Shown here piece by piece: positions 1-64,000 of a stretch of DNA of 64,000 nt (positions are counted from its first letter, which is position 1; each line of letters opens with the position of its first letter). The notes under the pieces were generated by a model. The model did not search any database, was not told the DNA's origin, and saw nothing but the letters and a program-made list of their open reading frames with translations. The position numbers and the translations under genes are program-made. The DNA is from an uncultured Actinomycetes bacterium (GTDB taxonomy: Bacteria > Actinomycetota > UBA4738 > HRBIN12), in assembly GCA_963823255.1 (NCBI GenBank), contig CAWGKU010000002.1:52907-116906 (forward strand). Direction: 5' to 3'.

Positions 1-89
1 GCTCCCCGCGCGAGAGCGCGGCGAGGCGTTCGCGGATCGAGCCTTCGGACATGCCTCCCCCCGACCGGGGGAGATCGCAGCGCCGAAGG

Positions 90-1553
90 CTAGCGCGGAC
101 CGCCCGACGGAACCGTGACCTGGTTCACAGCTGACTCGATGACGGTGTCGTCGTCGACGGGGACCGACACTTCAGACGGACCGACCTCGACCTCGTGCTC
201 GCCGGGGTCGAGCACCGGCAACCAGAACGTGAACCGCGTCCCGCCCTCCTCGGGCGGATCGCCCACCTCGAGCTCGCCGCCGTGCGCGCGCACGAGCCCA
301 CGCGAGATGTACAGGCCGAGCCCCGTCCCCGGCGCCCCCGTCTCGTCGGCCCGGCGGAACCGTTCGAAGATCGCCTCGCGATCCTCCTCCGCGATGCCGC
401 CGCCCGCGTTGCGAACCTCCACCGCCACGCGACGGTCGTCGACGCACGACCGACACCGCGATCGGCGTGCCCTCGGGCGAGTACTTGCGGGCGTTGTCGA
501 GCAGGTTCGTGAGGACGCGGACGATCGCGTCGGCATCGCACACCACCCGAGCGGGGGCGTCGAGCTCGAGCCGCAGCCGCTCCGGTAGTGCTCGATGCTC
601 GCGCTGCGTCCGAGATCAGGTCTCGGGGGTCGACCGGCTCCATCGACAGACGCAGGACCCCGTCCTGGATCCGGGAGACCGTGAGCAGGTCCTCCACCAG
701 CCTGCGTGAGTCGCTCGGCCTGCGTCTCGGCGCCGTCGATCAGCTCGACCCGCATCTCGTCCTCCAGGACCGCGCCGTGTTGCTTGAGCGTGCTCAGGAC
801 CCCGAGGATCGCGGCGAGCGGCGTGCGGAGCTCGTGCGCCGCGACCCCGACGAACTCGGTCCGCGCCAGGTCGACCCTGCGCAGCCGCTCCACCTCCGCG
901 CGCTCCCTGCCGAGCTGTCGCGCCCGGGACTCGGCGATCGCCTCCATCTCGTACCGCCTCTGCCGCTGATCCGCGCGCTGCAACGACAGCACCCCGATCG
1001 CGAACCCCGCGACCAGCAGCAGGGTCGGCCGGTACAGCCTCGACGTCCACAGGACGCCGTTCTCCACCAGGAGCACCATCAGCAGGACGGCGAGCCCGAC
1101 GGCCACGGCGACGGTCTCGATGATGCCGAACCGCAACGCGACCGCCACGATGACGATCAGGAACAGGGTCCAGAACTCGCTGCGACCGCCGCCCGTCGAC
1201 TCGATCCACGCCGTGATCAGGGCGACGTCGATCGCGAGCGTCACGACCCGTCCCCACACCGACGACTCCTCGCCACGAGTGGAGAGCACCAGACACACCA
1301 GCGCGTAGACGAACGCTCCGATCAGGAGGAGCGCTCCCGGCCCCGCGACCCGGCGGACGCCGACCGAGCTCAGGTACAGGACCGTGACGACGGCGAGCAC
1401 GCAGATCCGCAGCAGGGCGATCGTCCGCTTGGTCCGCAGGACGGAGGGGAGCGAACCCGATCCCTCGTCTCCGTCCGGCACGGGCGGTGGGGCCGTCGCG
1501 GTCATCGGTGTCCCTCGGTCAGGCGGAAGCAGGCCGAACCCCGGCCTCGCCAT
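90..1553 (-). CDS. Membrane sensor histidine kinase with multi-TM N-terminus, HisKA and HATPase_c; reading frame broken about three times (near 440, 590, 700)
   Basis: The 487-aa ORF carries TM helices, the H-box HELRTPLAAILG and a G-box GTGLGLYISRGLVRAHGG. Overlapping ORFs 125..697 and 172..546 in the other two frames carry the missing HK segments (LLTVSRIQDGVLRL; N-box LLDNARKYSPEG). Confidence 0.7.
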   Translation of the reverse strand: MARPGFGLLPPDRGTPMTATAPPPVPDGDEGSGSLPSVLRTKRTIALLRICVLAVVTVLYLSSVGVRRVAGPGALLLIGAFVYALVCLVLSTRGEESSVWGRVVTLAIDVALITAWIESTGGGRSEFWTLFLIVIVAVALRFGIIETVAVAVGLAVLLMVLLVENGVLWTSRLYRPTLLLVAGFAIGVLSLQRADQRQRRYEMEAIAESRARQLGRERAEVERLRRVDLARTEFVGVAAHELRTPLAAILGVLSTLKQHGAVLEDEMRVELIDGAETQAERLTQAGGGPAHGLPDPGRGPASVDGAGRPPRPDLGRSASIEHYRSGCGSSSTPPLGWCAMPTRSSASSRTCSTTPASTRPRARRSRCRSCVDDRRVAVEVRNAGGGIAEEDREAIFERFRRADETGAPGTGLGLYISRGLVRAHGGELEVGDPPEEGGTRFTFWLPVLDPGEHEVEVGPSEVSVPVDDDTVIESAVNQVTVPSGGPR

Positions 1554-1602
1554 CTCTATCGGGACGGCTCAGGTGGATGTTGAGCGGCGTGCCTCGGCGT
1601 GC

Positions 1603-4047
1603 CTAGCGCGACGTGACCAGGTTGACCAGGCGCGGCGGCCGGACGATCACGTTGGCGATCTCGCGCCCGTCGAGCGCATGGCGCGCCTTCTGCGAGGCCA
1701 GGGCGAGCTCGCGGCAGGTCTCTTCGTCGGCGTCAGCTGCCACCTCGATCCGGTCGCGGACCTTCCCGTCGACCTGGACCACGAGCGTGACCGTCTCGTC
1801 CCGCGCGAGCGCCTCATCGAACGACGGCCACGATGCCAGGTGCACGCTCGTGGGGTTGCCGAGCACCTCGCGCCAGAGCTCCTCGCTCGCGAACGGCGCG
1901 AGCGGCGCCAGCATGATCACGAGCGCGGTCGCGGCCTCCCGAGCGCCGTCGCCCGCGTCCAGCGCCGAGCGTATCCCGTTCGTCAGCACCTGCAGCTTGC
2001 TGATCGCGACGTTGAACCGGAAGCGTTCCATGTCGTCGGTCACCGCTCGGATCGTCCGGTGGGTCAGGCGCCGGAGCTGCTCGGGGTCCGGGGCGTCGCG
2101 TTCGGACGCCTCCCCGACGGCCGCGAAGACGCGGCCGAGCCACGTCGTCACGCCAGGGCGTTTCTCGGGGTCCGGGGCGATCAGCTTCCAGTCGATGTCG
2201 TCCTCGAACGGCCCCGCGAACAGGATGTTCAGGCGTATCGAGTCGGCGCCCCAGCGCTCGACGAGCGGCATCGGCTCCACGATGTTGCCCTTGGACTTGC
2301 TCATCGACGCGCCGCCGAAGATCACCTGCCCCTGGTTCATCATCCGCTTCATCGGCTCGGTGAAGCCCACCATCCCCATGTCGAACAGCACCTTGGTGAA
2401 GAAGCGGCAGTAGAGCAGGTGCAAGATCGCGTGCTCGACACCGCCGATGTATTGGTCGACGGGCATCCACCGCTCGACGGCGGCCGGGTCGAACGGCCCC
2501 GACGCCTCGTGCGGCGAGCAGTAGCGGTAGTAGTACCAAGCGGAATCGACGAACGTGTCCATCGTGTCGGTGTCGCGCTTGGCCGGCTCACCGCAGACCG
2601 GGCAGACGGTGTTCACGAACCCCTCGTGCCGCGCGAGCGGCGATTCGCCGCCGGGCCGGAAGTCCACGTCGTCGGGGAGCAGCACCGGGAGCTGGTCGTC
2701 GGGGACGGCCACCTCGCCGTGCTCGGGACAGTGCACGATCGGGATCGGGGCACCCCAGTACCGCTGGCGGCTGATCAGCCAGTCGCGGAGCCGGAAGGTG
2801 ACCGCTCCGTCTCCCTTGCCCTGCTCCTCGAGCCAGTCGATCACCCGTCCGATGGACTCCGGCGACCGCACGCCGTCGAACGGTCCCGAGTTCACCATCA
2901 CGCCGTCGTGATCGTGGGCCTCCGTCATCGTCGCCGGGTCGCGCGGCTCGCCCTCGGGCTGGACCACCACCCGGATCGGCAGGTCGTGGGCGCGCGCGAA
3001 CTCGAAGTCGCGCTGGTCGTGGGCCGGCACCCCCATCACGGCGCCGGTGCCGTACTCCATCAACACGTACGGCGCGACGAAGACGGGGATCTGCTCGCCG
3101 TTCACGGGGTTCACCGCGTGGACGCCCAAGGGGATCCCCTCGCGGGTGTCCGCCTCCTCGCGGCTGGTCAGCGGGGTCGTCCGCAAGGTCTCGAGCACCG
3201 CCTCGATCTCCGGCTTCGCACCCCCGGCCTCGACGAGCTTGGAGACCAGCGGGTGCTCGGGCGCGAACACGAAGAACGTGACCCCCCACAGCGTGTCGGG
3301 GCGGGTCGTGAAGACCTCGACGGCGTCGCCGGTCTCGGCGATCTCGAACGTGACGCTCGCGCCCTCCGAACGCCCGATCCAGTTGCGCTGCATCGTGATC
3401 ACGCGTTCCGGCCACTCGAGCGACTCCATGTCGTCGAGCAGTCGTTGCGCGTAGTCGGTGATCTTGAAGAACCACTGCGTGAGGTCCCTGCGCACGACGG
3501 GGGTGCCGCACCGCTCGCAGGCGCCGTTGACCACCTGTTCGTTCGCCAGCACGGTCTGGTCCTTGGGGCACCAGTTGGTTGGCGCGTTCTTGCGGTACGC
3601 GAGACCGCGTTCGAACAGTCGCAGGAAGAACCACTGGGTCCACCCGTAGTACTCGGGGTCGCAGGTGTTCAGCCGGCGCGTCCAGTCGAACGACATCCCC
3701 AACCGGCGGTACGACCGCGCCTGCTGCTCGATGTTCGCGTACGTCCACTCCTTCGGGTGGATCCCGCGTTTGATCGCGGCGTTCTCCGCCGGGAGACCGA
3801 ACGCGTCCCACCCGATCGGATGGAGCACGTTGTAGCCGCGCAGGGTCGCGAACCGGGCCACCGCGTCCCCGCCGCTGAACGCCTCGGCATGCCCCATGTG
3901 GAGGTCGCCCGAGGGGTAGGAGAACATGTCGAGCGCGTAGAACCGTGGCCGGGGGTCCGCGGGATCCTCGGAGGCCCGGTACAGGCCCTCGGCCTCCCAG
4001 CGTTCGACCCACTTCGGCTCGATCTCGGACGGGTCGTAGCGGCGCAT
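1603..4047 (-). CDS. leuS: Leucyl-tRNA synthetase
   Basis: 814 aa with the class I HMGH motif (DLHMGHAEAF), KMSKSKGN, and a LeuS-like editing/anticodon region. Confidence 0.95.
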   Translation of the reverse strand: MRRYDPSEIEPKWVERWEAEGLYRASEDPADPRPRFYALDMFSYPSGDLHMGHAEAFSGGDAVARFATLRGYNVLHPIGWDAFGLPAENAAIKRGIHPKEWTYANIEQQARSYRRLGMSFDWTRRLNTCDPEYYGWTQWFFLRLFERGLAYRKNAPTNWCPKDQTVLANEQVVNGACERCGTPVVRRDLTQWFFKITDYAQRLLDDMESLEWPERVITMQRNWIGRSEGASVTFEIAETGDAVEVFTTRPDTLWGVTFFVFAPEHPLVSKLVEAGGAKPEIEAVLETLRTTPLTSREEADTREGIPLGVHAVNPVNGEQIPVFVAPYVLMEYGTGAVMGVPAHDQRDFEFARAHDLPIRVVVQPEGEPRDPATMTEAHDHDGVMVNSGPFDGVRSPESIGRVIDWLEEQGKGDGAVTFRLRDWLISRQRYWGAPIPIVHCPEHGEVAVPDDQLPVLLPDDVDFRPGGESPLARHEGFVNTVCPVCGEPAKRDTDTMDTFVDSAWYYYRYCSPHEASGPFDPAAVERWMPVDQYIGGVEHAILHLLYCRFFTKVLFDMGMVGFTEPMKRMMNQGQVIFGGASMSKSKGNIVEPMPLVERWGADSIRLNILFAGPFEDDIDWKLIAPDPEKRPGVTTWLGRVFAAVGEASERDAPDPEQLRRLTHRTIRAVTDDMERFRFNVAISKLQVLTNGIRSALDAGDGAREAATALVIMLAPLAPFASEELWREVLGNPTSVHLASWPSFDEALARDETVTLVVQVDGKVRDRIEVAADADEETCRELALASQKARHALDGREIANVIVRPPRLVNLVTSR

Positions 4048-4098
4048 GGGGTTGATGCTACCGAACCGACCCCGCCGGATCGGTGAACGTCGACCCGG

Positions 4099-4875
4099 TC
4101 AGCGGTCCTCGAGCTTGTCCAACGTGTTGGCGAGGCGCTTGCGCTCGAGCGAGACGCCCCGCAGCTCGGCCTCGGCGGCTCGGAGCCGGTCCTTGGCCTC
4201 CGAACGCTTCCGGTCCAGCTCCGCGATCGCGTTGCGTTCGCGTTCGACGGCGGCCGCCGCCCGCCGCTCCCGGGTCTCGGCCGCCGCGAGCTCGCGCTTC
4301 AGCCTGCCCGCGTCGGGCTTGGGCTTGGAGGGTTCGGGCGGCGCCGCGGGACGGGAGGGCCCGCCCTCGAGCACCCGGAGCCCGGCGCCCGCGAACGTGG
4401 CAGGCGGCCGGACGGGCTTAGTGAGCCGGCCGGCGCGGACGAGCTCGGCCGTCTCCTCGTCGACGGTCGCGGCCTCCAGGGTCCCGGCGATCGCGTCGGT
4501 GGTCGCCCCGGTCGCGCCGCCGGCCCGCGCCAGGATCGCCCCCGCCTTGCGGGTGAGCTCGTTCACCATCTGGCGACGCTCCTCGGTCGCCGCGCGGAAC
4601 GGTTCGACGTCCCGGCCCGACACCGCACGCCGATGGGCCGACCGCAGCTCCTCCCCCAGCTCGATCAACGCGTTGACGCCTTCCGGATCCTCGCGGGCGA
4701 GCGCGTTCACCGCCCACGCCGCGACCACCGGCTTGCGGAGGGCCTTCACCCGCGCCGCGTCGTCGCGATCGCCGCCCCCGGCGAGCTCCTTCACCAGCGC
4801 GTCGCGTTCTGGCGTGAAGCGTTCGAGCGGAAACGCGTACAGGTCGTCGATCCGCTGCTCGAGTTCGTCGGCCAT
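4099..4875 (-). CDS. Hypothetical protein, predicted coiled coil, Ala/Arg/Glu-rich C-terminus
   Basis: 258-aa ORF. Composition is non-random in the N-terminal half. No recognisable catalytic motifs. Confidence 0.45.
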   Translation of the reverse strand: MADELEQRIDDLYAFPLERFTPERDALVKELAGGGDRDDAARVKALRKPVVAAWAVNALAREDPEGVNALIELGEELRSAHRRAVSGRDVEPFRAATEERRQMVNELTRKAGAILARAGGATGATTDAIAGTLEAATVDEETAELVRAGRLTKPVRPPATFAGAGLRVLEGGPSRPAAPPEPSKPKPDAGRLKRELAAAETRERRAAAAVERERNAIAELDRKRSEAKDRLRAAEAELRGVSLERKRLANTLDKLEDR

Positions 4876-4887
4876 GCGTCCAACCTC

Positions 4888-5430
4888 TCACCCCGAGGTC
4901 GCGGACGCCACCTCCGGGAAGCTCCGTTCGTACCAGGCGACGTCCCAGTATCGCCCGAACTTGCGCCCCTGCTCCGTGTAGTAGCCGACTCGGCGGAACC
5001 CGAACCGCTCGTGCAGGCGCACGGACACCGGGTTCGGCATCCCGATCCCGGCGTACGCGCGGTGGACGTCCTCGCGCTCGAGCTCCGACAGGAGCGCCTC
5101 GTACAGGGCCGAACCCAGTCCCTGCCCCACGTGGCTCGGCGCGACGTAGACGCTCGTCTCGACCGAGGGCGCGTAGGCGGCCCTCGGTCGGTAGGGCAGG
5201 CTCGCGGTGTACGCCACCGCCCTGCCGTCGTCGCGAGCGACCAGCAGCCGATGACGCCCCGACGTGTCGAACATGGAGAACCACTGGCGGCGCACGTCGG
5301 CGCTCGGTACCTCGAGGTCGAAGCTGATCGCCGACGTCCGGACGTAGTGCCCGTAGATCTCAGAGATCGCCTCGAGGTCCTCGAGCGAGCCGGACGCTAT
5401 CGCGACGTCCGAGGCGGTCATGGCGTCCAT
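4888..5430 (-). CDS. GNAT family N-acetyltransferase (phosphinothricin-acetyltransferase-like)
   Basis: C-terminal 180 aa of ORF 4888..5994. Has a GNAT motif (VAPSHVGQGLGSALYEALL) and an ATG at 5430. Confidence 0.7.
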   Translation of the reverse strand: MDAMTASDVAIASGSLEDLEAISEIYGHYVRTSAISFDLEVPSADVRRQWFSMFDTSGRHRLLVARDDGRAVAYTASLPYRPRAAYAPSVETSVYVAPSHVGQGLGSALYEALLSELEREDVHRAYAGIGMPNPVSVRLHERFGFRRVGYYTEQGRKFGRYWDVAWYERSFPEVASATSG

Positions 5431-5497
5431 CTTCCCGAACGACCGCGCGAACGTGGTTACGCGTGCGTTACGCCTGCGTGACAGCCCGTCAGGGCGA

Positions 5498-5964
5498 TCA
5501 GCGCGCCGCGAGCTCCCGCAGGTAGTCGTCGAGGCGGTCCCAGGTCTCGGCGGCACCTTCCTCCATCCCGGTCTCGAGGAGGGCGTCGCGCTGCTCGACC
5601 GTGTCGAACTCCGCCGTGCTGGTGAGCGTCGTCTTGCCGTCGTGCTCCTCGAACTCGTAGGTCTCGGGCCCCGGTTCGCCCTGCATGCCCTCGAACCCGA
5701 ACGTCCACACGAACCGCTCGGGGCGGAGGATCTCGCGGTACTCGCCGAAGAACGCGGGGGTCGAGTACTCCCCCCTTCGGGACCCTGGTGCACGATCCGC
5801 CAGGTGCCGCCCGGGCGGAAGTCGATCTCGCACGTCACGACCTCGTACTTGCGGGGTCCCCACCAGTTGGACATGTGCTCGCACGAGCTGTGCGCATCGA
5901 ACACGAGCTCGCGCGGCGCGTCGAAGACCCGGGTCATCACGATCTTCCGTCCCGGCGTCTCCAT
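5498..5964 (-). CDS. SRPBCC/AHSA1 (activator of Hsp90 ATPase homolog-like) domain protein; one frameshift near 5770 in a G-homopolymer
   Basis: N-terminal part METPGRKIVMTRVFDAPRELVF...WRIVHQGPEGG is in one frame. The C-terminal part EYSTPAFFGEYREILRPERFVWTFGFEGMQGE... is in ORF 5498..5884. Confidence 0.65.
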
Positions 5965-5998
5965 CGTGTGCTTGTAGCTACCGTTCCCGCCCATCGCC

Positions 5999-6361
5999 CT
6001 ACTCCTTCCTCGCTCCGTGTCCTCGGCCTCGTCCCTGGAGCTCGTCCAGGTACTCGTCCAGTCGGTCGTAGCGCTCGTCCCAGAACCGGCGGTACCGGTC
6101 GGTCCACGCGGCGACCTCCTTGAGCGGCGCCGCTCGCAGCCGCGCCGGCCGCCACTGGCGCTCCCTCCCCCGCGAGATGAGCCCCGCGTGCTCGAGCACC
6201 TTGAGGTGCTTCGACACGGCGGGCAGGCTCATCTCGAAGGGTTCCGCGAGCTCCGTGACCGAGGCCTCTCCCTTCGCCAAGCGCGCGAGGATCGCTCGCC
6301 GGGTCGGGTCGGCGAGGGCTCCGAACGTCCGGTCGAGTCGCTCCGCCGTCGTCGTCGTCAT
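5999..6361 (-). CDS. ArsR/SmtB family transcriptional regulator
   Basis: 120 aa with an ArsR-type HTH (LADPTRRAILARLAKGEASVTELAEPFEMSLPAVSKHLKVLEHAGLI). Sits upstream of the SRPBCC/GNAT genes. Confidence 0.8.
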   Translation of the reverse strand: MTTTTAERLDRTFGALADPTRRAILARLAKGEASVTELAEPFEMSLPAVSKHLKVLEHAGLISRGRERQWRPARLRAAPLKEVAAWTDRYRRFWDERYDRLDEYLDELQGRGRGHGARKE

Positions 6362-6525
6362 TCAACCTCCCGGTTACTGAACTGAACGGTAAATTACCTC
6401 GGCGCTCTGCGCCGCGTCAAGTGCCAGATCCGGCACGGATGGCGTTACGGAGCCGCGTGCCGATCGCTGCCGGGCCCTGGGGTCTCCGGTGCGAGGTCAA
6501 GCAGGTGGCGAAGCGCTGATCCGGT

Positions 6526-7146
6526 TCACGCAGGGACTTGCTGGCCGAAGTCTGCGCACTGCGCCGGGTTCTCGATCGTAGGGTCGATGTTGGCCAGACA
6601 GTCCCAGCTCGAGGGGATCGTCGCGGGCGGCGAGCCGATCACGATCGCGATCTCCTCGCCCTTCTTCAGGACGATGGTCGAGATCGGTTGGGTGTACCTC
6701 GTGCCGTCCACGTAGGCCTCGAGCTTCGTGCCGGGGCTGCAGTAACCACCGATGCAGTCGTTCGTCAGCCGCACGCCCCACTCCGTGAACAGCATCGCGA
6801 CGGTGAAGTCCTGCTCCTCCGGCGCCTCGATGTGGATCAGCCCGCTGGTGGCATGCGTGTGGAGCGGCGAGAACAGGCTCTGGTCCTCCCGCCCGATGCT
6901 CGAGGCGACGGGCTCGGACTTCCCGTCCACGAAGATGTCGACGTGCGAGTGGTAGTGCACGGTCAGCGACTCGGTCGACGAGGAGGGCAGCCCCGCGGCG
7001 TCGATGCGCTCCGCGACGTTGTCGGGGTTCGGCCAGGGAGCCGGCCCGGTGTCGAGCGTGAGGTCCGAGCCGCCCGAGTCCGATCCGCCGCAGGCAGCGG
7101 CGAGCAGGGCCAGCGCGAGCACGATGAACGAGGAACGCAGACGCAT
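6526..7146 (-). CDS. Secreted lipoprotein of unknown function
   Basis: Signal peptide with a lipobox (LLAAACGG). 206 aa. Confidence 0.55.
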   Translation of the reverse strand: MRLRSSFIVLALALLAAACGGSDSGGSDLTLDTGPAPWPNPDNVAERIDAAGLPSSSTESLTVHYHSHVDIFVDGKSEPVASSIGREDQSLFSPLHTHATSGLIHIEAPEEQDFTVAMLFTEWGVRLTNDCIGGYCSPGTKLEAYVDGTRYTQPISTIVLKKGEEIAIVIGSPPATIPSSWDCLANIDPTIENPAQCADFGQQVPA

Positions 7147-7345
7147 CCCGGCGATTCTACGAGTCCCGCGACACGCTTCGGGTCGCTGAGGAGAGCTGCC
7201 GGCGGCTCCGGGTCAGCCAGGAGGCTGCACGCCCCACGGCGAGCCGGTCGTTGAGAATGTGTAAGGGTCGCAGGGTCCAACTTGCGCCCTGGGAACGATG
7301 GACGGTAAGAATGCATCCCTTCCTTAACGAAAGAGGCGACCGGGC

Positions 7346-7564
7346 GTGGCCCAAGAACGGATCAGTCCGCTGGAAGAGTCGATCAGGGACCCGTTGCCGA
7401 GACTCAAGGAGCAGCTGATCGAGGAGTTCGAGGGACAGCGCGAGGACTTGATCGACCAGGCTGCCAAGCACTCGCTCGAGAGATACAAGAGTGCGAAGGT
7501 GCGAGAGTTCGTCCCGATCTTCGCCTGGCGACACGCTCGAAGGCACCTCCGCGGCGCCTCCTGA
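7346..7564 (+). CDS. Small hypothetical protein (72 aa), helical, acidic
   Basis: GTG start, with the RBS gaaagagg 7 nt upstream. GC3-rich codon usage on this strand. Lies in the low-GC block. Confidence 0.4.
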   Translation: MAQERISPLEESIRDPLPRLKEQLIEEFEGQREDLIDQAAKHSLERYKSAKVREFVPIFAWRHARRHLRGAS

Positions 7565-7597
7565 CCCTCATCGGGTGAGCTGCTTCGCCAACGCTCC

Positions 7598-7885
7598 CTA
7601 CGCGGGCGAAACGGTTGTCGCGCTCCGAAGCCTCGACATCTTCGAGAGGGCGTCGGCAACGATCGGACCACTCCGCGGAACGCCGTGTGAGCTCGTGATG
7701 TCACGCAGTGGGACCCTGACGAGCACTCCGTCACGCGTGAGCACCATGTACGTCTGCGCCTCGTCGTCGAAGTAGGCGAGCTGGCCCACGACGGTCCGAG
7801 CGTATCCACCGGGCGACTCGACCTCGAACGAGCGCTCGAGGGATCGAGACTCGGCTACGGTGCGAACCGTATCCACGGTGGTCAT
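7598..7885 (-). CDS. Small hypothetical protein (95 aa, MTTVDTVRTV...); downstream member of a coupled paralogue pair
   Basis: ATG at 7885 overlaps the TGA of the upstream gene (ATGA). The body contains YFDDEAQTYMVLTRDGVLVRVPLRDI. Confidence 0.4.
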   Translation of the reverse strand: MTTVDTVRTVAESRSLERSFEVESPGGYARTVVGQLAYFDDEAQTYMVLTRDGVLVRVPLRDITSSHGVPRSGPIVADALSKMSRLRSATTVSPA

Positions 7886-8082
7886 GCTGCTTCGCTCCAG
7901 AGGGACTGCCCACGTCCCATCGCCAGCCGATCCCATTGGGTGCTGCGGGATCCGTCCTGGAACGATCGCTCAGACGATGGGATCTCGGAACCGTCGTCCC
8001 ACGAGGGATCCAACGGGGACACCGGCCTAACTGGCGATCTCTCTGGGGCTTCGATGCGGACCGTGTCCATGAGGGTGGTCAT
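7882..8082 (-). CDS. Small hypothetical protein (66 aa, MTTLMDTVRIEAPERSP...); upstream member of the pair
   Basis: RBS gaggagg 5 nt before the ATG. Its N-terminus MTTLMDTVR is shared with the downstream gene (MTTVDTVR). Confidence 0.35.
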   Translation of the reverse strand: MTTLMDTVRIEAPERSPVRPVSPLDPSWDDGSEIPSSERSFQDGSRSTQWDRLAMGRGQSLWSEAA

Positions 8083-8275
8083 CGTGCCTCCTCGGTTCGA
8101 GGGGCTGCCCACGGCCTCTTCGCAAACGGTCCCAATGGATGGGTACTTCCCACCATTCTCTCACTTCGGGTGATGGGCACGACGGCCTGTGAATGCACCG
8201 CGAGCCCGCGCCGCCACCGCGAGCCGGGTAGTGTGACGATCGCAGGACCGGAGCCGAGCCGAGCGAGCGTGCGGG

Positions 8276-8533
8276 ATGCAGCCTGACCCACCACAAAGCG
8301 AACCTCGGAAGAAGCCTCTGAGCGGCATCGCCCGCGTCGCGATCGTCGTCGTCATCCTCGTCATCGCTGCCACCGTGATCGCACTCGTCATCTCAAGGGA
8401 CGACTCGGCTCCCACGACGACGGGGCCAACATCAACGGGGACGTCATCGGGCCCAACCTCGACGGGCCCTATCCAGTCGGGACCAACCTCATCGGGGCCA
8501 ACTTCGACTGGGCCAACCTCGATCGGGACCTAG
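8276..8533 (+). CDS. Small membrane-anchored protein with an extracytoplasmic GPTSTG repeat tail
   Basis: TM helix IARVAIVVVILVIAATVIALVI followed by six Gly-Pro-Thr-Ser-rich repeats. These are encoded by an 18-bp tandem DNA repeat. Confidence 0.45.
   Translation: MQPDPPQSEPRKKPLSGIARVAIVVVILVIAATVIALVISRDDSAPTTTGPTSTGTSSGPTSTGPIQSGPTSSGPTSTGPTSIGT
8423..8530 (+). repeat. Imperfect 18-bp tandem repeat (about six units) encoding the GPTSTG motif
   Basis: Recurring gggcccaacctcgacg-like units are visible in the sequence. Confidence 0.55.
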
Positions 8534-8809
8534 TCGAGAACGAGTGAACGCCGAACGTCCGGCGCGCCCAGAGATAGCCTCGGGGCCCACCGATCGGCTG
8601 GAGCTGGAAGCGGGGTTGCCGGCGCTGCTGGTGCCTAGAGCCGAGTGAAGCCGCGGAACTCGGTGGGTCCGACTGGACAGCCGCACCTTCCCGTTGCGAG
8701 CTCGTGAAGAATCGGGCGCGAGGGTGGCGGCGATACGCGTTCGCGGCGTACAAAGTGTGTCTCGGGACTGCTCAGGCGCAGACCCAATTCGCCGTAAGGG
8801 AGAGGGAAC

Positions 8810-8998
8810 GTGAAGAAGGCACTCGCGGTCGCTCTCATCGTCGGGTTCCTGCTGGTGGACTTCCTCTTCTTCCACGACATCTTCAAGGCTGGAGAGGCCG
8901 TGACGTTCGCGCAGTACCTCACCGGAGTGCTCAGCATCCCCGTGCTCGTCGTCTCCGCGCTCTTCCTCTTGCGAGGCACCCACGACGTACAGAAGTAG
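8810..8998 (+). CDS. Mini-membrane protein (62 aa, two predicted TM helices)
   Basis: MKKALAVALIVGFLLVDFLFF...VLSIPVLVVSALFLL. Preceded by the RBS agggagaggg. Confidence 0.45.
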   Translation: MKKALAVALIVGFLLVDFLFFHDIFKAGEAVTFAQYLTGVLSIPVLVVSALFLLRGTHDVQK

Positions 8999-9127
8999 TT
9001 CCGGGTCCAACCGAGCAGGCCCTTCGTCGTTCCCGGGTGCTTCGACGACGACCCCAAGCACCACGGCCCCGAACGGTCTCCAAACCACGATCTGCCGGAG
9101 TCACTTGTTGGATGAGCCATCCGACCT

Positions 9128-9176
9128 GCGTTTCTCTGTGGACCCAAGGGGATTCGAACCCCTGACCTTCTGGCTG
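9128..9176 (-). repeat. Displaced 3' half of tRNA-Ala (49-bp perfect direct repeat of 16209..16257); putative attR of an integrated element
   Basis: Identical to the intact tRNA-Ala from the anticodon stem to the 3' end. The 5' half of the tRNA is absent here. Confidence 0.85.
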
Positions 9177-9411
9177 CCAGCCAGACAGGGCTAAACGGTG
9201 TGCTGACCAGCGGAAAACGCAGGTCAGGAGCGAGCGGAACGGCCGATGTTATTCGCTGAGGAACTCGAGTCGGTCCCGCGTCACGAGCGCCTGGAGGATC
9301 GCGGCGAACTCGGGATCGGCGTCCTGCTCGTCGACCGAGGGAGTGGGCGGAGAAGGTCCGAGCGTGGGCGAAGGCGTGGCGAGCGGCGCGTCCCTGGCGC
9401 TAATAGGGTAG

Positions 9412-9771
9412 GTGCAGGAAGCTGCTTCCAACCAGGAGGGCGAACCTGTGGAAGAGATCAGGCTGTGGCGAGCCAGCCGCCAGCAGCTTGTTGGCATGGT
9501 GTACCTGGATAAGGGCGTCCTCGACCTGGATATCCAGGACGATCATGAGCGAGCCCTGGTCGAGGAGGTCCTCGAGCAGACCGGGCAAGTGACCTGGTCA
9601 TTCAGCCGGTTCGACGAAGGCGAGTGGCAGGAGAACATCGCTGAGCCTCGCACCGATCGATGGCTCTGGTTCGTGGTGGCGAACATCTTGTACCCGATGG
9701 GGTACCAGGCCGACTTGGGCATAAGCGAGGAAGGCGAGCCGACCGGCTCGGGAAGGTTCAGCAGAACTTGA
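9412..9771 (+). CDS. Hypothetical protein (119 aa), acidic
   Basis: ORF lying in the island immediately inside the tRNA-fragment repeat. No motif recognised. Confidence 0.35.
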   Translation: MQEAASNQEGEPVEEIRLWRASRQQLVGMVYLDKGVLDLDIQDDHERALVEEVLEQTGQVTWSFSRFDEGEWQENIAEPRTDRWLWFVVANILYPMGYQADLGISEEGEPTGSGRFSRT

Positions 9772-10273
9772 TCTACATCGTTCAGGTCTGCAAGGAACAC
9801 GACCCCGACCCGCGGCGGTCGATGCCGCTACCGAAGCCACCCGGCTCCGTGCCGATCGGCCAACGTCCGCGGCGGTAGCTCTCACCCTGCGCCGGGTCGC
9901 GTACTGCCTCCGTACTGCCTCGGGCCGACCCACCGGACTACATCGAACGGGGGTCGGTCGATCCGCTGATTCCATCGGGAGACCAACCTCCTTACGATCG
10001 TGGCTGGACCCTCCCTTCCTTGTAAGCCGGGTCCGTGGGAGCCCCGCTGCGGCAGCTGCGGGGCTTCCCCAATTTGTCAACAGACCCTCCGGCTAGCATC
10101 TCGGCGATGGCTCGACGGGAACGCGACATCCTCGAATGCGCCGTTCCTACTCTCCCCTTCTGAGGGGACCCGTTTGATTGGGCCTCGGCGGGAAGTAGTC
10201 CGGCGACGAACCAACGCTACATCGGGCCGATCGACTTTCGGAGATCGGCCGCTCCTGGGGTGGCGGTATCGCC

Positions 10274-11348
10274 TTGCAGCGCGGGCGACAAGACACGACA
10301 CTTGGGCCGTGGGAGCCTTCCGACGAGCTTCGACGAGTCGTCACCCGGTTCTTCGAGGCCGTTCGTGATGGCGACGAACAGGCCGTCAGCAACCGGATCT
10401 CACGACAGCCTGGGTTCGAGCGGTTTGGCACCGATCCGGCGGAATGGTGGCGGGACGGTGAGGAGGCTGCGCTCGTCTGGACACAGCAGATGCGGGAGAT
10501 GGGTGGTGGATACCCGTGGCAATTGACCGATGGTGTCTTCGCGATGACGGAAGGCAGCACCGGATGGGCTCTTGGCAGAGCGGAGTTCCAGTCCCCGCTC
10601 GGCCCAACCCAGTTCCGATTCACGTGCGTACTGCATCTGGAGCACGGAGATTGGAAACTGGTGCAGTTTCACAGCTCGGTGCCAACGACCAATGAAGAGC
10701 ACGGGTTCCTCCTGACGACCTCCGTCGATCAGATCGCCGAGTCGGTCAGTGCGGTACGGCCCGACCTGTCGGGGACGTCCGCGTCGGATGGCACGGTGAC
10801 AATCGCGTTCACGGACATCGAAGACTCAACACGTCTCAACGAGTTCCTCGGTGATCAACGTTGGCTGGAGGTCCTGCGTGCGCACAACGACGTGGTAAAG
10901 GTCGTCACCGCCGACTTCGGCGGAACGGTCGTCAAGAATCAGGGTGACGGCTTCATGCTGGCCTTCTCGTCTGCGCGGCGTGCGTTGAACTGCGCTGAGG
11001 CGATCAAACGAACGATCACCGATCGGTCTCCGAGATCCGGGCTCGCCGATCCGAGTCCGCATCGGTATCCACGCTGGCGAGATGGTACGTGAAGGGGACG
11101 ACTTCTTTGGTCACGCCGTTAGCTACACGGCTCGAATCGCATCTACGGCTGCCGGTGGCGAGATCGTCGTTTCGTCCCTTGTCCATCAGCTCGTCGCGCA
11201 GAGCGGCGAGTTTGCTTTCGGCGAAGCTCGCGTAGTGGAGTTGAAGGGGATCGAAGGGTCGCATCTCGTCTACCCAGTCGTCTTCTCGACCCCGGACCCT
11301 GAGCCCGCCGAGAGCGCGAGACCCTCGAGCACACCGTCCGCGCCGTAA
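10274..11348 (+). CDS. NTF2-like (SnoaL/DUF4440-like) domain fused to a class III adenylate/guanylate cyclase; frameshift near 11030-11060
   Basis: N-terminal NTF2-like fold (FFEAVRDGDEQ...FRFTCVLHLEHGDWKLVQFHSS). The cyclase core FTDIEDSTRLNEFLGDQRWLEVLRAHNDVVKVV...GDGFMLAFSS continues in ORF 11082..11348 (RIRVRIGIHAGEMVREGDDFFGHAVSYTARIAS). Confidence 0.75.
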
Positions 11349-11534
11349 CCGAGTACGCGGTCGCCGCGAGCCTGCTGTTCATCCCGTGGACGTGCAGCAT
11401 CTAGAGCGTCAACTCCCGTGAGCCCCCTCGACGCCCTCGGACCGGCTCCCTGCGCCGAACTGCTCCAGGTTTTGATGCTCCCCGACTTCGAACGAGCCGA
11501 CCGGATCGGCGAGTTCTGGACCTACCCGGAGAGC

Positions 11535-11584
11535 CGCGCCTTCGCTTAGCTCCTGATCGACTGCGAGGAGGACCGGACGCTCCG
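11535..11584 (+). repeat. Copy A of an imperfect ~50-bp direct repeat flanking the protease gene
   Basis: tgatcgactgcgaggaggaccggacgctccgggcggtgctcgtcgggatg, compared with 12615..12666 (about 85% identity). Confidence 0.6.
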
Positions 11585-11747
11585 GGCGGTGCTCGTCGGG
11601 ATGCTCCGGGAAGCTGATCGCTAGGGCAGGACGCAGCAGGAGCCGCGCAGCAAGGCGAGCCTCGGACGGACGAGAGGCTCAAGCGCACTGAGAGCCGCTT
11701 CTACGTCACATGAGGGAGGTTAAAGCGCCCGCACCAGTGTTGGCTGA

Positions 11748-12545
11748 GTGGCCCGATTCGAAGGAGACGGGTCAATGAGGCGCTTGCTCGCGCTCATCGC
11801 AGCATCGCTGCTGTTCGTGTTCGTGCCGGGATCAGCCAGTGCTATCACGAACGGGCAGCCGGACACGGGAAACACGTATCGGTCTGTTGGGCTACTCGCC
11901 TTCTACGACTCCGACGGCGTGTACATGCATCGGTGCACCGGCACCTTGCTCTCGCCAACGGTGGTCTTGACCGCCGCACATTGCACGGACGGAACCGCCA
12001 CGGCGTACGCTTACTTCTCGGTCAATGTGCCCGATGACTTCAGGGAGAACCCGACCGGCAACCTTGGGACGACCTTCACCCATCCTGATTTCGGGACCAA
12101 CTTGCACAACGATGTCGGTGTCGTCGTCCTCGACGACCCGATGAACCTGAGCGAGTACCCGGTTCTCGCGCCGGAGGGGTTTCTGACCGAGCTCAAGGAC
12201 GCGCACGAGATCCAAGACGATACCTTCGTGGCAGTTGGCTACGGACTCCTCAACGGATCGCCGCCACCGAATCTCCTGCCCAATGAGAGCCGCTGGTTCG
12301 GAGTGTCCCCGTATCGAGGCCTGAAGAAGAACAACCTGCATCTGTTCCAGAACCCGGTTCCGAACGGGGCAGGCGGGACGTGCTTCGGCGACTCCGGTGG
12401 CCCGCACTTCTGGAACGACACATTGATCCTCGCCTCCGTAACGAGCTGGGGAGACGCAGTCTGTCGCTCCAACGATCAGACACAACGCGTGGATATCCCC
12501 TCAGTGTTGGACTGGCTGGAGGAGGAGTTCGGCATCGCTCCTTGA
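11748..12545 (+). CDS. Secreted trypsin-like (S1 family) serine protease
   Basis: Signal peptide, His-site motif TAAHC, and Ser-site motif GDSGGP. Confidence 0.85.
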   Translation: MARFEGDGSMRRLLALIAASLLFVFVPGSASAITNGQPDTGNTYRSVGLLAFYDSDGVYMHRCTGTLLSPTVVLTAAHCTDGTATAYAYFSVNVPDDFRENPTGNLGTTFTHPDFGTNLHNDVGVVVLDDPMNLSEYPVLAPEGFLTELKDAHEIQDDTFVAVGYGLLNGSPPPNLLPNESRWFGVSPYRGLKKNNLHLFQNPVPNGAGGTCFGDSGGPHFWNDTLILASVTSWGDAVCRSNDQTQRVDIPSVLDWLEEEFGIAP

Positions 12546-12614
12546 TCCTGAGGTTGGGCTCCCTCCGTTCTTTGGCGGGAGCCTTCCCTCTTTGGGTCAC
12601 CCTTTTCCGCAATG

Positions 12615-12666
12615 CTGATCGGACTGCGAGGAGGATCAGGTGCTCCGGGCAGTGCTCGTCGGGATG
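12615..12666 (+). repeat. Copy B of the imperfect ~50-bp direct repeat
   Basis: tgatcggactgcgaggaggatcaggtgctccgggcagtgctcgtcgggatg. Confidence 0.6.
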
Positions 12667-12788
12667 TTGCGAGGCGCTTCCTGGGCCTGAAATGGCGGCA
12701 CCAGTAGCTTGCTCGGACGGCTTCTCCGCCTGCCGCTCGACAGGCTCGAACCGAGACGTTCGGAAGAACCAACTCTCCAGCTGGTTCC

Positions 12789-13937
12789 TTAGTTGTTCGT
12801 GCGTACGGGTGAGGTCGCGGCCGAACAGATGTCGGCGCCAGCGTTCAGAGTGACTTTGGGCGCCTTGGCGCGATACTTGCCAGGCTTGTCTTTGATCTTC
12901 TTCTTGTAAGACCCGCTCGCATCGGTAGTCGTGCTTCCCACGTTCTTCCAGCCACCACTGGTCTTGCGCTGGATCTTGACGGGAACGCTCGCGGTGCATG
13001 CGGTGAACCCGTCGCTCGCGCTGACGACCCCCTTAGCGACCAGGTGCTTCTTCAGCTTCAGCGTGACGCTCCTCGAATGCGAGGTGCTCACCGTGAAGTT
13101 GGACGTGCTGGTCGCCGAGCCGAGCGGGGTCGTCACCTTGATCGGCCCGGTCGTCGCACCAGCAGGGACCGTCGCCGTGATCTTAGTCGACGGGGCGACT
13201 TTGAACGTGGTTGCGGAAACCCCGTTGAAGGTCACGGCGGTCGCTCCGGTGAAGTTCGTCCCGGTGATCGTGACGGTCGTCCCGACCGGCCCGAAGGTCG
13301 GCGTGAACGAGGTGATTGTGGGGACGCCGGTGCTCGTGACCGTGAACCTCTGGGAGCTGCAGGCAGTTCCGCCAAGCGTTGTCACGCAGATCTTCCCGGT
13401 GGTCGCGCCGCTCGGGACCGTCGCCGTGGTTTGGGTCGACGAGACGACGTTGAACGTCGTGGAGGAAACCCCGTTGAACTTCACGCTCGTTGTCCCGGTG
13501 AAGTTCGTTCCGATGATGGTGACCGACGTGCCCACGGGACTGCTGGTGGGCGTAAACGAGGTGATCGTCGGCTTGGCGGCGGTCGTGGTGACCGTGAAGC
13601 TTTGGGAACTGCAGTCGGTTCCTCCAGGCGTTGTCACGCAGATCTTCCCGGTGGTCGCGCCGCTTGGGACCGTCGCCGTGATTTGGGTCGACGAGCCGCC
13701 CGAGAAGGTCGTGGCCGACGTTCCCCCGAATGTCACGGCCGTTGCGCCGGTGAGGTTCGTCCCGGTGATCGTGACGATCGTCCCGATCGGCCCAGAGGTC
13801 GGGGTGAACGAGGTGATCGTTGGTTTGGTCGGCGGAGCGGCCGAGGACGGGGTTGCGATGGCCATCGCCGCGACCACGATCACGGAGAGAATTGCGGCTC
13901 GAGCGAGGGCCGCCGGAACCATGGCTGGCCGCCTCAT
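12789..13937 (-). CDS. Secreted cell-surface protein with three IPT/TIG-like repeats
   Basis: Signal peptide from the ATG at 13937, with RBS gggagggg. Three copies of ITSFTPTSGPVGTxVTIxGTNFTGxTxVxFxGVSxTTF...ATVPSGATTGKICVTT. Confidence 0.7.
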   Translation of the reverse strand: MRRPAMVPAALARAAILSVIVVAAMAIATPSSAAPPTKPTITSFTPTSGPIGTIVTITGTNLTGATAVTFGGTSATTFSGGSSTQITATVPSGATTGKICVTTPGGTDCSSQSFTVTTTAAKPTITSFTPTSSPVGTSVTIIGTNFTGTTSVKFNGVSSTTFNVVSSTQTTATVPSGATTGKICVTTLGGTACSSQRFTVTSTGVPTITSFTPTFGPVGTTVTITGTNFTGATAVTFNGVSATTFKVAPSTKITATVPAGATTGPIKVTTPLGSATSTSNFTVSTSHSRSVTLKLKKHLVAKGVVSASDGFTACTASVPVKIQRKTSGGWKNVGSTTTDASGSYKKKIKDKPGKYRAKAPKVTLNAGADICSAATSPVRTNN

Positions 13938-14171
13938 AGGAATCCCCTCCCTTGTTCCACGCGATTCATACACCCGCGCTATCAACGCCTGCCAACCGCC
14001 AAATCGCGTAGGCCCGCATGGGGCGAGGAAGAGAGCAAGTTGTGCGGCCGAGAAACCACCTCGATCCCGCGTGACGTAGATGAGCCGTGGCCGCGAGCCG
14101 AGCGGTCCATCCCGCCGCCGCGCCCAGAGCCAGCGCCGCACGGCGATCCGGCGGTCAGGGGCGAGCCGCGC

Positions 14172-14573
14172 TCATTCCGAACGTCCGGGCTTCACTGGGC
14201 TCCTTCGCCACGGGACGACGCCCTCGAGCTCGATGTCCATCGAGAAGCTGAGGAACGTCCGCACGAGCACGATGACACCGAGCGTGATTGCGCTGTCGAG
14301 GGTCGAATCGACCGTGATCGTCTCGACTATGTCGGCGATGATCAGGATCTCAAGCCCGAGCAGGATCGCTCGGCCGACGTCTCGCCGGACGCCCTTGTAT
14401 GCCTCGAGGGGCCGGCGGCGAACCAGCTCGACCACGAACCTTGCGAAAGCGAGGACCGAGCCGACGACGAGCACCACGACGCCGGCGACCTCGAACCCTC
14501 GGACGACGTTCTTCATCGCGTCTTCGAAAGTCGCCGAGCCGATCATCCTTCCCCTTTCCCGGTCCTCGTTCAC
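14172..14573 (-). CDS. Small membrane protein (DUF1622-like)
   Basis: Hydrophobic helices VAGVVVLVVGSVLAFARFVV and LLGLEILIIADIVETI. Lies downstream of SulP on the same strand. Confidence 0.5.
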   Translation of the reverse strand: MNEDRERGRMIGSATFEDAMKNVVRGFEVAGVVVLVVGSVLAFARFVVELVRRRPLEAYKGVRRDVGRAILLGLEILIIADIVETITVDSTLDSAITLGVIVLVRTFLSFSMDIELEGVVPWRRSPVKPGRSE

Positions 14574-14596
14574 GTACGACGGACGCTGGCCCTGAG

Positions 14597-16195
14597 CTAC
14601 GGTCGTTCCGGCGGCTCGGCTCGCCCTGCGATGCTGCGGGTCGCGACGTCGGCCGCCTCGCGGACGGAGGCGAAGACGCGATCCGCCCCGACCTCATCGA
14701 TCGCGCCGGCGCGTCTCCACTGATCCTCTATCGCCGACTCCACGCGGGCGATCGCGAACCAACGACCGCTCGCCTTCATCTCCCTCGCCATGCCGATCAG
14801 CACATCGGCTCCGTCCGTGTCGGTGAGCGACACCGCCTCCCCGTCGACGACCACAGCCGCGATCGGTACGTCGGACTCCGAGATCAGCGCCATCACGCTG
14901 TCGTTGAACCTGTTTGCGTTGGCGAAGAAGAGCGGACCGTCCAGGCGCACGACGAGGACGCTCGGTTCGACGATGAGCCCTTCGTTCCGCTCAACGTCGA
15001 GGTAGGTGTCCGAGGCCGGGTCCCTCCCCATGCGACGCAACTGTGGCCGGGACGAGTGTGCGATCAGCAGCAGGAGGGACAGCACGACGCCGAGCAGGAT
15101 CCCTCCGATGATCGACAGGAAGATGATCCCGAGCCCCGCGGCCATGAAGAAGACCCAATCCGAGCGGCTCACACGGAAGTACCGCGCCATCGTGCGGAAG
15201 TCGATCAGGCCGACCATCGCGTCGATCACGACTGCTCCCAACACGGCGGACGGGAGGTTGTCGAACAGGGCCGCCAGGAAGAGCATGGTGAGCAGGACGA
15301 ACGCCGCATCGATCAGCGAAGCCATCTGGCTCTTCTGTCCAGCTGCGTCTCCCACCGACGTCTTCGAGAGGCTCCCGTCGTTCACGAAACCGCCGACGAG
15401 TCCGGCACTCAGGCAGGCGACGCCCTCCGCCGCGAGCTCCTGATCCGTGTCGATCCCGTACCCATGCTTGGAGGCCATGGCGCGACCCGCTGCGAGCGTC
15501 TCCGAGTAGCCCACGAAGATGATGGCGAGCGCGCCAGCGATCAGGTCCGTGAGGTCCCCCCACACGCCCTGCGGGATCCCCACCGAGAACAGGCCTGTCG
15601 GCACCGTACCGGTGACGGCCACTCCGTGAGAGGTGAGGTCGAACGCGTTCACGGCGAGGATCGAGAGGACCACGGCGATGAGTGCACGGGGCCACTTGGG
15701 GAGGAGATACCGCATCAGCAGCAGGGCGACGAGCGCTGTGGCACCGACGGCGAGGGTAGGCAGGTTGGTATCGGGGATCTGCTTGATCGTGCCCACGAGT
15801 TCGTCCCAGTAGCTGCCGGACGTCTTGTCCACGCCGAACAGCTTGTAGGTCTGATCGATGATGATCCCGATCGAGAAACCGAGAACGAACCCGCTCATCA
15901 CGGCTCGGGAGAGGAAGTTGGAGATCCACCCCATCCTCGCGATCCTGAGGAGCAGATAGATGACCCCGGTGACGATCGCCAGAGCGGCGGTCACCGGCAC
16001 GGCCTTGCTCGTGTCGACGGCGGAGGCACCGACCAGTGGTGTGATGACGGCCAGCGAGACAGCGGCCACGCTTCCGCTGGGACCCTGCACGACATGTCTC
16101 GATGTGCCGAAGATCGCGTACGCGATCAGCGCGGCGAAGGCCGTGTAGAGGCCGTACTGGACGGGAACCCCGGCCAAGGTCGCGTTGTCGGGCAT
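14597..16195 (-). CDS. SulP family sulfate/anion permease with C-terminal STAS domain
   Basis: 532 aa, multi-TM SulP core and a STAS-like C-terminus. Confidence 0.85.
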   Translation of the reverse strand: MPDNATLAGVPVQYGLYTAFAALIAYAIFGTSRHVVQGPSGSVAAVSLAVITPLVGASAVDTSKAVPVTAALAIVTGVIYLLLRIARMGWISNFLSRAVMSGFVLGFSIGIIIDQTYKLFGVDKTSGSYWDELVGTIKQIPDTNLPTLAVGATALVALLLMRYLLPKWPRALIAVVLSILAVNAFDLTSHGVAVTGTVPTGLFSVGIPQGVWGDLTDLIAGALAIIFVGYSETLAAGRAMASKHGYGIDTDQELAAEGVACLSAGLVGGFVNDGSLSKTSVGDAAGQKSQMASLIDAAFVLLTMLFLAALFDNLPSAVLGAVVIDAMVGLIDFRTMARYFRVSRSDWVFFMAAGLGIIFLSIIGGILLGVVLSLLLLIAHSSRPQLRRMGRDPASDTYLDVERNEGLIVEPSVLVVRLDGPLFFANANRFNDSVMALISESDVPIAAVVVDGEAVSLTDTDGADVLIGMAREMKASGRWFAIARVESAIEDQWRRAGAIDEVGADRVFASVREAADVATRSIAGRAEPPERP

Positions 16196-16209
16196 ATTCC
16201 TGCAGGTAG

Positions 16210-16282
16210 TGGACCCAAGGGGATTCGAACCCCTGACCTTCTGGCTGCCAGCCAGACGCTCTACCAGCTGAGCTATGGGCCC
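16210..16282 (-). tRNA. tRNA-Ala (anticodon GGC)
   Basis: The cloverleaf folds by hand: acceptor gggccca/tgggtcc with the G3:U70 alanine identity pair, anticodon loop ctGGCag, T-loop ttcgaat. Confidence 0.85.
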
Positions 16283-16291
16283 GCGGGAGGC

Positions 16292-16690
16292 TCAGTCTAG
16301 CGAACCGGCTGCCGCCTGCTCCGAGCCGTTCCAGCCGAGTCGAGGCGCATCGCGCCACAGCCGCTCGAGGTCGTAGTACTCGCGCTCCTCCTGGGCGAAC
16401 ACGTGGACGACCACGTCGATGTAGTCGAGAAGCACCCAGCGCGAGTCGGCGTCGCCTTCGCGCCGGACCGGCTTCTCGCCCAGGTCCCGGACGGCCCGCT
16501 CCACCTCCTCGACGATCGTCTTGACCTGGCGATCGGTCTCGCCCGAGGCGATCACGAAGTAGTCGGTGATCACGATCAGGCCGTGCACGTCCAAGATCGT
16601 GACGTCCGCAGCCTGTTTGGCGGCCGCCGCGCGCGCCGCGGTCACGGCGATGTCGCGGCTCTCGGCGTGGGTGGCGTCGCTACCCGGCAC
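16292..16690 (-). CDS. rsfS: Ribosomal silencing factor RsfS (Iojap)
   Basis: ILDVHGLIVITDYFVIASGETDRQVKTIVEEV...VVHVFAQEEREYYDLERLW. Confidence 0.8.
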   Translation of the reverse strand: MPGSDATHAESRDIAVTAARAAAAKQAADVTILDVHGLIVITDYFVIASGETDRQVKTIVEEVERAVRDLGEKPVRREGDADSRWVLLDYIDVVVHVFAQEEREYYDLERLWRDAPRLGWNGSEQAAAGSLD

Positions 16691-16708
16691 GCCGTCCTTC
16701 GCTCATGC

Positions 16709-17680
16709 TCACCCGGTGAAGTCCTTCCCGATCACGACCGTCACAGGAGCGATACCCGAACCCACCGACACGGACACGCTCCCCACACCGAGCAAGTCTC
16801 GCACACGTTCGGCCAAGGCGACGTCGTCAGGCGAGCCCACCACGATCAGCGTCTCGGGGTGGTCGAAGTCCGAGGCGTTCTGCGAGACCGCTACGCGGAA
16901 TCCGCCGGGCAGCAGCTTCTCGGCCACCGCCTCGCCGATCCCCGGCACACCGTTGCCGTTCAGGACGATGACCGGCACAGCCTCCTCGGCCGGCCCGCCG
17001 AACGCCGCGACCAGCGCGTCCGTGACCTGTTCGGGGGTCGCTCGGAACACGCCGCTCGCCACCTCCGCGGCCTCGAGCGTGGCCACCTGCGCACCAGATG
17101 CGGCCTTGAGCATCCGGACCACGCTCGCCGGATGCTCGGCGTCGGCGAGATCGGCGGGAGACCAGGCCACGTCCGCGGCCAGCAGCGCCTCCATCACGAT
17201 CTGCAAACCCGCGACGTCGCCGGCACCCGACGCCTCGAACATGCCAGAGACGTCCCGCCCGTCGGCGAGCTCGCCACCGATCCGGACGCCGCCGACGTCG
17301 TCCGCGATCGCGGCGAGACGGTCGGCCTCGATCGTCGCGTGGTCCTCGATCCATACCCCGAGCAGGTTGCCGACGGCGGTGGCCGCCTGGCGCGGCGGGA
17401 GCCCCAGGGCGTCCCCGATCGTCGACTCGCCCTGGCCGGGGATCACGACCATCGCCTCCGGCGGCACGACGAGCGCGCCGCTCGTGCCGAACCCCGTGCT
17501 GCCGACGACGACCGGGAGCGGTCCCCCGTCGGTCGTCACCACCAGCAGCGCAAGCCCGGCGGCCGCGGGCGGCGTGACCTCGGGCTCGGTGCGAGCGCGT
17601 TCGCGCGCGATCAGGAGCGCGCCCGTGCCAGCGGTCGCCAGGACGGCCACGAGCACCAGCAGCGCCAGCCGTCGCGTCAC
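16709..17680 (-). CDS. LytR_C (LytR cell-envelope-related attenuator C-terminal) domain membrane protein
   Basis: N-terminal TM followed by a LytR_C-like C-terminus ([27 protein letters not shown]). Its GTG at 17680 overlaps the nadD stop (GTGA). Confidence 0.6.
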
Positions 17681-18279
17681 CGGTACAGCGCCGCCTTCTC
17701 GACGTAGCTCTTCACGCCCTCGGGGACCAGGTACCGGATCGGGCGGCCGTCGTGGATCCGTTCGCGGATGTCGGTCGAGCTGATCGCAAGCGCCGGGATC
17801 GTCATCATGCTGACGCTCGCGTCGCGCGCCGGGCCGGCCGCCTCGAACCTCGCGAGGTCGTAGCCGGGTCGCGTAGCCGCGATGAAGTGCGCGATCGACA
17901 GGACCTCGTCGGGATCCTTCCAGTCCAAGATCTCGAGCATCGCGTCGGCGCCGGTGATGAAGTAGAGCTCGGCGTCCGGGTTGTGGGCGCTGAGCGTGCG
18001 CAGGGTGTCGACGGCGTAGGTGGGTCCGTCCCGGTCGATCTCGACGCGGGAGACCTGGAAGCGCGGATTGCTCGCGGTCGCGATCACGGTCATCAGGTAG
18101 CGATCCTCGGCGGGCGAAACCACGCGCCCCTGCTTCATCCACGGATGTCCCGTCGGCACGAACACGACCGCGTCCAGGGCGAACTGCACCAGGGCCTCCT
18201 CGGCGGTCACGAGGTGGCCGTAGTGGATCGGGTCGAACGTGCCGCCCATGACCCCGAGCCGTCGTCCCACGGCGGCCAT
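17677..18279 (-). CDS. nadD: Nicotinate-nucleotide adenylyltransferase
   Basis: [12 protein letters not shown] (HxGH motif). 200 aa. Confidence 0.85.
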
Positions 18280-18330
18280 CCTACGGCTGCGACCAGCGAC
18301 GACGGTGGATTTCGCGCCCGGGCGGCGGGG

Positions 18331-18798
18331 CTAGGGCCGGCTCGTCCGGACCCATGCCTCGAGCTCGGGGGCGTGCCCGGCATAGTGCCGGGGCCCGCTC
18401 TCGTCGAACCACTCGTCGGCATCGGCCGTGAGCTCGGTCAGGGCCCCGAACCGCTCGAGCATCTCTGCTCGCGCCCGGTGCAGCTCGGCGCGGACCTCGT
18501 CCACCGGCATCGCTCGGGACCGTTCGAGCTCCCGATCGTTGATGCGGTTCACCTCGGTCTCCTCGTACGGCTCGCTGACGCGGTCGAACCTCCCCTCGGC
18601 GATCTCGCGGAGTGCGCGGGCGGCGTCGGCGCACCAGAACGCGACGTGCCACATCACGTCCCGCACGGCCCAGCCCTCGGCGTTGAGCCCGGGCGGTTCG
18701 AGGCGATCGGGCGGCACCGCGTCCAGCAGCGCGACGAACGCCTCCCAGCCCTCGGCCTCGGCACGCAGGAGCTCCTCACGCCGCGCCATCGCGCCCAC
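18331..18798 (-). CDS. Hypothetical protein, possibly DinB_2/MDMPI-N-like four-helix bundle
   Basis: 155 aa. A WAVRDVMWHVAFW motif resembles the DinB-like superfamily. Confidence 0.4.
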   Translation of the reverse strand: MGAMARREELLRAEAEGWEAFVALLDAVPPDRLEPPGLNAEGWAVRDVMWHVAFWCADAARALREIAEGRFDRVSEPYEETEVNRINDRELERSRAMPVDEVRAELHRARAEMLERFGALTELTADADEWFDESGPRHYAGHAPELEAWVRTSRP

Positions 18799-20026
18799 CC
18801 TCGGGGAGGTACTCGAACGCCACGTCGCCGATCACGACCTCGTCGCCGCGCCGGGCGCCCGCGGAGGCGAGCTCGCGCTCGACCCCTTCCTTGACCAGCC
18901 GGCGCTGGAGCCGCGCGAGCTTCTCGGGATCCTCGAGATCGGTCTCGGACACCCAGGTCTCCACGCCGCGACCGATCACCCTGAACCGCTCCCCCTCCTT
19001 CTTCACGATGAACCTCGGGCGGGCCGGGCGGAGCACCACGTACGCGCTGCGTTCCTCCGCCACCGCAGCCGCCCCGCGCGCGAACGACGCGATCCGTTCT
19101 CGCAGGGTGTCCAGCCCTTCCCCCGTGACGGCCGAGAGGGCGACCGCCCCGCTGCCGAGCGTCGACTGCGCGTCGGTACCGGGCGCGAGATCGAGCTTCG
19201 TGCCGACGACCAGGTTCGGCCTGGTCGCGAGCGAGGGGTCGTACGCGCGGAGCTCCTCGCGGACGGTCGCCAGGTCGGCGGGGGGATCCGGCGTCGAGAG
19301 GTCCACGACCAGCACGAGCGCTCGGCACCGGCTGACGTGTCGAAGGAACCGATGCCCGAGGCCCTTGCCTGCGTGCGCGCCCTCGACGAGCCCCGGGACG
19401 TCGGCCACGACGAACCGTTCATCCTCCCCGGCCACGCCGAGGTTGGGCGACAGGGTGGTGAACGGGTAGTCGGCGATCTTCGGGTGGGCGGCCGTGAGTG
19501 CAGCGAGGAGCGTCGACTTACCCGCGTTGGGCAGGCCGATCAGGCCGACGTCGGCCACGGTGCGGAGCTCGACGGCGAGCCGCTTCTCCTCTCCCTGCTC
19601 GCCGCCTTCGGATCCCTTCGGCACGCGGTCGCGCGAGGTGGCGAGCGACGCGTTCCCGCGACCGCCCCGCCCGCCCCGGGCGAGGACCGCGCGCGCTCCG
19701 TCGCCGACCAGGTCGGCCAGCAGGCCGTGCTCGTCCTCGATCCGGGTCCCGTCGGGGACCCGGATCACGAGGTCCTTGCCCTCCGCCCCGGTCTTGCCGC
19801 GCTTGCCGCCCGCGCCCCCGCTCTCGGCCCGCAGGTGCGGGTGATCGGCGAGCCACGCCAGGTCGCGGATCCCAGTGGACACCTCGAACACGACGTCGCC
19901 CCCACGGCCGCCGTCGCCCCCGTCCGGGCCACCCCGCGGGTTGTACGGCTCGCGGAGGATCGAGGACGATCCGTGGCCGCCGTTGCCCCCACGGGCGAAC
20001 ACGGTGAGCTCGTCGACGTAGGTCAT
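18776..20026 (-). CDS. obg: GTPase Obg/CgtA
   Basis: Glycine-rich Obg fold at the N-terminus, G1 motif GLPNAGKSTLL, and an OCT domain. Start MTYVDEL at 20026. Confidence 0.9.
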   Translation of the reverse strand: MTYVDELTVFARGGNGGHGSSSILREPYNPRGGPDGGDGGRGGDVVFEVSTGIRDLAWLADHPHLRAESGGAGGKRGKTGAEGKDLVIRVPDGTRIEDEHGLLADLVGDGARAVLARGGRGGRGNASLATSRDRVPKGSEGGEQGEEKRLAVELRTVADVGLIGLPNAGKSTLLAALTAAHPKIADYPFTTLSPNLGVAGEDERFVVADVPGLVEGAHAGKGLGHRFLRHVSRCRALVLVVDLSTPDPPADLATVREELRAYDPSLATRPNLVVGTKLDLAPGTDAQSTLGSGAVALSAVTGEGLDTLRERIASFARGAAAVAEERSAYVVLRPARPRFIVKKEGERFRVIGRGVETWVSETDLEDPEKLARLQRRLVKEGVERELASAGARRGDEVVIGDVAFEYLPEGGRDGAA

Positions 20027-20060
20027 GGACAGATTGTGGCCGAACCCGCACGTCCACGGC

Positions 20061-20536
20061 ATGATGGGGGGGTGCCGAGAGCCGTGACCGTGTGGGCCGT
20101 CGAGCTCGGGAAGGACGTCGAGCCCGACGAGATCAAGGGCACGCTCGAGCTCAGCGACCAGGCCCTGCTGTTCTCGCCGGACGAGGAGGCACGCCCGGCG
20201 ATGCGGATCGCCCTGCACGACATCGCCAAGGTCCGTCGCCTCCGCGGCTCACCGGTCCTGATGGTGGAGCGGACCACGTCGGCAGGCGCCAGGAAGACCG
20301 CCTTCTACTTCGCGCAGCCCCCGCCGCTCGCGGTGCTCATGGGGGCTCCGGTGGAGCGGCCGGTCGGGTTCGACCGGTTCCGGAGCCCCAAGCGCAAGGC
20401 GCGGCGGGACAACGTCGGCTACCTCGGCCTCATGAACCGCGAGAAGAAGTCGGCGCTGACCGAATGGGTTCGGGCGGTCAAGGACGCGGTGTCGAAGGCC
20501 GCGTCGGGACCGGATCAGGCGGCGGCGCAGGGCTGA
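20061..20536 (+). CDS. Hypothetical protein (158 aa) encoded between obg and rpmA on the opposite strand
   Basis: This is the C-terminal 158 codons of shadow ORF 18428..20536. It has protein-like composition (LELSDQALLFSPDEEARPAMRIALHDIAKVRRL...) and an ATG at 20061. Confidence 0.45.
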
Positions 20537-20573
20537 ACGAGGGTCGGATGTTCGGCGAGCGGGTGCGGCCGGG

Positions 20574-20825
20574 CTAGGGAGCCTGGACGGAGGCGTACCG
20601 GCGGCCGCGCGACTGGTGATACGAGACGATCCCCGGCTGCATCGCGAAGAGGGTGTCGTCCCCTCCACGGCCCACGCCTTTGCCGGCGTGGATCCGGGTC
20701 CCGCGCTGGCGCACGATGATCGAGCCGGCGGTCACTTCCTGACCGCCGAACACCTTGACCCCGAGGCGCTTGGACTCGGAGTCTCGTCCGTTGCGGGACG
20801 AGCCGCCGCCCTTCTTGTGTGCCAT
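20574..20825 (-). CDS. rpmA: 50S ribosomal protein L27
   Basis: [29 protein letters not shown]. Confidence 0.9.
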
Positions 20826-20857
20826 CGCGTGTTCGAGCCTACCAGAGGGTTCCCGCG

Positions 20858-21262
20858 CTATTCCGCGGCTTCGGTGGCCTCGGCGGGTTCGGTGGCTGCC
20901 TCGTCCTTGGCGGGCTTCTTCTCCGCCTTGGGGGCCGCCGCGCGCTTGGGCGCGCTCCCCAGTTTCACGTCGGCGATCTCGATCAGCGTCATCAGCTGCC
21001 GGTGGCCCTGCCGGCGGGCGTAGCCCGACTTGTTCTTGTACTTGAACACGTGGACCTTGTCGCCCTTCTGCTCGCCGAGCAGCTTGGCCGTGACGACCGC
21101 CTGCGCGGCCTCCTTGCCGTAATGCGTCTTGCCGTCGTCGTCGACCACCAGCAGGGGCTGGAAGGTGACCGTGTCGCCATCGGCCTGCATCAGCTCGATC
21201 TCGAGCACGTCGCCCGTCTTCACCTTGTGCTGCTTGCCACCGGCCTTGATGACCGCGTACAT
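20858..21262 (-). CDS. rplU: 50S ribosomal protein L21
   Basis: [23 protein letters not shown]. Confidence 0.9.
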
Positions 21263-21277
21263 CGTGTCTCCTATCGC

Positions 21278-23435
21278 TCAGTTGACGTCGTAGGTGAGGA
21301 GCAGCCCTCGACCCTCGCAGGTCGGGCACGTCTCCGAGAACGCCTCCAAGAGTCCACCAGACACGCGCTTGCGCGTCACCTCCAGGAGCCCGAGCGGGCT
21401 GATGTCGAAGACCTGGCTCCGCGACTTGTCCTGGGCGAGCGACTCCTTCACGGCATCGATCACCTTGCTCTTGTTCTGCTCGAGCAGCATGTCGATGAAG
21501 TCGATCACGATCATGCCGCCGATGTCCCGGAGCCGCAGCTGGCGAGCGACCTCGCTCGCGGCCTCGAGGTTGGTGTTCACCACGGTTTCCTCGAGGTTCG
21601 ACTTGCCCACGGACTTGCCCGTGTTGACGTCGATGACGGTCATCGCCTCGGTGCGATCGATCACGAGGTAGCCGCCGGAGGGAAGCCACACCTTGCGGTC
21701 CAGGCCCTTGTGGATCTGCTCCACGATGTGGAACTCCTCGAACGCCGGCAGAGGGCCCTCGTGCAGCCGCACCTTCGAGAGCACGTCGGGCGCGACGTCG
21801 CGGAGGTAGTCGGTGATCAGGCCGAAGATCCGCGGCGAGTCGGTGACGAGCTCCCGGTACTCCTCGTCGGTGAACAGGTCTCGAACGACCCGAAGGGTGA
21901 GCTCGGGCTCCTCGTACAGGACGGCCGGCGCCTTGGCCTTCTTCGAGAGCTTCTCGATCTGGGCCCACTCCTCGAGCAGGCGCTGGAGGTCCAACGCGAG
22001 GGCCTCCTCGGAGGCGCCCTCCGCGGCGGTGCGCACGATCAGCCCGTGCTCCTTGGGCTTGAGGTTCTTCACGAACGTCTTCAGACGACGGCGCTCGGCG
22101 TCGGGGAGCCGCCGGCTGATGCCGGAGACCTCCGAGTTCGGCGCGAGGACGAGGAAGCGGCCGGGCAGCGAGATCTGCGCGGTCAGCCGGGCGCCCTTGC
22201 CGCCGATCGGGTCCTTGGTCACCTGGACCAGGACCGACTGGCCGTTCTTCAGCACGTGCTCGATCCGGGGCGGTGCTCCTTCGAGATCCTCGGGCGACCA
22301 GTTCACCTCGCCGGCGTACAGGACCGCGTTCCGACCGCGACCGACGTCGACGAACGCCGCCTCCATCCCCGGCAGGACGTTCTGGACGCGGCCGAGGTAG
22401 ACGTTCCCGACCATCGACCGAGCGCCCGCTCGGGTGACGTAGTGCTGGACGAGCTCGCGCTCCTCGAGCACGGCGATCTGATCGCGCTCCCCGTGCTGGG
22501 TGATCACCATCAGCTTGTCGGTGACCCGCGGCACGATCGGCATCGACTCGCGCCGGCGACGTACCGTCGTCCGGCCCTGCCGCTGGCGGCGCAGACGCGT
22601 CGGCGCGGCGCGCTCGCTCTCGTCCGTCTTCGGTTCGGCCTTGGCCTTCTTCGGCTGCTCGGTCTTCTTCCGCGTGGTGGTCTTCGCGGCGGCGGACCTG
22701 CGCTTGGGGGCCGGCTCCTGTCCGTCCGCGTCCGCGGCCTCCGCGGTCTCGCCCGCCGGCTTGGCCTTGCTCCGGCCTCGTCCGCCGCGCGAACGGCGAC
22801 GGCGGGTCCCGGTCTTGGTTCCGGTCGTTCCGTCCATCGTTCCCTCTGGCGTTCCCTCTGGCGTTCCCTCTGGCGTTCCGTCTGGGGTCTGGCCGTCCGG
22901 CGACTCGGGCGACGTCTCCGTGCCCGGCTTCGCCTCCGTGGTCGCGGTGTCGCTCGACGACGCGGTCCCGGAACCTGAACCCGAGCCGCCCCGGCCTCGG
23001 CCGCGACCGCCGCGCGAGCGCCGGCGCGCGCCGGCCGGGCGCGGGCCGGTGTCCACGCGCTCGACCTCGCCCGGCTGAGCGTCGAGATCGACCTCGGGCT
23101 GCTCGTCCGCTTTCGCGGTGGCGCGCTGCCTCGGGGCGCGTGAGCTTCGCGCCGGTGGGGTGTCGCCGTCGGACGAGGTCGGATCCTTCGTCGTGGCGCC
23201 GCCGTCCTCGGCAGCCGCGCCGTCTCCGGCCGCCTTGCCGGTGCCGGTGCCGGAGCCCCCGCGCCCGCCGCGACCGCGGCCGCCGCGCCGCCGGCGCCTG
23301 CGAGCACCCGAACCCGGCGCGGAGCTTCCGCCCCCGCCGGACCCGGAGCCCGCCGAGCCACCATGGGTGGAACCCGGCGCCTCGACCGGTTCGGCGATCT
23401 CCGTCCTGGAGGCTCCCGAACCCGTGTCGTCGTTC
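21278..23435 (-). CDS. rne: Ribonuclease E/G family endoribonuclease with Arg/Gly-rich disordered N-terminus
   Basis: S1 domain ([25 protein letters not shown]), an RNase E catalytic core, and a Zn-link CPTCEGRG. The start is uncertain: the ORF continues to 23812. Confidence 0.8.
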
Positions 23436-23946
23436 ATCGTCGCTCCCTTCGTCTGGGGAGGGGCGGCGGCGGTGCTCGCCGAGGGGACGGGGTCGGTCGC
23501 GCGGGAACGCTCGGTTGGGCGTCGGGTCGTGACGGGCTGGCCGGACGGCCTGGCCTCATCTGATGGACGCACGGTCCCGGGGACGTCGTCCCCCTGACCT
23601 TGCGGCGCTTCGTTGCGCACGCGGAAAGCCCCGTTCTCGGCGGGCTCTTCCGGCCGCGGCCCTCCGGGTTCGGTCCCGGGGCCGGCGTGGCCGGCGCCTC
23701 GCCTCTCCTTACCTCGCCGGTTCCTCGCGGCCCCATGGCCGCAACCCGGCGGGCAAACCTGGTTCCAAGGATACCGGACGCCGATGGCCCCGAACGGCAT
23801 CTGGGACAGCAACCCTGGTGCGTGCCTGGACCCACCCGCGCATGCTGACTAGGTAGATGAACCTACCCACGGTGTCGGTTCCAGCGTCCTACGAAACCCT
23901 CGCTCGTCGGATGGCGCCGCACCCCACCCCGCCCGAGACTTCGCAC

Positions 23947-25116
23947 ATGGAACCGGCGGTCCTTCCCCGCCCGGTCGACCACAGTAGGCCGATCCGGGTC
24001 CTCGTCGTGGACGACAACGCCGGCTTCCGCGAATCCCTCCTGTCGCTCCTGGAGGCCGGGAACCTCCAGGTCGTCGGCGAGGCGGGCTCGGGCGCCGAGG
24101 CCCTTGGACTCGTCCGGTCGCTCACCCCCGACGTGGTCCTGATGGACGTCCGGATGCCCACGATGGACGGCATCGAGGCCACCCGCCTGCTGAAGGCGGA
24201 CTTCCCCGACCTCGGGGTCGTCGCGCTCTCGGGCCACGAGGACCAGGAGATCGTCCGGGGGATGCTCGTCGCGGGGGCGTCCGGCTACGTCCTGAAGGAC
24301 TCCGACGGCGACGAGATCCTGACCGCCGTCAGCCGCGCCGCCGAGGGTGGCGCGCTCCTGTCCTCCGAGGTGACCCCGCACGTGATCGAGGAGCTGACCG
24401 AGGCGCTCGAACGCGAGCGGCGCCGCATCCGCGAGCTCGAGGCGGCGCAGGATGCGCTCGTCGAGCGTTCTGCGCGGCGCCAACAGCTGGTGGCCCGGCT
24501 CTCCCACGAGCTGCGCACCCCGGTGACTGTGATCCTCGGCGTTGCCCAGACGCTCGCCGAGGTGAAGGCCTCACCCGAACAGGAGGAGGAGCTCCTGGCT
24601 CGCCTCGTGACCCGGGCTCGCGACCTCGCGCAGCTGGTGGAACGGTTCGAGCTCGCGATCGACGCCGGGCTCACCGAACGCGTGGACGTCGGCGACGTCG
24701 CCCGCGACGTCTCCGCGCGCGACCAACGCGTCCGCGTCACCACCGGGGACGGTCTGCCGCCCGCGAACCTGAACCGGGGCGTCGCCAGCCGGATCCTCGA
24801 GGAGCTGGTGGACAACGCGCTGCGCTTCTCGACCGAGGCGACCGGGGTCGAGGTGCAGGTGACGGCCGCGGCCGCGACCGGTGCGATCGAGGTGCGGGTC
24901 GTCGACGGGGGGCCGGGGATCGATCCGCGCGAGCACGAGCGGGTCTTCCGTCCCCTCGAGCAGCTCGAGGAGCTGAACGTCCGGGTCCACCAGGGGGCCG
25001 GCATGGGCCTCGCGCTCGCGCGCACCGCCGCGCGAGCGATGGGCGGCGACGTCGTGATCGAGACCTCCAGCAGCGCCGGTTCGACGTTCCTGTGGACGAT
25101 CGCGCTCTCGAGCTGA
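23947..25116 (+). CDS. Cytoplasmic hybrid signalling protein: receiver (REC) domain fused to HisKA + HATPase_c
   Basis: REC domain (IRVLVVDDNAGFRE...DVVLMDVRMPTMDG), H-box SHELRTPVTVILG, and G-box GAGMGLALARTAARAMGG. No TM segment. Confidence 0.75.
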   Translation: MEPAVLPRPVDHSRPIRVLVVDDNAGFRESLLSLLEAGNLQVVGEAGSGAEALGLVRSLTPDVVLMDVRMPTMDGIEATRLLKADFPDLGVVALSGHEDQEIVRGMLVAGASGYVLKDSDGDEILTAVSRAAEGGALLSSEVTPHVIEELTEALERERRRIRELEAAQDALVERSARRQQLVARLSHELRTPVTVILGVAQTLAEVKASPEQEEELLARLVTRARDLAQLVERFELAIDAGLTERVDVGDVARDVSARDQRVRVTTGDGLPPANLNRGVASRILEELVDNALRFSTEATGVEVQVTAAAATGAIEVRVVDGGPGIDPREHERVFRPLEQLEELNVRVHQGAGMGLALARTAARAMGGDVVIETSSSAGSTFLWTIALSS

Positions 25117-25123
25117 CGCTCGC

Positions 25124-26260
25124 TCAGACGAACCGGCGCATGTGCACGTTCAGCAGCAGGCCGACCGAGGCGAGGTTCAGGAGCAGCGAGCTCCCCCCGT
25201 AGGAGACGAACGGCAGCGGGATGCCCGTGATCGGCATGATCCCGACGTTCATCCCGACGTTGACGAACATCTGCAGCGCGAACATCGAGGCGATCCCCGC
25301 CGCCAGGTACGTACCGAACGGATCCCGCGACAGCAGCGCGACGCGGAACGCCCGCCACAGCAAGATCCCGTACAGCCCGAGCAGGACGACGGACCCCATG
25401 AACCCGAACTCCTCGCCGATGACCGTGAAGACGAAGTCCGTGTGCTGCTCGGGGACGAAGTCCAGGTTCGTCTGCGATCCCTTCCCGAACCCGACGCCCG
25501 TCAGCCCGCCCGACCCGATCGCGATCTCGGCCTGCTCGCGGTTGTGGAGCGCGTCTGCGCTCACGCTCGTCGGGTCGAGGAACGCCTGGAGGCGCTCGAT
25601 CTGATATTCGCGCACCAGGCCCACCTGGAAGCCCGCGACGATCAGCACCACCGCCGTGAGCGCCAGCACGACGAGGTACCGCGCCCGAGTCCCCGCGACC
25701 ACGAGCATCCCGACCAGGATCGCCGCGAACACGATCGAGGACCCGAGGTCGGGCTGCAGGAACACGAGGAACGCGGGGATCGCCGCGAGGCCCGCGGTTC
25801 GGAACACGTCCTGGAGCGTGAGGTCGCCCCGCAGCTCCGACAGGAACGCCGCGAGCATCGCGACCAGCGCGAGCTTGGCGATCTCGGAGGGGGCGAGCTG
25901 GAAACCGAAGAGCTCGAACCAGCGCTGCGCGCCCTTCACGCTCGTGCCGAACGGCGTTCGGACCAGCACCAACAGCACGAGCGAGGACACGTAGATCATC
26001 CCGGCGTAGACCTTCAGCAGCCGGTAGTCGAAGCTCACCGCCAGCATCAGCACGACCGCGCCGACCGCCAGGAACGTGAGCTGGCGCTTCACGAACCGGC
26101 CGGGGTCCAGGTGCACGGCCGCGAGCGACTGGTGGGTGGCCGAGTAGATCGCGAACAAGCCGATCACCGCGAGCCCGATCGCCGCCGCCAGCAGGATCGG
26201 GTCGATATGGCGGAACGCGTGCCGCTCCCCCGCCACCACCCGGCCGGTCGCCAGCTCCAT
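25124..26260 (-). CDS. rodA: SEDS-family peptidoglycan polymerase RodA
   Basis: 378 aa from the ATG at 26260, which overlaps the stop of the upstream PBP2 gene (ATGA). Multi-TM protein of the FtsW/RodA family. Confidence 0.85.
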   Translation of the reverse strand: MELATGRVVAGERHAFRHIDPILLAAAIGLAVIGLFAIYSATHQSLAAVHLDPGRFVKRQLTFLAVGAVVLMLAVSFDYRLLKVYAGMIYVSSLVLLVLVRTPFGTSVKGAQRWFELFGFQLAPSEIAKLALVAMLAAFLSELRGDLTLQDVFRTAGLAAIPAFLVFLQPDLGSSIVFAAILVGMLVVAGTRARYLVVLALTAVVLIVAGFQVGLVREYQIERLQAFLDPTSVSADALHNREQAEIAIGSGGLTGVGFGKGSQTNLDFVPEQHTDFVFTVIGEEFGFMGSVVLLGLYGILLWRAFRVALLSRDPFGTYLAAGIASMFALQMFVNVGMNVGIMPITGIPLPFVSYGGSSLLLNLASVGLLLNVHMRRFV

Positions 26261-28212
26261 CAGTCGGTCCCCGCCACATCCGTGAACTGGGAGAAGTCCA
26301 GGCCGTAGAGGCCCTCGATGATGTGGCGTGCGATCGGCGCGGCGGTCGTCGCGCCGTGGCCGCCCTGCTCCACCAGGACCACCACGACGTGCTCCTGCCC
26401 GCCGGCCGCGGTCATCGCCGCGAACCACGAGTAGTCCTGCTTGGGCGGAACCTCCGCGGTCCCGGTCTTGCCCGCCACCCAGACGTCGTTGAAGGGGAAG
26501 CCGGCGAACGCGGCCGCGGCGGTCCCGCTGCCCGTCATCGTCCCGGTGAGCGCGTCGCGCACGTAGGCGAGGTACTTGTCGTCGATCCGCACGTGCTTGC
26601 GGCAGTTCTGTTGATAGTGGCGCACCACGGTCTCGTCCGGTGCGACCACCCGGTCCAAGACGTGGGGGACGCACTCCTTGCCGTCGTTCTCCAGCGCGCC
26701 GTACGCGGCGGCGAGTTGTAACGGGGTGACGAGCGTGTCGCCCTGCCCGATCGTCATCAGGATGAAGTCGCCGGGGAACCACTCCCCTTCCGGGAACGAC
26801 TGGGGGTACTGGTCGTGGATCGACTGTTTCCACTCGGCGGTGGGGACCCGCCCGTCCTGCTCGAACGGGAGGTCGACCCGCGTCTGCGCGCCGAACCCGA
26901 AGCTCCCGAGGTCGTGTTGCAGTGGCTCGTGCGAGGTGACTCCGTTCGCGGCCTCGTCATCGTTCACGTAGAACATGTCCCAGTAGCGGTAGCCCATCGG
27001 GTAGAAGACCGTGTCGCACGACCGGGCGAGCGCCGTCGAGAGGTTCATGAACCCGAGGTTCGCCGTCGTCCAGTTGTTGAACACGTACTGCATCGCTGCC
27101 GGGTCGCTCTGGTCGAAGGGCGCGGTCCAGCTCGGAGGGCAGCCGTACGACTGGCCGGTCGTGACGATGTCGCGCTGCAACGCGGAGGCCGCGACGAACG
27201 GCTTGTACGTCGACCCGGGCGGGTACTGGCCCTGGATCGCACGGTTCAGCAGCGGGTAGCTGTGCCCCGCACCGAACCGACGCTCGAACTCCTCCTGCGA
27301 GAAGCCCCGCGTGAACAGGGCGGGGTCGAACGTCGGGAAGGAGGCCATGGCCTCGATCGCGCCGGTCTGGGGGTCGAGCACGATCGCGGCCCCGGCGTTC
27401 GCCTTCAGGTAGCCGCTGTCGGACTCCACGACCGTGCGGGCGTGCTGGATCCCGGCCTTGAGCGAGTCCTCGGCGAGCTGCTGCGTGCCGGCGTCCAGCG
27501 TGAGCCACACGTCGTCGCCGGCGACGGGCCGCTGCCGGCCGATCAGGCCCAGGTTCTCCCCGATCGAGTTGACCCGGTACTTGACCAGGCCGCGCGTGCC
27601 GGCGAGGTAGCGCTCGTAGATGCCCTCGATCCCCGAGACGCCGATCACGTCCCCCGGCGAGTAGTCCGCGAACCCAGGGTCCTTGAGCTTTGCCTTCGAG
27701 ATCTGGCCGAGGTACCCCAGGACGTGGGCGCCCGCCGACCCCAGCGGGTATCGCCGGACCGGCACCGAGAGCACGTCCACCCCCGGGAAGTCCTCTTGAT
27801 GCTCCTTGATGAAGTACGCGACGCGTTTGGGGACGTCGGTGGCGACCGGGATCGGGCTGAAGACGTAGTAGCGCGGATCGTCCAGCCGCGCGCCGAGCTC
27901 GTCGGCGGGGATGTCGAGCAGCTCGGACAGGTCGAGCAGGACGCTCTCGGTCTGATCACCGAGCTCCTGCCGGTTGATCGTGATGACCACGCTCCCGCGG
28001 TTCTGGACCAGGATCGTCCCGTTCGCGTCCTTGATCACCCCTCGAGGCGCCGGGACCTCGATCAGGCGCACCGCGTTGTCCGCGGCCTCCCGCTTGAGCT
28101 CCTCGGAGGCGAGCACCTGCAGGAACCACAGGCGCGTCGTGAGGGCCGCGAACATCGCGAGCACCAGCAGGGCGAGGACCTTCACGCGCAGACCCATCCT
28201 GGGCTCGGTCAC
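26260..28212 (-). CDS. mrdA: Penicillin-binding protein 2 (class B transpeptidase)
   Basis: 650 aa with a PBP dimerisation domain and a transpeptidase domain carrying SxxK and KTGTAE-type motifs. Confidence 0.9.
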   Translation of the reverse strand: MTEPRMGLRVKVLALLVLAMFAALTTRLWFLQVLASEELKREAADNAVRLIEVPAPRGVIKDANGTILVQNRGSVVITINRQELGDQTESVLLDLSELLDIPADELGARLDDPRYYVFSPIPVATDVPKRVAYFIKEHQEDFPGVDVLSVPVRRYPLGSAGAHVLGYLGQISKAKLKDPGFADYSPGDVIGVSGIEGIYERYLAGTRGLVKYRVNSIGENLGLIGRQRPVAGDDVWLTLDAGTQQLAEDSLKAGIQHARTVVESDSGYLKANAGAAIVLDPQTGAIEAMASFPTFDPALFTRGFSQEEFERRFGAGHSYPLLNRAIQGQYPPGSTYKPFVAASALQRDIVTTGQSYGCPPSWTAPFDQSDPAAMQYVFNNWTTANLGFMNLSTALARSCDTVFYPMGYRYWDMFYVNDDEAANGVTSHEPLQHDLGSFGFGAQTRVDLPFEQDGRVPTAEWKQSIHDQYPQSFPEGEWFPGDFILMTIGQGDTLVTPLQLAAAYGALENDGKECVPHVLDRVVAPDETVVRHYQQNCRKHVRIDDKYLAYVRDALTGTMTGSGTAAAAFAGFPFNDVWVAGKTGTAEVPPKQDYSWFAAMTAAGGQEHVVVVLVEQGGHGATTAAPIARHIIEGLYGLDFSQFTDVAGTD

Positions 28213-28228
28213 GCCGGTTCCTTGGCGC

Positions 28229-28735
28229 TCACCATCGGGCGACCCGGCGCGATCGCGAACCCTCGGCGGCGCGGCGCAGCAGCGGGTACACCAGCGGGGT
28301 CAGGATCGCGTTGTAGAGCGCCGAGAGCAGAGCCACACGGAACAGGTAGAGCCAGCCGACGTCCAGCTGGCCGAGCAGGAACGACACGACCCCGTAGAAG
28401 ACGACACCGGCGAACGTGCCCACCCCCACCAGCAGCACCGGCGTGACGGGCGAGGGACTCACGATGTACTGGCGAGCCATCCCGACCGCGTAGCCGAGGA
28501 GCGTGAGCGTGAGCGCCGTGATGCCCTTCGGGGCGTCCAGGAGGAAGTCCTGGGCCATGCCGCCCGCGAACCCCGTGATCGCCCCCGAGGCAGGCCCCTC
28601 CAAGATCGCGAAGCAGATCGTGAGCAGGTACATCAGCTCGGGCTTGGCGCCGAGCAGGTTGACCTCGGAGAAGACCGTGGTCTGGAGGATGAGCGCGGTC
28701 AGGATGACCGCCGAGAGCAGGAGCACGCGGCGCAC
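28229..28735 (-). CDS. mreD: Rod shape-determining protein MreD
   Basis: 168-aa polytopic membrane protein downstream of mreC. Confidence 0.7.
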   Translation of the reverse strand: MRRVLLLSAVILTALILQTTVFSEVNLLGAKPELMYLLTICFAILEGPASGAITGFAGGMAQDFLLDAPKGITALTLTLLGYAVGMARQYIVSPSPVTPVLLVGVGTFAGVVFYGVVSFLLGQLDVGWLYLFRVALLSALYNAILTPLVYPLLRRAAEGSRSRRVARW

Positions 28736-28746
28736 GGACGACGACC

Positions 28747-29604
28747 CTACCCTCGCGTGTCACGGGAGAGCACCACGAGCACGAGGGACAGGGAGGAGAA
28801 GTCCACCGCGGGCCGGACCGTGAGGAGCTTCTCGGTGGCGGAGTCCTCGTCCAGGACCCGCGAGACCGTCCCGATCAGGATGTTGGGCGGGTACAGGCTC
28901 TCGGCCACGCCGGCGATGCGGTAGCCGGCGGTGACGACGTGCTCGTCCGGGGCGGCGTCGACCGACGGGTCGACGAGGCTCATCTCGAGGTCGGAGGGGC
29001 CCGCGCCCGAGAGCAACCCGGTCTGGCGCGAGACGTCGAGGCGACCGGCGACCGACGAGTCGGGATCGATGATCAGCTGCACGATGGACGAGTTCGACCC
29101 GACGCGCACCACGTGCCCGACGAGCCCGGCGCTGGAGACGACCGGCATGCCCACCGCGATGCCGCTGCTCGAACCCTCGTCGATCGTGATCGTCCATTCG
29201 AAGTTCGAGACGCCGTTGGCGATCACCTGGGCCGCCGTCGTCTCGATCCGATTCCCGAGGCTCTCCTGCAGGCCGAACAGCGCCTCCAGCTCGGCGAGAC
29301 GGGCCTGGTCGGCCCTGCCCTCGGCGAGCTGGGTCTCGAGCGCGTCGACGCGTTCGCGCAGGACGTCACGTTCGTGACGGATCGACGGCAGCCGGACCAG
29401 CGTCGAGAAGAAGTTCCCGATCGGGTGGGTGACCTTGGAGACGACCTCCTGCAAGGGGCTGATCACGGCGAGCGCGCCGTCCCCGAGCGACGCCAGCGGC
29501 CCCTGGGTCCCCTCGCGGTAGTCGACGGTGATCGTCACGAGCGAGATGGAGACCAGGGCCACGACCAGCAGGCGGGTGCTGCGCGCTCGGGTGCGCAGGG
29601 CCAC
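28747..29604 (-). CDS. mreC: Rod shape-determining protein MreC
   Basis: N-terminal TM and coiled coil, with a beta-rich C-terminus (GMPVVSSAGLVGHV). Confidence 0.8.
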   Translation of the reverse strand: MALRTRARSTRLLVVALVSISLVTITVDYREGTQGPLASLGDGALAVISPLQEVVSKVTHPIGNFFSTLVRLPSIRHERDVLRERVDALETQLAEGRADQARLAELEALFGLQESLGNRIETTAAQVIANGVSNFEWTITIDEGSSSGIAVGMPVVSSAGLVGHVVRVGSNSSIVQLIIDPDSSVAGRLDVSRQTGLLSGAGPSDLEMSLVDPSVDAAPDEHVVTAGYRIAGVAESLYPPNILIGTVSRVLDEDSATEKLLTVRPAVDFSSLSLVLVVLSRDTRG

Positions 29605-29611
29605 CGCGAAC

Positions 29612-30700
29612 CTACCTCCGGGACGGGCTCACCAGGACCCGTTGGAGGATCTCGAACTCCTCGAGGCACTTGCCGGATCCGATCGCCACCGAGGAGAGCG
29701 GGTTGTCGGCGATGTGGATCGGCATGCCGGTCTCGTGGCGGAGGCGCTTGTCGAGCCCGCGCAGCAGGGCGCCACCGCCGGTGAGCGTGATGCCCCGATG
29801 CATGATGTCGCCGGCGAGCTCCGGGGGTGTCCGGTCGAGGGTCGCCTTGATCGAGTCGATGATCGCGCTGACCGGCTCCTCGATCGCGGCGCGGATCTCG
29901 CCGTCGGTGATCTGGAGGGTCTTGGGGAGCCCCGAGACGAGGTCGCGGCCGGGGATCTCGGCCACGAGCTCCTCCTGCATCGGGTAGACGGCCGCGATCG
30001 CGAGCTTGATCGCCTCCGCCGTCCGCTCGCCGAGCAGCAGCGAGTACTCCTTCTTCACATGGTTGATGATCGCCTCGTCCAGTTCGTCCCCGCCGATGCG
30101 GAGCGACGACGACGTGACGATCCCGCCGAGCGAGATCACGGCGACCTCGGTCGTGCCGCCGCCGATGTCCACGACCATGTTGCCCGCCGGCTCGTGGATC
30201 GGCAGCCCGGCGCCGATGGCCGCGGCCATCGGCTCCTCGATGATGTACGCGCGACGAGCGCCCGCGGCGATCGTCGCCTCCTCCACGGCGCGTTGCTCGA
30301 CACCCGTGATGCCGGAGGGCACGCAGACGACGACGCGAGGCTTGGCCAGCAGCCGGCGCTTGTGCACCCGCTGGATGAAGTACCGGAGCATCTTCTCGGT
30401 GATGTCGAAGTCGGCGATCACGCCGTCCTTCAGCGGGCGCACGGCCTGGATGTGCGACGGCGTCCGGCCGATCATCCGCTTGGCCTCGTTGCCCACGGCC
30501 AGGACGGCCCCGGACATCGTGTTGATCGCGACCACGGAGGGCTCGTTCAGGACGATGCCCGCGTGCCGAACGTAGACGAGCGTGTTCGCGGTCCCAAGGT
30601 CGACTGCCATGTCCTGACCCAGGAACCCGAGTACCCCTTCACCGCCCGCGCTTCGACGGCCCTGGGATGCGGGAAGTTCGCGACGAACCTTCTCGGCCAT
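29612..30700 (-). CDS. mreB: Actin-like rod shape protein MreB
   Basis: [12 protein letters not shown] and [16 protein letters not shown] motifs. The true start may lie downstream of 30700. Confidence 0.9.
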
Positions 30701-30855
30701 AGGTTCGCGCTCTTTGTACAGGACCCCTATTTGGGTGGCAACTCTCGACCCGACGTGGAGGCAACCTTAGGGTTCACGCATGGTGTGACCTGCGCTTTCA
30801 CTCGCCCTCGACCCACCGGGTAGGGTTCGTCGAGCGTTGGTCGAGGGCGAGTGAG

Positions 30856-31773
30856 ATGCGTGCAGCGATCGTGTTCCCGGGTCAAGGTTCACAGTTCGTC
30901 GGTATGGCGGACGTGTGGAACACCCACGACGCCGCACGAGCGGTGCTCGACGACGCAACGGCGGCCATCGGACGCGATGTCGTCGCCGGCAGCCGCGACG
31001 CGGATGCGCTCGCGACCACCGAGTTCGTGCAGCCGGCGATCCTCGCGTGCGATGTCGCGGCGTTCCGCGTCCTGGATGCGCTCGGCGTCGCGTTCGTCGG
31101 CGCGGCGGGCCATTCGCTCGGCGAGTTCGCGGCCCTGGTGGCCGCGGGCGTCCTCGAGCTCGCGGACGCGCTGCGGATCGTGGCGGTGCGTGGCCGGGCG
31201 ATGCAGGCGGCGGGCGAGGCCCGGCCCGGAACGATGACCGCGCTGCTCGGCGTCGGGGCCGAGGCCGCGGCGGCGCTGTGCGACGACGCTCGCGGCGACG
31301 ACGTGCTGCTCGTCGCCAACGAGAACTCGCCGCAACAGGTGGTGATCAGCGGCAGCGTCGCCGCGGTCGAACGCGCCGAGACCCTCGCCGCCGAGCGCAA
31401 GATCCGGGCCGTGCGCCTGAACGTCGCGGGGGCGTTCCATTCCCCGCTGATGGAACCCGCGGTCGAACCGCTGTCGGCCGCGATCGCGGAGGCGGCGTTC
31501 TCGCCCCCGCGGTTCCCGATCGCCTCGAACGTCACGGGCACCCTCGTCACCGGCCCCGCCGAGCTCCGGGCCCTGGCCGAACGCCACGTCGTCTCACCGG
31601 TCCGCTGGGAGGCGAGCGTCGGCGCCCTCGCCGAGCTGGGGGTCGACACGTTCGTCGAGGCGGGACCCGGAGACGTGCTCACCAAGCTCGCGAAGCGAGC
31701 CGCGCCCGGGGCCCGGGCCGTCGCGGTGGGCTCGCCCGAGGCCGCGGCCGCGCTCGCCGAGGAAGGGACCTGA
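30856..31773 (+). CDS. fabD: Malonyl-CoA:ACP transacylase
   Basis: FPGQGSQ and GHSLGE motifs. Confidence 0.9.
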   Translation: MRAAIVFPGQGSQFVGMADVWNTHDAARAVLDDATAAIGRDVVAGSRDADALATTEFVQPAILACDVAAFRVLDALGVAFVGAAGHSLGEFAALVAAGVLELADALRIVAVRGRAMQAAGEARPGTMTALLGVGAEAAAALCDDARGDDVLLVANENSPQQVVISGSVAAVERAETLAAERKIRAVRLNVAGAFHSPLMEPAVEPLSAAIAEAAFSPPRFPIASNVTGTLVTGPAELRALAERHVVSPVRWEASVGALAELGVDTFVEAGPGDVLTKLAKRAAPGARAVAVGSPEAAAALAEEGT

Positions 31774-31879
31774 GCACGCACGGAGGCGGCGAGCCCCTGC
31801 GGCGCCGCGTCGAGCACCACCCGCGGGCGATATCCTCGGCCATCGACGCGGGCGGCGACCGTCGCCCCGAGGGGGGATC

Positions 31880-32884
31880 GTGAGCGCGCAGCGACACGCG
31901 GCCGTCGCCGGCCTGGGTTCGGTCCTGCCGGACCGCGTCGTGCCCAACGAGTGGTTCGAGGCGTTGATCCAGACCAGCGACGAGTGGATCCGGGAGCGCA
32001 CCGGGATCCGGGAACGGCGGTTCGCCGCCGACGGACAGACCACGTCCGACCTCGCCGTCGTGGCCGCGACGCGCGCGCTCGAGGCCGCGTCGATCGCGCC
32101 GGAGCAGGTGGACCTCCTCGTCTGCGCGACGCTCACCGGTGACACGCCGATCCCCTCCACCGCGGTGTGGGTCCAGCGCAAGCTCGGGATCGGGGCGCCC
32201 GCGTTCGACGTGAACGCGGCGTGCGCCGGGTTCTCCTACGCGATGTCGACCGCCACCGCCTTCATCGAGTCCGGGCAGGCCGAGACCGTGGTGGTGATGG
32301 GTGCCGAGGTCCTGTCCAGGGTGATGAACTTCCACGACCGCACGACCTGCGTGCTGTTCGGCGACGGCGCGGGCGCGGTGGTGCTGCGGCGTTCGGAGGA
32401 GCCGGGCGTGCTCGGTTCGGTCCTGGGGGCCGATGGGCGTGCCGCCGAGATCCTGATCATCCCGGGCGGCGGTTCCGCCGAGCCGGCGAGCCACGCCTCG
32501 GTGGACGCGAACGACCACGCCATCCAGATGCCGAACGGCCGCGAGGTCTTCAAGCGGGCCGTCGTCGAGATGTCGAACGCGTGTCGGCAGCTGCTCGAGA
32601 AGTCCGGGTTCGGCCCCGACGACGTGGACCTGCTGATCCCCCACCAGGCGAACGCCCGGATCATGATCGCGGTCGCGGAACGCCTCAAGATCCCGATCGA
32701 CCACGCGGTGGTCGACGTCGAATCCGTCGGCAACACGTCGGCGGCCTCGATCCCCGTCGCCCTCGATCGCGCGTGGCGCGCCGGCCGGGTCCGCGAGGGC
32801 GACCTGATCCTGCTGACGTCGTTCGGCGCCGGGCTCGCGTGGGGCGCGAACCTGATCCGCTGGACGGGACCGGCGGCCCCATGA
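31880..32884 (+). CDS. fabH: 3-oxoacyl-ACP synthase III
   Basis: AACAGF active-site cysteine and the C-terminal motif GFGAGLAWGA. Confidence 0.9.
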   Translation: MSAQRHAAVAGLGSVLPDRVVPNEWFEALIQTSDEWIRERTGIRERRFAADGQTTSDLAVVAATRALEAASIAPEQVDLLVCATLTGDTPIPSTAVWVQRKLGIGAPAFDVNAACAGFSYAMSTATAFIESGQAETVVVMGAEVLSRVMNFHDRTTCVLFGDGAGAVVLRRSEEPGVLGSVLGADGRAAEILIIPGGGSAEPASHASVDANDHAIQMPNGREVFKRAVVEMSNACRQLLEKSGFGPDDVDLLIPHQANARIMIAVAERLKIPIDHAVVDVESVGNTSAASIPVALDRAWRAGRVREGDLILLTSFGAGLAWGANLIRWTGPAAP

Positions 32885-33627
32885 GCGAGCAACCCCGCAA
32901 GGTCGCGGTCGTCACCGGGGGTTCGCGCGGGATCGGGCGTGCGTGCGCGGAGGCGCTCGCGCGGGACGGCTGGAGCGTGGCGATCGGGTACCGCTCGAGC
33001 GAGGCCGACGCGAAGGAGACGGTCGCGAGCCTCGAGGCGATCGGGACGCCCGGCCTCGCGGTCGCGATGGACGTCACGGAGGAGGGTTCGGTCACCGAGG
33101 CCTTCCGCCGGGTCGGCGACGAGCTCGGACCGGTCACCGGTCTGCTGAACAACGCCGGGATGTCGCGGGACGGGCTGGTCCTCAAGTACCCGATGGACGT
33201 CTACGAGCGGACGATGGCGACCAACCTGCGGGGCGCGTTCCTGTGCTCGCAGTCCGCGCTGCGGGGGATGCTCCGGGCCAAGTGGGGCCGGATCGTGAAC
33301 ATGTCCTCGGCCGTCGCGCTCCGCGGCAACGCGGGTCAGACCGTCTACGCGGCCACGAAGGCCGGTCTCGTCGGCCTCACCAGATCGCTCGCCCGCGAGG
33401 TCGGGGGCAAGGGCATCACGGTGAACGCGCTGTGCCCGGGCCTGCTCGACACGGACATGACCTCCCATCTGACCGAGCCGGCGCGCGCGTACTACCTGGA
33501 CCAGACGCCGGTGGGGCGGGCGGCGCACCTGGAGGAGGTCGCGAGCGTGGTGCGCTTCCTGATGTCCGTGGAGGCCTCCTACGTGAACGGCGTGGTGCTG
33601 CCCGTGGACGGCGGGCTGACCGCCTAG
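32881..33627 (+). CDS. fabG: 3-oxoacyl-ACP reductase (SDR)
   Basis: TGGSRGIGRA and NAG...YAATKAG motifs. Its ATG overlaps the fabH stop. Confidence 0.85.
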   Translation: MSEQPRKVAVVTGGSRGIGRACAEALARDGWSVAIGYRSSEADAKETVASLEAIGTPGLAVAMDVTEEGSVTEAFRRVGDELGPVTGLLNNAGMSRDGLVLKYPMDVYERTMATNLRGAFLCSQSALRGMLRAKWGRIVNMSSAVALRGNAGQTVYAATKAGLVGLTRSLAREVGGKGITVNALCPGLLDTDMTSHLTEPARAYYLDQTPVGRAAHLEEVASVVRFLMSVEASYVNGVVLPVDGGLTA

Positions 33628-33732
33628 TCGAAGGACGGCCGGCCCCCGTAGCATGGGCCGCCGAAGCGGCACTACGAGCAAGGCAGTCAAAGACCAAGAC
33701 GACGACACAGCCAAGGAGACACAGGAGGAAGG

Positions 33733-33981
33733 ATGGACAAGGCAGAGATCGAGTCTCGGGTCCGCAAGGTCCTCGCCGAGCAGCTGGCGGTCGACGAGGC
33801 TCAGGTCGTCCCCGACGCCCGCTTCGCCGAGGATCTGAACGCCGATTCACTCGACCTCGTCGAGGCGGTGCTCGCCCTCGAGGAGGAGTGGAACATCGAC
33901 ATCCCCGAGGAAGAGATGGAGGGCGTCAAGACCGTCGGACAGGCCGTCGCCCTGGTCGAGCAGAAGCTCGGATCGTCCTGA
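33733..33981 (+). CDS. acpP: Acyl carrier protein
   Basis: DLNADSLDLVE phosphopantetheine-attachment motif. Confidence 0.9.
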   Translation: MDKAEIESRVRKVLAEQLAVDEAQVVPDARFAEDLNADSLDLVEAVLALEEEWNIDIPEEEMEGVKTVGQAVALVEQKLGSS

Positions 33982-33986
33982 GCCCG

Positions 33987-35219
33987 ATGGGCGAGCGGGT
34001 CGTCGTCACCGGGATCGGACCGGTCACGCCGGTGGGCACCGGCGTCGACGATTTCTGGACCGGCATCACGTCCGGCAGGAACGGGATCGGGCTGATCACG
34101 GCCTTCGAGACCGACGATCTCCCCGTGAAGGTCGCCGGCGAGGTCCCGGGGTTCGATCCGGCGCCGTGGCTGGACCCCAAAGAGATCCGCCGGACCGATC
34201 GTTTCGTCCACTACGGGGTCTCCTCGGCGGCGCTCGCCTGGGACGACGCGGGCCAGCCCGAGGTCCCCTCCGAGCGCGCGGGCGTGATCTTCGCGACCGG
34301 CATCGGCGGCATCCAGACGCTGATCGCGCAGCACCTGGTGCTCCTCGAGAAGGGTCCGGGGCGCGTTTCCCCGTTCATGGTGCCCGCCCTGATGGCCAAC
34401 GCCGCGAGCGGCCACATCGCGATGCGGTTCGGCTTCACCGGCCCGAACCTGTGCACGGTCTCGGCCTGCTCCTCGTCGAACCACGCGATCGGCGAGGCGC
34501 TGCGATACATCCGCGACGGCTACATGGACCTGTGCGTCGCGGGCGGTTCGGAGGCGGCGACCCTGCCGCTGACGGTCGCCGCGTTCGCGCAGATGACGGC
34601 GCTCACGAAGAACCCCGACCCGGAGACCGCGTCGCGACCGTTCGACAAGGGACGGGACGGGTTCGTGCTCTCCGAGGGCGCCTGCACGCTGATCCTCGAG
34701 TCCGAGACGCACGCGAAGGCCCGGGGCGCCCGCGTCTACTGCGAGGTCGCGGGGTACGGCGCCTCCGACGACGCCTTCCACATCACGGCCCCCGATCCGA
34801 AGGGTTCGGGTGCGGCCCTCGCGATGGCCTGGGCCCTGCGCGACGCCGGCGAGGAGCCGGAGGCCGTCACGTACGTGAACGCGCACGGGACCTCGACCCC
34901 GTTGAACGACGCGGCGGAAACGGCCGCGATCAAGGCGACGCTCGGCGAGGACGTCGCCCACCGGATCGCGGTCTCCTCGACGAAATCGATGACCGGTCAC
35001 ATGCTCGGTGCGGCGGGTGCGGTGGAGGGCGCGGTGTGCGCGCTCGCGATCGCGAACGGCGTCGTGCCGCCGACGATCCACTACGAGACACCCGACGAGG
35101 ACTGCGACCTCGACTACGTGCCGAACGAGGCACGCGAGCTCGACGTCCGACTCGCGCTGTCGAACTCGTTCGGGTTCGGCGGCCACAACGCCGCGGTGGC
35201 GTTCCGCAAGGCCTCGTAG
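33987..35219 (+). CDS. fabF: 3-oxoacyl-ACP synthase II
   Basis: KAS II Cys-His-His fold. Confidence 0.9.
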   Translation: MGERVVVTGIGPVTPVGTGVDDFWTGITSGRNGIGLITAFETDDLPVKVAGEVPGFDPAPWLDPKEIRRTDRFVHYGVSSAALAWDDAGQPEVPSERAGVIFATGIGGIQTLIAQHLVLLEKGPGRVSPFMVPALMANAASGHIAMRFGFTGPNLCTVSACSSSNHAIGEALRYIRDGYMDLCVAGGSEAATLPLTVAAFAQMTALTKNPDPETASRPFDKGRDGFVLSEGACTLILESETHAKARGARVYCEVAGYGASDDAFHITAPDPKGSGAALAMAWALRDAGEEPEAVTYVNAHGTSTPLNDAAETAAIKATLGEDVAHRIAVSSTKSMTGHMLGAAGAVEGAVCALAIANGVVPPTIHYETPDEDCDLDYVPNEARELDVRLALSNSFGFGGHNAAVAFRKAS

Positions 35220-35240
35220 CTCCCGAGGCCGGCTCCGCCG

Positions 35241-35645
35241 TCAGCCGAAGAACAGCTTGAGCTCGCGCTCGGCCGACTCGGGCGAGTCGCTGCCGTGCAC
35301 GAGGTTCTCGGTGATCACGAGGCCGAAATCGCCGCGGATCGTGCCGGGCGGCGCCGTGGCGGGATCAGTGGGTCCCATCATCGTCCGCCAGACATCGATC
35401 GCACCTTCACCCTCCAGCCGCACGACCACGACGGGTCCCGAGGTGATGAAGTCGACGAGCTCCCCGAAGAAGGGCTTGTCGCGGTGCTCACCGTAGTGCT
35501 CCTCTGCGAGCGGACGATCGATCGTCAGCGAGCGGATCTCGGCCACGCGCAGGCCCTTGTCCTCGGCGCGCCGCAGCACCTCGCCGACCAGCCCGCGACG
35601 GACTCCGTCCGGCTTCACGATGAGCAGCGTCGATTCCTCAGCCAT
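35241..35645 (-). CDS. ndk: Nucleoside diphosphate kinase
   Basis: [17 protein letters not shown] and NLVHGSDS motifs. Confidence 0.9.
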
Positions 35646-35647
35646 CT

Positions 35648-36934
35648 TCAGGAGTCTCCTAGCAGTGCTCGACGAGCGTCCGCGACAGTGTACAGAGAGC
35701 CCGTCACCAGGATGAGGTCGCCGGCATCGGAGGCGCTCGCGGCCGCGTCGAGCGCGTCGCGCACGGTGGCGAAAGCCTCGGTGGCGATGCCGTGGGCAGT
35801 CATCGCGTGGGCCACCTCCCCCGACGGTCGCGCCCGAACGCTGTCGACCGCGGCCGCGTACCCCGTGTCCGCGAGCGGGGCGAGCGGAGCCACGACGCTC
35901 TCGAGGTCCTTGTCGGCGAACACCCCGAGGATCAGGTGCAGACGGTCCCACGTGAAGAAGTCGGGCAACGACTCGGCCAGCGCCCGAGCCGCCGCCGGGT
36001 TGTGCGCGCCGTCCAGGATCACCAGCGGCCGATGCGCCGCGACCTCCAGGCGCCCGGGCGACGTCGCCGCGCCGAGCGCCAGCCGGACGGCGTCCGGGTC
36101 GAGGGCGCGTTCCAGCAGCGCCTCCACCGCGACGACCGCGGCCGCCGCGCTGTGCGCGGCATGCTCCCCGTAGATCGGCAGCAGGATGTCGTCGTACGTC
36201 GCGTGGAGCCCCCGGATCGCGAGGGCCTGGCCCCCGACGGCCGTCGTCAGATCGTCGATCCCCCAGTCGCGCCCCTCGAGCAGCGGCGTGGCGATCTCCT
36301 CCTCGCATCGCCGCTCGATGACCTCGAGCGCCTCGTCCGTCTGCTCGCGCACGACGGCGACCTTGCCCTGCTTGATGATGCCGGCCTTCTCGGCCGCCAC
36401 CTCCGCGATCGTCGAGCCGAGCTCCGGATGATCGAGCCCGATCGGACAGATCACCGCCACGTCGCCGGAGACGAGGTTGGTCGCGTCCCACGTCCCGCCC
36501 ATCCCGACCTCGACCACGGCGAGCGCCACAGGGGCGTCCGCGAAAGAGAGGAAGGCGAGCGCCGTGAGCGCCTCGAAGTACGTGACGGGCCCGACCTGCT
36601 CGTCGACGGTCCGCAGGTAGACGAGCAGGTGCTCGAACTCCTCACCGAACGCCTCCTCCGCCATCGGCTCCCCACAGATCTCGAACCGCTCGGTCACCGA
36701 CTCCAGGTGGGGCGAGGTGAACAGGCCGGTCGTGAGGCCATGGGCGCACGCGACCCCGGCGGCGAGGCGCGCGCTGGTCGTCTTGCCGTTCGTCCCGGTC
36801 ACGTGGATCGTCGGGTACGTCAGCTGGGGATCGGCCAGCAGGGTGGCGAGCGCGCGGATCCGGTCCAGGTCGGGCTCGGGCATGTGCTCGGGCTGGCGAC
36901 GCTCGAGTTCGGCCATCGCGTCGGCGAACCGCAC
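35648..36934 (-). CDS. folC: Dihydrofolate synthase/folylpolyglutamate synthase
   Basis: Mur-ligase P-loop [10 protein letters not shown]. Confidence 0.85.
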
Positions 36935-36936
36935 GG

Positions 36937-39507
36937 CTACTCCTCGGGCGCCAGCTCGACCTCGACCGAGGGTTCGGTCGCATCCACGTACTCGACCGAA
37001 CGCACCTTGCCGGCCTCGGCGACGTCACGCTCGACGCCGCGCAGGATCTTCAGGCGTTCGGGCGTGTCCCGGACGACGAGGCGTTCGACGTCGGTGCGCA
37101 GCGACCGCTTGGCGAGCGCCTTGGCCTTGCGGACCTCGCCGAGCGCCCACGCGGCCACCTCGTAGACGACCGGCTCGCCGCCGACCGGGAACGCCTCGGT
37201 CGAGGGCCAGCTCGCGCGGTGGATCGAGCCCTGCTTCCACCACGACCACACCTCCTCGGTGGCGTACGGCAGGAACGGCGCGAACAGGCGGAGCAGGACG
37301 TCGAGCGCGAACCGCAGCGATGCGATCGCGGACCCGGCCGCCTCGGGTCCGTTGCCGCCGTACGCGCGACCCTTCACGAGCTCGAGGTAGTCGTCGGTGA
37401 ACCCCCAGAAGAAGCGCTCGACGATCTCGAGGGCGCGGGCGTGCTCGTAGCCCTCGAGCGCGGCCGTCGCCCGGTCCACGACGTCGGCGAGCCCCACGAG
37501 CATCGAACGGTCGAGCGGGTCGTCGATCTGGGCCTCCTCGCCCTCGAGCAGCAGGGCGAACCGCGAGGCGTTGAGGATCTTGATCGCGAGGCGGCGCCCG
37601 ATCTTGATCTGCTGCTCGTCGAACGCCGCGTCGATCCCCAGCCGCGCGCTCGCCGCCCAGTAACGCACCGCGTCCGCGCCGTGCTGCTCGAGGTGCGCGA
37701 TCGGGGTCACGACGTTGCCCTTGGACTTCGACATCTTCTTGCGCTCGGGGTCCAGGACGAACCCGCTGATCGCCGCGTCGGTCCACGGGAGCTCCCCGAA
37801 CTCCAGATGCGACTTCAGGACGGTGTAGAACAGCCAGGTCCGGATGATCTCGTGGGCCTGGGGCCGCAGGTCCATCGGGAACACGCGCGAGAACAGGTCC
37901 GGGTCCTCCTCCCACTTCCCGGCGATCTGCGGGGTGAGCGAGGACGTCGCCCACGTGTCCATGATGTCCGGGTCACCCACGAAGCCGCCGGGCCTCCCTC
38001 GCTGCTCCTGCGAGAACCCCTCGGGCGCGTCCGAGGACGGATCGACCGGCAGCCGATCCTCGCTCGCCACCAGGGGATGCTCGTGATCGGGCTTGCCCTC
38101 CTCGTCGAGCCGGTACCAAACCGGGAACGGGACGCCGAAGAACCGTTGACGGCTGACGCACCAGTCGCCGTTCAGACCCTCCACCCACGACGCGTAGCGA
38201 GCGCCCATGTACTCGGGGTGCCAGCGGAGCTGCCGCCCGCGTTCGAGCAGCTCCCCTCGGAACTCGATCGTCTTCACGAACCACTGCCGGCTGGACACGA
38301 TCTCGAGCGGTCGTTCCCCGCGCTCGTAGAACTTGACGGCATGGCGGATGGGCGTGGGTTCGCCGACCAGATCGCCGGATGTGCGGAGGAGCTCGGTGAT
38401 CGTGGCCCGTGCCTTCTTCGACGGCAGGCCCACGAGCGCGCCCTGCGCCGCCGCGGCGCCGGCCACGTCGCGCGACTCCCAGCCGGGTTCGCCCCACCGC
38501 GACGGCGAGACGGCCCCGTCGCGCCCGATCACCACGCGCGCGGGCAGGCGGAGCTCGCGCCACCAGGTGACGTCGGTGATGTCGCCGAACGTGCAGATCA
38601 TCGCGACCCCGGTCCCCTTCTCGGGGTCGGCGAGCTGGTGCGCGACGATCGGGACCTCCGCGCCGAACAGCGGGGTCACCACCGTCGTCCCGACGTCCGA
38701 CCGGTACCGGTCGTCGGTGGGGTTCACGACCAGGGCGACGCACGCCGGGATCAGCTCGGGGCGCGAGGTTTCGATCTCCACCCAGCCCTCGCCGTCGGCC
38801 CGCGCGAACCGGATGCGGTGGTACGCGCCGTCGATCTCGCGATCCTCGATCTCGGCCTGCGCCACCGCGGTCTGGTAGTCGATGTCCCACATCGTCGGCG
38901 CCTCGACGTGGTACGCGAGGTCCCGCGCCAGCAGCCGCACGAACGCGCGCTGCGAGGCCCGGCGCGAACGCTCGTCGATCGTGGTGTAGGTCTGCGTCCA
39001 GTCGACCGAGAGCCCCGTGCGGCGGAACACGTCCTCGAACGCGCGCTCGTCCTCGGCGGTGAGCCGTTCGCACAGCTCGATGAAGTTCGGGCGCGAGACC
39101 GCGACCAGCTCGCCCGGTTTGCGCTCGAGCGCGTCGACGTCGAAGCGCGGGTCGTACGGCAACGAGGGGTCGCAGCGGACGCCGAAGAAGTTCTCCACGC
39201 GGCGCTCGGTCGGCAACCCGTTGTCGTCCCACCCCATCGGGTAGAAGACCGTCTTGCCGCGCATGCGCTGGAAGCGTGCGATCAGGTCGGTGTGCGTGTA
39301 CGAGAACACGTGCCCGATGTGCAGGTTCCCGCTCGCCGTGGGCGGCGGGGTGTCGATCGCGAACACCGCCTCCCGCGGCTGCGAGCGGTCGAACCGGTAG
39401 GTGCGGTCGGCCTCCCACCGTTGGTCCCACTTCGGCTCGAGCCCGTCGATCGTGGGCTTCTCAGGCACGTTCATGCGCGGGAGTCTAAGCGATGCCCGAC
39501 GGCGCAC
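36937..39507 (-). CDS. valS: Valyl-tRNA synthetase
   Basis: [10 protein letters not shown] and KMSKSKGN motifs. Confidence 0.9.
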
Positions 39508-39549
39508 CGGAGCGCGCGGTCCTGGGTTTCCTCAGGGGTGGGCTGCGGG

Positions 39550-39995
39550 TCAGCCCTGCATGAACTGCAGGACCGGCGTCCCGTCGGTGTCGTTCATCGA
39601 CATCGAGCGGCCGCTCACCTCGAACGAACCGATCTCCGCGAGGAGCTGGAGGTAGCGGTCCTCGGTGCTCTGCTCATCCTCGGGACAGATCTTCTTCGTC
39701 GCGGCGATGGGACCGAAGGAGATCTCGCTCCCGGTGGCCTCGTACGAAGCGTGATACGCGTTGCAGCCGGAGTTGCCGCTGATCGTCGAGCCGTCGAACT
39801 CCGCGCTCACACCCGTCTGGACGATCTCGGTCTGGCCACCGGCGGTCAGCATCTGCGTCAGGATCCACGACTCGCCCTCGAGCGCGGCCGGGTCCTGGGT
39901 GCCGCCGTCCGAACCCGACCCGCCGTCATCGCCGCCGCACGCGGCGAACGCGAAGGCGAGCAGCACGAGCGGGAGGAGCGCGAACCGGCGCAGCT

Positions 39996-39999
<4 letters not shown>
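39550..39999 (-). CDS. META/HslJ-like (DUF306) lipoprotein
   Basis: Lipobox AFAACGG. Its GTG at 39999 overlaps the clpX stop (GTGA). Confidence 0.6.
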
Positions 40000-41261
<1,262 letters not shown>

Positions 41262-41320
41262 GCCCTCTGAGCCCCCTGAGCCGAGCGGCCGAGCGAGTCC
41301 CGGCCGTCGAGGTCGAAATC

Positions 41321-41951
41321 CTACGACGAGCCGGCGGCCGCCGCTGCGAGTTCGGGTTTGATCTTTCGGCTGGTGATGACCTCGTCCACGACTCCGTAGG
41401 CGACAGCCTCGTCGGCCGTGAGGATGAAGTCGCGATCGGTGTCCTTCGAGACCTTCTCGAGCGGCTGCCCGGTGTGCTCGGCGATGAGCTCCTCGAGCAG
41501 CTTGCGGTACCGGGTGATCTCCTTGGCCTGGATCTCGATGTCGACCGCCTGGCCCTGCGCGCCGCCGTGCGGCTGGTGCAGGAGGATCCGCGAGTGCGGG
41601 CAGCGCGTAGCGCTTGCCCTTGGTCCCCGCGAGCACGAGCACCGCGGCCGCCGAGGCCGCCTGCCCCATGCAGATCGTCGAGACGTCCGGCTTGATGTAC
41701 TGCATCGTGTCGTAGATCGCGAACAGCGACGTGATGTCCCCGCCCGGCGAGTTGATGTACAGGTTGATGTCCTTGTCGGGATCCTCGGACTCCAGGTGCA
41801 GGAGCTGCGCCATGATGAGGTTGCCGACGGCGTCGTCGATCGGCGTCCCGAGGAACACGATCCGCTCCTTGAGCAGGCGCGAGTAGATGTCGAACGAGCG
41901 CTCGCCGCGGCTGGTCTGCTCGACGACGACGGGAACGAGGTAGTTCTTCAT
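41321..41951 (-). CDS. clpP: ATP-dependent Clp protease proteolytic subunit ClpP; single-base frameshift near 41612
   Basis: N-terminus [21 protein letters not shown]...[13 protein letters not shown] in one frame. The C-terminus [27 protein letters not shown] is recovered after a 1-nt shift. Confidence 0.85.
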
Positions 41952-42092
41952 GACGTCTCCTCTGCTGATCCGTCCGCGGCCGCGGCCTCTTCGGAAGACC
42001 CTTCCGACTGCTGCGTGGGCTCCTCGGCGCCGGGGTCCGGACTGATGTCCGCGTGCTCGACGAGGAAGTCGAGCGCCTTCGAGCGGATGATA

Positions 42093-43327
42093 TCACCGGC
42101 AAGTGCTACGACTTGACCGCTCCGGTCCAGACTCTTGGCGAGATCTTTCGGCTCGCGTCCGAGGGCCGGCGGCGAGGCCGCCGATCTCGCGACCGATCTC
42201 CTCGGCCGTGACCTCGATCCCCTCCTGGCGCGCGACCGCCTCGAGCACCAGGTCGGCCTTGATCGCCCGGATCGCGTGGTCGCGCGCGTCGGCGCGGAAC
42301 CGCAGCTCGTCGAACCCCTGCGCCTCGAGCAACTGGTCCAGCGTCATCCCCGCCTGCTCGGCGCGCTCCTGCGCGTGCACGATCCGGTGCTGCACTCTCT
42401 TCGTCGACGAGCGAGTCGGGCAGGTCGACGTCCACCGTGTCGATCATCGCCTGAAGCACACGGTCGCGAACATCTGCGTCGACCGATCGCTCCCGGTTCT
42501 GGCGCAGTTGCTCGCGCAGCTCGGCCTTGAGCTCCTCCAGCGTGTCGAACTCCGAGGCCACCTTGGCGAACTCGTCGTCGGCTTCGGGCAGCTTCTTGCC
42601 CTTGACCTCCTTGACCAGCACACGGAACGACACCTCCTGGCCCGCGCGTTCGCCCGCGCCGGGGCCGAGGGTGTCGTTGAACTCGAGGATCTCGCCGGCG
42701 CGCTTGCCGGCGAGCTCGGCGTCCAGCTTGTCCCCGAACTCGCCCGAGCCGACCGCGTAGAGATGGTCGGGACGGGTGGCCTCGGGGATCTCCTCGCCGT
42801 GCACGGCCGCGTGCAGGTCGACGACCACGTAGTCGCCCTCCCGCGCGGTGCGCGAGACGGTCTCGAGCTCGGCGAACCGCTCGCGCAGCGAGTCCAGGTA
42901 GCGGTCGACGTCCTCGTCGGAGATCTCCACCGCCGGCCGCTCGACCTTCACGCCGCGGTAGTCCGACTCGTCGAGCTTGAGCCTCGGCCGCACCTCGACG
43001 ACCGCCGTGAACACGAGCGCCTTGCCTTCCTCGACGTCGCCGAGCTCGATGTCGGGTTCGGTGATCGGCGCGAGGTCGTGTTCCCGCAGGGCTTCCCGGT
43101 AGTAGGTCGGGACGGACTCCTCGATGAACTCCGCCGAGCACCGCCTCGTGACCGAACTGCGCGTCGATGACCTGCTTGGGGACCTTGCCCTTGCGGAACC
43201 CGGGGATCTTGACCTGTTGCGCGATCTTCCGGTACGCGCGTTCGAGGTCCTTGTCCACCTCGTCCGGCGGGATCTCGACGGTGAGCTTGACGGTGTGCTT
43301 GTCGGTCTCTTCGAGGGTCGTCTGCAT
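42093..43327 (-). CDS. tig: Trigger factor; two frameshifts (near 43150 and 42400)
   Basis: N-terminal, PPIase and C-terminal segments are found in three consecutive frames (ORFs 42344..43594, 42106..43419 and 42093..42395). ATG at 43327 (MQTTLEETDKHTVKL). Confidence 0.85.
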
Positions 43328-43364
43328 GGGCTCCCGAGCGTAACGGAAAGGAGCATCCGGTATC

Positions 43365-44198
43365 GTGCGCCGCGGGCTCGCTCCGAGCCCCGCGCCGGGA
43401 GGGCCAGTGGTCGAGCCAACGGGCGAAAAGGAGTTCGACGAGGAGCTCGCGTTCGCGCACGAGCTGGCCGACCTCGCCGGGGAGATCGGTCTGGGGTTCT
43501 TCCGGGGGAGGTTCGAGGTGACGATCAAGCCGGACCGGACACCGGTGACCGAGGCCGACCTGTCGATCGAGGCCGCGATCCGGGAGGCCGTCAAGGAGCG
43601 CTTCCCCGGCGACAGCGTCCTGGGCGAGGAGGGCGGCCTGCAGGGCGAGGGCCGACGACGGTGGATCGTCGATCCGATCGACGGGACGAAGAACTTCGCC
43701 GACGGCGTCCAGATCTGGTCGAACCTGATCGCGCTCGCCGTGGACGAGGAGCCGGTGGTGGGCGTCGTGAACTTCCCGGCGCTCGGCGAGCGCTACGACG
43801 CCTCCCGCGGCGGTGGCGCGCGCATGAACGGCATCCCGATCCACGTCTCCCGCGCCGACCGCGTGCCCCGGTCCTTCGTCGTGTTCGCGGGCATGGGCGA
43901 CTGGGTCTCGGGCCCCTACGCCCGCGGGGTACAGCAGCTGGTCTCGGACGCGCGGCGCGACCGCGGGTTCGGCGACGCGTGGGGCCACTGCCTCGTGGCG
44001 CGGGGCTCGGCCGACGTCATGCTCGAGCTCGAGCTGTCGACGTGGGACTTCGCCGCCCTGCAGGTGATCGTGCAGGAGGCGGGCGGCAGGATCACCCAGT
44101 TCGACGGCGCTCCCCTGGTGCACGGGGGGACCGTGCTGACCACCAACGGCTCGCTGCATCAGGAGATCGTCGCGAGGCTGAAGCCGAAGGCGGACTAG
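43365..44198 (+). CDS. Inositol monophosphatase family protein (HisN/SuhB-like)
   Basis: WIVDPIDGTKNF motif. RBS aaaggag upstream of the GTG. Confidence 0.75.
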   Translation: MRRGLAPSPAPGGPVVEPTGEKEFDEELAFAHELADLAGEIGLGFFRGRFEVTIKPDRTPVTEADLSIEAAIREAVKERFPGDSVLGEEGGLQGEGRRRWIVDPIDGTKNFADGVQIWSNLIALAVDEEPVVGVVNFPALGERYDASRGGGARMNGIPIHVSRADRVPRSFVVFAGMGDWVSGPYARGVQQLVSDARRDRGFGDAWGHCLVARGSADVMLELELSTWDFAALQVIVQEAGGRITQFDGAPLVHGGTVLTTNGSLHQEIVARLKPKAD

Positions 44199-44848
44199 TG
44201 CCCACGGAGCCGAGGACCCGCGGACCCCGAGCCGTCGCCAAGCGCGACCTGATCGCCGAGACCGCTTTGCATGCGTTCGCTGAACGCGGCTACCAGGGGA
44301 CGAAGGTCGAGGACGTCGCCGCCGAGCTCGCGATCTCCAAGGGCTCGGTCTTCCAGCACTTCGGGAGCAAGGCGGGTCTGTTCCTCGCGGCGTTCCGCAA
44401 GGCGGTCGAGTCGCTGCCCGCGTGGCTGGACGCGCCCGACGAAGTGAAGGCCGAGGGCTTCTGGGCGGTCCTCGTGTACTGGCTCGAGCGGACCGAACAC
44501 CTGGTTCAGGAGGACTGGGCCCCGTACCGGGTGACGCTGATCGGGACCTACGGCACCGACCTGACGCTCCGCACCGAGATCAACCGCTACATGGTCAGCG
44601 AGGACCCGTACGGGACGCTCGAGTTCGTGGAGTTCGGCGTCGAACGCGGCGACCTGCGCGCCGATCTGGACGTCGAGATGGCCGCCTCGATGCTCGACTG
44701 GATGGCCGGTGGGTTCCAGGACGCGCTCGTGAGCAAGGACCTGGACCCGGGCCTGCTGCATCGTCACCCCGACCCCGAGAAGCAGCGGGCGCTGCGCATC
44801 GAGCAGTTCGTCGACCTGCTGCGGCGGTCGCTCGGGTCGTCGCCCTGA
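44199..44848 (+). CDS. TetR family transcriptional regulator
   Basis: HTH segment ETALHAFAERGYQGTKVEDVAAELAISKGSVFQHF. Confidence 0.8.
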
Positions 44849-44863
44849 CGGACGCGAGGTCGT

Positions 44864-45328
44864 TCACGCTGTCGGCTGACGCCGCATCGCCGAGCGGGCG
44901 TCGGCGACGGTGACCTCCTTCTTACGGTAGTTGCGCAGCGCGAACCGGTCGCACGTGGTCTCGGCCGACATCCCGCGACCGTGGTGCCGGTGCAGGTACC
45001 AGTGCATCCACTCGTGCAGGTAGAGGAAGCGCAGCACCTCGCGCGGCGTTCGGAACGTCACGCCCTCGGTGAGCCAGATGAACCGGATCGAGCGTCCGGG
45101 CCGCCGCTTGGCGCCGAACGCGACCACCTCGCCGAACGGCAGGAAGGGTTCGGGGAGTTGCAGCGTGATCCGCCGGGTATCGAACTCGGTCTGCGCGGCC
45201 AGGTGCGGCTTCTCGCGGTACCGGAGCGGCTTGACCAGGACCTCGAACCCGTCGGTCTCGGGCAGGCCGGCCAGCATCCGGCCGATGCGGGCGTCGGAGA
45301 GTTCGGCGACCTTCGAGGTGAGGAGCAC
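44864..45328 (-). CDS. Hypothetical protein with an HExxH motif (HEWMH)
   Basis: 154 aa. Putative zinc-metallopeptidase-like motif. Confidence 0.45.
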   Translation of the reverse strand: MLLTSKVAELSDARIGRMLAGLPETDGFEVLVKPLRYREKPHLAAQTEFDTRRITLQLPEPFLPFGEVVAFGAKRRPGRSIRFIWLTEGVTFRTPREVLRFLYLHEWMHWYLHRHHGRGMSAETTCDRFALRNYRKKEVTVADARSAMRRQPTA

Positions 45329-45386
45329 GGGTACAGGCTAGCCGTGGTCCCGGGTCCGGTCGGGCCTCGTTGGCCGTTTGACGCGA

Positions 45387-46562
45387 TCAACGCGACAGCC
45401 ACTCCCCCTGCGACGTCCCGGCGACGACGAGGCGGGCGTCGGACCCGTCCACGCCGATGCTCCACAGCGACTGCTCGCCCTTGGCTCCGTCCTCGTGCTT
45501 CGAGAAGAGGATGCGGTCGCCCCGCGGCGAGAACCCGATGACCCCGAGTGACGCTCCGCGCTCCCCTTCGATCAGCGATGTCACCGCTCCTGTCGCCACA
45601 TCGACGACGCGTAACTCGGCGGACCAGAATGCGCGGCCGCGGCCCGTGGTGAACGCGATCCGATCGCCGGTCGGAGACCAGGTGGGGTTCAGGCTCCAGC
45701 CCCTGAACACCGTCCGGGGTTCGGAGCCGTCGGCCCGCGCGATCGTTACATACTGCATGCTCTGCACAGTCGATCCGAGCTTGGAGAGCACGACGTGCGA
45801 TCCGTCGGGCGAGTATAGCATCCGGCTGGCAACGCGCGTGCGGGCGGCGGGCCGCCGTCGAGCGGCAATCACCACGCGCGTCAACCATCACCGCGGTGCC
45901 GTCCGGCGTCCACTCCGGATCGTGATCGCCGGACGGGCTCCATCCGGAGGCACGTGAGCTGCGCCTGCCGAGTGCCGTCGACCCCGTAGATCGCCGATCG
46001 TCTCACCGAAGCTGTCCCACACCGCGACGCGTGTGGAGTCCGGCGACCACCCGATGTCCCATCCCGTCCCGGTGGGGAATCGTCGCGAGCACGTTGCCCT
46101 CCGCGTCGCTGATCACGACGCTCAGCGGGTAGTCCGGGCTGGAGCAGTCCGAGGCGCGATAGGCGAGGTACCGCCCGTCCGGCGACCACATCGACCCCTC
46201 CGCCCAGTACGACTCGCCGGCATGGGCGCCGTCGCAGTGTCGCCGAGGCCGTCCGCGATCTTGACCGCGTTCGACCCGTCCTGATCGGCGACGTAGACGT
46301 CGCCGTCCAGGATGTACGCGAGGGAGCCCGCCGCCGCCGGCGCCGGCCGGGGCTCGGGCGGGCTCGCCGGGATGGGATCCGATGTCAGCGAGCGGACGAG
46401 GAAGATCCCCGCCGCGAGCGCCACGATGACGCCGACGGCGCCCGCGCGGATCCGCTGGTTGCGTTGCTTGCGCTCGCGTCGGCCGAGCAGCCGCTCGAAG
46501 TCGCCCTGCTCGAGGTCGACGCTCCGGCTCTCGCGCTCGAGGGCATCCGCGATCCTAGGCAT
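45387..46562 (-). CDS. Membrane-anchored TolB-like beta-propeller protein (candidate anti-sigma partner), fragmented by several frameshifts
   Basis: N-terminal TM (ORF 46122..46562), then PD40/TolB-like repeats spread over ORFs 46003..46191 and 45387..45884 (WSPDGRYLAY, SPDGSHVV, SPTGDRIAF, SPRGDRILF). Confidence 0.5.
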
Positions 46563-47151
46563 CGTCGACCTCCATCACCTTGCGGAACGCGTCGCGCCCG
46601 TGGCGCGTCAACGAGCGGATCGTCGCGTCGGTGACGCCGAGCGCATCTCCCGCTTCTTTGGACGTGAACCCGAGCATCTCGGTCAGCACGAGCGCCGCTC
46701 GTTGCCGCGGCGGGAGCGACGCGAGGACGTGCCGGACGACCTGCCGGTCGTCGGCGTCGGAGAAGTCGTCGTTCGAGGGCGCGAGCCCAACGGTTCGGCG
46801 GACGGAGAGCGTGGCCCGTCGGTACCGCTTGCGGAACAGGTTCATCGCGGTTCGGTAGAGGTACCCGAGGGGGTCGTCCATCCCACCGACGCGATCCCAT
46901 CGCTCCCACACGCGGAGGAACGCGTCCTGCATCAGCTCCTCCGCCTCGGCGCGGTTCCCGGTCACGAGCCACAGCCGCCGGAACAGTGTCCGAGCCTCGG
47001 CCTGGTAGAAGGTCTCGAAGGTGCGGGAGGCCTCGAGCTCGTCGAGGGTCGCGTCCGAAGCGAGGATCCGTTCGCTCACGTCGGTGAATGAACCCTCGAA
47101 ACGCCCCGAGCGTGCAAGTGGGCGTGGGGCGGGACGAACCCGCCACCCCAT
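46555..47151 (-). CDS. ECF (sigma-70 family) RNA polymerase sigma factor
   Basis: Region 2 motif LMQDAFLRVWERW and region 4 motif LPPRQRAALVLTEMLGFTSKEAGDALGVTDATI. Confidence 0.8.
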   Translation of the reverse strand: MGWRVRPAPRPLARSGRFEGSFTDVSERILASDATLDELEASRTFETFYQAEARTLFRRLWLVTGNRAEAEELMQDAFLRVWERWDRVGGMDDPLGYLYRTAMNLFRKRYRRATLSVRRTVGLAPSNDDFSDADDRQVVRHVLASLPPRQRAALVLTEMLGFTSKEAGDALGVTDATIRSLTRHGRDAFRKVMEVDDA

Positions 47152-47152
47152 A

Positions 47153-48511
47153 TCAGTCGACGGCCCGGTACACGCGCCACCGGTCCGGGACGCCCTTCAG
47201 CTCGTGCTCGCCGGCGTCCTCGAAAGCGATCCCCGAGCCTGCCGTGAGATCTCGCACCGTCTGCGAACTGAGCACCTCCGACGCCTCGGCGAGCCCGCCG
47301 ATCCTCGCCCCGATCACGACCGCCAGCCCGCCAGCTTTGCCATCGATCGTCTCGACCTCGCCGGTGTGCACACCGGCGCGGACCTCGATCCCGAGCGTGC
47401 CCACCGACCGGACGATCGCCTGCGCGCAGCGGACCGCGCGGCCGGGCCCGTCGAACGTCGCGAAGAAGCCATCGCCGGCCGTGTCGACCTCGTGGCCGCG
47501 GTAGCGTGCGAGCAGCGCCCTGACCCTCGCGTGATGCTGCTCGACGAGCTGCTTCCACGCTTGGTCGCCGAGCGCCGCCGCGCGCTCAGACGAGCCGACG
47601 ATGTCGGTGAACAGGACGGTGGCGAGCACCCGATCGAACGCCGCGTGCTCTTCCTCGATCGATTGGGCGAATCCCCGGATCGCCTCCGCGACCTCCCCGA
47701 CGTCGCCGAGGTACACGTCGTCTCCGTCGCCCTGCACGGGGACGAGTTGCGCGCCGGGGATCTGGTCCGCGGTCCACCTCGCCTCCTGCACGTAGGCGTC
47801 GATCCATCCCGTCCGCATCACCACGGCGGCCGGCACCTGGATCAGTGGGAGCACGCTCCGCGCGTCGGTCGTGAACCACACTCGGCTGAACCGCGCCTGG
47901 TCGCCGGGTGAAGCAGCGTAGCGCTGGAGCCGGGTCAGCCATCGCACGAAGGCCGGATCCGTGGCCAGGCGCTCGCCGATGCCCGGGAACGTCATCCGGG
48001 CCGCCTCCTCGCCCACCGACTCGTCGCCCCAGATCACCATCCGTCGACGAAGCCGCTCCTCGAATCGGTCCTCGGACATACCCCACGGGTAATCCGGAGC
48101 GCTGGCCGTTCGGACACCGCCGCGCCAGAGCACCAGGCCGAGGGTCCGCCCCGGGTACGTGGCGGCGAACAAGGCTGCCAGGGCTCCCCCGTCGTTGTTC
48201 CCGACCACGAGGGTCCGTTCGGATCCGACCGCGTCGAGGACCGCCCGGAGGTCGTCGAGCCGCGCCTCGATCGTCGGGATCACCGACAGCCGGTCCGACA
48301 GGCCGACGCCCCGCTTGTCGAACAGGATCACCCGCGCCCATGAGCTCAAGCCTTCGACGAAGCGCTCGAACGCCGGCAACTCCCAGAACACCTCGAGGTG
48401 CGAAACGAACGCGTGCACGAACACGAGATCGATCGGGCCATCGCCGACGACCTGGTAGGCGATCGAGACGCCGTCGTCGGTGGTCGCGTACCTGGTCATG
48501 GGCCGGTCCAT
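47153..48511 (-). CDS. Alpha/beta-hydrolase domain fused to a class III adenylate/guanylate cyclase
   Basis: Hydrolase-like N-terminus followed by a cyclase core (FTDIVGSSERAAALGD...DTAGDGFFATFDGPGRAVRCAQAIV...GVHTGEVE). Confidence 0.8.
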   Translation of the reverse strand: MDRPMTRYATTDDGVSIAYQVVGDGPIDLVFVHAFVSHLEVFWELPAFERFVEGLSSWARVILFDKRGVGLSDRLSVIPTIEARLDDLRAVLDAVGSERTLVVGNNDGGALAALFAATYPGRTLGLVLWRGGVRTASAPDYPWGMSEDRFEERLRRRMVIWGDESVGEEAARMTFPGIGERLATDPAFVRWLTRLQRYAASPGDQARFSRVWFTTDARSVLPLIQVPAAVVMRTGWIDAYVQEARWTADQIPGAQLVPVQGDGDDVYLGDVGEVAEAIRGFAQSIEEEHAAFDRVLATVLFTDIVGSSERAAALGDQAWKQLVEQHHARVRALLARYRGHEVDTAGDGFFATFDGPGRAVRCAQAIVRSVGTLGIEVRAGVHTGEVETIDGKAGGLAVVIGARIGGLAEASEVLSSQTVRDLTAGSGIAFEDAGEHELKGVPDRWRVYRAVD

Positions 48512-48602
48512 GTGCGCATCCTCGCCGCGGCCGACGCGCTCGACAAGCTGTGTCGTTAGCCCGGGAGCTGCCGCGGACGTCGCGCAGGCATGCCTGCCCG
48601 CG

Positions 48603-48676
48603 TCGTAACCGTCGGGGCGGGCGGACTCGAACCGCCGGCCTCCTGCTCCCAAAGCAGGCGCGCTACCAGGCTGCGC
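48603..48676 (-). tRNA. tRNA-Pro (anticodon TGG)
   Basis: Hand-folded: acceptor cggggcg/cgccccg, anticodon loop ttTGGga, T-loop ttcgagt. Confidence 0.8.
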
Positions 48677-48827
48677 TACGCCCCGTGGGATGGATGCTAG
48701 CGCGCTAGCCCGACGGAAGCGCTTCAGGCGGACGTGCTCGTACAGGTAGACGACACACTGCCGCCGCGACCGAGCAGCCGTTCGATCCGGAGTCCCCGAT
48801 ACTGGGTGCCGATCCTCGGGTCCGAGC

Positions 48828-49967
48828 TCACGAGCCGAGCTTCGTCCCGCAGTTCGTACAGAACTGGCTGTCGGCCGAGTTCGAGCTCCCGCAGTTCGAG
48901 CACGTGAGCTCGTCGTCGGCCTTCGGCGGCGGGACCGGCGGCAAGATCACGCGCCCCGGCGGGGGTGGAGGAGCCGGAGGAATCGGCGCGGTCGGGGCCG
49001 GACTCGGAGCCCCGGGGTCACCGGCGCCGGGCCTACCGGGCGCGGGACTGGGACCGTCGCCTGCGCCCGGGCCGCTTGGAGCCGGGCTCGGACCACTGGG
49101 ACCGCCTCCGGCGCCCGCCGAGGGGCCGCCCCCTGCGTGACCGGCGGCGGCGTGATCGCCGGCGTGCGAAGCGTGCTCGATGACCTCGGTCGGTTCGCCT
49201 CCGGGACCGCCGGGCGCTCCGCTCCCCCCGTGACCCGCTCCGATCCGGGCGACCCGCCGAGCCCCGCGCGTCCCGGCCCGGCGCGCCAAGGACGCGCCGA
49301 CAGCGCCGGCCGTCCCGACGACCACCGGGATCCCCGCGGCGCTCGCCGGCGAGAGTGGGAGCGTGCAGAACTGCTGCAAAAGGACCGCGGCGCCCAGGCC
49401 TGCCGTCGCGCCCCCGGCGAACCCCTGCAGCGAAGACCTCGCCGCGCCGAGCCCACGAGCCCGCGTGAACGACAGCACGAGCAGGATCCCCCCACCGACC
49501 CCGATCGCCGTCGCGCCGGCCCCGGCGGCCGTCGTGAAGGGGCTCCGTCCCTCGATGCACACGTAAGCGACCCCGCTGCAGTCCTGACCGGTCGTCTGCA
49601 CCTCGGCCGTCACCTCGAACAGCCCGACCGTCGCGTTGGAGATCGACTCGAGGTCGACGGTCCCCGACCAGCTCAGGCCGTCCTGTGCGATCGTGACCGT
49701 GCCGACCTGCACACCACCGCCCGCGATGTGCACCGTGTAGTTAAGGTCGGTGACCCGCGACTGCGCCGTCCCGTCGACCGAGACCTGCGAGCCCGACTGC
49801 AAGGGAACGGCGCTCCCCGGTACGCCGTGCCCGTTCGTGACGTCCGCGCCGTCGATCGACACCGTGCACGGGCCGGTGACCGTGGCGAGGGCTTGCGAGG
49901 GAAGCATCGAGATCCACGCGACGGCGAGGGTCGCGGACAGGCCGAAGAGCGCGAACGCGCGCCTCAT
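48828..49967 (-). CDS. Bitopic/polytopic membrane protein with extracytoplasmic domain, Pro/Gly-rich linker and C-terminal double zinc-ribbon
   Basis: Signal peptide, two TM helices, a PAPxP-rich stretch, and CSNCGSSNSADSQFCTNCGTKL at the C-terminus. Confidence 0.55.
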   Translation of the reverse strand: MRRAFALFGLSATLAVAWISMLPSQALATVTGPCTVSIDGADVTNGHGVPGSAVPLQSGSQVSVDGTAQSRVTDLNYTVHIAGGGVQVGTVTIAQDGLSWSGTVDLESISNATVGLFEVTAEVQTTGQDCSGVAYVCIEGRSPFTTAAGAGATAIGVGGGILLVLSFTRARGLGAARSSLQGFAGGATAGLGAAVLLQQFCTLPLSPASAAGIPVVVGTAGAVGASLARRAGTRGARRVARIGAGHGGSGAPGGPGGEPTEVIEHASHAGDHAAAGHAGGGPSAGAGGGPSGPSPAPSGPGAGDGPSPAPGRPGAGDPGAPSPAPTAPIPPAPPPPPGRVILPPVPPPKADDELTCSNCGSSNSADSQFCTNCGTKLGS

Positions 49968-50100
49968 GACCGGGCAACGCTAGGTCGCGCCCCGGGCAAT
50001 CGCAAGCGCCTCGCGTGTTCGGACACCGGCTGCGCGTAGGTACGCGGCGATCGGACCCAGCCACGCCGTCCCCTCGCCCCGGTGATACAAAGGGGACCCG

Positions 50101-50772
50101 ATGCGCACCCTCCCTCGCTCACCCATCGGCCTGAAGGACGCCGCGGTCGACCTGCGCGGCGTGACGAGACTGTTCGGCGCGGCGCCGGCGCTCGTGCGCG
50201 TGGATCTCGCGATCGAGCGGGGCGAGGCCGTGGTCCTGCGTGGACCCAACGGCGCCGGCAAGAGCACCCTGCTCCGGATCGTGGCCACGGCGCTGTCGCC
50301 GACCTACGGCGGGGGCTCGGTGCTCGGGTTCGACCTCGCCGAGGATCGCGAGCAGATCCGCCGACGCTCCGAGCTGCTCACCCACCGCACCCGTCTGTAC
50401 GAGGAGCTCACCGCCCGGGAGAACCTCGAGCTGATCGCCGACCTGCTCGGCATCGCCCACGACCGCGTGCAGGAGGCGCTCGAACGGGTCGCGATCGCCG
50501 ACGTCGCCGACGAACGCGTCCGAACGTTCTCCGCCGGGATGCGGCAGAAGGTCGCGGTCGCGCGCGCGATCGTCCGCGACCCCGAGCTCCTGCTGCTCGA
50601 CGAACCCACCACGGGTCTGGACGCCGCGGCCCGGGGCGCGGTCGACGAGATGATGCTGCACGCGTCCCGCGAGGGACGGACGCTCGTGATCGCGACGCAT
50701 CACGACGTGACGCCCGGACTCGCCGCTCGCGTCGTCACGCTGCGCGACGGCTCGGTCGAGGCGGGCTCATGA
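50101..50772 (+). CDS. ccmA: Heme exporter ATP-binding protein CcmA
   Basis: Walker A GPNGAGKST, LSAGMRQKVAVARA, and LLLDEPT motifs. Confidence 0.8.
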   Translation: MRTLPRSPIGLKDAAVDLRGVTRLFGAAPALVRVDLAIERGEAVVLRGPNGAGKSTLLRIVATALSPTYGGGSVLGFDLAEDREQIRRRSELLTHRTRLYEELTARENLELIADLLGIAHDRVQEALERVAIADVADERVRTFSAGMRQKVAVARAIVRDPELLLLDEPTTGLDAAARGAVDEMMLHASREGRTLVIATHHDVTPGLAARVVTLRDGSVEAGS

Positions 50773-51440
50773 CGTTCGCGCGTCAGGCGACGGTGATCGC
50801 CCGCAAGGACCTCCTGATCGAGGTGCGCGGGCGACACGCGCTCGGGACGCTGGTGCCGTTCGCCGCCACGGTCCTCGTGGCGTTCGGGTTCGCGTTCGGC
50901 CCCGGCCGTGAGGTGCTCGAACGCGTCGCGCCGGGCCTGCTGTGGATGGCGGTGCTCTTCTCGGCGGTGATGGCGTCGCGACGCGCGTACCAGACCGAGT
51001 CCGAGGACGGGGCGCTCGAGGGGTTGCTGCTCGCGCCGATCGACAAGGCTGCGGTGTTCCTGGGGAAAGCGGTCGCCGTGACGGTCGAGCTGCTCGCGCT
51101 CGTGATCGTCGTGCTCCTGCTCGTGATGGTCCTGTTCGACCTGTCCGTCGCGGACCCGTTCCTGGTCCTGGCCGCGTTCGTGTTAGGCGCGATCGGGCTG
51201 GCGGCGGTGGGGAGCCTGTTCGGCGTCGTGGCCGAGTCCGCGCGGACGCGCGAGGCGATCTTCCCGATGCTCGTGCTCCCGCTCGTCGCGCCGGTGCTGA
51301 TCGCGGGGGTGCGCGCGACCGATCTCGCGGCGGCGGGTCGGTCGGGCGAGGTGTGGTCGTGGCTCGGACTGCTGGCCGCGTTCGACGTCGTCTTCCTGTC
51401 GGTCGGCGTCCTGGTGTTCGGCTACCTGTTGGAGGACTGA
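50769..51440 (+). CDS. ccmB: Heme exporter protein CcmB
   Basis: 223-aa 6-TM CcmB-like protein. Its ATG overlaps the ccmA stop. Confidence 0.8.
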   Translation: MTFARQATVIARKDLLIEVRGRHALGTLVPFAATVLVAFGFAFGPGREVLERVAPGLLWMAVLFSAVMASRRAYQTESEDGALEGLLLAPIDKAAVFLGKAVAVTVELLALVIVVLLLVMVLFDLSVADPFLVLAAFVLGAIGLAAVGSLFGVVAESARTREAIFPMLVLPLVAPVLIAGVRATDLAAAGRSGEVWSWLGLLAAFDVVFLSVGVLVFGYLLED

Positions 51441-52168
51441 TGGCGGCGACGGCGGAACGCGCGCTCGGCAAGGCGACGTCGCGCAGCGGCGAACATCTGC
51501 TCGGCATCGCGGCGCTCGTCGCGCTGGGGGTCTCGGCCGTGCTGTCCCTCGTCGTCGCGCCGCCGGACGCCGTGCAGGGCGAGGTCCAACGGATCATGTA
51601 CGTCCACGTCCCGTCTGCCTGGCTCGCGTACCTCTGCTTCTTCGTCGTGTTCATCGCGAGCATCGCGTACCTGAAGACGAAGAAGACACGGTGGGACCGG
51701 GTCGCGGCGGCCTCGGCCGAGATCGGCGTCCTGTTCACCTCGCTCGCGATCGTGCTGGGGATGCTGTGGGGCAAGCCCGTCTGGGGCACCTGGTGGACGT
51801 GGGACCCTCGGCTCACCACCACCGCCGTGCTGCTCATGATCTACGTCGCGTACCTCGCGATCCGCCGGACCACGGACAACCCGTCGCGGCGGGCACGCTG
51901 GGCGGCGGTGATCGGGATCGTCGGGTTCATCGACGTGCCGATCGTGCACCTGTCGGTCGTCTGGTGGCGTTCGCTGCACCAGGGGCCGACGGTGTTCCGT
52001 CTCGGCGCCGCCCGAGATCGAGGGGACGATGCTCCTCGCACTGCTCCCGGGGTCGTGGCGTTCACGATCACCTACGCCTACCTGATGACGCTCCGCCTCC
52101 GGGTGGGACGCCTGGAGGAGCGAGCCGCGCGCGAGGCGCTCTCGCCGCTCGTCGGGGCCGAACGCTGA
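51440..52168 (+). CDS. ccmC: Heme exporter protein CcmC
   Basis: WWD motif WGTWWTWDPRLT. Confidence 0.85.
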   Translation: MAATAERALGKATSRSGEHLLGIAALVALGVSAVLSLVVAPPDAVQGEVQRIMYVHVPSAWLAYLCFFVVFIASIAYLKTKKTRWDRVAAASAEIGVLFTSLAIVLGMLWGKPVWGTWWTWDPRLTTTAVLLMIYVAYLAIRRTTDNPSRRARWAAVIGIVGFIDVPIVHLSVVWWRSLHQGPTVFRLGAARDRGDDAPRTAPGVVAFTITYAYLMTLRLRVGRLEERAAREALSPLVGAER

Positions 52169-52311
52169 TGGCGCCGAATGCGGGCTACGTGATCGCGGGG
52201 TACCTGATCACCGCGCTCGCGCTCGGCGGGTACACGCTTCGGCTATTCGCGCGAGCCAGGGAAGCGAAGCGCCGGGCCCAGACGATCGCCGATCGCCGGC
52301 GCGACGGCTGA
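52168..52311 (+). CDS. ccmD: Heme exporter protein CcmD-like small membrane protein
   Basis: 47 aa with a single TM helix (YVIAGYLITALALGGY). Its ATG overlaps the ccmC stop. Confidence 0.5.
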   Translation: MAPNAGYVIAGYLITALALGGYTLRLFARAREAKRRAQTIADRRRDG

Positions 52312-52324
52312 ACCGGCCTAGACC

Positions 52325-52448
52325 TGCGGCACCCGCTTCGAGGTGACGCTCGGTAGTAGGCGGCGTTCGGGTCGTCGGACAGGATCGTGATCCGGCCGTC
52401 CGGATCGCGTTTGCGGATGTACTGGGCCGTGGTCGTTCCGGCGGCGCC
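52325..52448 (-). pseudogene. N-terminal ~40-codon remnant of an FAD-dependent pyridine nucleotide-disulfide oxidoreductase
   Basis: VTEYVVIGDGAAGTTTAQYIRKRDPDGRITILSDDPNAAYYR (Rossmann GxGxxG), then the frame degenerates. Confidence 0.4.
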
Positions 52449-52586
52449 GTCACCGATGACGACGTACTCGGTCACTGCCGGCTGCTCCGCTCGGCCGCGG
52501 ACGACCGAGTTTCGCCCTCGCCCCCCGTCCGAGCAAGTCGGGCGCTCCGGCGACACGGCCGAGGCGCCCTTCGGTCGGTTCCGGGA

Positions 52587-53483
52587 TCAGGTCCCCGCGA
52601 TCGAGGCCCGGGCCTCCGCGATGAGGTCTTTCGCCGTCTCGCGTTCGGTGCCGAAGGGCGCGGCCTCCAGATAGGTCTCGAACGCCGAGATCGCGTCCTC
52701 CGGCCGATCGAGCCCGCGCAACAGGATCACGCCCCGGAAGAACAGCGCCTCCGGGTAGCGCGGATCGGTCGAGAGCGCTCGGTCGACCGAGCGGAGCGCC
52801 TCCTCCGCGCGCCCGTTCTGATACAGGATGATCCCGACGTGCGCGAGCGCCTCGGCGTCGTCCGGGTCGAGCTCGAGCGCCACCGCATACTCCGACAGCG
52901 ACCGCTCGACCATCCCGGCGTCCAGGTAGCGATGCGCCAGATCCAACCGAGCCGCCAGGTCGTCCGGGTGATCCTTCACGCGCCGTTCGAAGAACGCCAG
53001 CGGGTCGTCGGACGCCTGCGGCGTCGACGCCTGGAGCTGGGGTTCGGCATCGCGCGCGAGCGACGCGATCACCACCGCGAGGACGGTCCCGCCGATCAGC
53101 ACCGCGACGGCCCACGGCGGGACGCGGCGGGGTTCGGTCGTGTTCGTTCGGACGGTCGGGGTCGGGGCGTCGTCGAGCGCGACCGCCGTGGCCACACTCC
53201 CCGCCGGCGCGGCGTCGCGACGGTCCAGCGCGCGGAGCACGCGCGCCATGCGGCCCTCGGTCTGTTCGCGGAGCCGGACGTAGTCGGGTTCGTCGAGCGC
53301 ACCCGACGCGTGCGCCTCCTCGAGGTCGGCGAGCGATCGCAGAAGCGCCTCGCGACGGTCGTCGAGCGGGTCGGCGAGCGGCTCGACCGGCGCGGGCGCT
53401 TCGCGGAGGTAGCCGGCGATCACGCCGACGCCCGCGACGAGCGCGAGCCCCGCGACCGCGAACGAGATCGCGATCGGGTTCAC
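52587..53483 (-). CDS. ccmI: Cytochrome c-type biogenesis protein CcmI/CycH-like (TM + TPR repeats)
   Basis: N-terminal TM and a TPR-like C-terminus. Its GTG overlaps the ccmH stop (GTGA). Confidence 0.55.
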   Translation of the reverse strand: MNPIAISFAVAGLALVAGVGVIAGYLREAPAPVEPLADPLDDRREALLRSLADLEEAHASGALDEPDYVRLREQTEGRMARVLRALDRRDAAPAGSVATAVALDDAPTPTVRTNTTEPRRVPPWAVAVLIGGTVLAVVIASLARDAEPQLQASTPQASDDPLAFFERRVKDHPDDLAARLDLAHRYLDAGMVERSLSEYAVALELDPDDAEALAHVGIILYQNGRAEEALRSVDRALSTDPRYPEALFFRGVILLRGLDRPEDAISAFETYLEAAPFGTERETAKDLIAEARASIAGT

Positions 53484-53956
53484 CCGGGTTCCTCGAGATC
53501 CGCGAGCTCGTGCTCGATCCGCCGGTGCTCGGTCTCGGTCACCTCGCCGGCGGTCCCGGGCGCGCGACGCCGGACGAACACCACCCACAGCGTGACACCC
53601 GCCAGTAGGCCGACGATCGGCACCGCCCACGGTAGGAGGTTCCACCCGTGCCGCCGTGGCGACAGCAGGATCCACTCACCGTAGCGATCGATGAAGAACG
53701 CGCGGATCTGGTCGGGGGTCCGGCCGGCGCGGAGCTGGGTCTCGATCTCGGAGCGCATCTCGCCCGCGAGCTTCGACGGGGAGTCGGCGACCGAGAGGTT
53801 CAGGCACACCGGACACCGCAACCCCGCGCCGATCTCGTGCACGCGTTCGTTGAGCGTCCGGGTCGGGTCCGAACCGCCCGACGCGAACAGAGTGGCGAGC
53901 CCGACGACCGCGATCGCCGCGGCGAGCACCACGAACGAGCGCGTCCGCCCGCTCAC
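53480..53956 (-). CDS. ccmH: Cytochrome c-type biogenesis protein CcmH/CycL
   Basis: LRCPVCLNLS motif (CxxC) and a C-terminal TM. Its GTG overlaps the ccmG stop. Confidence 0.7.
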   Translation of the reverse strand: MSGRTRSFVVLAAAIAVVGLATLFASGGSDPTRTLNERVHEIGAGLRCPVCLNLSVADSPSKLAGEMRSEIETQLRAGRTPDQIRAFFIDRYGEWILLSPRRHGWNLLPWAVPIVGLLAGVTLWVVFVRRRAPGTAGEVTETEHRRIEHELADLEEPG

Positions 53957-54558
53957 TCGACGTTCCCGGCCCGGAGCGCTCCCTCGATCTCGTCGGTGAG
54001 CCACTCGTAGGTGACGGCCCCGGTCGTCTTGGCCGCGATCGTCCCGTCCGGCGCGATCACGAAGGTCTCGGGGACCCCGAACACCCCGTACGCGATCGCC
54101 GTGCGCGAGCCGGGGTCGTCGGCGAGCGGCCAGTCACCCTTCAGCTCCTCGCGGAACGCCAACGCCGCCTCCTTCGTGTCCTCGAATGAGACGCCGAGGA
54201 CGACCACGCCCCGCTCCCGGTACCGGCCCCACGCGGCCGCGAGCGCGTCGTGCTCCTCGCGGCACGGCACGCACCACGACGCCCAGAAGTTCACGACGAC
54301 CACCTGACCGTGGAGGTCACCGAGATCGATCGTGTCACCAGCGTCGATCCTCGGCAGCGAGAACGTCGGCGCGGGCTGACCGATCAGCTCGCTCGGGAGC
54401 GCCCGCGGGTCGCGCCCGAGTCCGGATGCGAGTAGGAGCGCGAACAGCACCAGCGGCGCGAGGACGATCGCGACGGTCCGCCACCGCGGCCGCGAACGCA
54501 CGCCGCCTTCCGGCTCGGCAGGCCCGTCCTTCTCGTCCTCGTCGACACCGACGCTCAC
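53953..54558 (-). CDS. ccmG: Thiol:disulfide interchange protein CcmG/DsbE
   Basis: Thioredoxin-like motif VVVVNFWASWCVPCREE. Confidence 0.8.
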   Translation of the reverse strand: MSVGVDEDEKDGPAEPEGGVRSRPRWRTVAIVLAPLVLFALLLASGLGRDPRALPSELIGQPAPTFSLPRIDAGDTIDLGDLHGQVVVVNFWASWCVPCREEHDALAAAWGRYRERGVVVLGVSFEDTKEAALAFREELKGDWPLADDPGSRTAIAYGVFGVPETFVIAPDGTIAAKTTGAVTYEWLTDEIEGALRAGNVE

Positions 54559-56572
54559 ACCGTCACCTCCTCGCGACGCTCGGCGAGGGGTTCGGGCCCG
54601 CGGGGGCTCGCGGCACGCGGCCGGGACGGCCAGGCCGCCAGGATGCCGCCGAGCGCCATCACCGCGCCGCCGAACCACAGCAGCCCGATCCCCGGGTTCG
54701 CGAAGAACCGGAACGAGGCCCTCGTGCCGTTCTCCACCGTGACGAGGGACGCGTACAGGTCGAGCATGCCGTTGAAGGGCGTGCCGAACCGGATCGACGG
54801 CGTGCCGATCGGCTCGGAGGCCGCCGGGTACAGGTTCAGGGACGGCTGGAGCCGGACGATCTCCCGCCCGGTCTCGGGGTCGAGGACGGTGAGCTCGGCG
54901 ACCAGGACCCGCCGCTGGGGCTCCTCGCGGCTCGTGAGCCGGTCGAAGCGCAGGTCGTACCCCTGCACGTGCACGGTCTCGCCTTGGGCGATCGTCACCT
55001 CAGAGGAACGGTCCGAGAGCGCGGCCCAGGACACACCGACGACCGCGACGATCAGGCCGAGGTGCACGACGAGCCCGCCATAGAGCCGGCGGTTCCTCGA
55101 CACCGCCGCCCGGATCGCGGCGCCCACCGAGATCGCGTGCGCGCGACGTTGCGCCTGGACGCCGCGGACCATCTCGGCGACCGTCGCCGTGGCGACGAAC
55201 GCCGCCAGCGCCGAACACGATCACCGCCACCACCCCGGCCCCGGTCAGCGCCAGGATGGCCGCGGTCGCCGCGGCGGCCCACATCGGGACCTGCAGCCGG
55301 CGGAGGACGGCGGACGCTGAGGCCGCCCGCCAGGGCAGGAGCGGCCCGATCCCCATCAGGAACAGGAGCAGCAGTGCGACCGGCGCCGTGTTGCGGTTGA
55401 AGAACGGCGAGCCGACCGAGACCTTGCCGCCGGTGACGGCTTCGGCGAGCAGCGGGTAGATCGTGCCGATCAGCACCGTGAACGTGAGCACCAGCAACAG
55501 GACGTTGTTGCCGAGGAACACGCTCTCGCGCGACAACGGCGTGTCGAACGTCGCCTCGGCGCGGAGCGATTCGCGGCGCCACGGCGATCAACCCGAACCC
55601 CCCGAGCAGCACGAGGGTGAGGAACGCGAGGTACAGCGGCCCCACGATCGATTCGGCGAACGTGTGGACCGACGCCAGGATGCTTCCCCGCGTCAGGAAC
55701 GTCCCGAGGACGGTCAGCGCGAACGTCCCGACGATCAGGGACAGGTTCCAGACCTTCAGCATCCCGCGGCGCTCCTGCACCAATACCGAGTGCAGGAAGG
55801 CGGTCCCCAGCAGCCACGGCAGCAGCGCGACGTTCTCGACCGGGTCCCACGCCCAGTACCCGCCCCAGCCGAGGACGCTGTAGGACCACAGCGCGCCTAG
55901 CGTCAGGCCGATCGTGAGGAAGATCCAGGCCGAGATCGTCCACCGACGCGTGATCCGCATCCACGCGTCGCTCACCCGCCCCGTGATCAACGCGGCGATC
56001 GCGAACGCGAACGGCACCGTGAACCCGATGAACCCGAGGTACAGGAACGGCGGGTGCGCCGCCATCAACGGATGGTTCTGCAGCAGCGGGAGCGGACCGC
56101 GCCCGTCGGGCGGAGCGGTGGCGAGCGTCGCGAACGGCGTCGTGGGCCCCAGGACCAGGACCAGGTAGAACGCCGAGATGCCGAACATCACCGCGAGCGC
56201 CCACGGGAAGGTCTCGGGGCGGCGGCGGCGGAACCGGAAGGCGACGGCTGCCAGGTAGCCGCCGAGGACCAGGTTCCACAGCAGCAACGAGCCCTCGTCG
56301 GCGGACCAGAGCGCCAGCATCTTGAAGAACGTGGGGGTCGCGCGGCTGGAGTTCGATGCGACGTAGCGCAGGGAGAAGTCGTTCGCGAGCAGCGCTGCGA
56401 GCATCGCGAGGTTCGCGACGACGACGAGCGCGAACAGCGAGTACGCCGCCGTGCGCGCGCTCTCGACCACGCGCGGGCGGCCGGTCCGCGCGCCGACGAT
56501 CGCGGCCGTCGCCCCGTACACCGCGAGGGCGAGCGCCAGCGCGAGCGACAGCGTGCCGACCATCGCCGGCAT
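54555..56572 (-). CDS. ccmF: Cytochrome c-type biogenesis protein CcmF (heme lyase); two frameshifts (near 55530 and 55190)
   Basis: WWD motif WGGYWAWDPVEN. The protein is spread over ORFs 55052..56572, 55000..55536 and 54555..55172. Confidence 0.8.
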
Positions 56573-56979
56573 CAGGTGACCTCGTCGGGTGGCGGCGTCT
56601 CGCCGGGCGGCGGCGGGCGGTACTCCTCACCGTGCTTGACGAGCATGTTGTCCGAGTGGAACGCGCCGTCCGTCCCATAGGTGCCCTCGAGCACGACGCC
56701 GGTGCCGCTCTTGAACAGCGCGGGCGTCGAGCCCGTGTGGACCACGGTCATCCTGGTCGTGCCGTCGGTCACGACGAAGTCGACGCCGCCCGACACGTCG
56801 TGCAACGACCCCGGCACGACCTGGCCGCCGAGGCGGAGGCGCTCGTTCGGGGCGGGGTGCTGGTGCAGGAGCTCGGTCGGCGTGACGTAGTACACGAGGT
56901 TGCCGGACAGGGCCTGCGTCCCGACCCAGGCCAGGCTGCCGGTGATCAGCACGATCAGGACGACGACGCGGACGCGCAC
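56572..56979 (-). CDS. ccmE: Cytochrome c-type biogenesis heme chaperone CcmE
   Basis: N-terminal TM and the motif AFHSDNMLVKHGEEYRPP. Confidence 0.75.
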   Translation of the reverse strand: MRVRVVVLIVLITGSLAWVGTQALSGNLVYYVTPTELLHQHPAPNERLRLGGQVVPGSLHDVSGGVDFVVTDGTTRMTVVHTGSTPALFKSGTGVVLEGTYGTDGAFHSDNMLVKHGEEYRPPPPGETPPPDEVT

Positions 56980-57149
56980 GGACGCAAGCCTACGAGGGTG
57001 CCTCCGTTTCCGTCGAGGCACGGGAGCGGGGTCCGTGCGGCCCGGTGGCTCGAGCGTCAGCGTCAGGGTTCTGTCAACGAACGCCCTGGTCAGAGACGGA
57101 CAGAACCCTGACGGGGCGCCTCCGAGCGACGCCGCCACCGCTCGAGGGC

Positions 57150-58037
57150 TCAGAGCTCGAACGTCCCCCGCCCGACCACGTGGACGCCTCCCCCGACCCG
57201 GACGCGCCACGCACCGTCCTCCCGGTCGGTCTCGACGAACAGCTCGCTCGGCCGGCCCACCTGCGCGCCCTGGCGGATCAGCACCGAGCCCGGCATGCCG
57301 GCCACGTCGTGTTCGGCCAGGTAGGCGCCGAGCGCACCGGCCGCCGACCCCGTGGCCGGGTCCTCCCCGACGCCGAGTTCCGCATCGAACATCCGCGCGG
57401 TGACGCCCTCCTCGGTGACCGCGAACAGGTACAGATCCTCCCCGCCCGAGGCCGCGACCGCTTCGGCCACGCCCGCGGCGTTGCGGACGGCGCGCCGGAG
57501 GGTCTCGGCGTCGCGGAGCGGCACGATCGTCGGCGGGAGACCGGTCGACACCGTCCGCACGGGCAGACCGGGGTCGAGATCCTCCACCCCCAGACCGATC
57601 GCGCGAGCGATCAGCTCACGATCCTCGAACACCGGCCCGAACTCGGGTGGGAGCTGCGTCATCCACGCGGTGCCGGCCTCGAGATCCACCTCGACCGGGA
57701 TCTCGCCGGCGGCCACGACCTGTGTCGCGGGCGAGCTCACGCGCCCCTCGCTCACCAACACGAATGCGGTCCCGAGCGTCGGGTGCCCCGCGAACGGGAG
57801 CTCCGCCGCCGGCGTGAAGATCCGCATCGCGTACCGGTCACCGTCACTCTCGGTCACGAACGTCGTCTCCGAGAACCCGATCTCCTTCGCGAGCGCCTGC
57901 ATCGTCCCGTCGTCCAGGTCGACGGGCTCCGGGACGACGCAGAGCTGGTTCCCGGCCAGCGGTCGCGGCGCGAACACGTCGACGAGCCGGAAGGGGACCT
58001 TCACGCCGCGCACTGTAGCGGCTGCACGCGAGGTCAC
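57150..58037 (-). CDS. PhzF family isomerase (DapF-like fold)
   Basis: 295 aa with PhzF-like motifs FRLVDVFAPRPLAGNQLCVV and GHPTLGTAFVL. Confidence 0.75.
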   Translation of the reverse strand: MTSRAAATVRGVKVPFRLVDVFAPRPLAGNQLCVVPEPVDLDDGTMQALAKEIGFSETTFVTESDGDRYAMRIFTPAAELPFAGHPTLGTAFVLVSEGRVSSPATQVVAAGEIPVEVDLEAGTAWMTQLPPEFGPVFEDRELIARAIGLGVEDLDPGLPVRTVSTGLPPTIVPLRDAETLRRAVRNAAGVAEAVAASGGEDLYLFAVTEEGVTARMFDAELGVGEDPATGSAAGALGAYLAEHDVAGMPGSVLIRQGAQVGRPSELFVETDREDGAWRVRVGGGVHVVGRGTFEL

Positions 58038-58054
58038 GAGCCCTCGACGGGAGG

Positions 58055-58723
58055 TTGCTACCGTTGGTCATGACCGAACGGACCTTCCGCGACGGGGCTC
58101 GAGCCGTGGGGCCGCTCGCGGTGGCCGTGGCGGGGTTCGGCGTCTCGTTCGGCGTGATCGCGCGGGCGGTCGGGTTCGGGTGGCTCGCGCCGATCGTGAT
58201 GTCGGCGACGACGTTCGCGGGCTCGGCGCAGTTCGCGTCGGTCTCGGTGCTCCGCGACGGGGGGACGATCGCCGCGGCGGTGACGGCGGCGCTGCTCCTG
58301 AACGCGCGGTACGCGCCGATCGGGATCTCGGTGGCGCCCTACCTGACCGGGTCCCTGTGGTCGAGGCTCGTGCACGCGCAGCTCGTCGTCGACGAGTCAT
58401 GGGCGATCGCCGCCGAGGGCGAGGGCCGGTTCTCCCGGAGCATGCTGCTCGGCGCCGGGGTCGTCCTGTACGTGTCGTGGGTCGTCGGCACGGCGATCGG
58501 CGCGCTCGTCGGCTCGGGGATCGGCGACCCGGCCACGTTCGGGCTCGACGCGGCGTTCGCGGCGCTGTTCCTCGGGCTGCTGGTCCCGCTCGCGCGCGAC
58601 CGCCGTCACGTCGCCGCGGCGCTGCTCGGCGCGGCGATCGCGCTGGCGCTCACGCCGTTCGCGCCGGCCGGTGTGCCGATCATCGCGGCCGGCGCCGCCT
58701 GCCTCATCGGGCTGAAGCGATGA
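58055..58723 (+). CDS. azlC: AzlC family branched-chain amino acid exporter subunit
   Basis: Polytopic AzlC-like protein. Confidence 0.75.
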   Translation: MLPLVMTERTFRDGARAVGPLAVAVAGFGVSFGVIARAVGFGWLAPIVMSATTFAGSAQFASVSVLRDGGTIAAAVTAALLLNARYAPIGISVAPYLTGSLWSRLVHAQLVVDESWAIAAEGEGRFSRSMLLGAGVVLYVSWVVGTAIGALVGSGIGDPATFGLDAAFAALFLGLLVPLARDRRHVAAALLGAAIALALTPFAPAGVPIIAAGAACLIGLKR

Positions 58724-59028
58724 GCCAGACCTGGCTCGTCGTCACGCTGGTCGGTGCCGGCACGATCGCGATCAAGGCGATCGGTCCCGTGCTGCTCGGG
58801 GGCCGCCCGCTGCCCGAAGGTCTCTCGCGCGTGATCGAGCTCCTCGCGCCCGCGCTGCTCGGCGCGCTGGTCGCGGTGCAGACGTTCGGGAGCGGCCAGG
58901 CGCTCGCCGTCGACGAACGCGTGCTCGGCGTCGCGGTCGCCGCGATCGCGATCTGGCGGAAGGCGCCGCTGCTCCTCGTCGTGATCCTGGCGACGGTGAC
59001 GACGGCGCTCGCCCGGGCGCTCCTGTGA
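58720..59028 (+). CDS. azlD: AzlD family branched-chain amino acid transport protein
   Basis: 102-aa membrane protein. Its ATG overlaps the azlC stop. Confidence 0.7.
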   Translation: MSQTWLVVTLVGAGTIAIKAIGPVLLGGRPLPEGLSRVIELLAPALLGALVAVQTFGSGQALAVDERVLGVAVAAIAIWRKAPLLLVVILATVTTALARALL

Positions 59029-59050
59029 GCTTGCTAGGCTTGGCCGAACC

Positions 59051-59121
<71 letters not shown>

Positions 59122-59126
59122 CGCCT

Positions 59127-59339
59127 TCAGCCCCTCGGAGCCTTCGGTTCGCGCTCGAGCCGGAGCGCCAAGGCCGGGCAGGCGTTCAACGTCCGTCGGG
59201 CCATTGGGAGCAGCTCGGCGGGCACGGTCGCGTCGTCCAGGATCGGGTAGCCCCAGTCGTCGAGCCTGATCATCTCGGGGAGCAGTTCCGCGCAGATCCC
59301 GTGGCCGGTGCACGCGATCGGGTCGAGGCGCAGACGCAT
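59127..59339 (-). CDS. Small ferredoxin (single Fe-S cluster, Fer4_13-like)
   Basis: 70 aa with CTGHGICAELLPE...CP cysteine spacing. Confidence 0.6.
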   Translation of the reverse strand: MRLRLDPIACTGHGICAELLPEMIRLDDWGYPILDDATVPAELLPMARRTLNACPALALRLEREPKAPRG

Positions 59340-60560
59340 CTATGCCGCCTTCCCGGGTTCGGGCACAGGGAGGATGCGTGGCTCGCGTGACCCCGCGCAT
59401 CGGCGCCCATGCAGATGGGCGCGGACGTCGGCGCCGAACACCTCGAGGGCGCTCTGCAGGAACCGGACCGCCCCGTCCGGCAGACCGCACGCGCCTCGAC
59501 CGCGGACGTCGGCGGCCCAACGGTTCAACCGGCCGAACGTCGCGTCGCCACCGCGTCCTGTCACGACCTGTTCGGCAGCTCCGGCGATCGCCGCGAGGCC
59601 GTGCACGCAGGGGCCGCACTGGCCCGCCGTCTGTCCGGCGAGCCAACGCAGAACGTTGGCCGTCTCGGTCCAACCGCACGCGTCTTCGGGAACGACCGCG
59701 ATCACCCCCGCTCCGACGATGCCTCCGACCGCCGCGAGACCGCTCGGTTGCAGCGGAACGGTAGCGGCGGTCTCGGCCGCGAGCCAGGTCCCCGAGTAGC
59801 CGCCGACCAGGACGCCTCCCACTCCTCGTGGCGCGCCCCCGGCTCCGCGCATCACGTCGCCGATCTTCGCGCCGACCTCGATCTCGTACACGCCTGGATG
59901 CGCGACGCCACCCGACACCGTGACGAGCATCGAGCCAGGCATCTCATCGGGCCCGATCGATCGGAACCACGTCGGTCCGAAGGCATTGATCAGGGCGAGA
60001 TGTCCGAGCGTCTCGACGTTCTGGATCAAGGTGGGTCGACCCCGGACCCCGCGAACGAACGGCCGCGGGCCGGACGTCGGGATCGCCGGACCACCGTTCA
60101 GCAGGTGGACGAGGGAACGCTCCTCCCCCGCCACGTAGCCGGTCGGGATCGGCACGACGCGGACGCGCACGCCTCGCCGAGCGACCGCCGAACGCTCCCG
60201 CACGGCCGCCTCGATCGAGCGCCGGGCACGCGGCGCGACGGCGTCCACACCGACGATCACCTCATCGGCTCCGACGGCAGCGGCGGCGAGCTCCGCGCCG
60301 TCGAGCACGAGGTGCGGGCCCAACGTCATCAGGACCCTGTCCTTCTCGCTCGCCGGCTCCCCTTCGCTCCCGTTCACGACGACGAACGGGACGCCGCTTC
60401 CCACCGCCGACCGCGCGCATCTTGACGGCGGTCGGGAACGCCGCGCCGCCACGGCCCCGTAGACCAGCTGCGTCGATCGCGTCGATCAGTTCGGCGCGGG
60501 AGCGCTCGATGCGGCGTCGGAGGAGGCGGGAACGCGGCCCGGTGTTCGCGCAGGCTCATC
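59340..60560 (-). CDS. NuoF-like (complex I 51-kDa subunit family) NADH/FMN/Fe-S protein; two frameshifts near its 5' end
   Basis: VVVNGSEGEPASEKDR, GGYSGTWL and AGQCGPCVHG motifs lie in ORF 59340..60452. The SLREHRAAF and AGLRGRGGAAFPTAVKMRAV segments are found in the two other frames between 60400 and 60560. Confidence 0.65.
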
Positions 60561-60630
60561 GGGACGGCCCGGTCGAGATGCGGACTCAACCGTGCGACGT
60601 TGGCGCTCGGATCCCGTGTCGCGGAGCCGC

Positions 60631-61729
60631 TCACTGCGCGACCTCGCTGCTCGAGACGGCGCCGATGAGGAGCCGGCCCTGCACCTGCCCGGAGGCCGAG
60701 ATCGACATCTGGACCGCGATGTCGATCACGTCGCCGTAGCCGTCCGAGAGTCGCGCCCGGAGCGTGCCTTCGTCCAGCCCCGTGACCTCGCCCCGGTAGG
60801 TGGCGGCTCCCTGCGGCGGGATCAGCCGGATGGTGCCCGAGCGTACCGAGAAGCCCTCGGTCTCCTGTTCCCCGTCGAGCAGGATGCTGAGCGAGAGCGG
60901 GATCTGGTCCGGTGGTCTGCACCGACGTGGACAGCGTCGCGGCTTCGCCCGTCGAGGCGCGGTCGAGGTTCGCCGAGCCGGAGAAGTCTGCTTGCTGAGG
61001 AAGGACGATCGCGGCGACGGATGGTGCGGACGCGGTCGCGGCGGCGGCGGCCAGCAGATCGGTCGGCGTGCCGGCACGCACCGCCCACCCTCCTCGCAGC
61101 GGACCGGTCACCATCCACACGGCGAGCGCCGGCGGCATCAGGACGGCGCCCACGACGAGCAGGACGCGTGCGGGCTCCCACCCATCCCACCCGCGAGCGA
61201 TCCGCCACACGGCCGCGGCCAGCACGGCGCCGACCGAGACGCCGACCAACCCCAACATCCAGGGTGTACTCGTGTCGCTACCGACACCGGCACCGTGGAG
61301 GACCGCGACCACCCAGGTTCCATAGGTCGTCCAGTGGATCGCCCGCCAGATCGGGTAGCCGAGCCGAGCTCGGAGCAGGCTCGTGATGGCGATCGCCAGG
61401 AGGAGATCGAACGCCAACGCTCCGAACCCCAGCCAGATCGGACGGTACGCCGAGCCGAAGGGCACGACGGCGTCGACCCATCGGATCGGCGCGAACCCGT
61501 CGATCACGACCGTCGCGATATGGATCGCGATGAACACCAGGACGAGGAGCGAGAGATCGCGATGGACGCGCTGGACCACGAACCGAGGGGTGCGCTCGGG
61601 AGACCAACGGGCGACGTTCGCGACACCCAGCACGACGATCGCCGTCAACAGCAGGAGCGAAACCGCTCCGCTTCCCCGCGTCAGGTACCAGAGCGCTCGT
61701 GACTCGATCGAGGCGGCCAACAGGCTCAC
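60631..61729 (-). CDS. Ferric-reductase-like transmembrane domain protein (MsrQ/YedZ-like b-heme membrane module) with C-terminal extracytoplasmic domain; one frameshift near 60900
   Basis: Six TM helices with conserved His residues (HRDLSLLVLVFIAIHIA, AIHWTTYGTWVVAVLHG). Its GTG at 61729 overlaps the apbE stop (GTGA). The C-terminal domain continues in ORF 60631..61077. Confidence 0.55.
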
Positions 61730-62643
61730 GCCGCCACCGCGTCTGGCCAGCCGCACAGGCGAACGATCCGGCCGTCGGCGCGCACGAGCCGGGCCGGGAG
61801 CCCCAGCGCTCGGATCCATCCGACGGCGCGCTCCCCGAGCACGATCGCCGCGGTCGTCGCCGTGTTCGCATCGACGCACCGAGCCGCCGTCACGGAGACG
61901 GTCCGCCAGACCTCCGCCGCGGGCCGGCCGGTCATCGGGTCGACGACGTGGTGCACCGGCATGCCGCCCCGCGTCCAGCGCCGAACCGTGGTGCTCGACG
62001 TGGCGAGCCCGCCGCTCGAGATGCCCACGACCTCGCCGTTGCCGATCGCATCGCCGTGATCGTCCGCGATCGACACCGTCCACCCTCCCGCCGGGGCGTC
62101 TCCGAACGCCGCCAGATCGCCCCCGAGAGAGACGAGGACGCCGCCGCCGGTCACCGCGACCGCCCTCGCAGCTGCGTGGTCGGCCGCCAACGCCTTCGCC
62201 GTCGCACCGAGATCGAGCAGGACGCCTGCCGGTAGCCGGATCGCGCACCGCTCCGGATCCGTCTCGACGACCCGCCACCCCGGGGCTGGGCGAGAGCTGA
62301 TCCGCGGGCCGGTCGGTGCGATCCGCGCGAAGTCCCGGTCGTAGCCCATCCGTCGCACGGCGTCGCCCACCGTCGGGTCGACGGCACCGTCCGTCGCTCG
62401 CGCGGCACCGAGGGCCACCTCGACGGCTTCGAAGAGTGCCGGGCTCACCGTCGTCCACCGGTCCGGCGAGCCGTGGAGCCGAGCGAGGTCGGAGTCAGTG
62501 CGGAAGCGACTGCACGCCCGGTCGATCTGGTCGATCTCGTCGCGAACGACAGTCACCGCTTCGACCAGTCGCCCGACATCCGAGGCGATCACGGTCGCGG
62601 TCGTCCCGAGCGCAGGGAACGTCGTAACGCCCGGCGATGCCAT
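61726..62643 (-). CDS. apbE: ApbE family FAD:protein FMN transferase
   Basis: 305 aa with VLLDLGATAKALAAD and VVGISSGGLATSSTT motifs. Confidence 0.8.
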   Translation of the reverse strand: MASPGVTTFPALGTTATVIASDVGRLVEAVTVVRDEIDQIDRACSRFRTDSDLARLHGSPDRWTTVSPALFEAVEVALGAARATDGAVDPTVGDAVRRMGYDRDFARIAPTGPRISSRPAPGWRVVETDPERCAIRLPAGVLLDLGATAKALAADHAAARAVAVTGGGVLVSLGGDLAAFGDAPAGGWTVSIADDHGDAIGNGEVVGISSGGLATSSTTVRRWTRGGMPVHHVVDPMTGRPAAEVWRTVSVTAARCVDANTATTAAIVLGERAVGWIRALGLPARLVRADGRIVRLCGWPDAVAA

Positions 62644-62993
62644 CAGGATCCCCCTGATCCCACCTGTCCCGAGCCGACACCCGGAACGGGGACCTGAGGC
62701 GGCGGGGCCGGCAGGCCGCCCGTACCGTCGTTGGGAGGCGGCAGCGCGACGAGCGGAGCCGGAGATGACGGCGAACCATGGCTCGCGTGATCCGCGCTCT
62801 TGTTGCGCTGTGCCCCCGGGAGCGCGGCGGCCGCGATCGCCGAGAAGGCTCCGGTCAGTGCGACCGAGGCTGCGACGGCTACCCGCGTGACGAAGGAAGC
62901 GGACCTCAGCCCGCGGCTGCGGGCGAGACGATCGCGCGACCGCTCACGCTCGCCACGAGCGCGGGCGCGGCCGGGAAGCGATGGCTGTGGCAA
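62643..62993 (-). CDS. Small hypothetical secreted/membrane protein, Pro-rich C-terminus
   Basis: Hydrophobic segment VAVAASVALTGAFSAIAAAAL. May be a shadow ORF. Confidence 0.3.
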   Translation of the reverse strand: MPQPSLPGRARARGERERSRDRLARSRGLRSASFVTRVAVAASVALTGAFSAIAAAALPGAQRNKSADHASHGSPSSPAPLVALPPPNDGTGGLPAPPPQVPVPGVGSGQVGSGGS

Positions 62994-63131
62994 TGAGCCC
63001 CTCAGCTTCGGCTCGAGCGGATGAAGCTTCCGGTACGGTTCGCATTCGGTGCCGAACCCGAGAAGGTTCTCCGCACCGGCCGAGACAGGGTCTGGCTCTC
63101 GCTCGGATCCCGGCTCGTAGCCGGGTGAAGC

Positions 63132-63671
63132 CTACCCGGACTTCTGGCCCGTGCGGAGGTCCATCCAGCTCGTCTCGATCGCGGCGTAGCGGGCCCACGC
63201 CGCGGCCCATCCGTCGTCGTTGCGAGGGAAGGTCTCGACCGGCTGCTGCGGCGTGTTCCGGTCCCAGATCCCGAAATGATCCGGCGCGTACCCGAGCAGA
63301 TAGCGCGAACCCGTGTGCGTGAACTCGATCTTCGCCTCCGGAGCGGGTGCTGCGGCCGCCGGTGCCGCCTCGGCGGCCGGTTGCGCGGTCGCGGGCTCGG
63401 GAGCTGCCGCGGCCGGTGCCTGCGCCGGGGCGGGTTCGACCTCCGGCTGGACGGCCGGGACCGGCGCCATCATCGTGGCCTGCGGCGGCGCCACAGCCTT
63501 CTTCTCCTCGACCTTGGGCTCGACCTTCGGCTCCTCGGCCTTGGACGCCTCGGCCATCGTGGGCGGCGTCACCGCCGCGGCGGGGACCTCGTCGACGAGC
63601 CACGATCCGCACCAGCGGCACTTGATCGCCGCGTCCTTGATCTCCTCGGCGCAGTACGGACAGGTCTTCAT
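63132..63671 (-). CDS. Zinc-ribbon domain protein with Ala/Pro-rich linker
   Basis: N-terminal CPYCAEEIKDAAIKCRWCG, an AP-rich spacer, and a conserved-looking C-terminal domain. Confidence 0.6.
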   Translation of the reverse strand: MKTCPYCAEEIKDAAIKCRWCGSWLVDEVPAAAVTPPTMAEASKAEEPKVEPKVEEKKAVAPPQATMMAPVPAVQPEVEPAPAQAPAAAAPEPATAQPAAEAAPAAAAPAPEAKIEFTHTGSRYLLGYAPDHFGIWDRNTPQQPVETFPRNDDGWAAAWARYAAIETSWMDLRTGQKSG

Positions 63672-63752
63672 CGGCGTGCTCCTTCCGTGTTCCGCGTAGC
63701 CGGCGACAGGCTCGAAAGCGTACTCCGGGACCCCGACCGGTGGAAACCGGGC

Positions 63753-64000
63753 TCAGCCGGCCGAGAGGATCCCTCCACCCTTCATCACGACGTCGACGTC
63801 GGTCAGCAGCCCGACGTCGCTCAGCACGTCGCCGCGAACGGCGACGAGGTCCGCGAACAGCCCGGGCTCGATCGCACCCACCCGGTCTCGCCACCCGAGG
63901 AGCTCGGCGGCCACTACGGTGGCCGAGCGGATCGCCTCGATCGGCGTCATCCCGAGCTTGACCATCGTCGCGAACTGGTGCGCGTTCATCCCGTGCGGGT
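63753..64000 (-). CDS. Amidohydrolase family protein, C-terminal part (gene continues beyond window end)
   Basis: C-terminal amidohydrolase motif GAIEPGLFADLVAVRGD. Confidence 0.55.
   Translation of the reverse strand, partial: PHGMNAHQFATMVKLGMTPIEAIRSATVVAAELLGWRDRVGAIEPGLFADLVAVRGDVLSDVGLLTDVDVVMKGGGILSAG

Follow-up and report, generated by a model that had tools for sequence, protein, structure and literature searches.

In a 64,000-nucleotide stretch of DNA from an uncultured Actinomycetes bacterium (the window), positions 9187-16208 together with two 49-bp cores are probably what remains of an integrative element that inserted into the 3' part of a tRNA-Ala(GGC) gene and has lost its recombinase by deletion (Table 1). 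Its boundaries are defined by a perfect repeat and by empty sites in the same species, its arms are homologous to those of intact elements, and relatives carry a tyrosine integrase directly after the orthologous tRNA gene.

Table 1. Coordinates of the island, its boundaries and its genes in the window
Feature	Position	Strand	Basis or description
tRNA-Ala(GGC), intact	16209..16282	-	ARAGORN; Rfam RF00005 at 16210-16282, 72.4 bits
attL core	16209-16257	-	3' 49 nt of tRNA-Ala(GGC); repeat search
P' (integrase-side) arm stub, 13 nt	16196..16208	-	reads TACCTGCAGGAAT in tRNA orientation
SulP/STAS anion permease gene, 5'-truncated	14597..16195	-	Pfam Sulfate_transp
DUF1622 membrane protein gene	14172..14573	-	Pfam PF07784, E=9e-21
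Secreted/surface protein gene, three IPT/TIG domains	12789..14141	-	Pfam TIG, E=2.6e-29, three stretches
R fragment, last ~60 nt of p93, directly after protease stop codon	12613..12675	+	repeat family D7; blastn, tblastn
Trypsin-like S1 serine protease gene, signal peptide	11748..12545	+	Pfam Trypsin, E=6.9e-19
p93 pseudogene, 5' end missing, in-frame stop	11401..11616	+	92% amino acid identity to L075 p93 residues 30-92
SnoaL_3 (NTF2-like) and class III nucleotidyl cyclase fusion	10274..11348	+	Pfam, two ORFs
119-aa ORF	9412..9771	+	GC3 0.78, coding-like
P (integrase-distal) arm, conserved, adjoins attR core	9187..9260	-	homology to intact-element arms
attR core	9138..9186	-	displaced 3' 49 nt of tRNA-Ala, without 5' half

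Insertion footprint and element arms

The two cores form a direct repeat (9138-9186 and 16209-16257) that is identical at 49 of 49 positions, while none of 100 shuffles gave any match. An earlier note on this DNA had described the same repeat with its left copy placed 10 nt too low; it had also reported an intact minus-strand tRNA-Ala(GGC), on which ARAGORN and Rfam agree, and the absence of the tRNA 5' half at the second site, which holds as well, this half being single-copy in the window and found only at 16258-16282. No duplicated 3' part was found for either of the other two tRNAs of the window.

Empty sites were identified in four same-species contigs from four different assemblies (L067-L070), with an identical RsfS protein and flanks 97-99% identical to the window. 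These contigs align as window 24000..16209 and 9186..1, overlapping by exactly one 49-mer, such that tRNA-Ala with a single 49-mer is followed directly by position 9137 and downward. Comparison of junction sequences revealed that attB in these contigs combines the left part of attL with the right part of attR, and the native flank adjoining the attR core (AGAGAAACGCAGGTCGG) is identical to the empty-site flank. Because same-species empty sites join tRNA-Ala to 9137, the insertion, which comprises 9187-16208 and a single copy of the repeat (7,071 bp in all), was precise, and the proposed attL/attR footprint of integration at a tRNA 3' end is thereby supported, with the junction exactly on the 49-mer. 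The empty site had been predicted as one in which rsfS follows the tRNA; the site exists, but rsfS lies on the other side, 5' of tRNA-Ala in every genome.

Each end of the inserted unit carries sequence resembling the arms of related elements. Next to the attR core, 9187-9260 contains the motifs CAGCGAATAACAT and GCACACCGTTTAGCCC and a hairpin (CTGACC..GGTCAG). This stretch shares homology with the arm that precedes the second repeat copy in L080 and L081, both intact elements, as well as with arms in the islands of L075, L009 and L005. At the tRNA end, the 13-nt stub differs from the native flank (AGAGAAACGCAGG) and matches the start of the post-tRNA arm in integrase carriers (CACCTGCGGGAAT in L035 and L079, TACCTGCGGAAAC in L018). 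The window lacks both the remainder of this P' arm (TTGCACACCGC..CAGCGGATAACAT) and the integrase, and the stub is fused directly to the truncated SulP gene.

Truncation of SulP at the tRNA junction is absent from the earlier note. The gene lacks its first 39 codons, including helix TM1: the Pfam Sulfate_transp match begins at profile position 23 of 380 (residue 5), and the protein aligns from residue 102 of prestin and residue 44 of SLC26Dg. Full-length homologues measure 568 aa (98% identical) and 583 aa (94%), and DNA homology to L078 and L077 begins at window position 16185.

Integrases in relatives and the origin of the island

No integrase or mobility domain was found by Pfam in the island ORFs, as had been claimed, and both six-frame Pfam scans of the gaps at 9187-10273 and 11349-11747 (E<=10) and tblastn with the family integrase across the 64-kb window (E<=1) failed to recover the pseudogene that had been suggested as worth seeking there. 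Excisionase, relaxase, FtsK/Tra and Rep domains were likewise absent from the island ORFs and six-frame scans. In relatives, by comparison, the orthologous tRNA-Ala is followed directly by the gene for an XerC/D-like tyrosine integrase of 306-309 aa. It is intact in L035 (Pfam Phage_integrase, E=9e-32; 173 bits against NCBIfam XerC, under the 335-bit cut-off) and in L079, L080 and L081, frameshifted in L002, cut by contig ends in L010 and L014, and reduced to a 24-aa remnant at the same place in the same-species contig L073. No integrase in 50,697 phage records is more than 36% identical to this family, and no separate arm-binding domain was matched by Pfam or NCBIfam.

Two of these relatives, L080 and L081, contain complete elements of ~9.0 and ~9.9 kb bounded by perfect 47-bp repeats and encoding int, AAA_25 or DUF3631, HNH, TerS, TerL, portal and S78 protease. 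Compared with window positions 6000-16400 by tblastn, their proteins gave no match above noise (the best, E=0.009, spans 33 aa and lies outside the island), and Pfam identified no phage structural, packaging or replication genes in the island; this lack of any trace counts against descent from such an element.

More broadly, integration has recurred at tRNA-Ala(GGC) beside rsfS across a clade of uncultured soil Actinomycetota. In at least 60 related loci, rsfS-side synteny stops at the tRNA 3' end; the tRNA-to-LeuRS interval differs in nearly every relative while flanks are 92-99% identical, and same-species contigs hold at least five different contents at the site. Other islands there share the repeat (49/49 in L001 and L009, 47/49 in L075, 45/49 in L005 and L073).

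Taken together, the loss of recombination machinery that the earlier note proposed is supported by the integrase in relatives, the arm homology to intact elements and the lack of an integrase in the window. Integration was probably site-specific and mediated by the XerC/D-like family, with a crossover that may fall within the anticodon loop or immediately 3' of it. The ancestor would have belonged to a family of 9-10 kb phage-like elements and carried its own tRNA copy from anticodon stem to 3' end; because it brought this part, the tRNA gene would have remained whole at attL, with its original 3' part shifted to attR. A single deletion, presumably after integration, would then have started 13 nt past the tRNA and removed the rest of the P' arm, the integrase and SulP up to codon 40. 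One such deletion is the simplest reading of the stub-SulP fusion, and a deletion is inferred because no progenitor, that is, a contig with the same cargo and an integrase, was found among the contigs retrieved. With both cores and the P arm but no recombinase, the island is now probably immobile, and renewed movement would be expected only with an integrase in trans or by homologous recombination of the flanks.

The lack of an integrase in most relatives' islands despite the repeat (L001, L009, L075, L073 and L005) could instead mean that the island never had one and was integrated in trans, as a non-autonomous circle of core and P arm, with the integrase supplied by a co-resident phage-like element of the same family; this would be CIME- or satellite-type mobilization rather than decay in place. 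The 708-bp unit of L005, which consists of only two arms between repeats and no gene, fits such a history, as does the integrase itself, which is short and XerC/D-like: because no separate arm-binding domain matched, core sites might suffice for recombination. We nevertheless regard integration in trans as unlikely, since 13 nt of P' arm followed by a mid-gene break resembles a deletion scar rather than a designed end, the integrase remnant in L073 shows that decay in place occurs here, and no family integrase lies anywhere in the window.

The variability of the interval between conserved flanks, with its several same-species contents, would also be expected if the whole hypervariable tRNA-Ala-LeuRS segment had been swapped in from a related strain by homologous recombination, leaving the repeats as fossils of another lineage. 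Such a swap appears highly improbable, as sequence from 9137 downward is the same as in empty-site contigs and the difference coincides exactly with the repeat-bounded unit; moreover, repeats, arms and empty site would still call for a site-specific event somewhere, so the swap does not compete on origin. An assembly artifact, in which a metagenome assembler joined two genomes at the shared 49-bp tRNA sequence, is more improbable still: the attL and attR junctions were seen in this assembly only, and in no other contig retrieved, and the source is probably itself a metagenome assembly, since its closest relatives are soil MAGs and metagenome assemblies from ENA. Against such an artifact, the assembler would have had to make two separate chimeric joins at one 49-mer, both correctly ordered and oriented, and typical reads and k-mers are longer than the repeat. 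The attR arm shares homology with genuine element arms, the attL stub matches one, and cargo that is 97% identical occurs in an independent sample.

Cargo, composition and p93 fragment arrays

Pfam confirmed the previously listed cargo of SnoaL_3-cyclase fusion, protease, three-TIG protein, DUF1622 protein and SulP/STAS permease. The TIG gene, whose true start is likely an ATG near 13940, contains three internal 252-bp repeats (repeat family D1) and has an NCBIfam CoaZ repeat match. The cyclase does carry the reported frameshift, a single one near 11010-11045 by alignment to the window paralogue at 47153-48946, with the frame switch falling between residues 515 and 520 of that paralogue; it may be a sequencing error. 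The 119-aa ORF had no Pfam, NCBIfam or PADLOC match. Only one other contig with the island's cargo was found (L078), in which DUF1622 is again linked to SulP. Its gene order differs (TIG 3' end, 376 nt, full SulP, DUF1622), and the cargo has therefore been rearranged in ways beyond a single deletion.

The island has a GC content of 0.641 compared with 0.708 for the rest of the window, such that the reported GC deficit is real but smaller than the approximately 60% versus 72% given (64% versus 71%). Codon and tetranucleotide profiles also set it apart from its flanks, with GC3 of 0.71-0.87 in island genes versus 0.90-0.95 in core genes, and among 7-kb windows across the 64 kb, those with the lowest GC and the largest tetranucleotide distance cover the island region. 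The anomaly extends over 7217-9137 (GC 0.642), outside the repeat-bounded unit, which weighs against the proposed origin. The description of the element as old is not upheld, because the repeat copies are identical, none of the 10 same-species contigs examined has the island, GC3 shows no drift towards that of the host, and the SulP, TIG, protease and DUF1622 genes retain long open frames; loss of the integrase, for its part, needs only one deletion. The island looks recent rather than old.

Of the previously noted coding-like remnants, the one at 11401-11616 is real and could be identified as a pseudogene of p93. This gene encodes a highly conserved, ~72-aa helical protein with no known family or fold and accounts for over 5,000 sequence clusters in soil metagenomes. 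The protease gene is bracketed by arrays of 3' fragments of this very abundant small gene, and the R fragment has no upstream ORF in frame. Elsewhere, arrays consist of p93 followed by single-gene units of 0.25-1.5 kb, each ending in the 5'-truncated last ~60 nt of p93; fragment copies all point the same way, and arrays often adjoin tRNA genes. About half of the island (10274-14141) may be a piece of a widespread, undescribed p93-array structure.

One doubtful but conceivable origin of these arrays is the serial insertion of small gene units into the p93 3' end by a recombinase acting in trans; every insertion would make the gene whole again and displace its previous end, much as happens with tRNA-integrating elements. 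An integron-type attC cassette array was rejected for the R repeats, which fold no better than shuffled sequences on both strands (z -0.8 to +0.7), and mixed cargo orientation (57 versus 38) also speaks against an integron. The family integrase is not of the IntI type, scoring 63 bits on the integron-integrase model (cut-off, 265).

Relation to known elements and significance

The island belongs to a well-known kind of genomic island and involves no new mechanism. CIMEs are decayed derivatives of ICEs or IMEs that keep attL and attR and have lost integration and transfer genes (PMC5704250), as defined from ICESt1/ICESt3-related elements of Streptococcus thermophilus (review PMC5704250, citing Pavlovic 2004 and Bellanger 2011). 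With both cores kept and the integrase gone, the island is therefore a CIME-like remnant. Like CIMEs, it lies at the 3' end of a conserved gene, flanked by an att core on each side, and lacks integrase and transfer genes, both 49-bp cores appearing intact at the sequence level, with a conserved P arm and 13 nt of P' arm; functional integrase-bearing relatives use the same site, where turnover is high. In contrast to CIMEs, its parent family looks phage-like or satellite-like (terminase, portal, HNH) rather than conjugative, one arm is truncated and the host is an uncultured soil actinobacterium. In CIMEs, a related functional element can bring about excision or mobilization; for the island, such cis-mobilization by accretion would be hypothetical.

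Phage satellites and PICI-type elements carry an integrase at one end, a replication-type gene and a partial packaging or capsid set. By gene content alone, L080 and L081 resemble them (~9-10 kb, terminal integrase, AAA_25/DUF3631, partial packaging/capsid genes), whereas the window island has none of those genes. Classical tRNA-linked islands and prophages have a tyrosine integrase beside the tRNA, for example P4-like integrase islands at selC and asnT. The island shares with them an intact tRNA at one end, a 3'-part repeat at the other, an identity block from anticodon stem to 3' end, atypical composition and an empty site in relatives, but has no integrase next to the att site in the window, and the relatives' enzyme is short (306-309 aa) rather than a ~400 aa P4- or lambda-type protein with an arm-binding domain. 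Precise mapping of tRNA-linked genomic islands and prophages has been described (PMC7192596). The ssrA-specific genomic islands of Dehalococcoides (PMC3146451) similarly use one small-RNA gene as a recurrent site for acquired islands within related genomes; their target is tmRNA rather than tRNA-Ala, with tandem arrays in one genome rather than alternatives across strains.

Three other classes were rejected for the window island: a prophage or phage satellite (no phage genes by tblastn or Pfam), an ICE or AICE (no conjugation module, such as FtsK-like Tra or type IV secretion, and no replication gene in the island ORFs), and an anti-phage defense island (PADLOC gave only weak PycC-type matches to the generic cyclase domain, best E=6e-6, and nothing for other cargo).

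For this organism, the result marks 7 kb of the genome as strain-specific accessory DNA encoding an anion permease fragment, a membrane protein, a surface protein, a protease and a cyclase. The understanding of tRNA-targeted integration is unchanged by the island. For the elements that use the tRNA-Ala site, the analysis defines the integrase family, an att core of 47-49 bp and the conserved arms, so that they can readily be found and could in principle serve as integration tools in this uncultured group. Only the p93 fragment arrays might open up something new: if the serial-insertion origin were true, they would constitute a cassette-accretion system specific to soil Actinomycetota.

The repeat-bounded island and its empty site

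A repeat finder and exact search returned a single perfect 49-bp direct repeat in the window (see table), which had no match in 100 dinucleotide-preserving shuffles. Its right-hand copy (attL), within a tRNA-Ala(GGC) called by ARAGORN and by Rfam, lies where the earlier note had put it, but the left-hand copy (attR) had been placed 10 nt too low, at 9128-9176. The 5' half of the tRNA is single-copy in the window, where no duplicated part of the other two tRNAs was found, and in 5500-17500 the tRNA was the only known RNA family detected by Rfam. We rejected tandem accretion through older degenerate tRNA fragments, as none was found left of 9138 by an 18-mer search (3 mismatches) or by local alignment at the 7216 junction.

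Querying species-representative genomes with RsfS yielded 66 loci in uncultured soil Actinomycetota, in all of which synteny on the rsfS side ended at the tRNA 3' end. The conserved left side (leuS and neighbours) restarted at window coordinates that differed between genomes, indicating that the interval from tRNA-Ala to leuS is hypervariable. Searching for exact matches to the RsfS protein of the window retrieved same-species contigs that are 96-99% identical in nucleotides across flanks of 7.8 kb and 9.2 kb. The empty tRNA-Ala site sought in close relatives was seen in four of these, from four different assemblies (L067-L070), in which window segments 24000..16209 and 9186..1 align back to back and the two flank alignments overlap exactly on one 49-mer. 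In this empty site (attB), what is the left half of attL in the window joins what is there the right half of attR, and the flank AGAGAAACGCAGGTCGG is unchanged. The junctions thus establish an insertion of exactly 7,071 bp in the window when it is compared with these genomes.

The window's cargo was found in 0 of 10 same-species contigs, several of which hold something else at the site: a 2.9-kb island with a 47/49 second repeat copy (L075), a 1.3-kb island with a 45/49 copy (L073), a 7-kb island encoding a cupin and a BTAD-kinase-STAND-WD40 gene (L071) and another content again (L076). Two more (L072 and L074) have, immediately behind the tRNA, a degenerate 36-bp tandem duplicate of its 3' end together with 9 nt of flank, which may have been left by an earlier event or come from misassembly. 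Giant BTAD/kinase-nSTAND1-WD40 proteins are encoded in alternative tRNA-Ala islands of three loci; they are STAND NTPases, of a type often linked to conflict systems.

Features of the window and of related loci (L numbers) with their coordinates
Feature	Location	Remarks
Low-GC segment	7217-9137	GC 0.642; small ORFs; outside the repeats
15-nt periodic repeats	8418-8527	families D4, D5; in a short ORF
Motif sites	9121-9131; 9207-9219	
attR	9138-9186	49-bp repeat copy
Island	9187-16208	
P arm	9187-9260	74 nt inside the island, beside attR core
SnoaL_3 + class III cyclase	10274-11348	Pfam
p93 pseudogene	11401-11616	
Trypsin-like protease	11748-12545	Pfam
p93 3' fragment	12613-12675	last ~60 nt of p93
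Protein with three TIG domains	12789-14141	Pfam
DUF1622	14172-14573	Pfam
SulP/STAS	14597-16195	Pfam
attL	16209-16257	49-bp repeat copy
tRNA-Ala(GGC)	16209-16282	minus strand
LipJ-like gene	47153-48600	alpha/beta-hydrolase domain + class III cyclase
tRNA-Pro	48611-48685	
Degenerate tandem copies	L072 (10483-10520); L074 (7922-7960)	36 bp
Giant BTAD/kinase proteins	L003:11592-16679; L009:11523-16952; L071:12554-17679	
p93, defining copy	L075:12301-12582	
Gene-less unit	L005:10483-11190	708 bp

Composition supported a foreign origin in part as previously described: the GC contrast is real, albeit smaller than had been stated (0.641 for the island versus 0.708 in the remaining window sequence). 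GC3 was 0.71-0.87 in island genes versus 0.90-0.95 in rsfS, nadD, leuS and neighbours, and the 7-kb windows most deviant in GC and tetranucleotide use all fell in the island region. The anomaly reaches beyond the repeats into the adjoining low-GC segment, which is present in the same-species empty-site contigs, partly absent in L071 and missing from L001 and L073; in those two, the homologue of window 7216 downward comes straight after the second repeat copy. No tRNA fragment remnant was found at the left end of this segment, which may be an older accretion with an eroded att site. The periodic repeats within it encode a pentapeptide-repeat-like stretch (ANINGDVIGPNLDG...NLIGANFDWANLD).

The description of the element as old was not borne out. 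The two copies of the repeat do not differ, none of the same-species contigs examined has the island, island GC3 shows no shift towards that of the host and the SulP, TIG, protease and DUF1622 genes keep long open frames, each of which argues against an old insertion.

Cargo and arrays of p93 fragments

Pfam matched every cargo family previously listed; the right flank carries rsfS, a LytR_C gene and nadD. The reported frameshift in the cyclase proved to be a single one, near 11010-11045, and is possibly a sequencing error, since split genes are frequent in related assemblies. A LipJ-like gene elsewhere in the window, directly downstream of tRNA-Pro, is paralogous to the island's cyclase domain (38-40% identity). 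We rejected a defence island, for which PADLOC gave just weak PycC matches, to the cyclase, and a plasmid origin, with no meaningful DNA similarity among 72,556 plasmids; no phage-gene remnants were found in the island.

Exact-sequence look-ups of the window's SulP, DUF1622 and protease returned no record, and the same island was not found elsewhere. The only other contig found with this cargo was L078, an independent low-coverage contig of 2,890 bp in whole, whose cargo is 97-99% identical to window 12788-16185. Its order is the TIG 3' end, 376 nt, a full-length SulP and DUF1622, whereas in the window TIG comes after DUF1622. This mismatch implies further rearrangement, which could have been a tandem duplication, a circular permutation or some other reordering.

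The small gene p93, defined from L075, is present in the island as a pseudogene, and a further copy of its last ~60 nt immediately follows the protease gene, so that the two copies bracket that gene. The protein collection held 5,493 homologous clusters, with a core of ~72 aa that is >90% identical among the best matches; the family had no Pfam, NCBIfam or PADLOC match. Substitutions between DNA copies (0.066, 0.040 and 0.175 at codon positions 1, 2 and 3) fall mainly at third positions, indicating a coding gene. The AlphaFold model has five helices (pLDDT 80), and the predicted fold had no PDB match at E<1.

Copies of p93 or its fragment also occurred in L018, L006, L001, L076, L082-L086 and L087-L206. 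Among 120 soil metagenome loci surveyed for carrying p93 3' sequence, 73 had at least two copies, all in the same orientation in 71 of the 73. A locus could have as many as 11 copies, mostly at intervals of 0.25-1.5 kb, with single-gene spacers of this size between fragment copies. Fragment 3' ends are fixed and 5' ends are spread, peaking around position 205-215 of p93. These arrays often lie near tRNA genes of soil Actinomycetota, and one adjoins a related integrase; recurrent neighbours are cyclases (the most recurrent large ones), ECF sigma factors, LuxR regulators and TIG proteins. An integron-like mechanism for the repeated fragment (R) is unsupported because R gave no hairpin signal, cargo orientation is mixed with no strong co-orientation and, in the one near-identical pair of loci (99.8%), a 1,092-bp indel does not end at R.

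Integrase family, arms and probable loss of the integrase

As the earlier note had held, no integrase is present in the island: none was found among its ORFs with Pfam, in a six-frame Pfam scan for pseudogenes in 9187-10273 and 11349-11747 (E<=10) or by tblastn of the window with the family integrase (E<=1). In island-bearing genomes, the tRNA is followed by a conserved arm (TACCWGGGNAAACGC, ~15 nt, then TTGCACACCGC..CAGCGGATAACAT) and, in L035 and L002, directly by an ORF. The L035 product is a tyrosine recombinase (Phage_integrase, E=9e-32, with a SAM-like N-terminal domain) that is nearest to XerC/XerD but well under their cut-offs (173 versus 335 bits). By tblastn, L035 has an intact integrase and L002 a frameshifted one, contig ends truncate it in L010 and L014, and the same-species L073 retains a 24-aa remnant. 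A database search gave >1,000 clusters of ~307-aa homologues, with the order rsfS, tRNA-Ala(GGC), int in three of three contexts examined; the closest cultured-phage integrases were actinophage tyrosine integrases (30-36% identity).

Two of these three loci are complete elements in which a perfect 47-bp repeat of the 3' part of the tRNA marks both ends: L080 (~9.0 kb; int, AAA_25, HNH, small and large terminase) and L081 (~9.9 kb; int, ClpP, DUF3631, portal, S78 protease and a TerL-like protein). The window's P arm, the integrase-distal DNA beside the core, aligns with the arms of both and with the island arms of L075, L009 and L005, and this homology places the window island in the L080/L081 element family. 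It also makes an assembly artefact unlikely, as arm homologies are found at both ends of the island.

The stretch of identity extends from position 26 of the tRNA to its 3' end, and the attR copies mismatch at tRNA positions 29 and 33 in L075 and at 26-29 in L073. Judged from sequence alone, these positions fit a crossover within the anticodon loop or immediately behind it, in which case the element would supply the downstream part of the tRNA. The motif CGCAGGTCAG, a few nucleotides downstream of tRNA-Ala, recurs clade-wide in the native post-tRNA flanks of many loci, and its reverse complement CTGACCTGCG lies within the P arm, so that an inverted repeat of 12-14 nt encloses the attR core. 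AGGTCAG is present inside tRNA-Ala too. The inverted repeat and AGGTCAG could be recombinase binding sites or a coincidence.

On the attL side, just the first 13 nt (TACCTGCAGGAAT) are shared with the conserved arm, followed by SulP. The SulP Pfam alignment begins at profile position 23, the match to solved SLC26 structures sets in where helix TM1 ends, full-length homologues (98% and 94% identity) are longer by 36-51 residues and DNA homology with full-length copies begins at window 16185. Most simply, a single deletion running from position 14 of the arm to codon 40 of SulP would have removed the integrase promoter and gene; as no progenitor was found, we can only infer this step. In L005, a gene-less unit between the tRNA and a second repeat copy (45/49) is essentially two conserved element arms and represents the most decayed state in the series.

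It is possible that the island instead arrived as an integrase-less circle integrated in trans, given that most islands at the tRNA-Ala site are without an integrase and that the L005 unit has just the two arms, but the break into the interior of SulP resembles a scar and, together with the remnant of an integrase in L073, speaks for decay in place. A given strain may have got the island when the whole interval was replaced by homologous recombination, although this leaves the origin of the structure unexplained. The earlier interpretation was essentially right except on age. The finding is real, and the island, whose kind is well known, can now be assigned to an element family with its integrase, core and arms defined.

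Follow-up and report, generated by a model that had tools for sequence, protein, structure and literature searches.

Gene clusters for flavinylation of the MsrQ-like type, in which apbE stands beside a gene for a six-transmembrane (six-TM) PF01794 cytochrome, have been described mainly from Actinobacteria (Meheust et al. 2021, eLife, PMC8238504). In the same survey, 31 clusters include a NuoF-like protein (PF10589), proposed to be the NAD(P)H input, and clusters typically include an FMN_bind gene; retention of a cluster depended on a signal peptide on ApbE, FMN_bind, DUF2271 or DUF3570 (PMC8238504). The ferric-reductase domain of such cytochromes has helices h2-h5 as its core (PMC12525009). 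MsrQ and STEAP lack one of the His residues and hold one heme plus a flavin, which is FMN in MsrQ, and MsrPQ with Fre make up a two-component NOX-like system (PMC12525009).

ApbE targets the motif D-x-x-[S/T]-G-A-[S/T]; substitution of D with A had a minor effect, whereas changes at G or A reduced flavinylation to about 50% (PMC12052999). In FMN_red of Lactococcus, ApbE flavinylates an unstructured C-terminal extension (Huang et al. 2024, PMC11334425). The Flavin-tag work (Tong et al. 2021), as it is cited in PMC12052999, indicates that ApbE flavinylates short motifs best at protein termini.

Organization and conservation of the gene cluster

Employing ORF and domain calls on the window (the whole stretch of 64,000 nucleotides analysed here), we found the four genes of the original prediction where it had placed them, all on the minus strand; domain matches upheld their identities as apbE and the genes for a ferric-reductase-like membrane protein (hereafter MP), a NuoF-like protein and a ferredoxin. 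The predicted GTGA overlaps lie at 61729-61726 (apbE/MP) and 60634-60631 (MP/NuoF-like). In addition, the end of a small ORF (62993..62643) and the start of apbE have one base in common (TGATG), and the ATG of the ferredoxin gene directly follows the TAG of the NuoF-like gene on its 3' side. The unit, running from 62993 to 59127 in the order small ORF, apbE, MP, NuoF-like and ferredoxin, is therefore one of five translationally coupled genes, not four.

The proposed check of synteny across Actinobacteria was made on related loci from different species. Among the 71 with both flanks available, the full order small ORF-ApbE-MP-NuoF-Fdx is kept in 35, and another 13 show small ORF-MP-NuoF-Fdx. 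The small gene lies directly upstream of MP, or of apbE-MP, in 72 of 79 loci, and three look-ups starting from the small protein all led to a position beside Ferric_reduct-NuoF-Fdx (3/3). The NuoF-like and ferredoxin part belongs to the same conserved unit as MP, as shown by its GTGA overlap and by the 57 of 73 loci in which the NuoF-like gene comes directly after MP. Only 44 of 79 loci have apbE immediately upstream of MP; in these, apbE separates MP from the small gene, usually with stop and start codons that overlap. In 27 of the 71 loci, the small gene and MP are present but apbE does not immediately precede MP, and in 11 of the 71 they form a pair without apbE, NuoF-like or ferredoxin genes. 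The linkage of these genes is far beyond chance.

As in the clusters of Meheust et al. (2021), apbE is found here with a PF01794 cytochrome and a NuoF-like protein. Their survey looked for PF01794 within five genes of apbE, and in this locus the two genes are adjacent and overlap by GTGA. Their other requirement was a signal peptide or lipobox; ApbE of this locus has none, and FMN_bind, DUF2271 and DUF3570 are absent. The locus further differs from those clusters in the barrel carried by the cytochrome and in the presence of a small protein with SGG[ST] at its C-terminus. The combination with a NuoF-like donor had been called unusual. It is less so than was thought, because apbE, an MsrQ-like cytochrome and a NuoF-like protein already occur together in the 31 clusters of that survey; the apbE/NuoF-like pairing also recurs in our loci across many Actinomycetota species. 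The observation underlying the original prediction is confirmed, and its interpretation is supported in part.

The membrane cytochrome

MP (60631..61729, minus strand; GTG at 61729, TGA at 60631) is a ferric-reductase-domain protein with six TM helices, 365 amino acids long after removal of one extra base near 60915. It matches PF01794 (Ferric_reduct) at 36.4-37.2 bits against a cut-off of 28. The original prediction hinged on four heme-ligating His in a ferric-reductase arrangement, and these are present: H56 (61564..61562), H70 (61522..61520), H132 (61336..61334) and H145 (61297..61295), spaced H-x13-H and H-x12-H and invariant in 109 homologues. Judged from the sequence, this is the bis-heme pattern of NOX/FRE, not that of MsrQ. 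The earlier description of a six-TM, bis-heme, ferric-reductase-like protein with an extra C-terminal domain holds in these respects, whereas its assignment to the MsrQ/YedZ type was rejected: all four His are present, no NCBIfam MsrQ model matches, and no msrP is adjacent. A molybdoenzyme gene was found neither in the operon nor in the related loci examined.

In an AlphaFold2 model of MP (pLDDT 80), the TM part matches SpNOX, the TM domain of CsNOX5 and STEAP. The Pfam domain begins at the first helix of MP, which indicates that helix h1 of the family is missing. The net charges of loops 1, 3 and 5 are +2.4, +3.7 and +2.1, and those of loops 2 and 4 are +0.3 and -0.2. From this bias and the missing h1, the topology that had been left for prediction comes out with the N-terminus and the C-terminal domain outside. 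That domain (60634..60997, minus strand, with the extra base 60915 inside) is an eight-stranded antiparallel beta-barrel of the AOC/streptavidin-like, small-molecule-binding type, and is predicted to be extracytoplasmic. The FMN_bind or FAD-binding domain that was to be sought in this position was not found, the barrel occupying its place; Pfam detected no FAD_binding or NAD_binding domain in MP and no FMN_bind domain in any product of the operon.

MP has in common with NOX/FRE proteins (SpNOX, 8qq7; TM domain of CsNOX5, 5o0t) the h2-h5 core and two bis-His b hemes, with NAD(P)H as the ultimate donor. Unlike them, it has no fused FAD/NADPH dehydrogenase, a separate NuoF-like protein and ferredoxin being encoded instead, and it lacks h1 while an extra C-terminal helix puts the beta-barrel outside. 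MsrPQ/Fre offers a second comparison, in that a membrane protein with a ferric-reductase domain is reduced in trans by a soluble, NAD(P)H-dependent flavoprotein of the cytoplasm and passes electrons to a periplasmic partner. However, MsrQ contains a single heme together with FMN and works with the molybdoenzyme MsrP, whereas MP has four His and no adjacent msrP.

The NuoF-like protein and the ferredoxin

The gene for the NuoF-like NADH/FMN/[4Fe-4S] protein (59340..60634, minus strand; GTG start at 60634) encodes 430 amino acids after removal of extra bases 60503 and 60384, with Complex1_51K, SLBB and NADH_4Fe-4S domains. The protein resembles NuoF/Nqo1, the 51-kDa subunit of complex I, in its fold, in its FMN/NADH-binding motifs (GLRGRGGAAFPT, NGSEGEPAS-KD and NVET are conserved in the alignment) and in one Fe-S cluster region. 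It scored 196.7 bits against TIGR01959, far below the equivalog cut-off of 558.65, and is therefore a paralogue rather than a complex I subunit. It also differs in its Cys residues (C325, C345, C348 and C387 are conserved), the first Cys of CxxCxxC being replaced by one 20 residues upstream, in an extra conserved His/Cys at the C-terminus, and in having no linked gene for a NuoE or NuoG partner; its neighbours are MP and the ferredoxin. The latter (59127..59339, minus strand), a small single-cluster protein of 70 amino acids, matches Fer4_15 (E=8.4e-11) and carries the motif C10-x2-H13-G-x-C16...C53-P, whose Cys and His are invariant in 59 homologues.

ApbE

The product of apbE (61726..62643, minus strand; 305 amino acids) belongs by sequence to the FAD:protein FMN transferases, matching PF02424 with E=5.7e-48 and 164.2 bits (cut-off 25.6), so that FMN transfer is predicted. 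Among solved structures, it aligned with TM1553 (E=1e-25) and Salmonella ApbE (7e-22) from residue 11 onwards. All family motifs, DPTxG, GxAKG/A, ATS and HxxDPxTG, are present (here DPTVG, DLGATAK, ATS and HHVVDPxTG) and conserved at a level of at least 80-95% in 49 cluster homologues. No signal peptide, lipobox or hydrophobic N-terminal extension was found in any of the 49 loci examined, and the frame ahead of the apbE start is non-coding in relatives. Cytoplasmic ApbEs exist, for example for the fumarate reductase of Klebsiella (PMC12052999), so the missing signal peptide does not exclude membership in the family; it does mean that a periplasmic flavinylation step is not straightforward. ApbE had been expected to flavinylate extracytoplasmic proteins: its identity as an FMN transferase stands, but a periplasmic location is at odds with the lack of a signal peptide in every relative.

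The small membrane-tethered protein

The first gene of the unit, found by ORF search (62643..62993, minus strand; TTG start), encodes a protein of 116 amino acids with a basic N-terminus, one TM helix (about 62820..62882) and a 60-amino-acid disordered tail rich in Ala, Pro, Ser, Thr and Gly. The tail ends in SGGS, whose codons (62646..62657) lie directly before the stop. The protein matched nothing in Pfam or NCBIfam. A profile search (E<=1e-3) brought together a family of 1,986 representative proteins. In the first search, all 120 proteins among the matches listed end in SGGS, SGGT, SGSS or SSSS, with S as the last residue in 77 and T in 43. In the second, 141 of 145 newly fetched representatives end in SG[GAS][ST]; among these 141, S at -4 and G at -3 are invariant (the last residue being -1), and 136 of them finish in S and 5 in T. 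Position -2 is Gly in place of Ala in 136 of the 141 and Ala in 3; across the family only G, A or S is found there, the canonical SGAS included. The tail thus follows the pattern V-x-S-G-G-S/T-COOH, with a nearly universal SGG[ST] C-terminus.

Compared with the motif of ApbE substrates, [S/T]-G and the terminal [S/T] are present in the small protein, and Ala and the upstream Asp are absent; an Asp six residues upstream is not conserved in the family, the preceding positions being V-V-V or P-P. No [ST]GA[ST]-like or [ST]G[AGS][ST] site is conserved in MP (loops included), the NuoF-like protein, the ferredoxin or ApbE, which agrees with the earlier failure to find [ST]GA[ST] in the C-terminal domain of MP. 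The SGG[ST] ending is the sole ApbE-like motif conserved among the operon products. The guess that the small ORF might encode the acceptor accordingly gains strong support, at the level of sequence, from the conserved C-terminus and from adjacency. We propose that the small protein may be a flavinylated acceptor and its SGGS a new kind of covalent-flavin attachment site, a variant of [S/T]-G-A-[S/T]. The family, conserved next to apbE/MP, appears to be new, and we found no description of a small protein with an SGG[ST] end in the literature searched.

Like the FMN_red extension and the Flavin-tag, the candidate site is a short ApbE motif on an unstructured terminal segment, where a flavinylated Ser/Thr would bring FMN to a binding site. 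Those sites have the form SGA[ST] and act in cis on a folded flavoprotein, or are artificial, whereas the candidate site is SGG[ST] and forms the very end of a separate, membrane-anchored disordered protein.

Proposed electron-transfer chain and alternatives

We give an even chance to the proposal that the five genes make up a split, NOX-like chain for transmembrane electron transfer, in which the tail of the small protein is flavinylated by ApbE. In the cytoplasm, the NuoF-like flavoprotein would oxidise NAD(P)H via FMN and one Fe-S cluster and deliver the electrons to the inner heme of MP, the dedicated single-cluster ferredoxin being the probable intermediary. The two bis-His b hemes would relay them across the membrane, on whose outer face the extra sixth helix would display the ligand-binding barrel. 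The product of the first gene would be a single-pass partner protein, to whose terminal Ser/Thr the neighbouring ApbE would attach FMN; so tethered, and perhaps docked in the barrel, the flavin may act as the outer electron acceptor or shuttle. Candidates for the terminal acceptor would be Fe(III), O2 or a small redox molecule. The unit is conserved in Actinobacteria, and to its role of carrying NADH electrons across the membrane, the direction of flow being our inference, we give the same even chance.

In favour of the chain, the last residue of the tail is always Ser/Thr, as in the ApbE motif. Against flavinylation of the tail, the motif departs from D-x-x-[ST]-G-A-[ST] in having Gly for Ala and no Asp at -6, and ApbE has no export signal while the tail is predicted to be outside, the orientation of the small protein being deduced from a moderate charge bias only (+3.25 vs +1.92). 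The 27 loci with the small gene and MP but no upstream apbE indicate that the tail may act without ApbE.

It is possible, though we hold it only tentatively, that the tail represents a new class of ApbE substrate, a membrane-anchored disordered 'swinging arm' that carries FMN on its last Ser/Thr and docks in the barrel of the cytochrome. The signal-less ApbE would then load FMN in the cytoplasm, after which the unfolded tail would be threaded out, and the docked flavin would pass electrons of cytoplasmic NADH on to acceptors outside the cell. If so, cytoplasmic loading would remove the need for FAD export, and the system would be widespread in soil Actinomycetota.

p22phox partners NOX, and the small protein could similarly serve the cytochrome as a structural or regulatory subunit, its C-terminus binding the barrel without flavin. 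We regard this as a serious but rather doubtful alternative, and give no greater weight to its companion, an unlinked ApbE target such as an FMN_bind, NqrC/RnfG or DUF2271 protein. A lone pair of small gene and MP occurs in 11 of 71 loci, no more than 44 of 79 have apbE directly before MP, the motif is not canonical SGAT and ApbE has no signal peptide, all of which fit a subunit. However, where apbE directly precedes MP, it separates MP from the small gene, and the stop and start codons usually overlap; the restriction of the last residue to Ser/Thr and of -2 to G, A or S is what an ApbE site predicts; and the operon products contain neither a second conserved ApbE-like motif nor an FMN_bind domain.

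Improbable in our view is a purely cytoplasmic role of ApbE, such as FAD loading or hydrolysis to supply FMN for the NuoF-like protein, or modification of a cytoplasmic target, the motif of the tail being unrelated. The lack of a signal peptide in any relative suits this role, and the ApbE for Klebsiella fumarate reductase is a precedent (PMC12052999). On the other hand, neither the NuoF-like protein nor the ferredoxin nor the loops of MP have a conserved [ST]G[AGS][ST] site, and in most loci the gene order groups apbE with the small gene and MP rather than with the NuoF-like gene. Moreover, canonical NuoF binds FMN non-covalently.

The frameshifts suspected in the original prediction proved, by comparison with a contig of 97% identity that has all genes intact (L001), to be three insertions of one base each: at 60915 in MP and at 60503 and 60384 in the NuoF-like gene. 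Their removal gave proteins equal in length to those of L001. That they are real, and that the operon of this organism is a decaying pseudogene cluster, we consider unlikely, even though all three fall in MP and the NuoF-like gene, outside long homopolymers, whereas ApbE, ferredoxin, AzlCD and PhzF are clean relative to L001. dN/dS relative to L001 is 0.10-0.12 for exactly these two genes (0.10-0.19 over ApbE, MP and NuoF-like), and ccmF of the same window is likewise split. In assemblies of close relatives, the site of the MP insertion carries other indels (P0007) or two that compensate each other (P0091). Many related contigs, among them one with a broken NuoF-like gene (L002), bear 'contig_N' names, which we take to be typical of long-read assemblies. 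The three insertions are probably assembly errors.

Finally, it is highly improbable that SGGS owes its conservation to nucleotide-level constraints from the ribosome-binding site of apbE and the start/stop overlap, or is part of a programmed frameshift fusing the small ORF to ApbE: its G-rich codons are found 1-15 nt ahead of the start of apbE, and a TM anchor and linker joined to ApbE would make a sensible exported enzyme, but all four third codon positions vary freely between loci while the amino acids are fixed, the motif is equally conserved where MP instead of apbE comes next, and the small ORF and apbE stand in frame relation 0, 1 or 2 depending on the locus, with gaps of up to about 20 nt, so that no single recoding mechanism fits.

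Organization of the operon

Five tightly packed ORFs lie on the minus strand of the window between 62993 and 59127. A small ORF (62993..62643) shares one base with the start of apbE (62643..61726; Pfam, 164 bits). It is followed by a gene for a ferric-reductase-domain membrane protein (Pfam Ferric_reduct) with a GTG start at 61729, directly thereafter a NuoF-like gene (Pfam Complex1_51K, SLBB and NADH_4Fe-4S), and finally a ferredoxin gene (59339..59127; Pfam Fer4_15) whose ATG abuts the stop codon of the NuoF-like gene. The last four genes had been described in the original prediction as a linked group with two GTGA overlaps; we confirmed this, with the overlaps at 61729-61726 and 60634-60631 and with Pfam identities in agreement. 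A tRNA-Gly gene (anticodon TCC; 59051..59122, plus strand) closes the unit, convergent on the ferredoxin stop with a 4-nt gap, and no terminator-like structure was found between the two. Promoter, terminator and Rfam scans gave nothing relevant, and an FMN riboswitch was not found.

The operon encodes a conserved NOX-like, split module for transmembrane electron transfer. Modules of this kind had been predicted before; its architecture is distinct. As judged from sequence, it brings a strong, previously unnoticed candidate for a flavinylated component, the tail of the small protein. We have high confidence in the parts list and moderate confidence in the electron path through the products, and put the chance that the tail is flavinylated at about even.

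The membrane cytochrome and its C-terminal barrel

Homologues of the membrane protein number more than 1,800, are about 365 aa long and are identical in architecture. In a genome collection with one genome per species, relatives are encoded on at least 592 stretches. The carriers are largely uncultured Actinomycetota (Solirubrobacterales, Acidimicrobiales), with Catenulispora and Actinocrinis also represented, for instance by the cultured C. subtropica (L027) and A. puniceicyclus (L045). Four histidines (H56, H70, H132 and H145) are invariant, and their spacing (H-x13-H and H-x12-H) is the bis-heme pattern of the ferric reductase domain. In MsrQ and STEAP, one of these ligands is missing, and one heme is combined with a flavin (PMC12525009). 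Since all four histidines are kept, the protein is by its sequence NOX/FRE-like rather than MsrQ-like. The interpretation in the original prediction was partly supported: the gene group stands as observed, whereas its MsrQ/YedZ-type assignment of the membrane protein was not borne out.

The membrane protein has six helices. The Pfam domain, which corresponds to family helices h2-h5, begins at the first of them, indicating that h1 is absent. Loops 1, 3 and 5 are strongly basic, whereas loops 2 and 4 are not; from this pattern, the short N-terminus and the C-terminal domain are predicted to be extracytoplasmic. In an AlphaFold2 model, the transmembrane region matched SpNOX, the CsNOX5 transmembrane domain and STEAP1/2. 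The C-terminal domain modelled alone (pLDDT 92.6) formed an eight-stranded antiparallel barrel. An FMN_bind or FAD domain at this position was rejected, because the fold is different and Pfam gave no match even at E<=10. Searching for homologues with the barrel alone returned only fragments of the protein's own family. The barrel resembles a phenazine-binding barrel, and a PhzF-family gene (57150..58037, minus strand) is close by, which may be a coincidence. Synteny of this gene and azlC/azlD (58055..59028, plus strand) with the operon was seen only in the closest relatives (contigs L001 and L002).

The NuoF-like protein and the ferredoxin

The FMN/NADH loops of Nqo1/NuoF are kept in the NuoF-like protein. 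Of its four conserved cysteines, one, 20 residues upstream, replaces the first Cys of CxxCxxC. The protein scores far under the NuoF equivalog cut-off, and no NuoE or NuoG partner accompanies it; it is thus a paralogue. Near the C-terminus (window 59340..59420, minus strand), the family has an additional conserved pair, H413 and C418, not conserved in two canonical NuoF/Nqo1 sequences aligned; this pair could be a metal or docking site. In the ferredoxin, the motif C-x2-H-G-x-C...C-P is invariant, the arrangement usually seen in actinomycete ferredoxins with a single [3Fe-4S] cluster.

Frameshifts in the window

Frameshifts had been suspected in the operon. In L001, a metagenomic contig 97% identical to the window over 7 kb, apbE and the three genes after it are all intact (305, 365, 430 and 70 aa). 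Relative to L001, the window carries single-base insertions at 60915 (membrane protein gene) and at 60503 and 60384 (NuoF-like gene), and removing them restored full-length proteins. Otherwise the window and L001 differ by substitutions over the 7-kb alignment, save for three further features: two mutually compensating indels at 60270/60273, a 6-nt indel that keeps the frame at 62965..62973, in the N-terminal part of the small ORF, and several single-base indels clustered at 57038..57116, between the phzF-like stop and the ccmE start region.

The three frameshifts are probably assembly errors: a further gene of the window, ccmF, is likewise split, assemblies of close relatives show other indels at the same site of the membrane protein gene (P0007) or a compensating pair (P0091), and many of the related contigs (among them L002, whose NuoF-like gene is broken) have 'contig_N' names, a form that we regard as characteristic of long-read assemblies. 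A recent pseudogenisation is a less probable source. Against L001, dN/dS is 0.10 (membrane protein), 0.12 (NuoF-like gene) and 0.19 (ApbE). An apparent ApbE-membrane protein fusion (P0066) was dismissed as a frameshift artefact.

A small protein with a conserved C-terminal motif

The product of the small ORF (116 aa) matched nothing in Pfam or NCBIfam. Its N-terminus is basic (consensus ARDxGLRR-S-xTRW) and is followed by a single transmembrane helix and a tail of median length 63 residues, about 70% of which are Ala, Pro, Ser, Thr and Gly. The tail contains a semi-conserved LxPPxQxP segment, and the protein ends with V-x-S-G-G-S before the stop codon. In relatives, the apbE reading frame shows no coding sequence upstream of the gene, yet a different frame there encodes a conserved protein.

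When all six frames of 83 sequences (82 loci and the window region) were examined for ORFs of 60 aa or more, SGGS was by far the commonest C-terminal tetrapeptide, with 74 cases versus 33 for the runner-up. The small gene lies directly upstream of apbE and the membrane protein gene, or of the latter where apbE is absent, at 72 of 79 loci; the exceptions mostly end differently, for example in TSGS, SSGS or TASS. Every third position of the motif codons varies, which indicates selection at the protein level. Searching 1.84 billion representative proteins with a profile yielded 1,986 members at E<=1e-3, and almost all top matches had the motif at the extreme C-terminus. SG[GAS][ST] terminated 141 of 145 newly fetched representatives, with S (136) or T (5) as the last residue and G (136), A (3) or S (2) at position -2; in an earlier set, SGGT was the ending in 43 of 120. 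Three look-ups begun from the small protein all adjoined Ferric_reduct-NuoF-Fdx.

That SGGS is a mere Shine-Dalgarno footprint was ruled out by the synonymous variation and by its retention where the membrane protein gene replaces apbE downstream. A fusion of the small ORF with ApbE by programmed frameshifting or readthrough was likewise rejected, the frame relation being 0, 1 or 2 depending on the locus and spacers being present.

A candidate target of ApbE and its topology

ApbE recognizes D-x-x-[S/T]-G-A-[S/T] and attaches FMN to the last residue (PMC12052999). Changing the Asp has a minor effect, and flavinylation is weakened yet still takes place when the Gly or Ala is changed; seven-residue tags are modified best at a terminus (PMC12052999). 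The unstructured C-terminal extension of Lactococcus FMN_red is also modified by ApbE (PMC11334425). Compared with the canonical motif, the hydrophobic-S-G-G-[S/T] ending of the small protein differs by an Ala-to-Gly change and lacks the Asp; canonical SGAS is a minor variant among the endings. Elsewhere in the operon products, no conserved [ST]G[AGS][ST] was present in the membrane protein, in agreement with the original prediction for its C-terminal domain, or in the NuoF-like protein, ferredoxin or ApbE (best site, 11 of 109 sequences). RAGTP, conserved after TM6 of the membrane protein, does not fit the motif. Given the likeness of the motif, its terminal position and the lack of another conserved one, we propose that ApbE may flavinylate the C-terminal SGG[S/T] tail of the small protein.

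No signal peptide or lipobox was ever found on ApbE of this cluster type. The tail is predicted to be outside, with a moderate charge bias only (N-flank +3.25, C-flank +1.92). A signal-less ApbE is in conflict with a barrel and a tail that are predicted to be outside. Possibly, the tail is flavinylated in the cytoplasm and then translocated unfolded; it may instead be cytoplasmic and serve the inner heme; or the target of ApbE may be something else. A Tat signal on the small protein for export of the cofactor-loaded tail was rejected, as conservation does not extend to the first Arg of the would-be RR pair (GLRS in the window).

Relation to known flavinylation systems

Nqr, Rnf, NosR and extracellular electron transfer in Gram-positive bacteria all depend on flavins that ApbE attaches covalently. 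For about 4% of apbE-carrying genomes, a substrate has yet to be assigned (Meheust 2021, PMC8238504). The same study introduced a class of MsrQ-like flavinylation clusters, found mainly in Actinobacteria, and reported that 31 of them contain a NuoF-like protein, which probably provides the NAD(P)H input (PMC8238504). The four-gene idea is thus not new, and the NuoF-like pairing is not as unusual as had been supposed. The published clusters typically include an FMN_bind gene, and the pipeline kept only those with a signal peptide on ApbE, FMN_bind, DUF2271 or DUF3570 (PMC8238504). In contrast, the present type has neither a signal peptide nor an FMN_bind gene, so that the filter would drop it. 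Our literature search (SGGS/SGGT with ApbE; the gene combination) found nothing beyond that study, and neither the small protein nor the barrel was described in the papers found.

If flavinylated, the SGG[S/T] tail would represent a minimal, domain-free substrate class, comparable in effect to the engineered Flavin-tag but occurring naturally, and would account for the orphan apbE genes of Actinomycetota. It would also point to a widespread NADH-to-exterior route in soil bacteria, with a NuoF-like module instead of the fused NOX dehydrogenase. The signal-less ApbE would mean either that flavinylation can precede export or that the flavin works at the inner membrane face. If the tail is not flavinylated, the operon is one more member of an already predicted cluster family.

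Variant loci and neighbouring genes

At five loci (L012, L014, L034, L053 and L072, around 5600..7100), the small SGGS gene and the membrane protein gene form a pair with no apbE, NuoF-like or ferredoxin gene nearby, and one MAG has two copies of the pair (L036 and L065). The two-gene pair is thus the conserved core and has paralogues. At L020, L021, L037 and L051, the pair is followed by about 2.3-3 kb of other genes and then by apbE-NuoF-like-ferredoxin; there, apbE directly precedes the NuoF-like gene, and the SGGS ORF is not upstream of apbE.

A two-component system (OmpR-type response regulator and HisKA kinase) adjoins the small or membrane protein gene in several relatives (L084, 2931..4945; L085, 2930..4935; L034, 7960..10073), which suggests dedicated regulation in some lineages; the window lacks it. 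Just beyond the operon there is a System I cytochrome c maturation cluster (53480..57210, minus strand), with ccmE (56572..57210), ccmF in two overlapping ORFs owing to another frameshift (55052..56572 and 54555..55172), thioredoxin-like ccmG (53953..54678) and ccmH (53480..54004), all on the minus strand. Just upstream of the operon, 63132..63671 (minus strand) encodes a 179-aa protein, conserved in L001 and L002, with an N-terminal zinc ribbon, an Ala/Pro/Glu-rich linker and a C-terminal domain.
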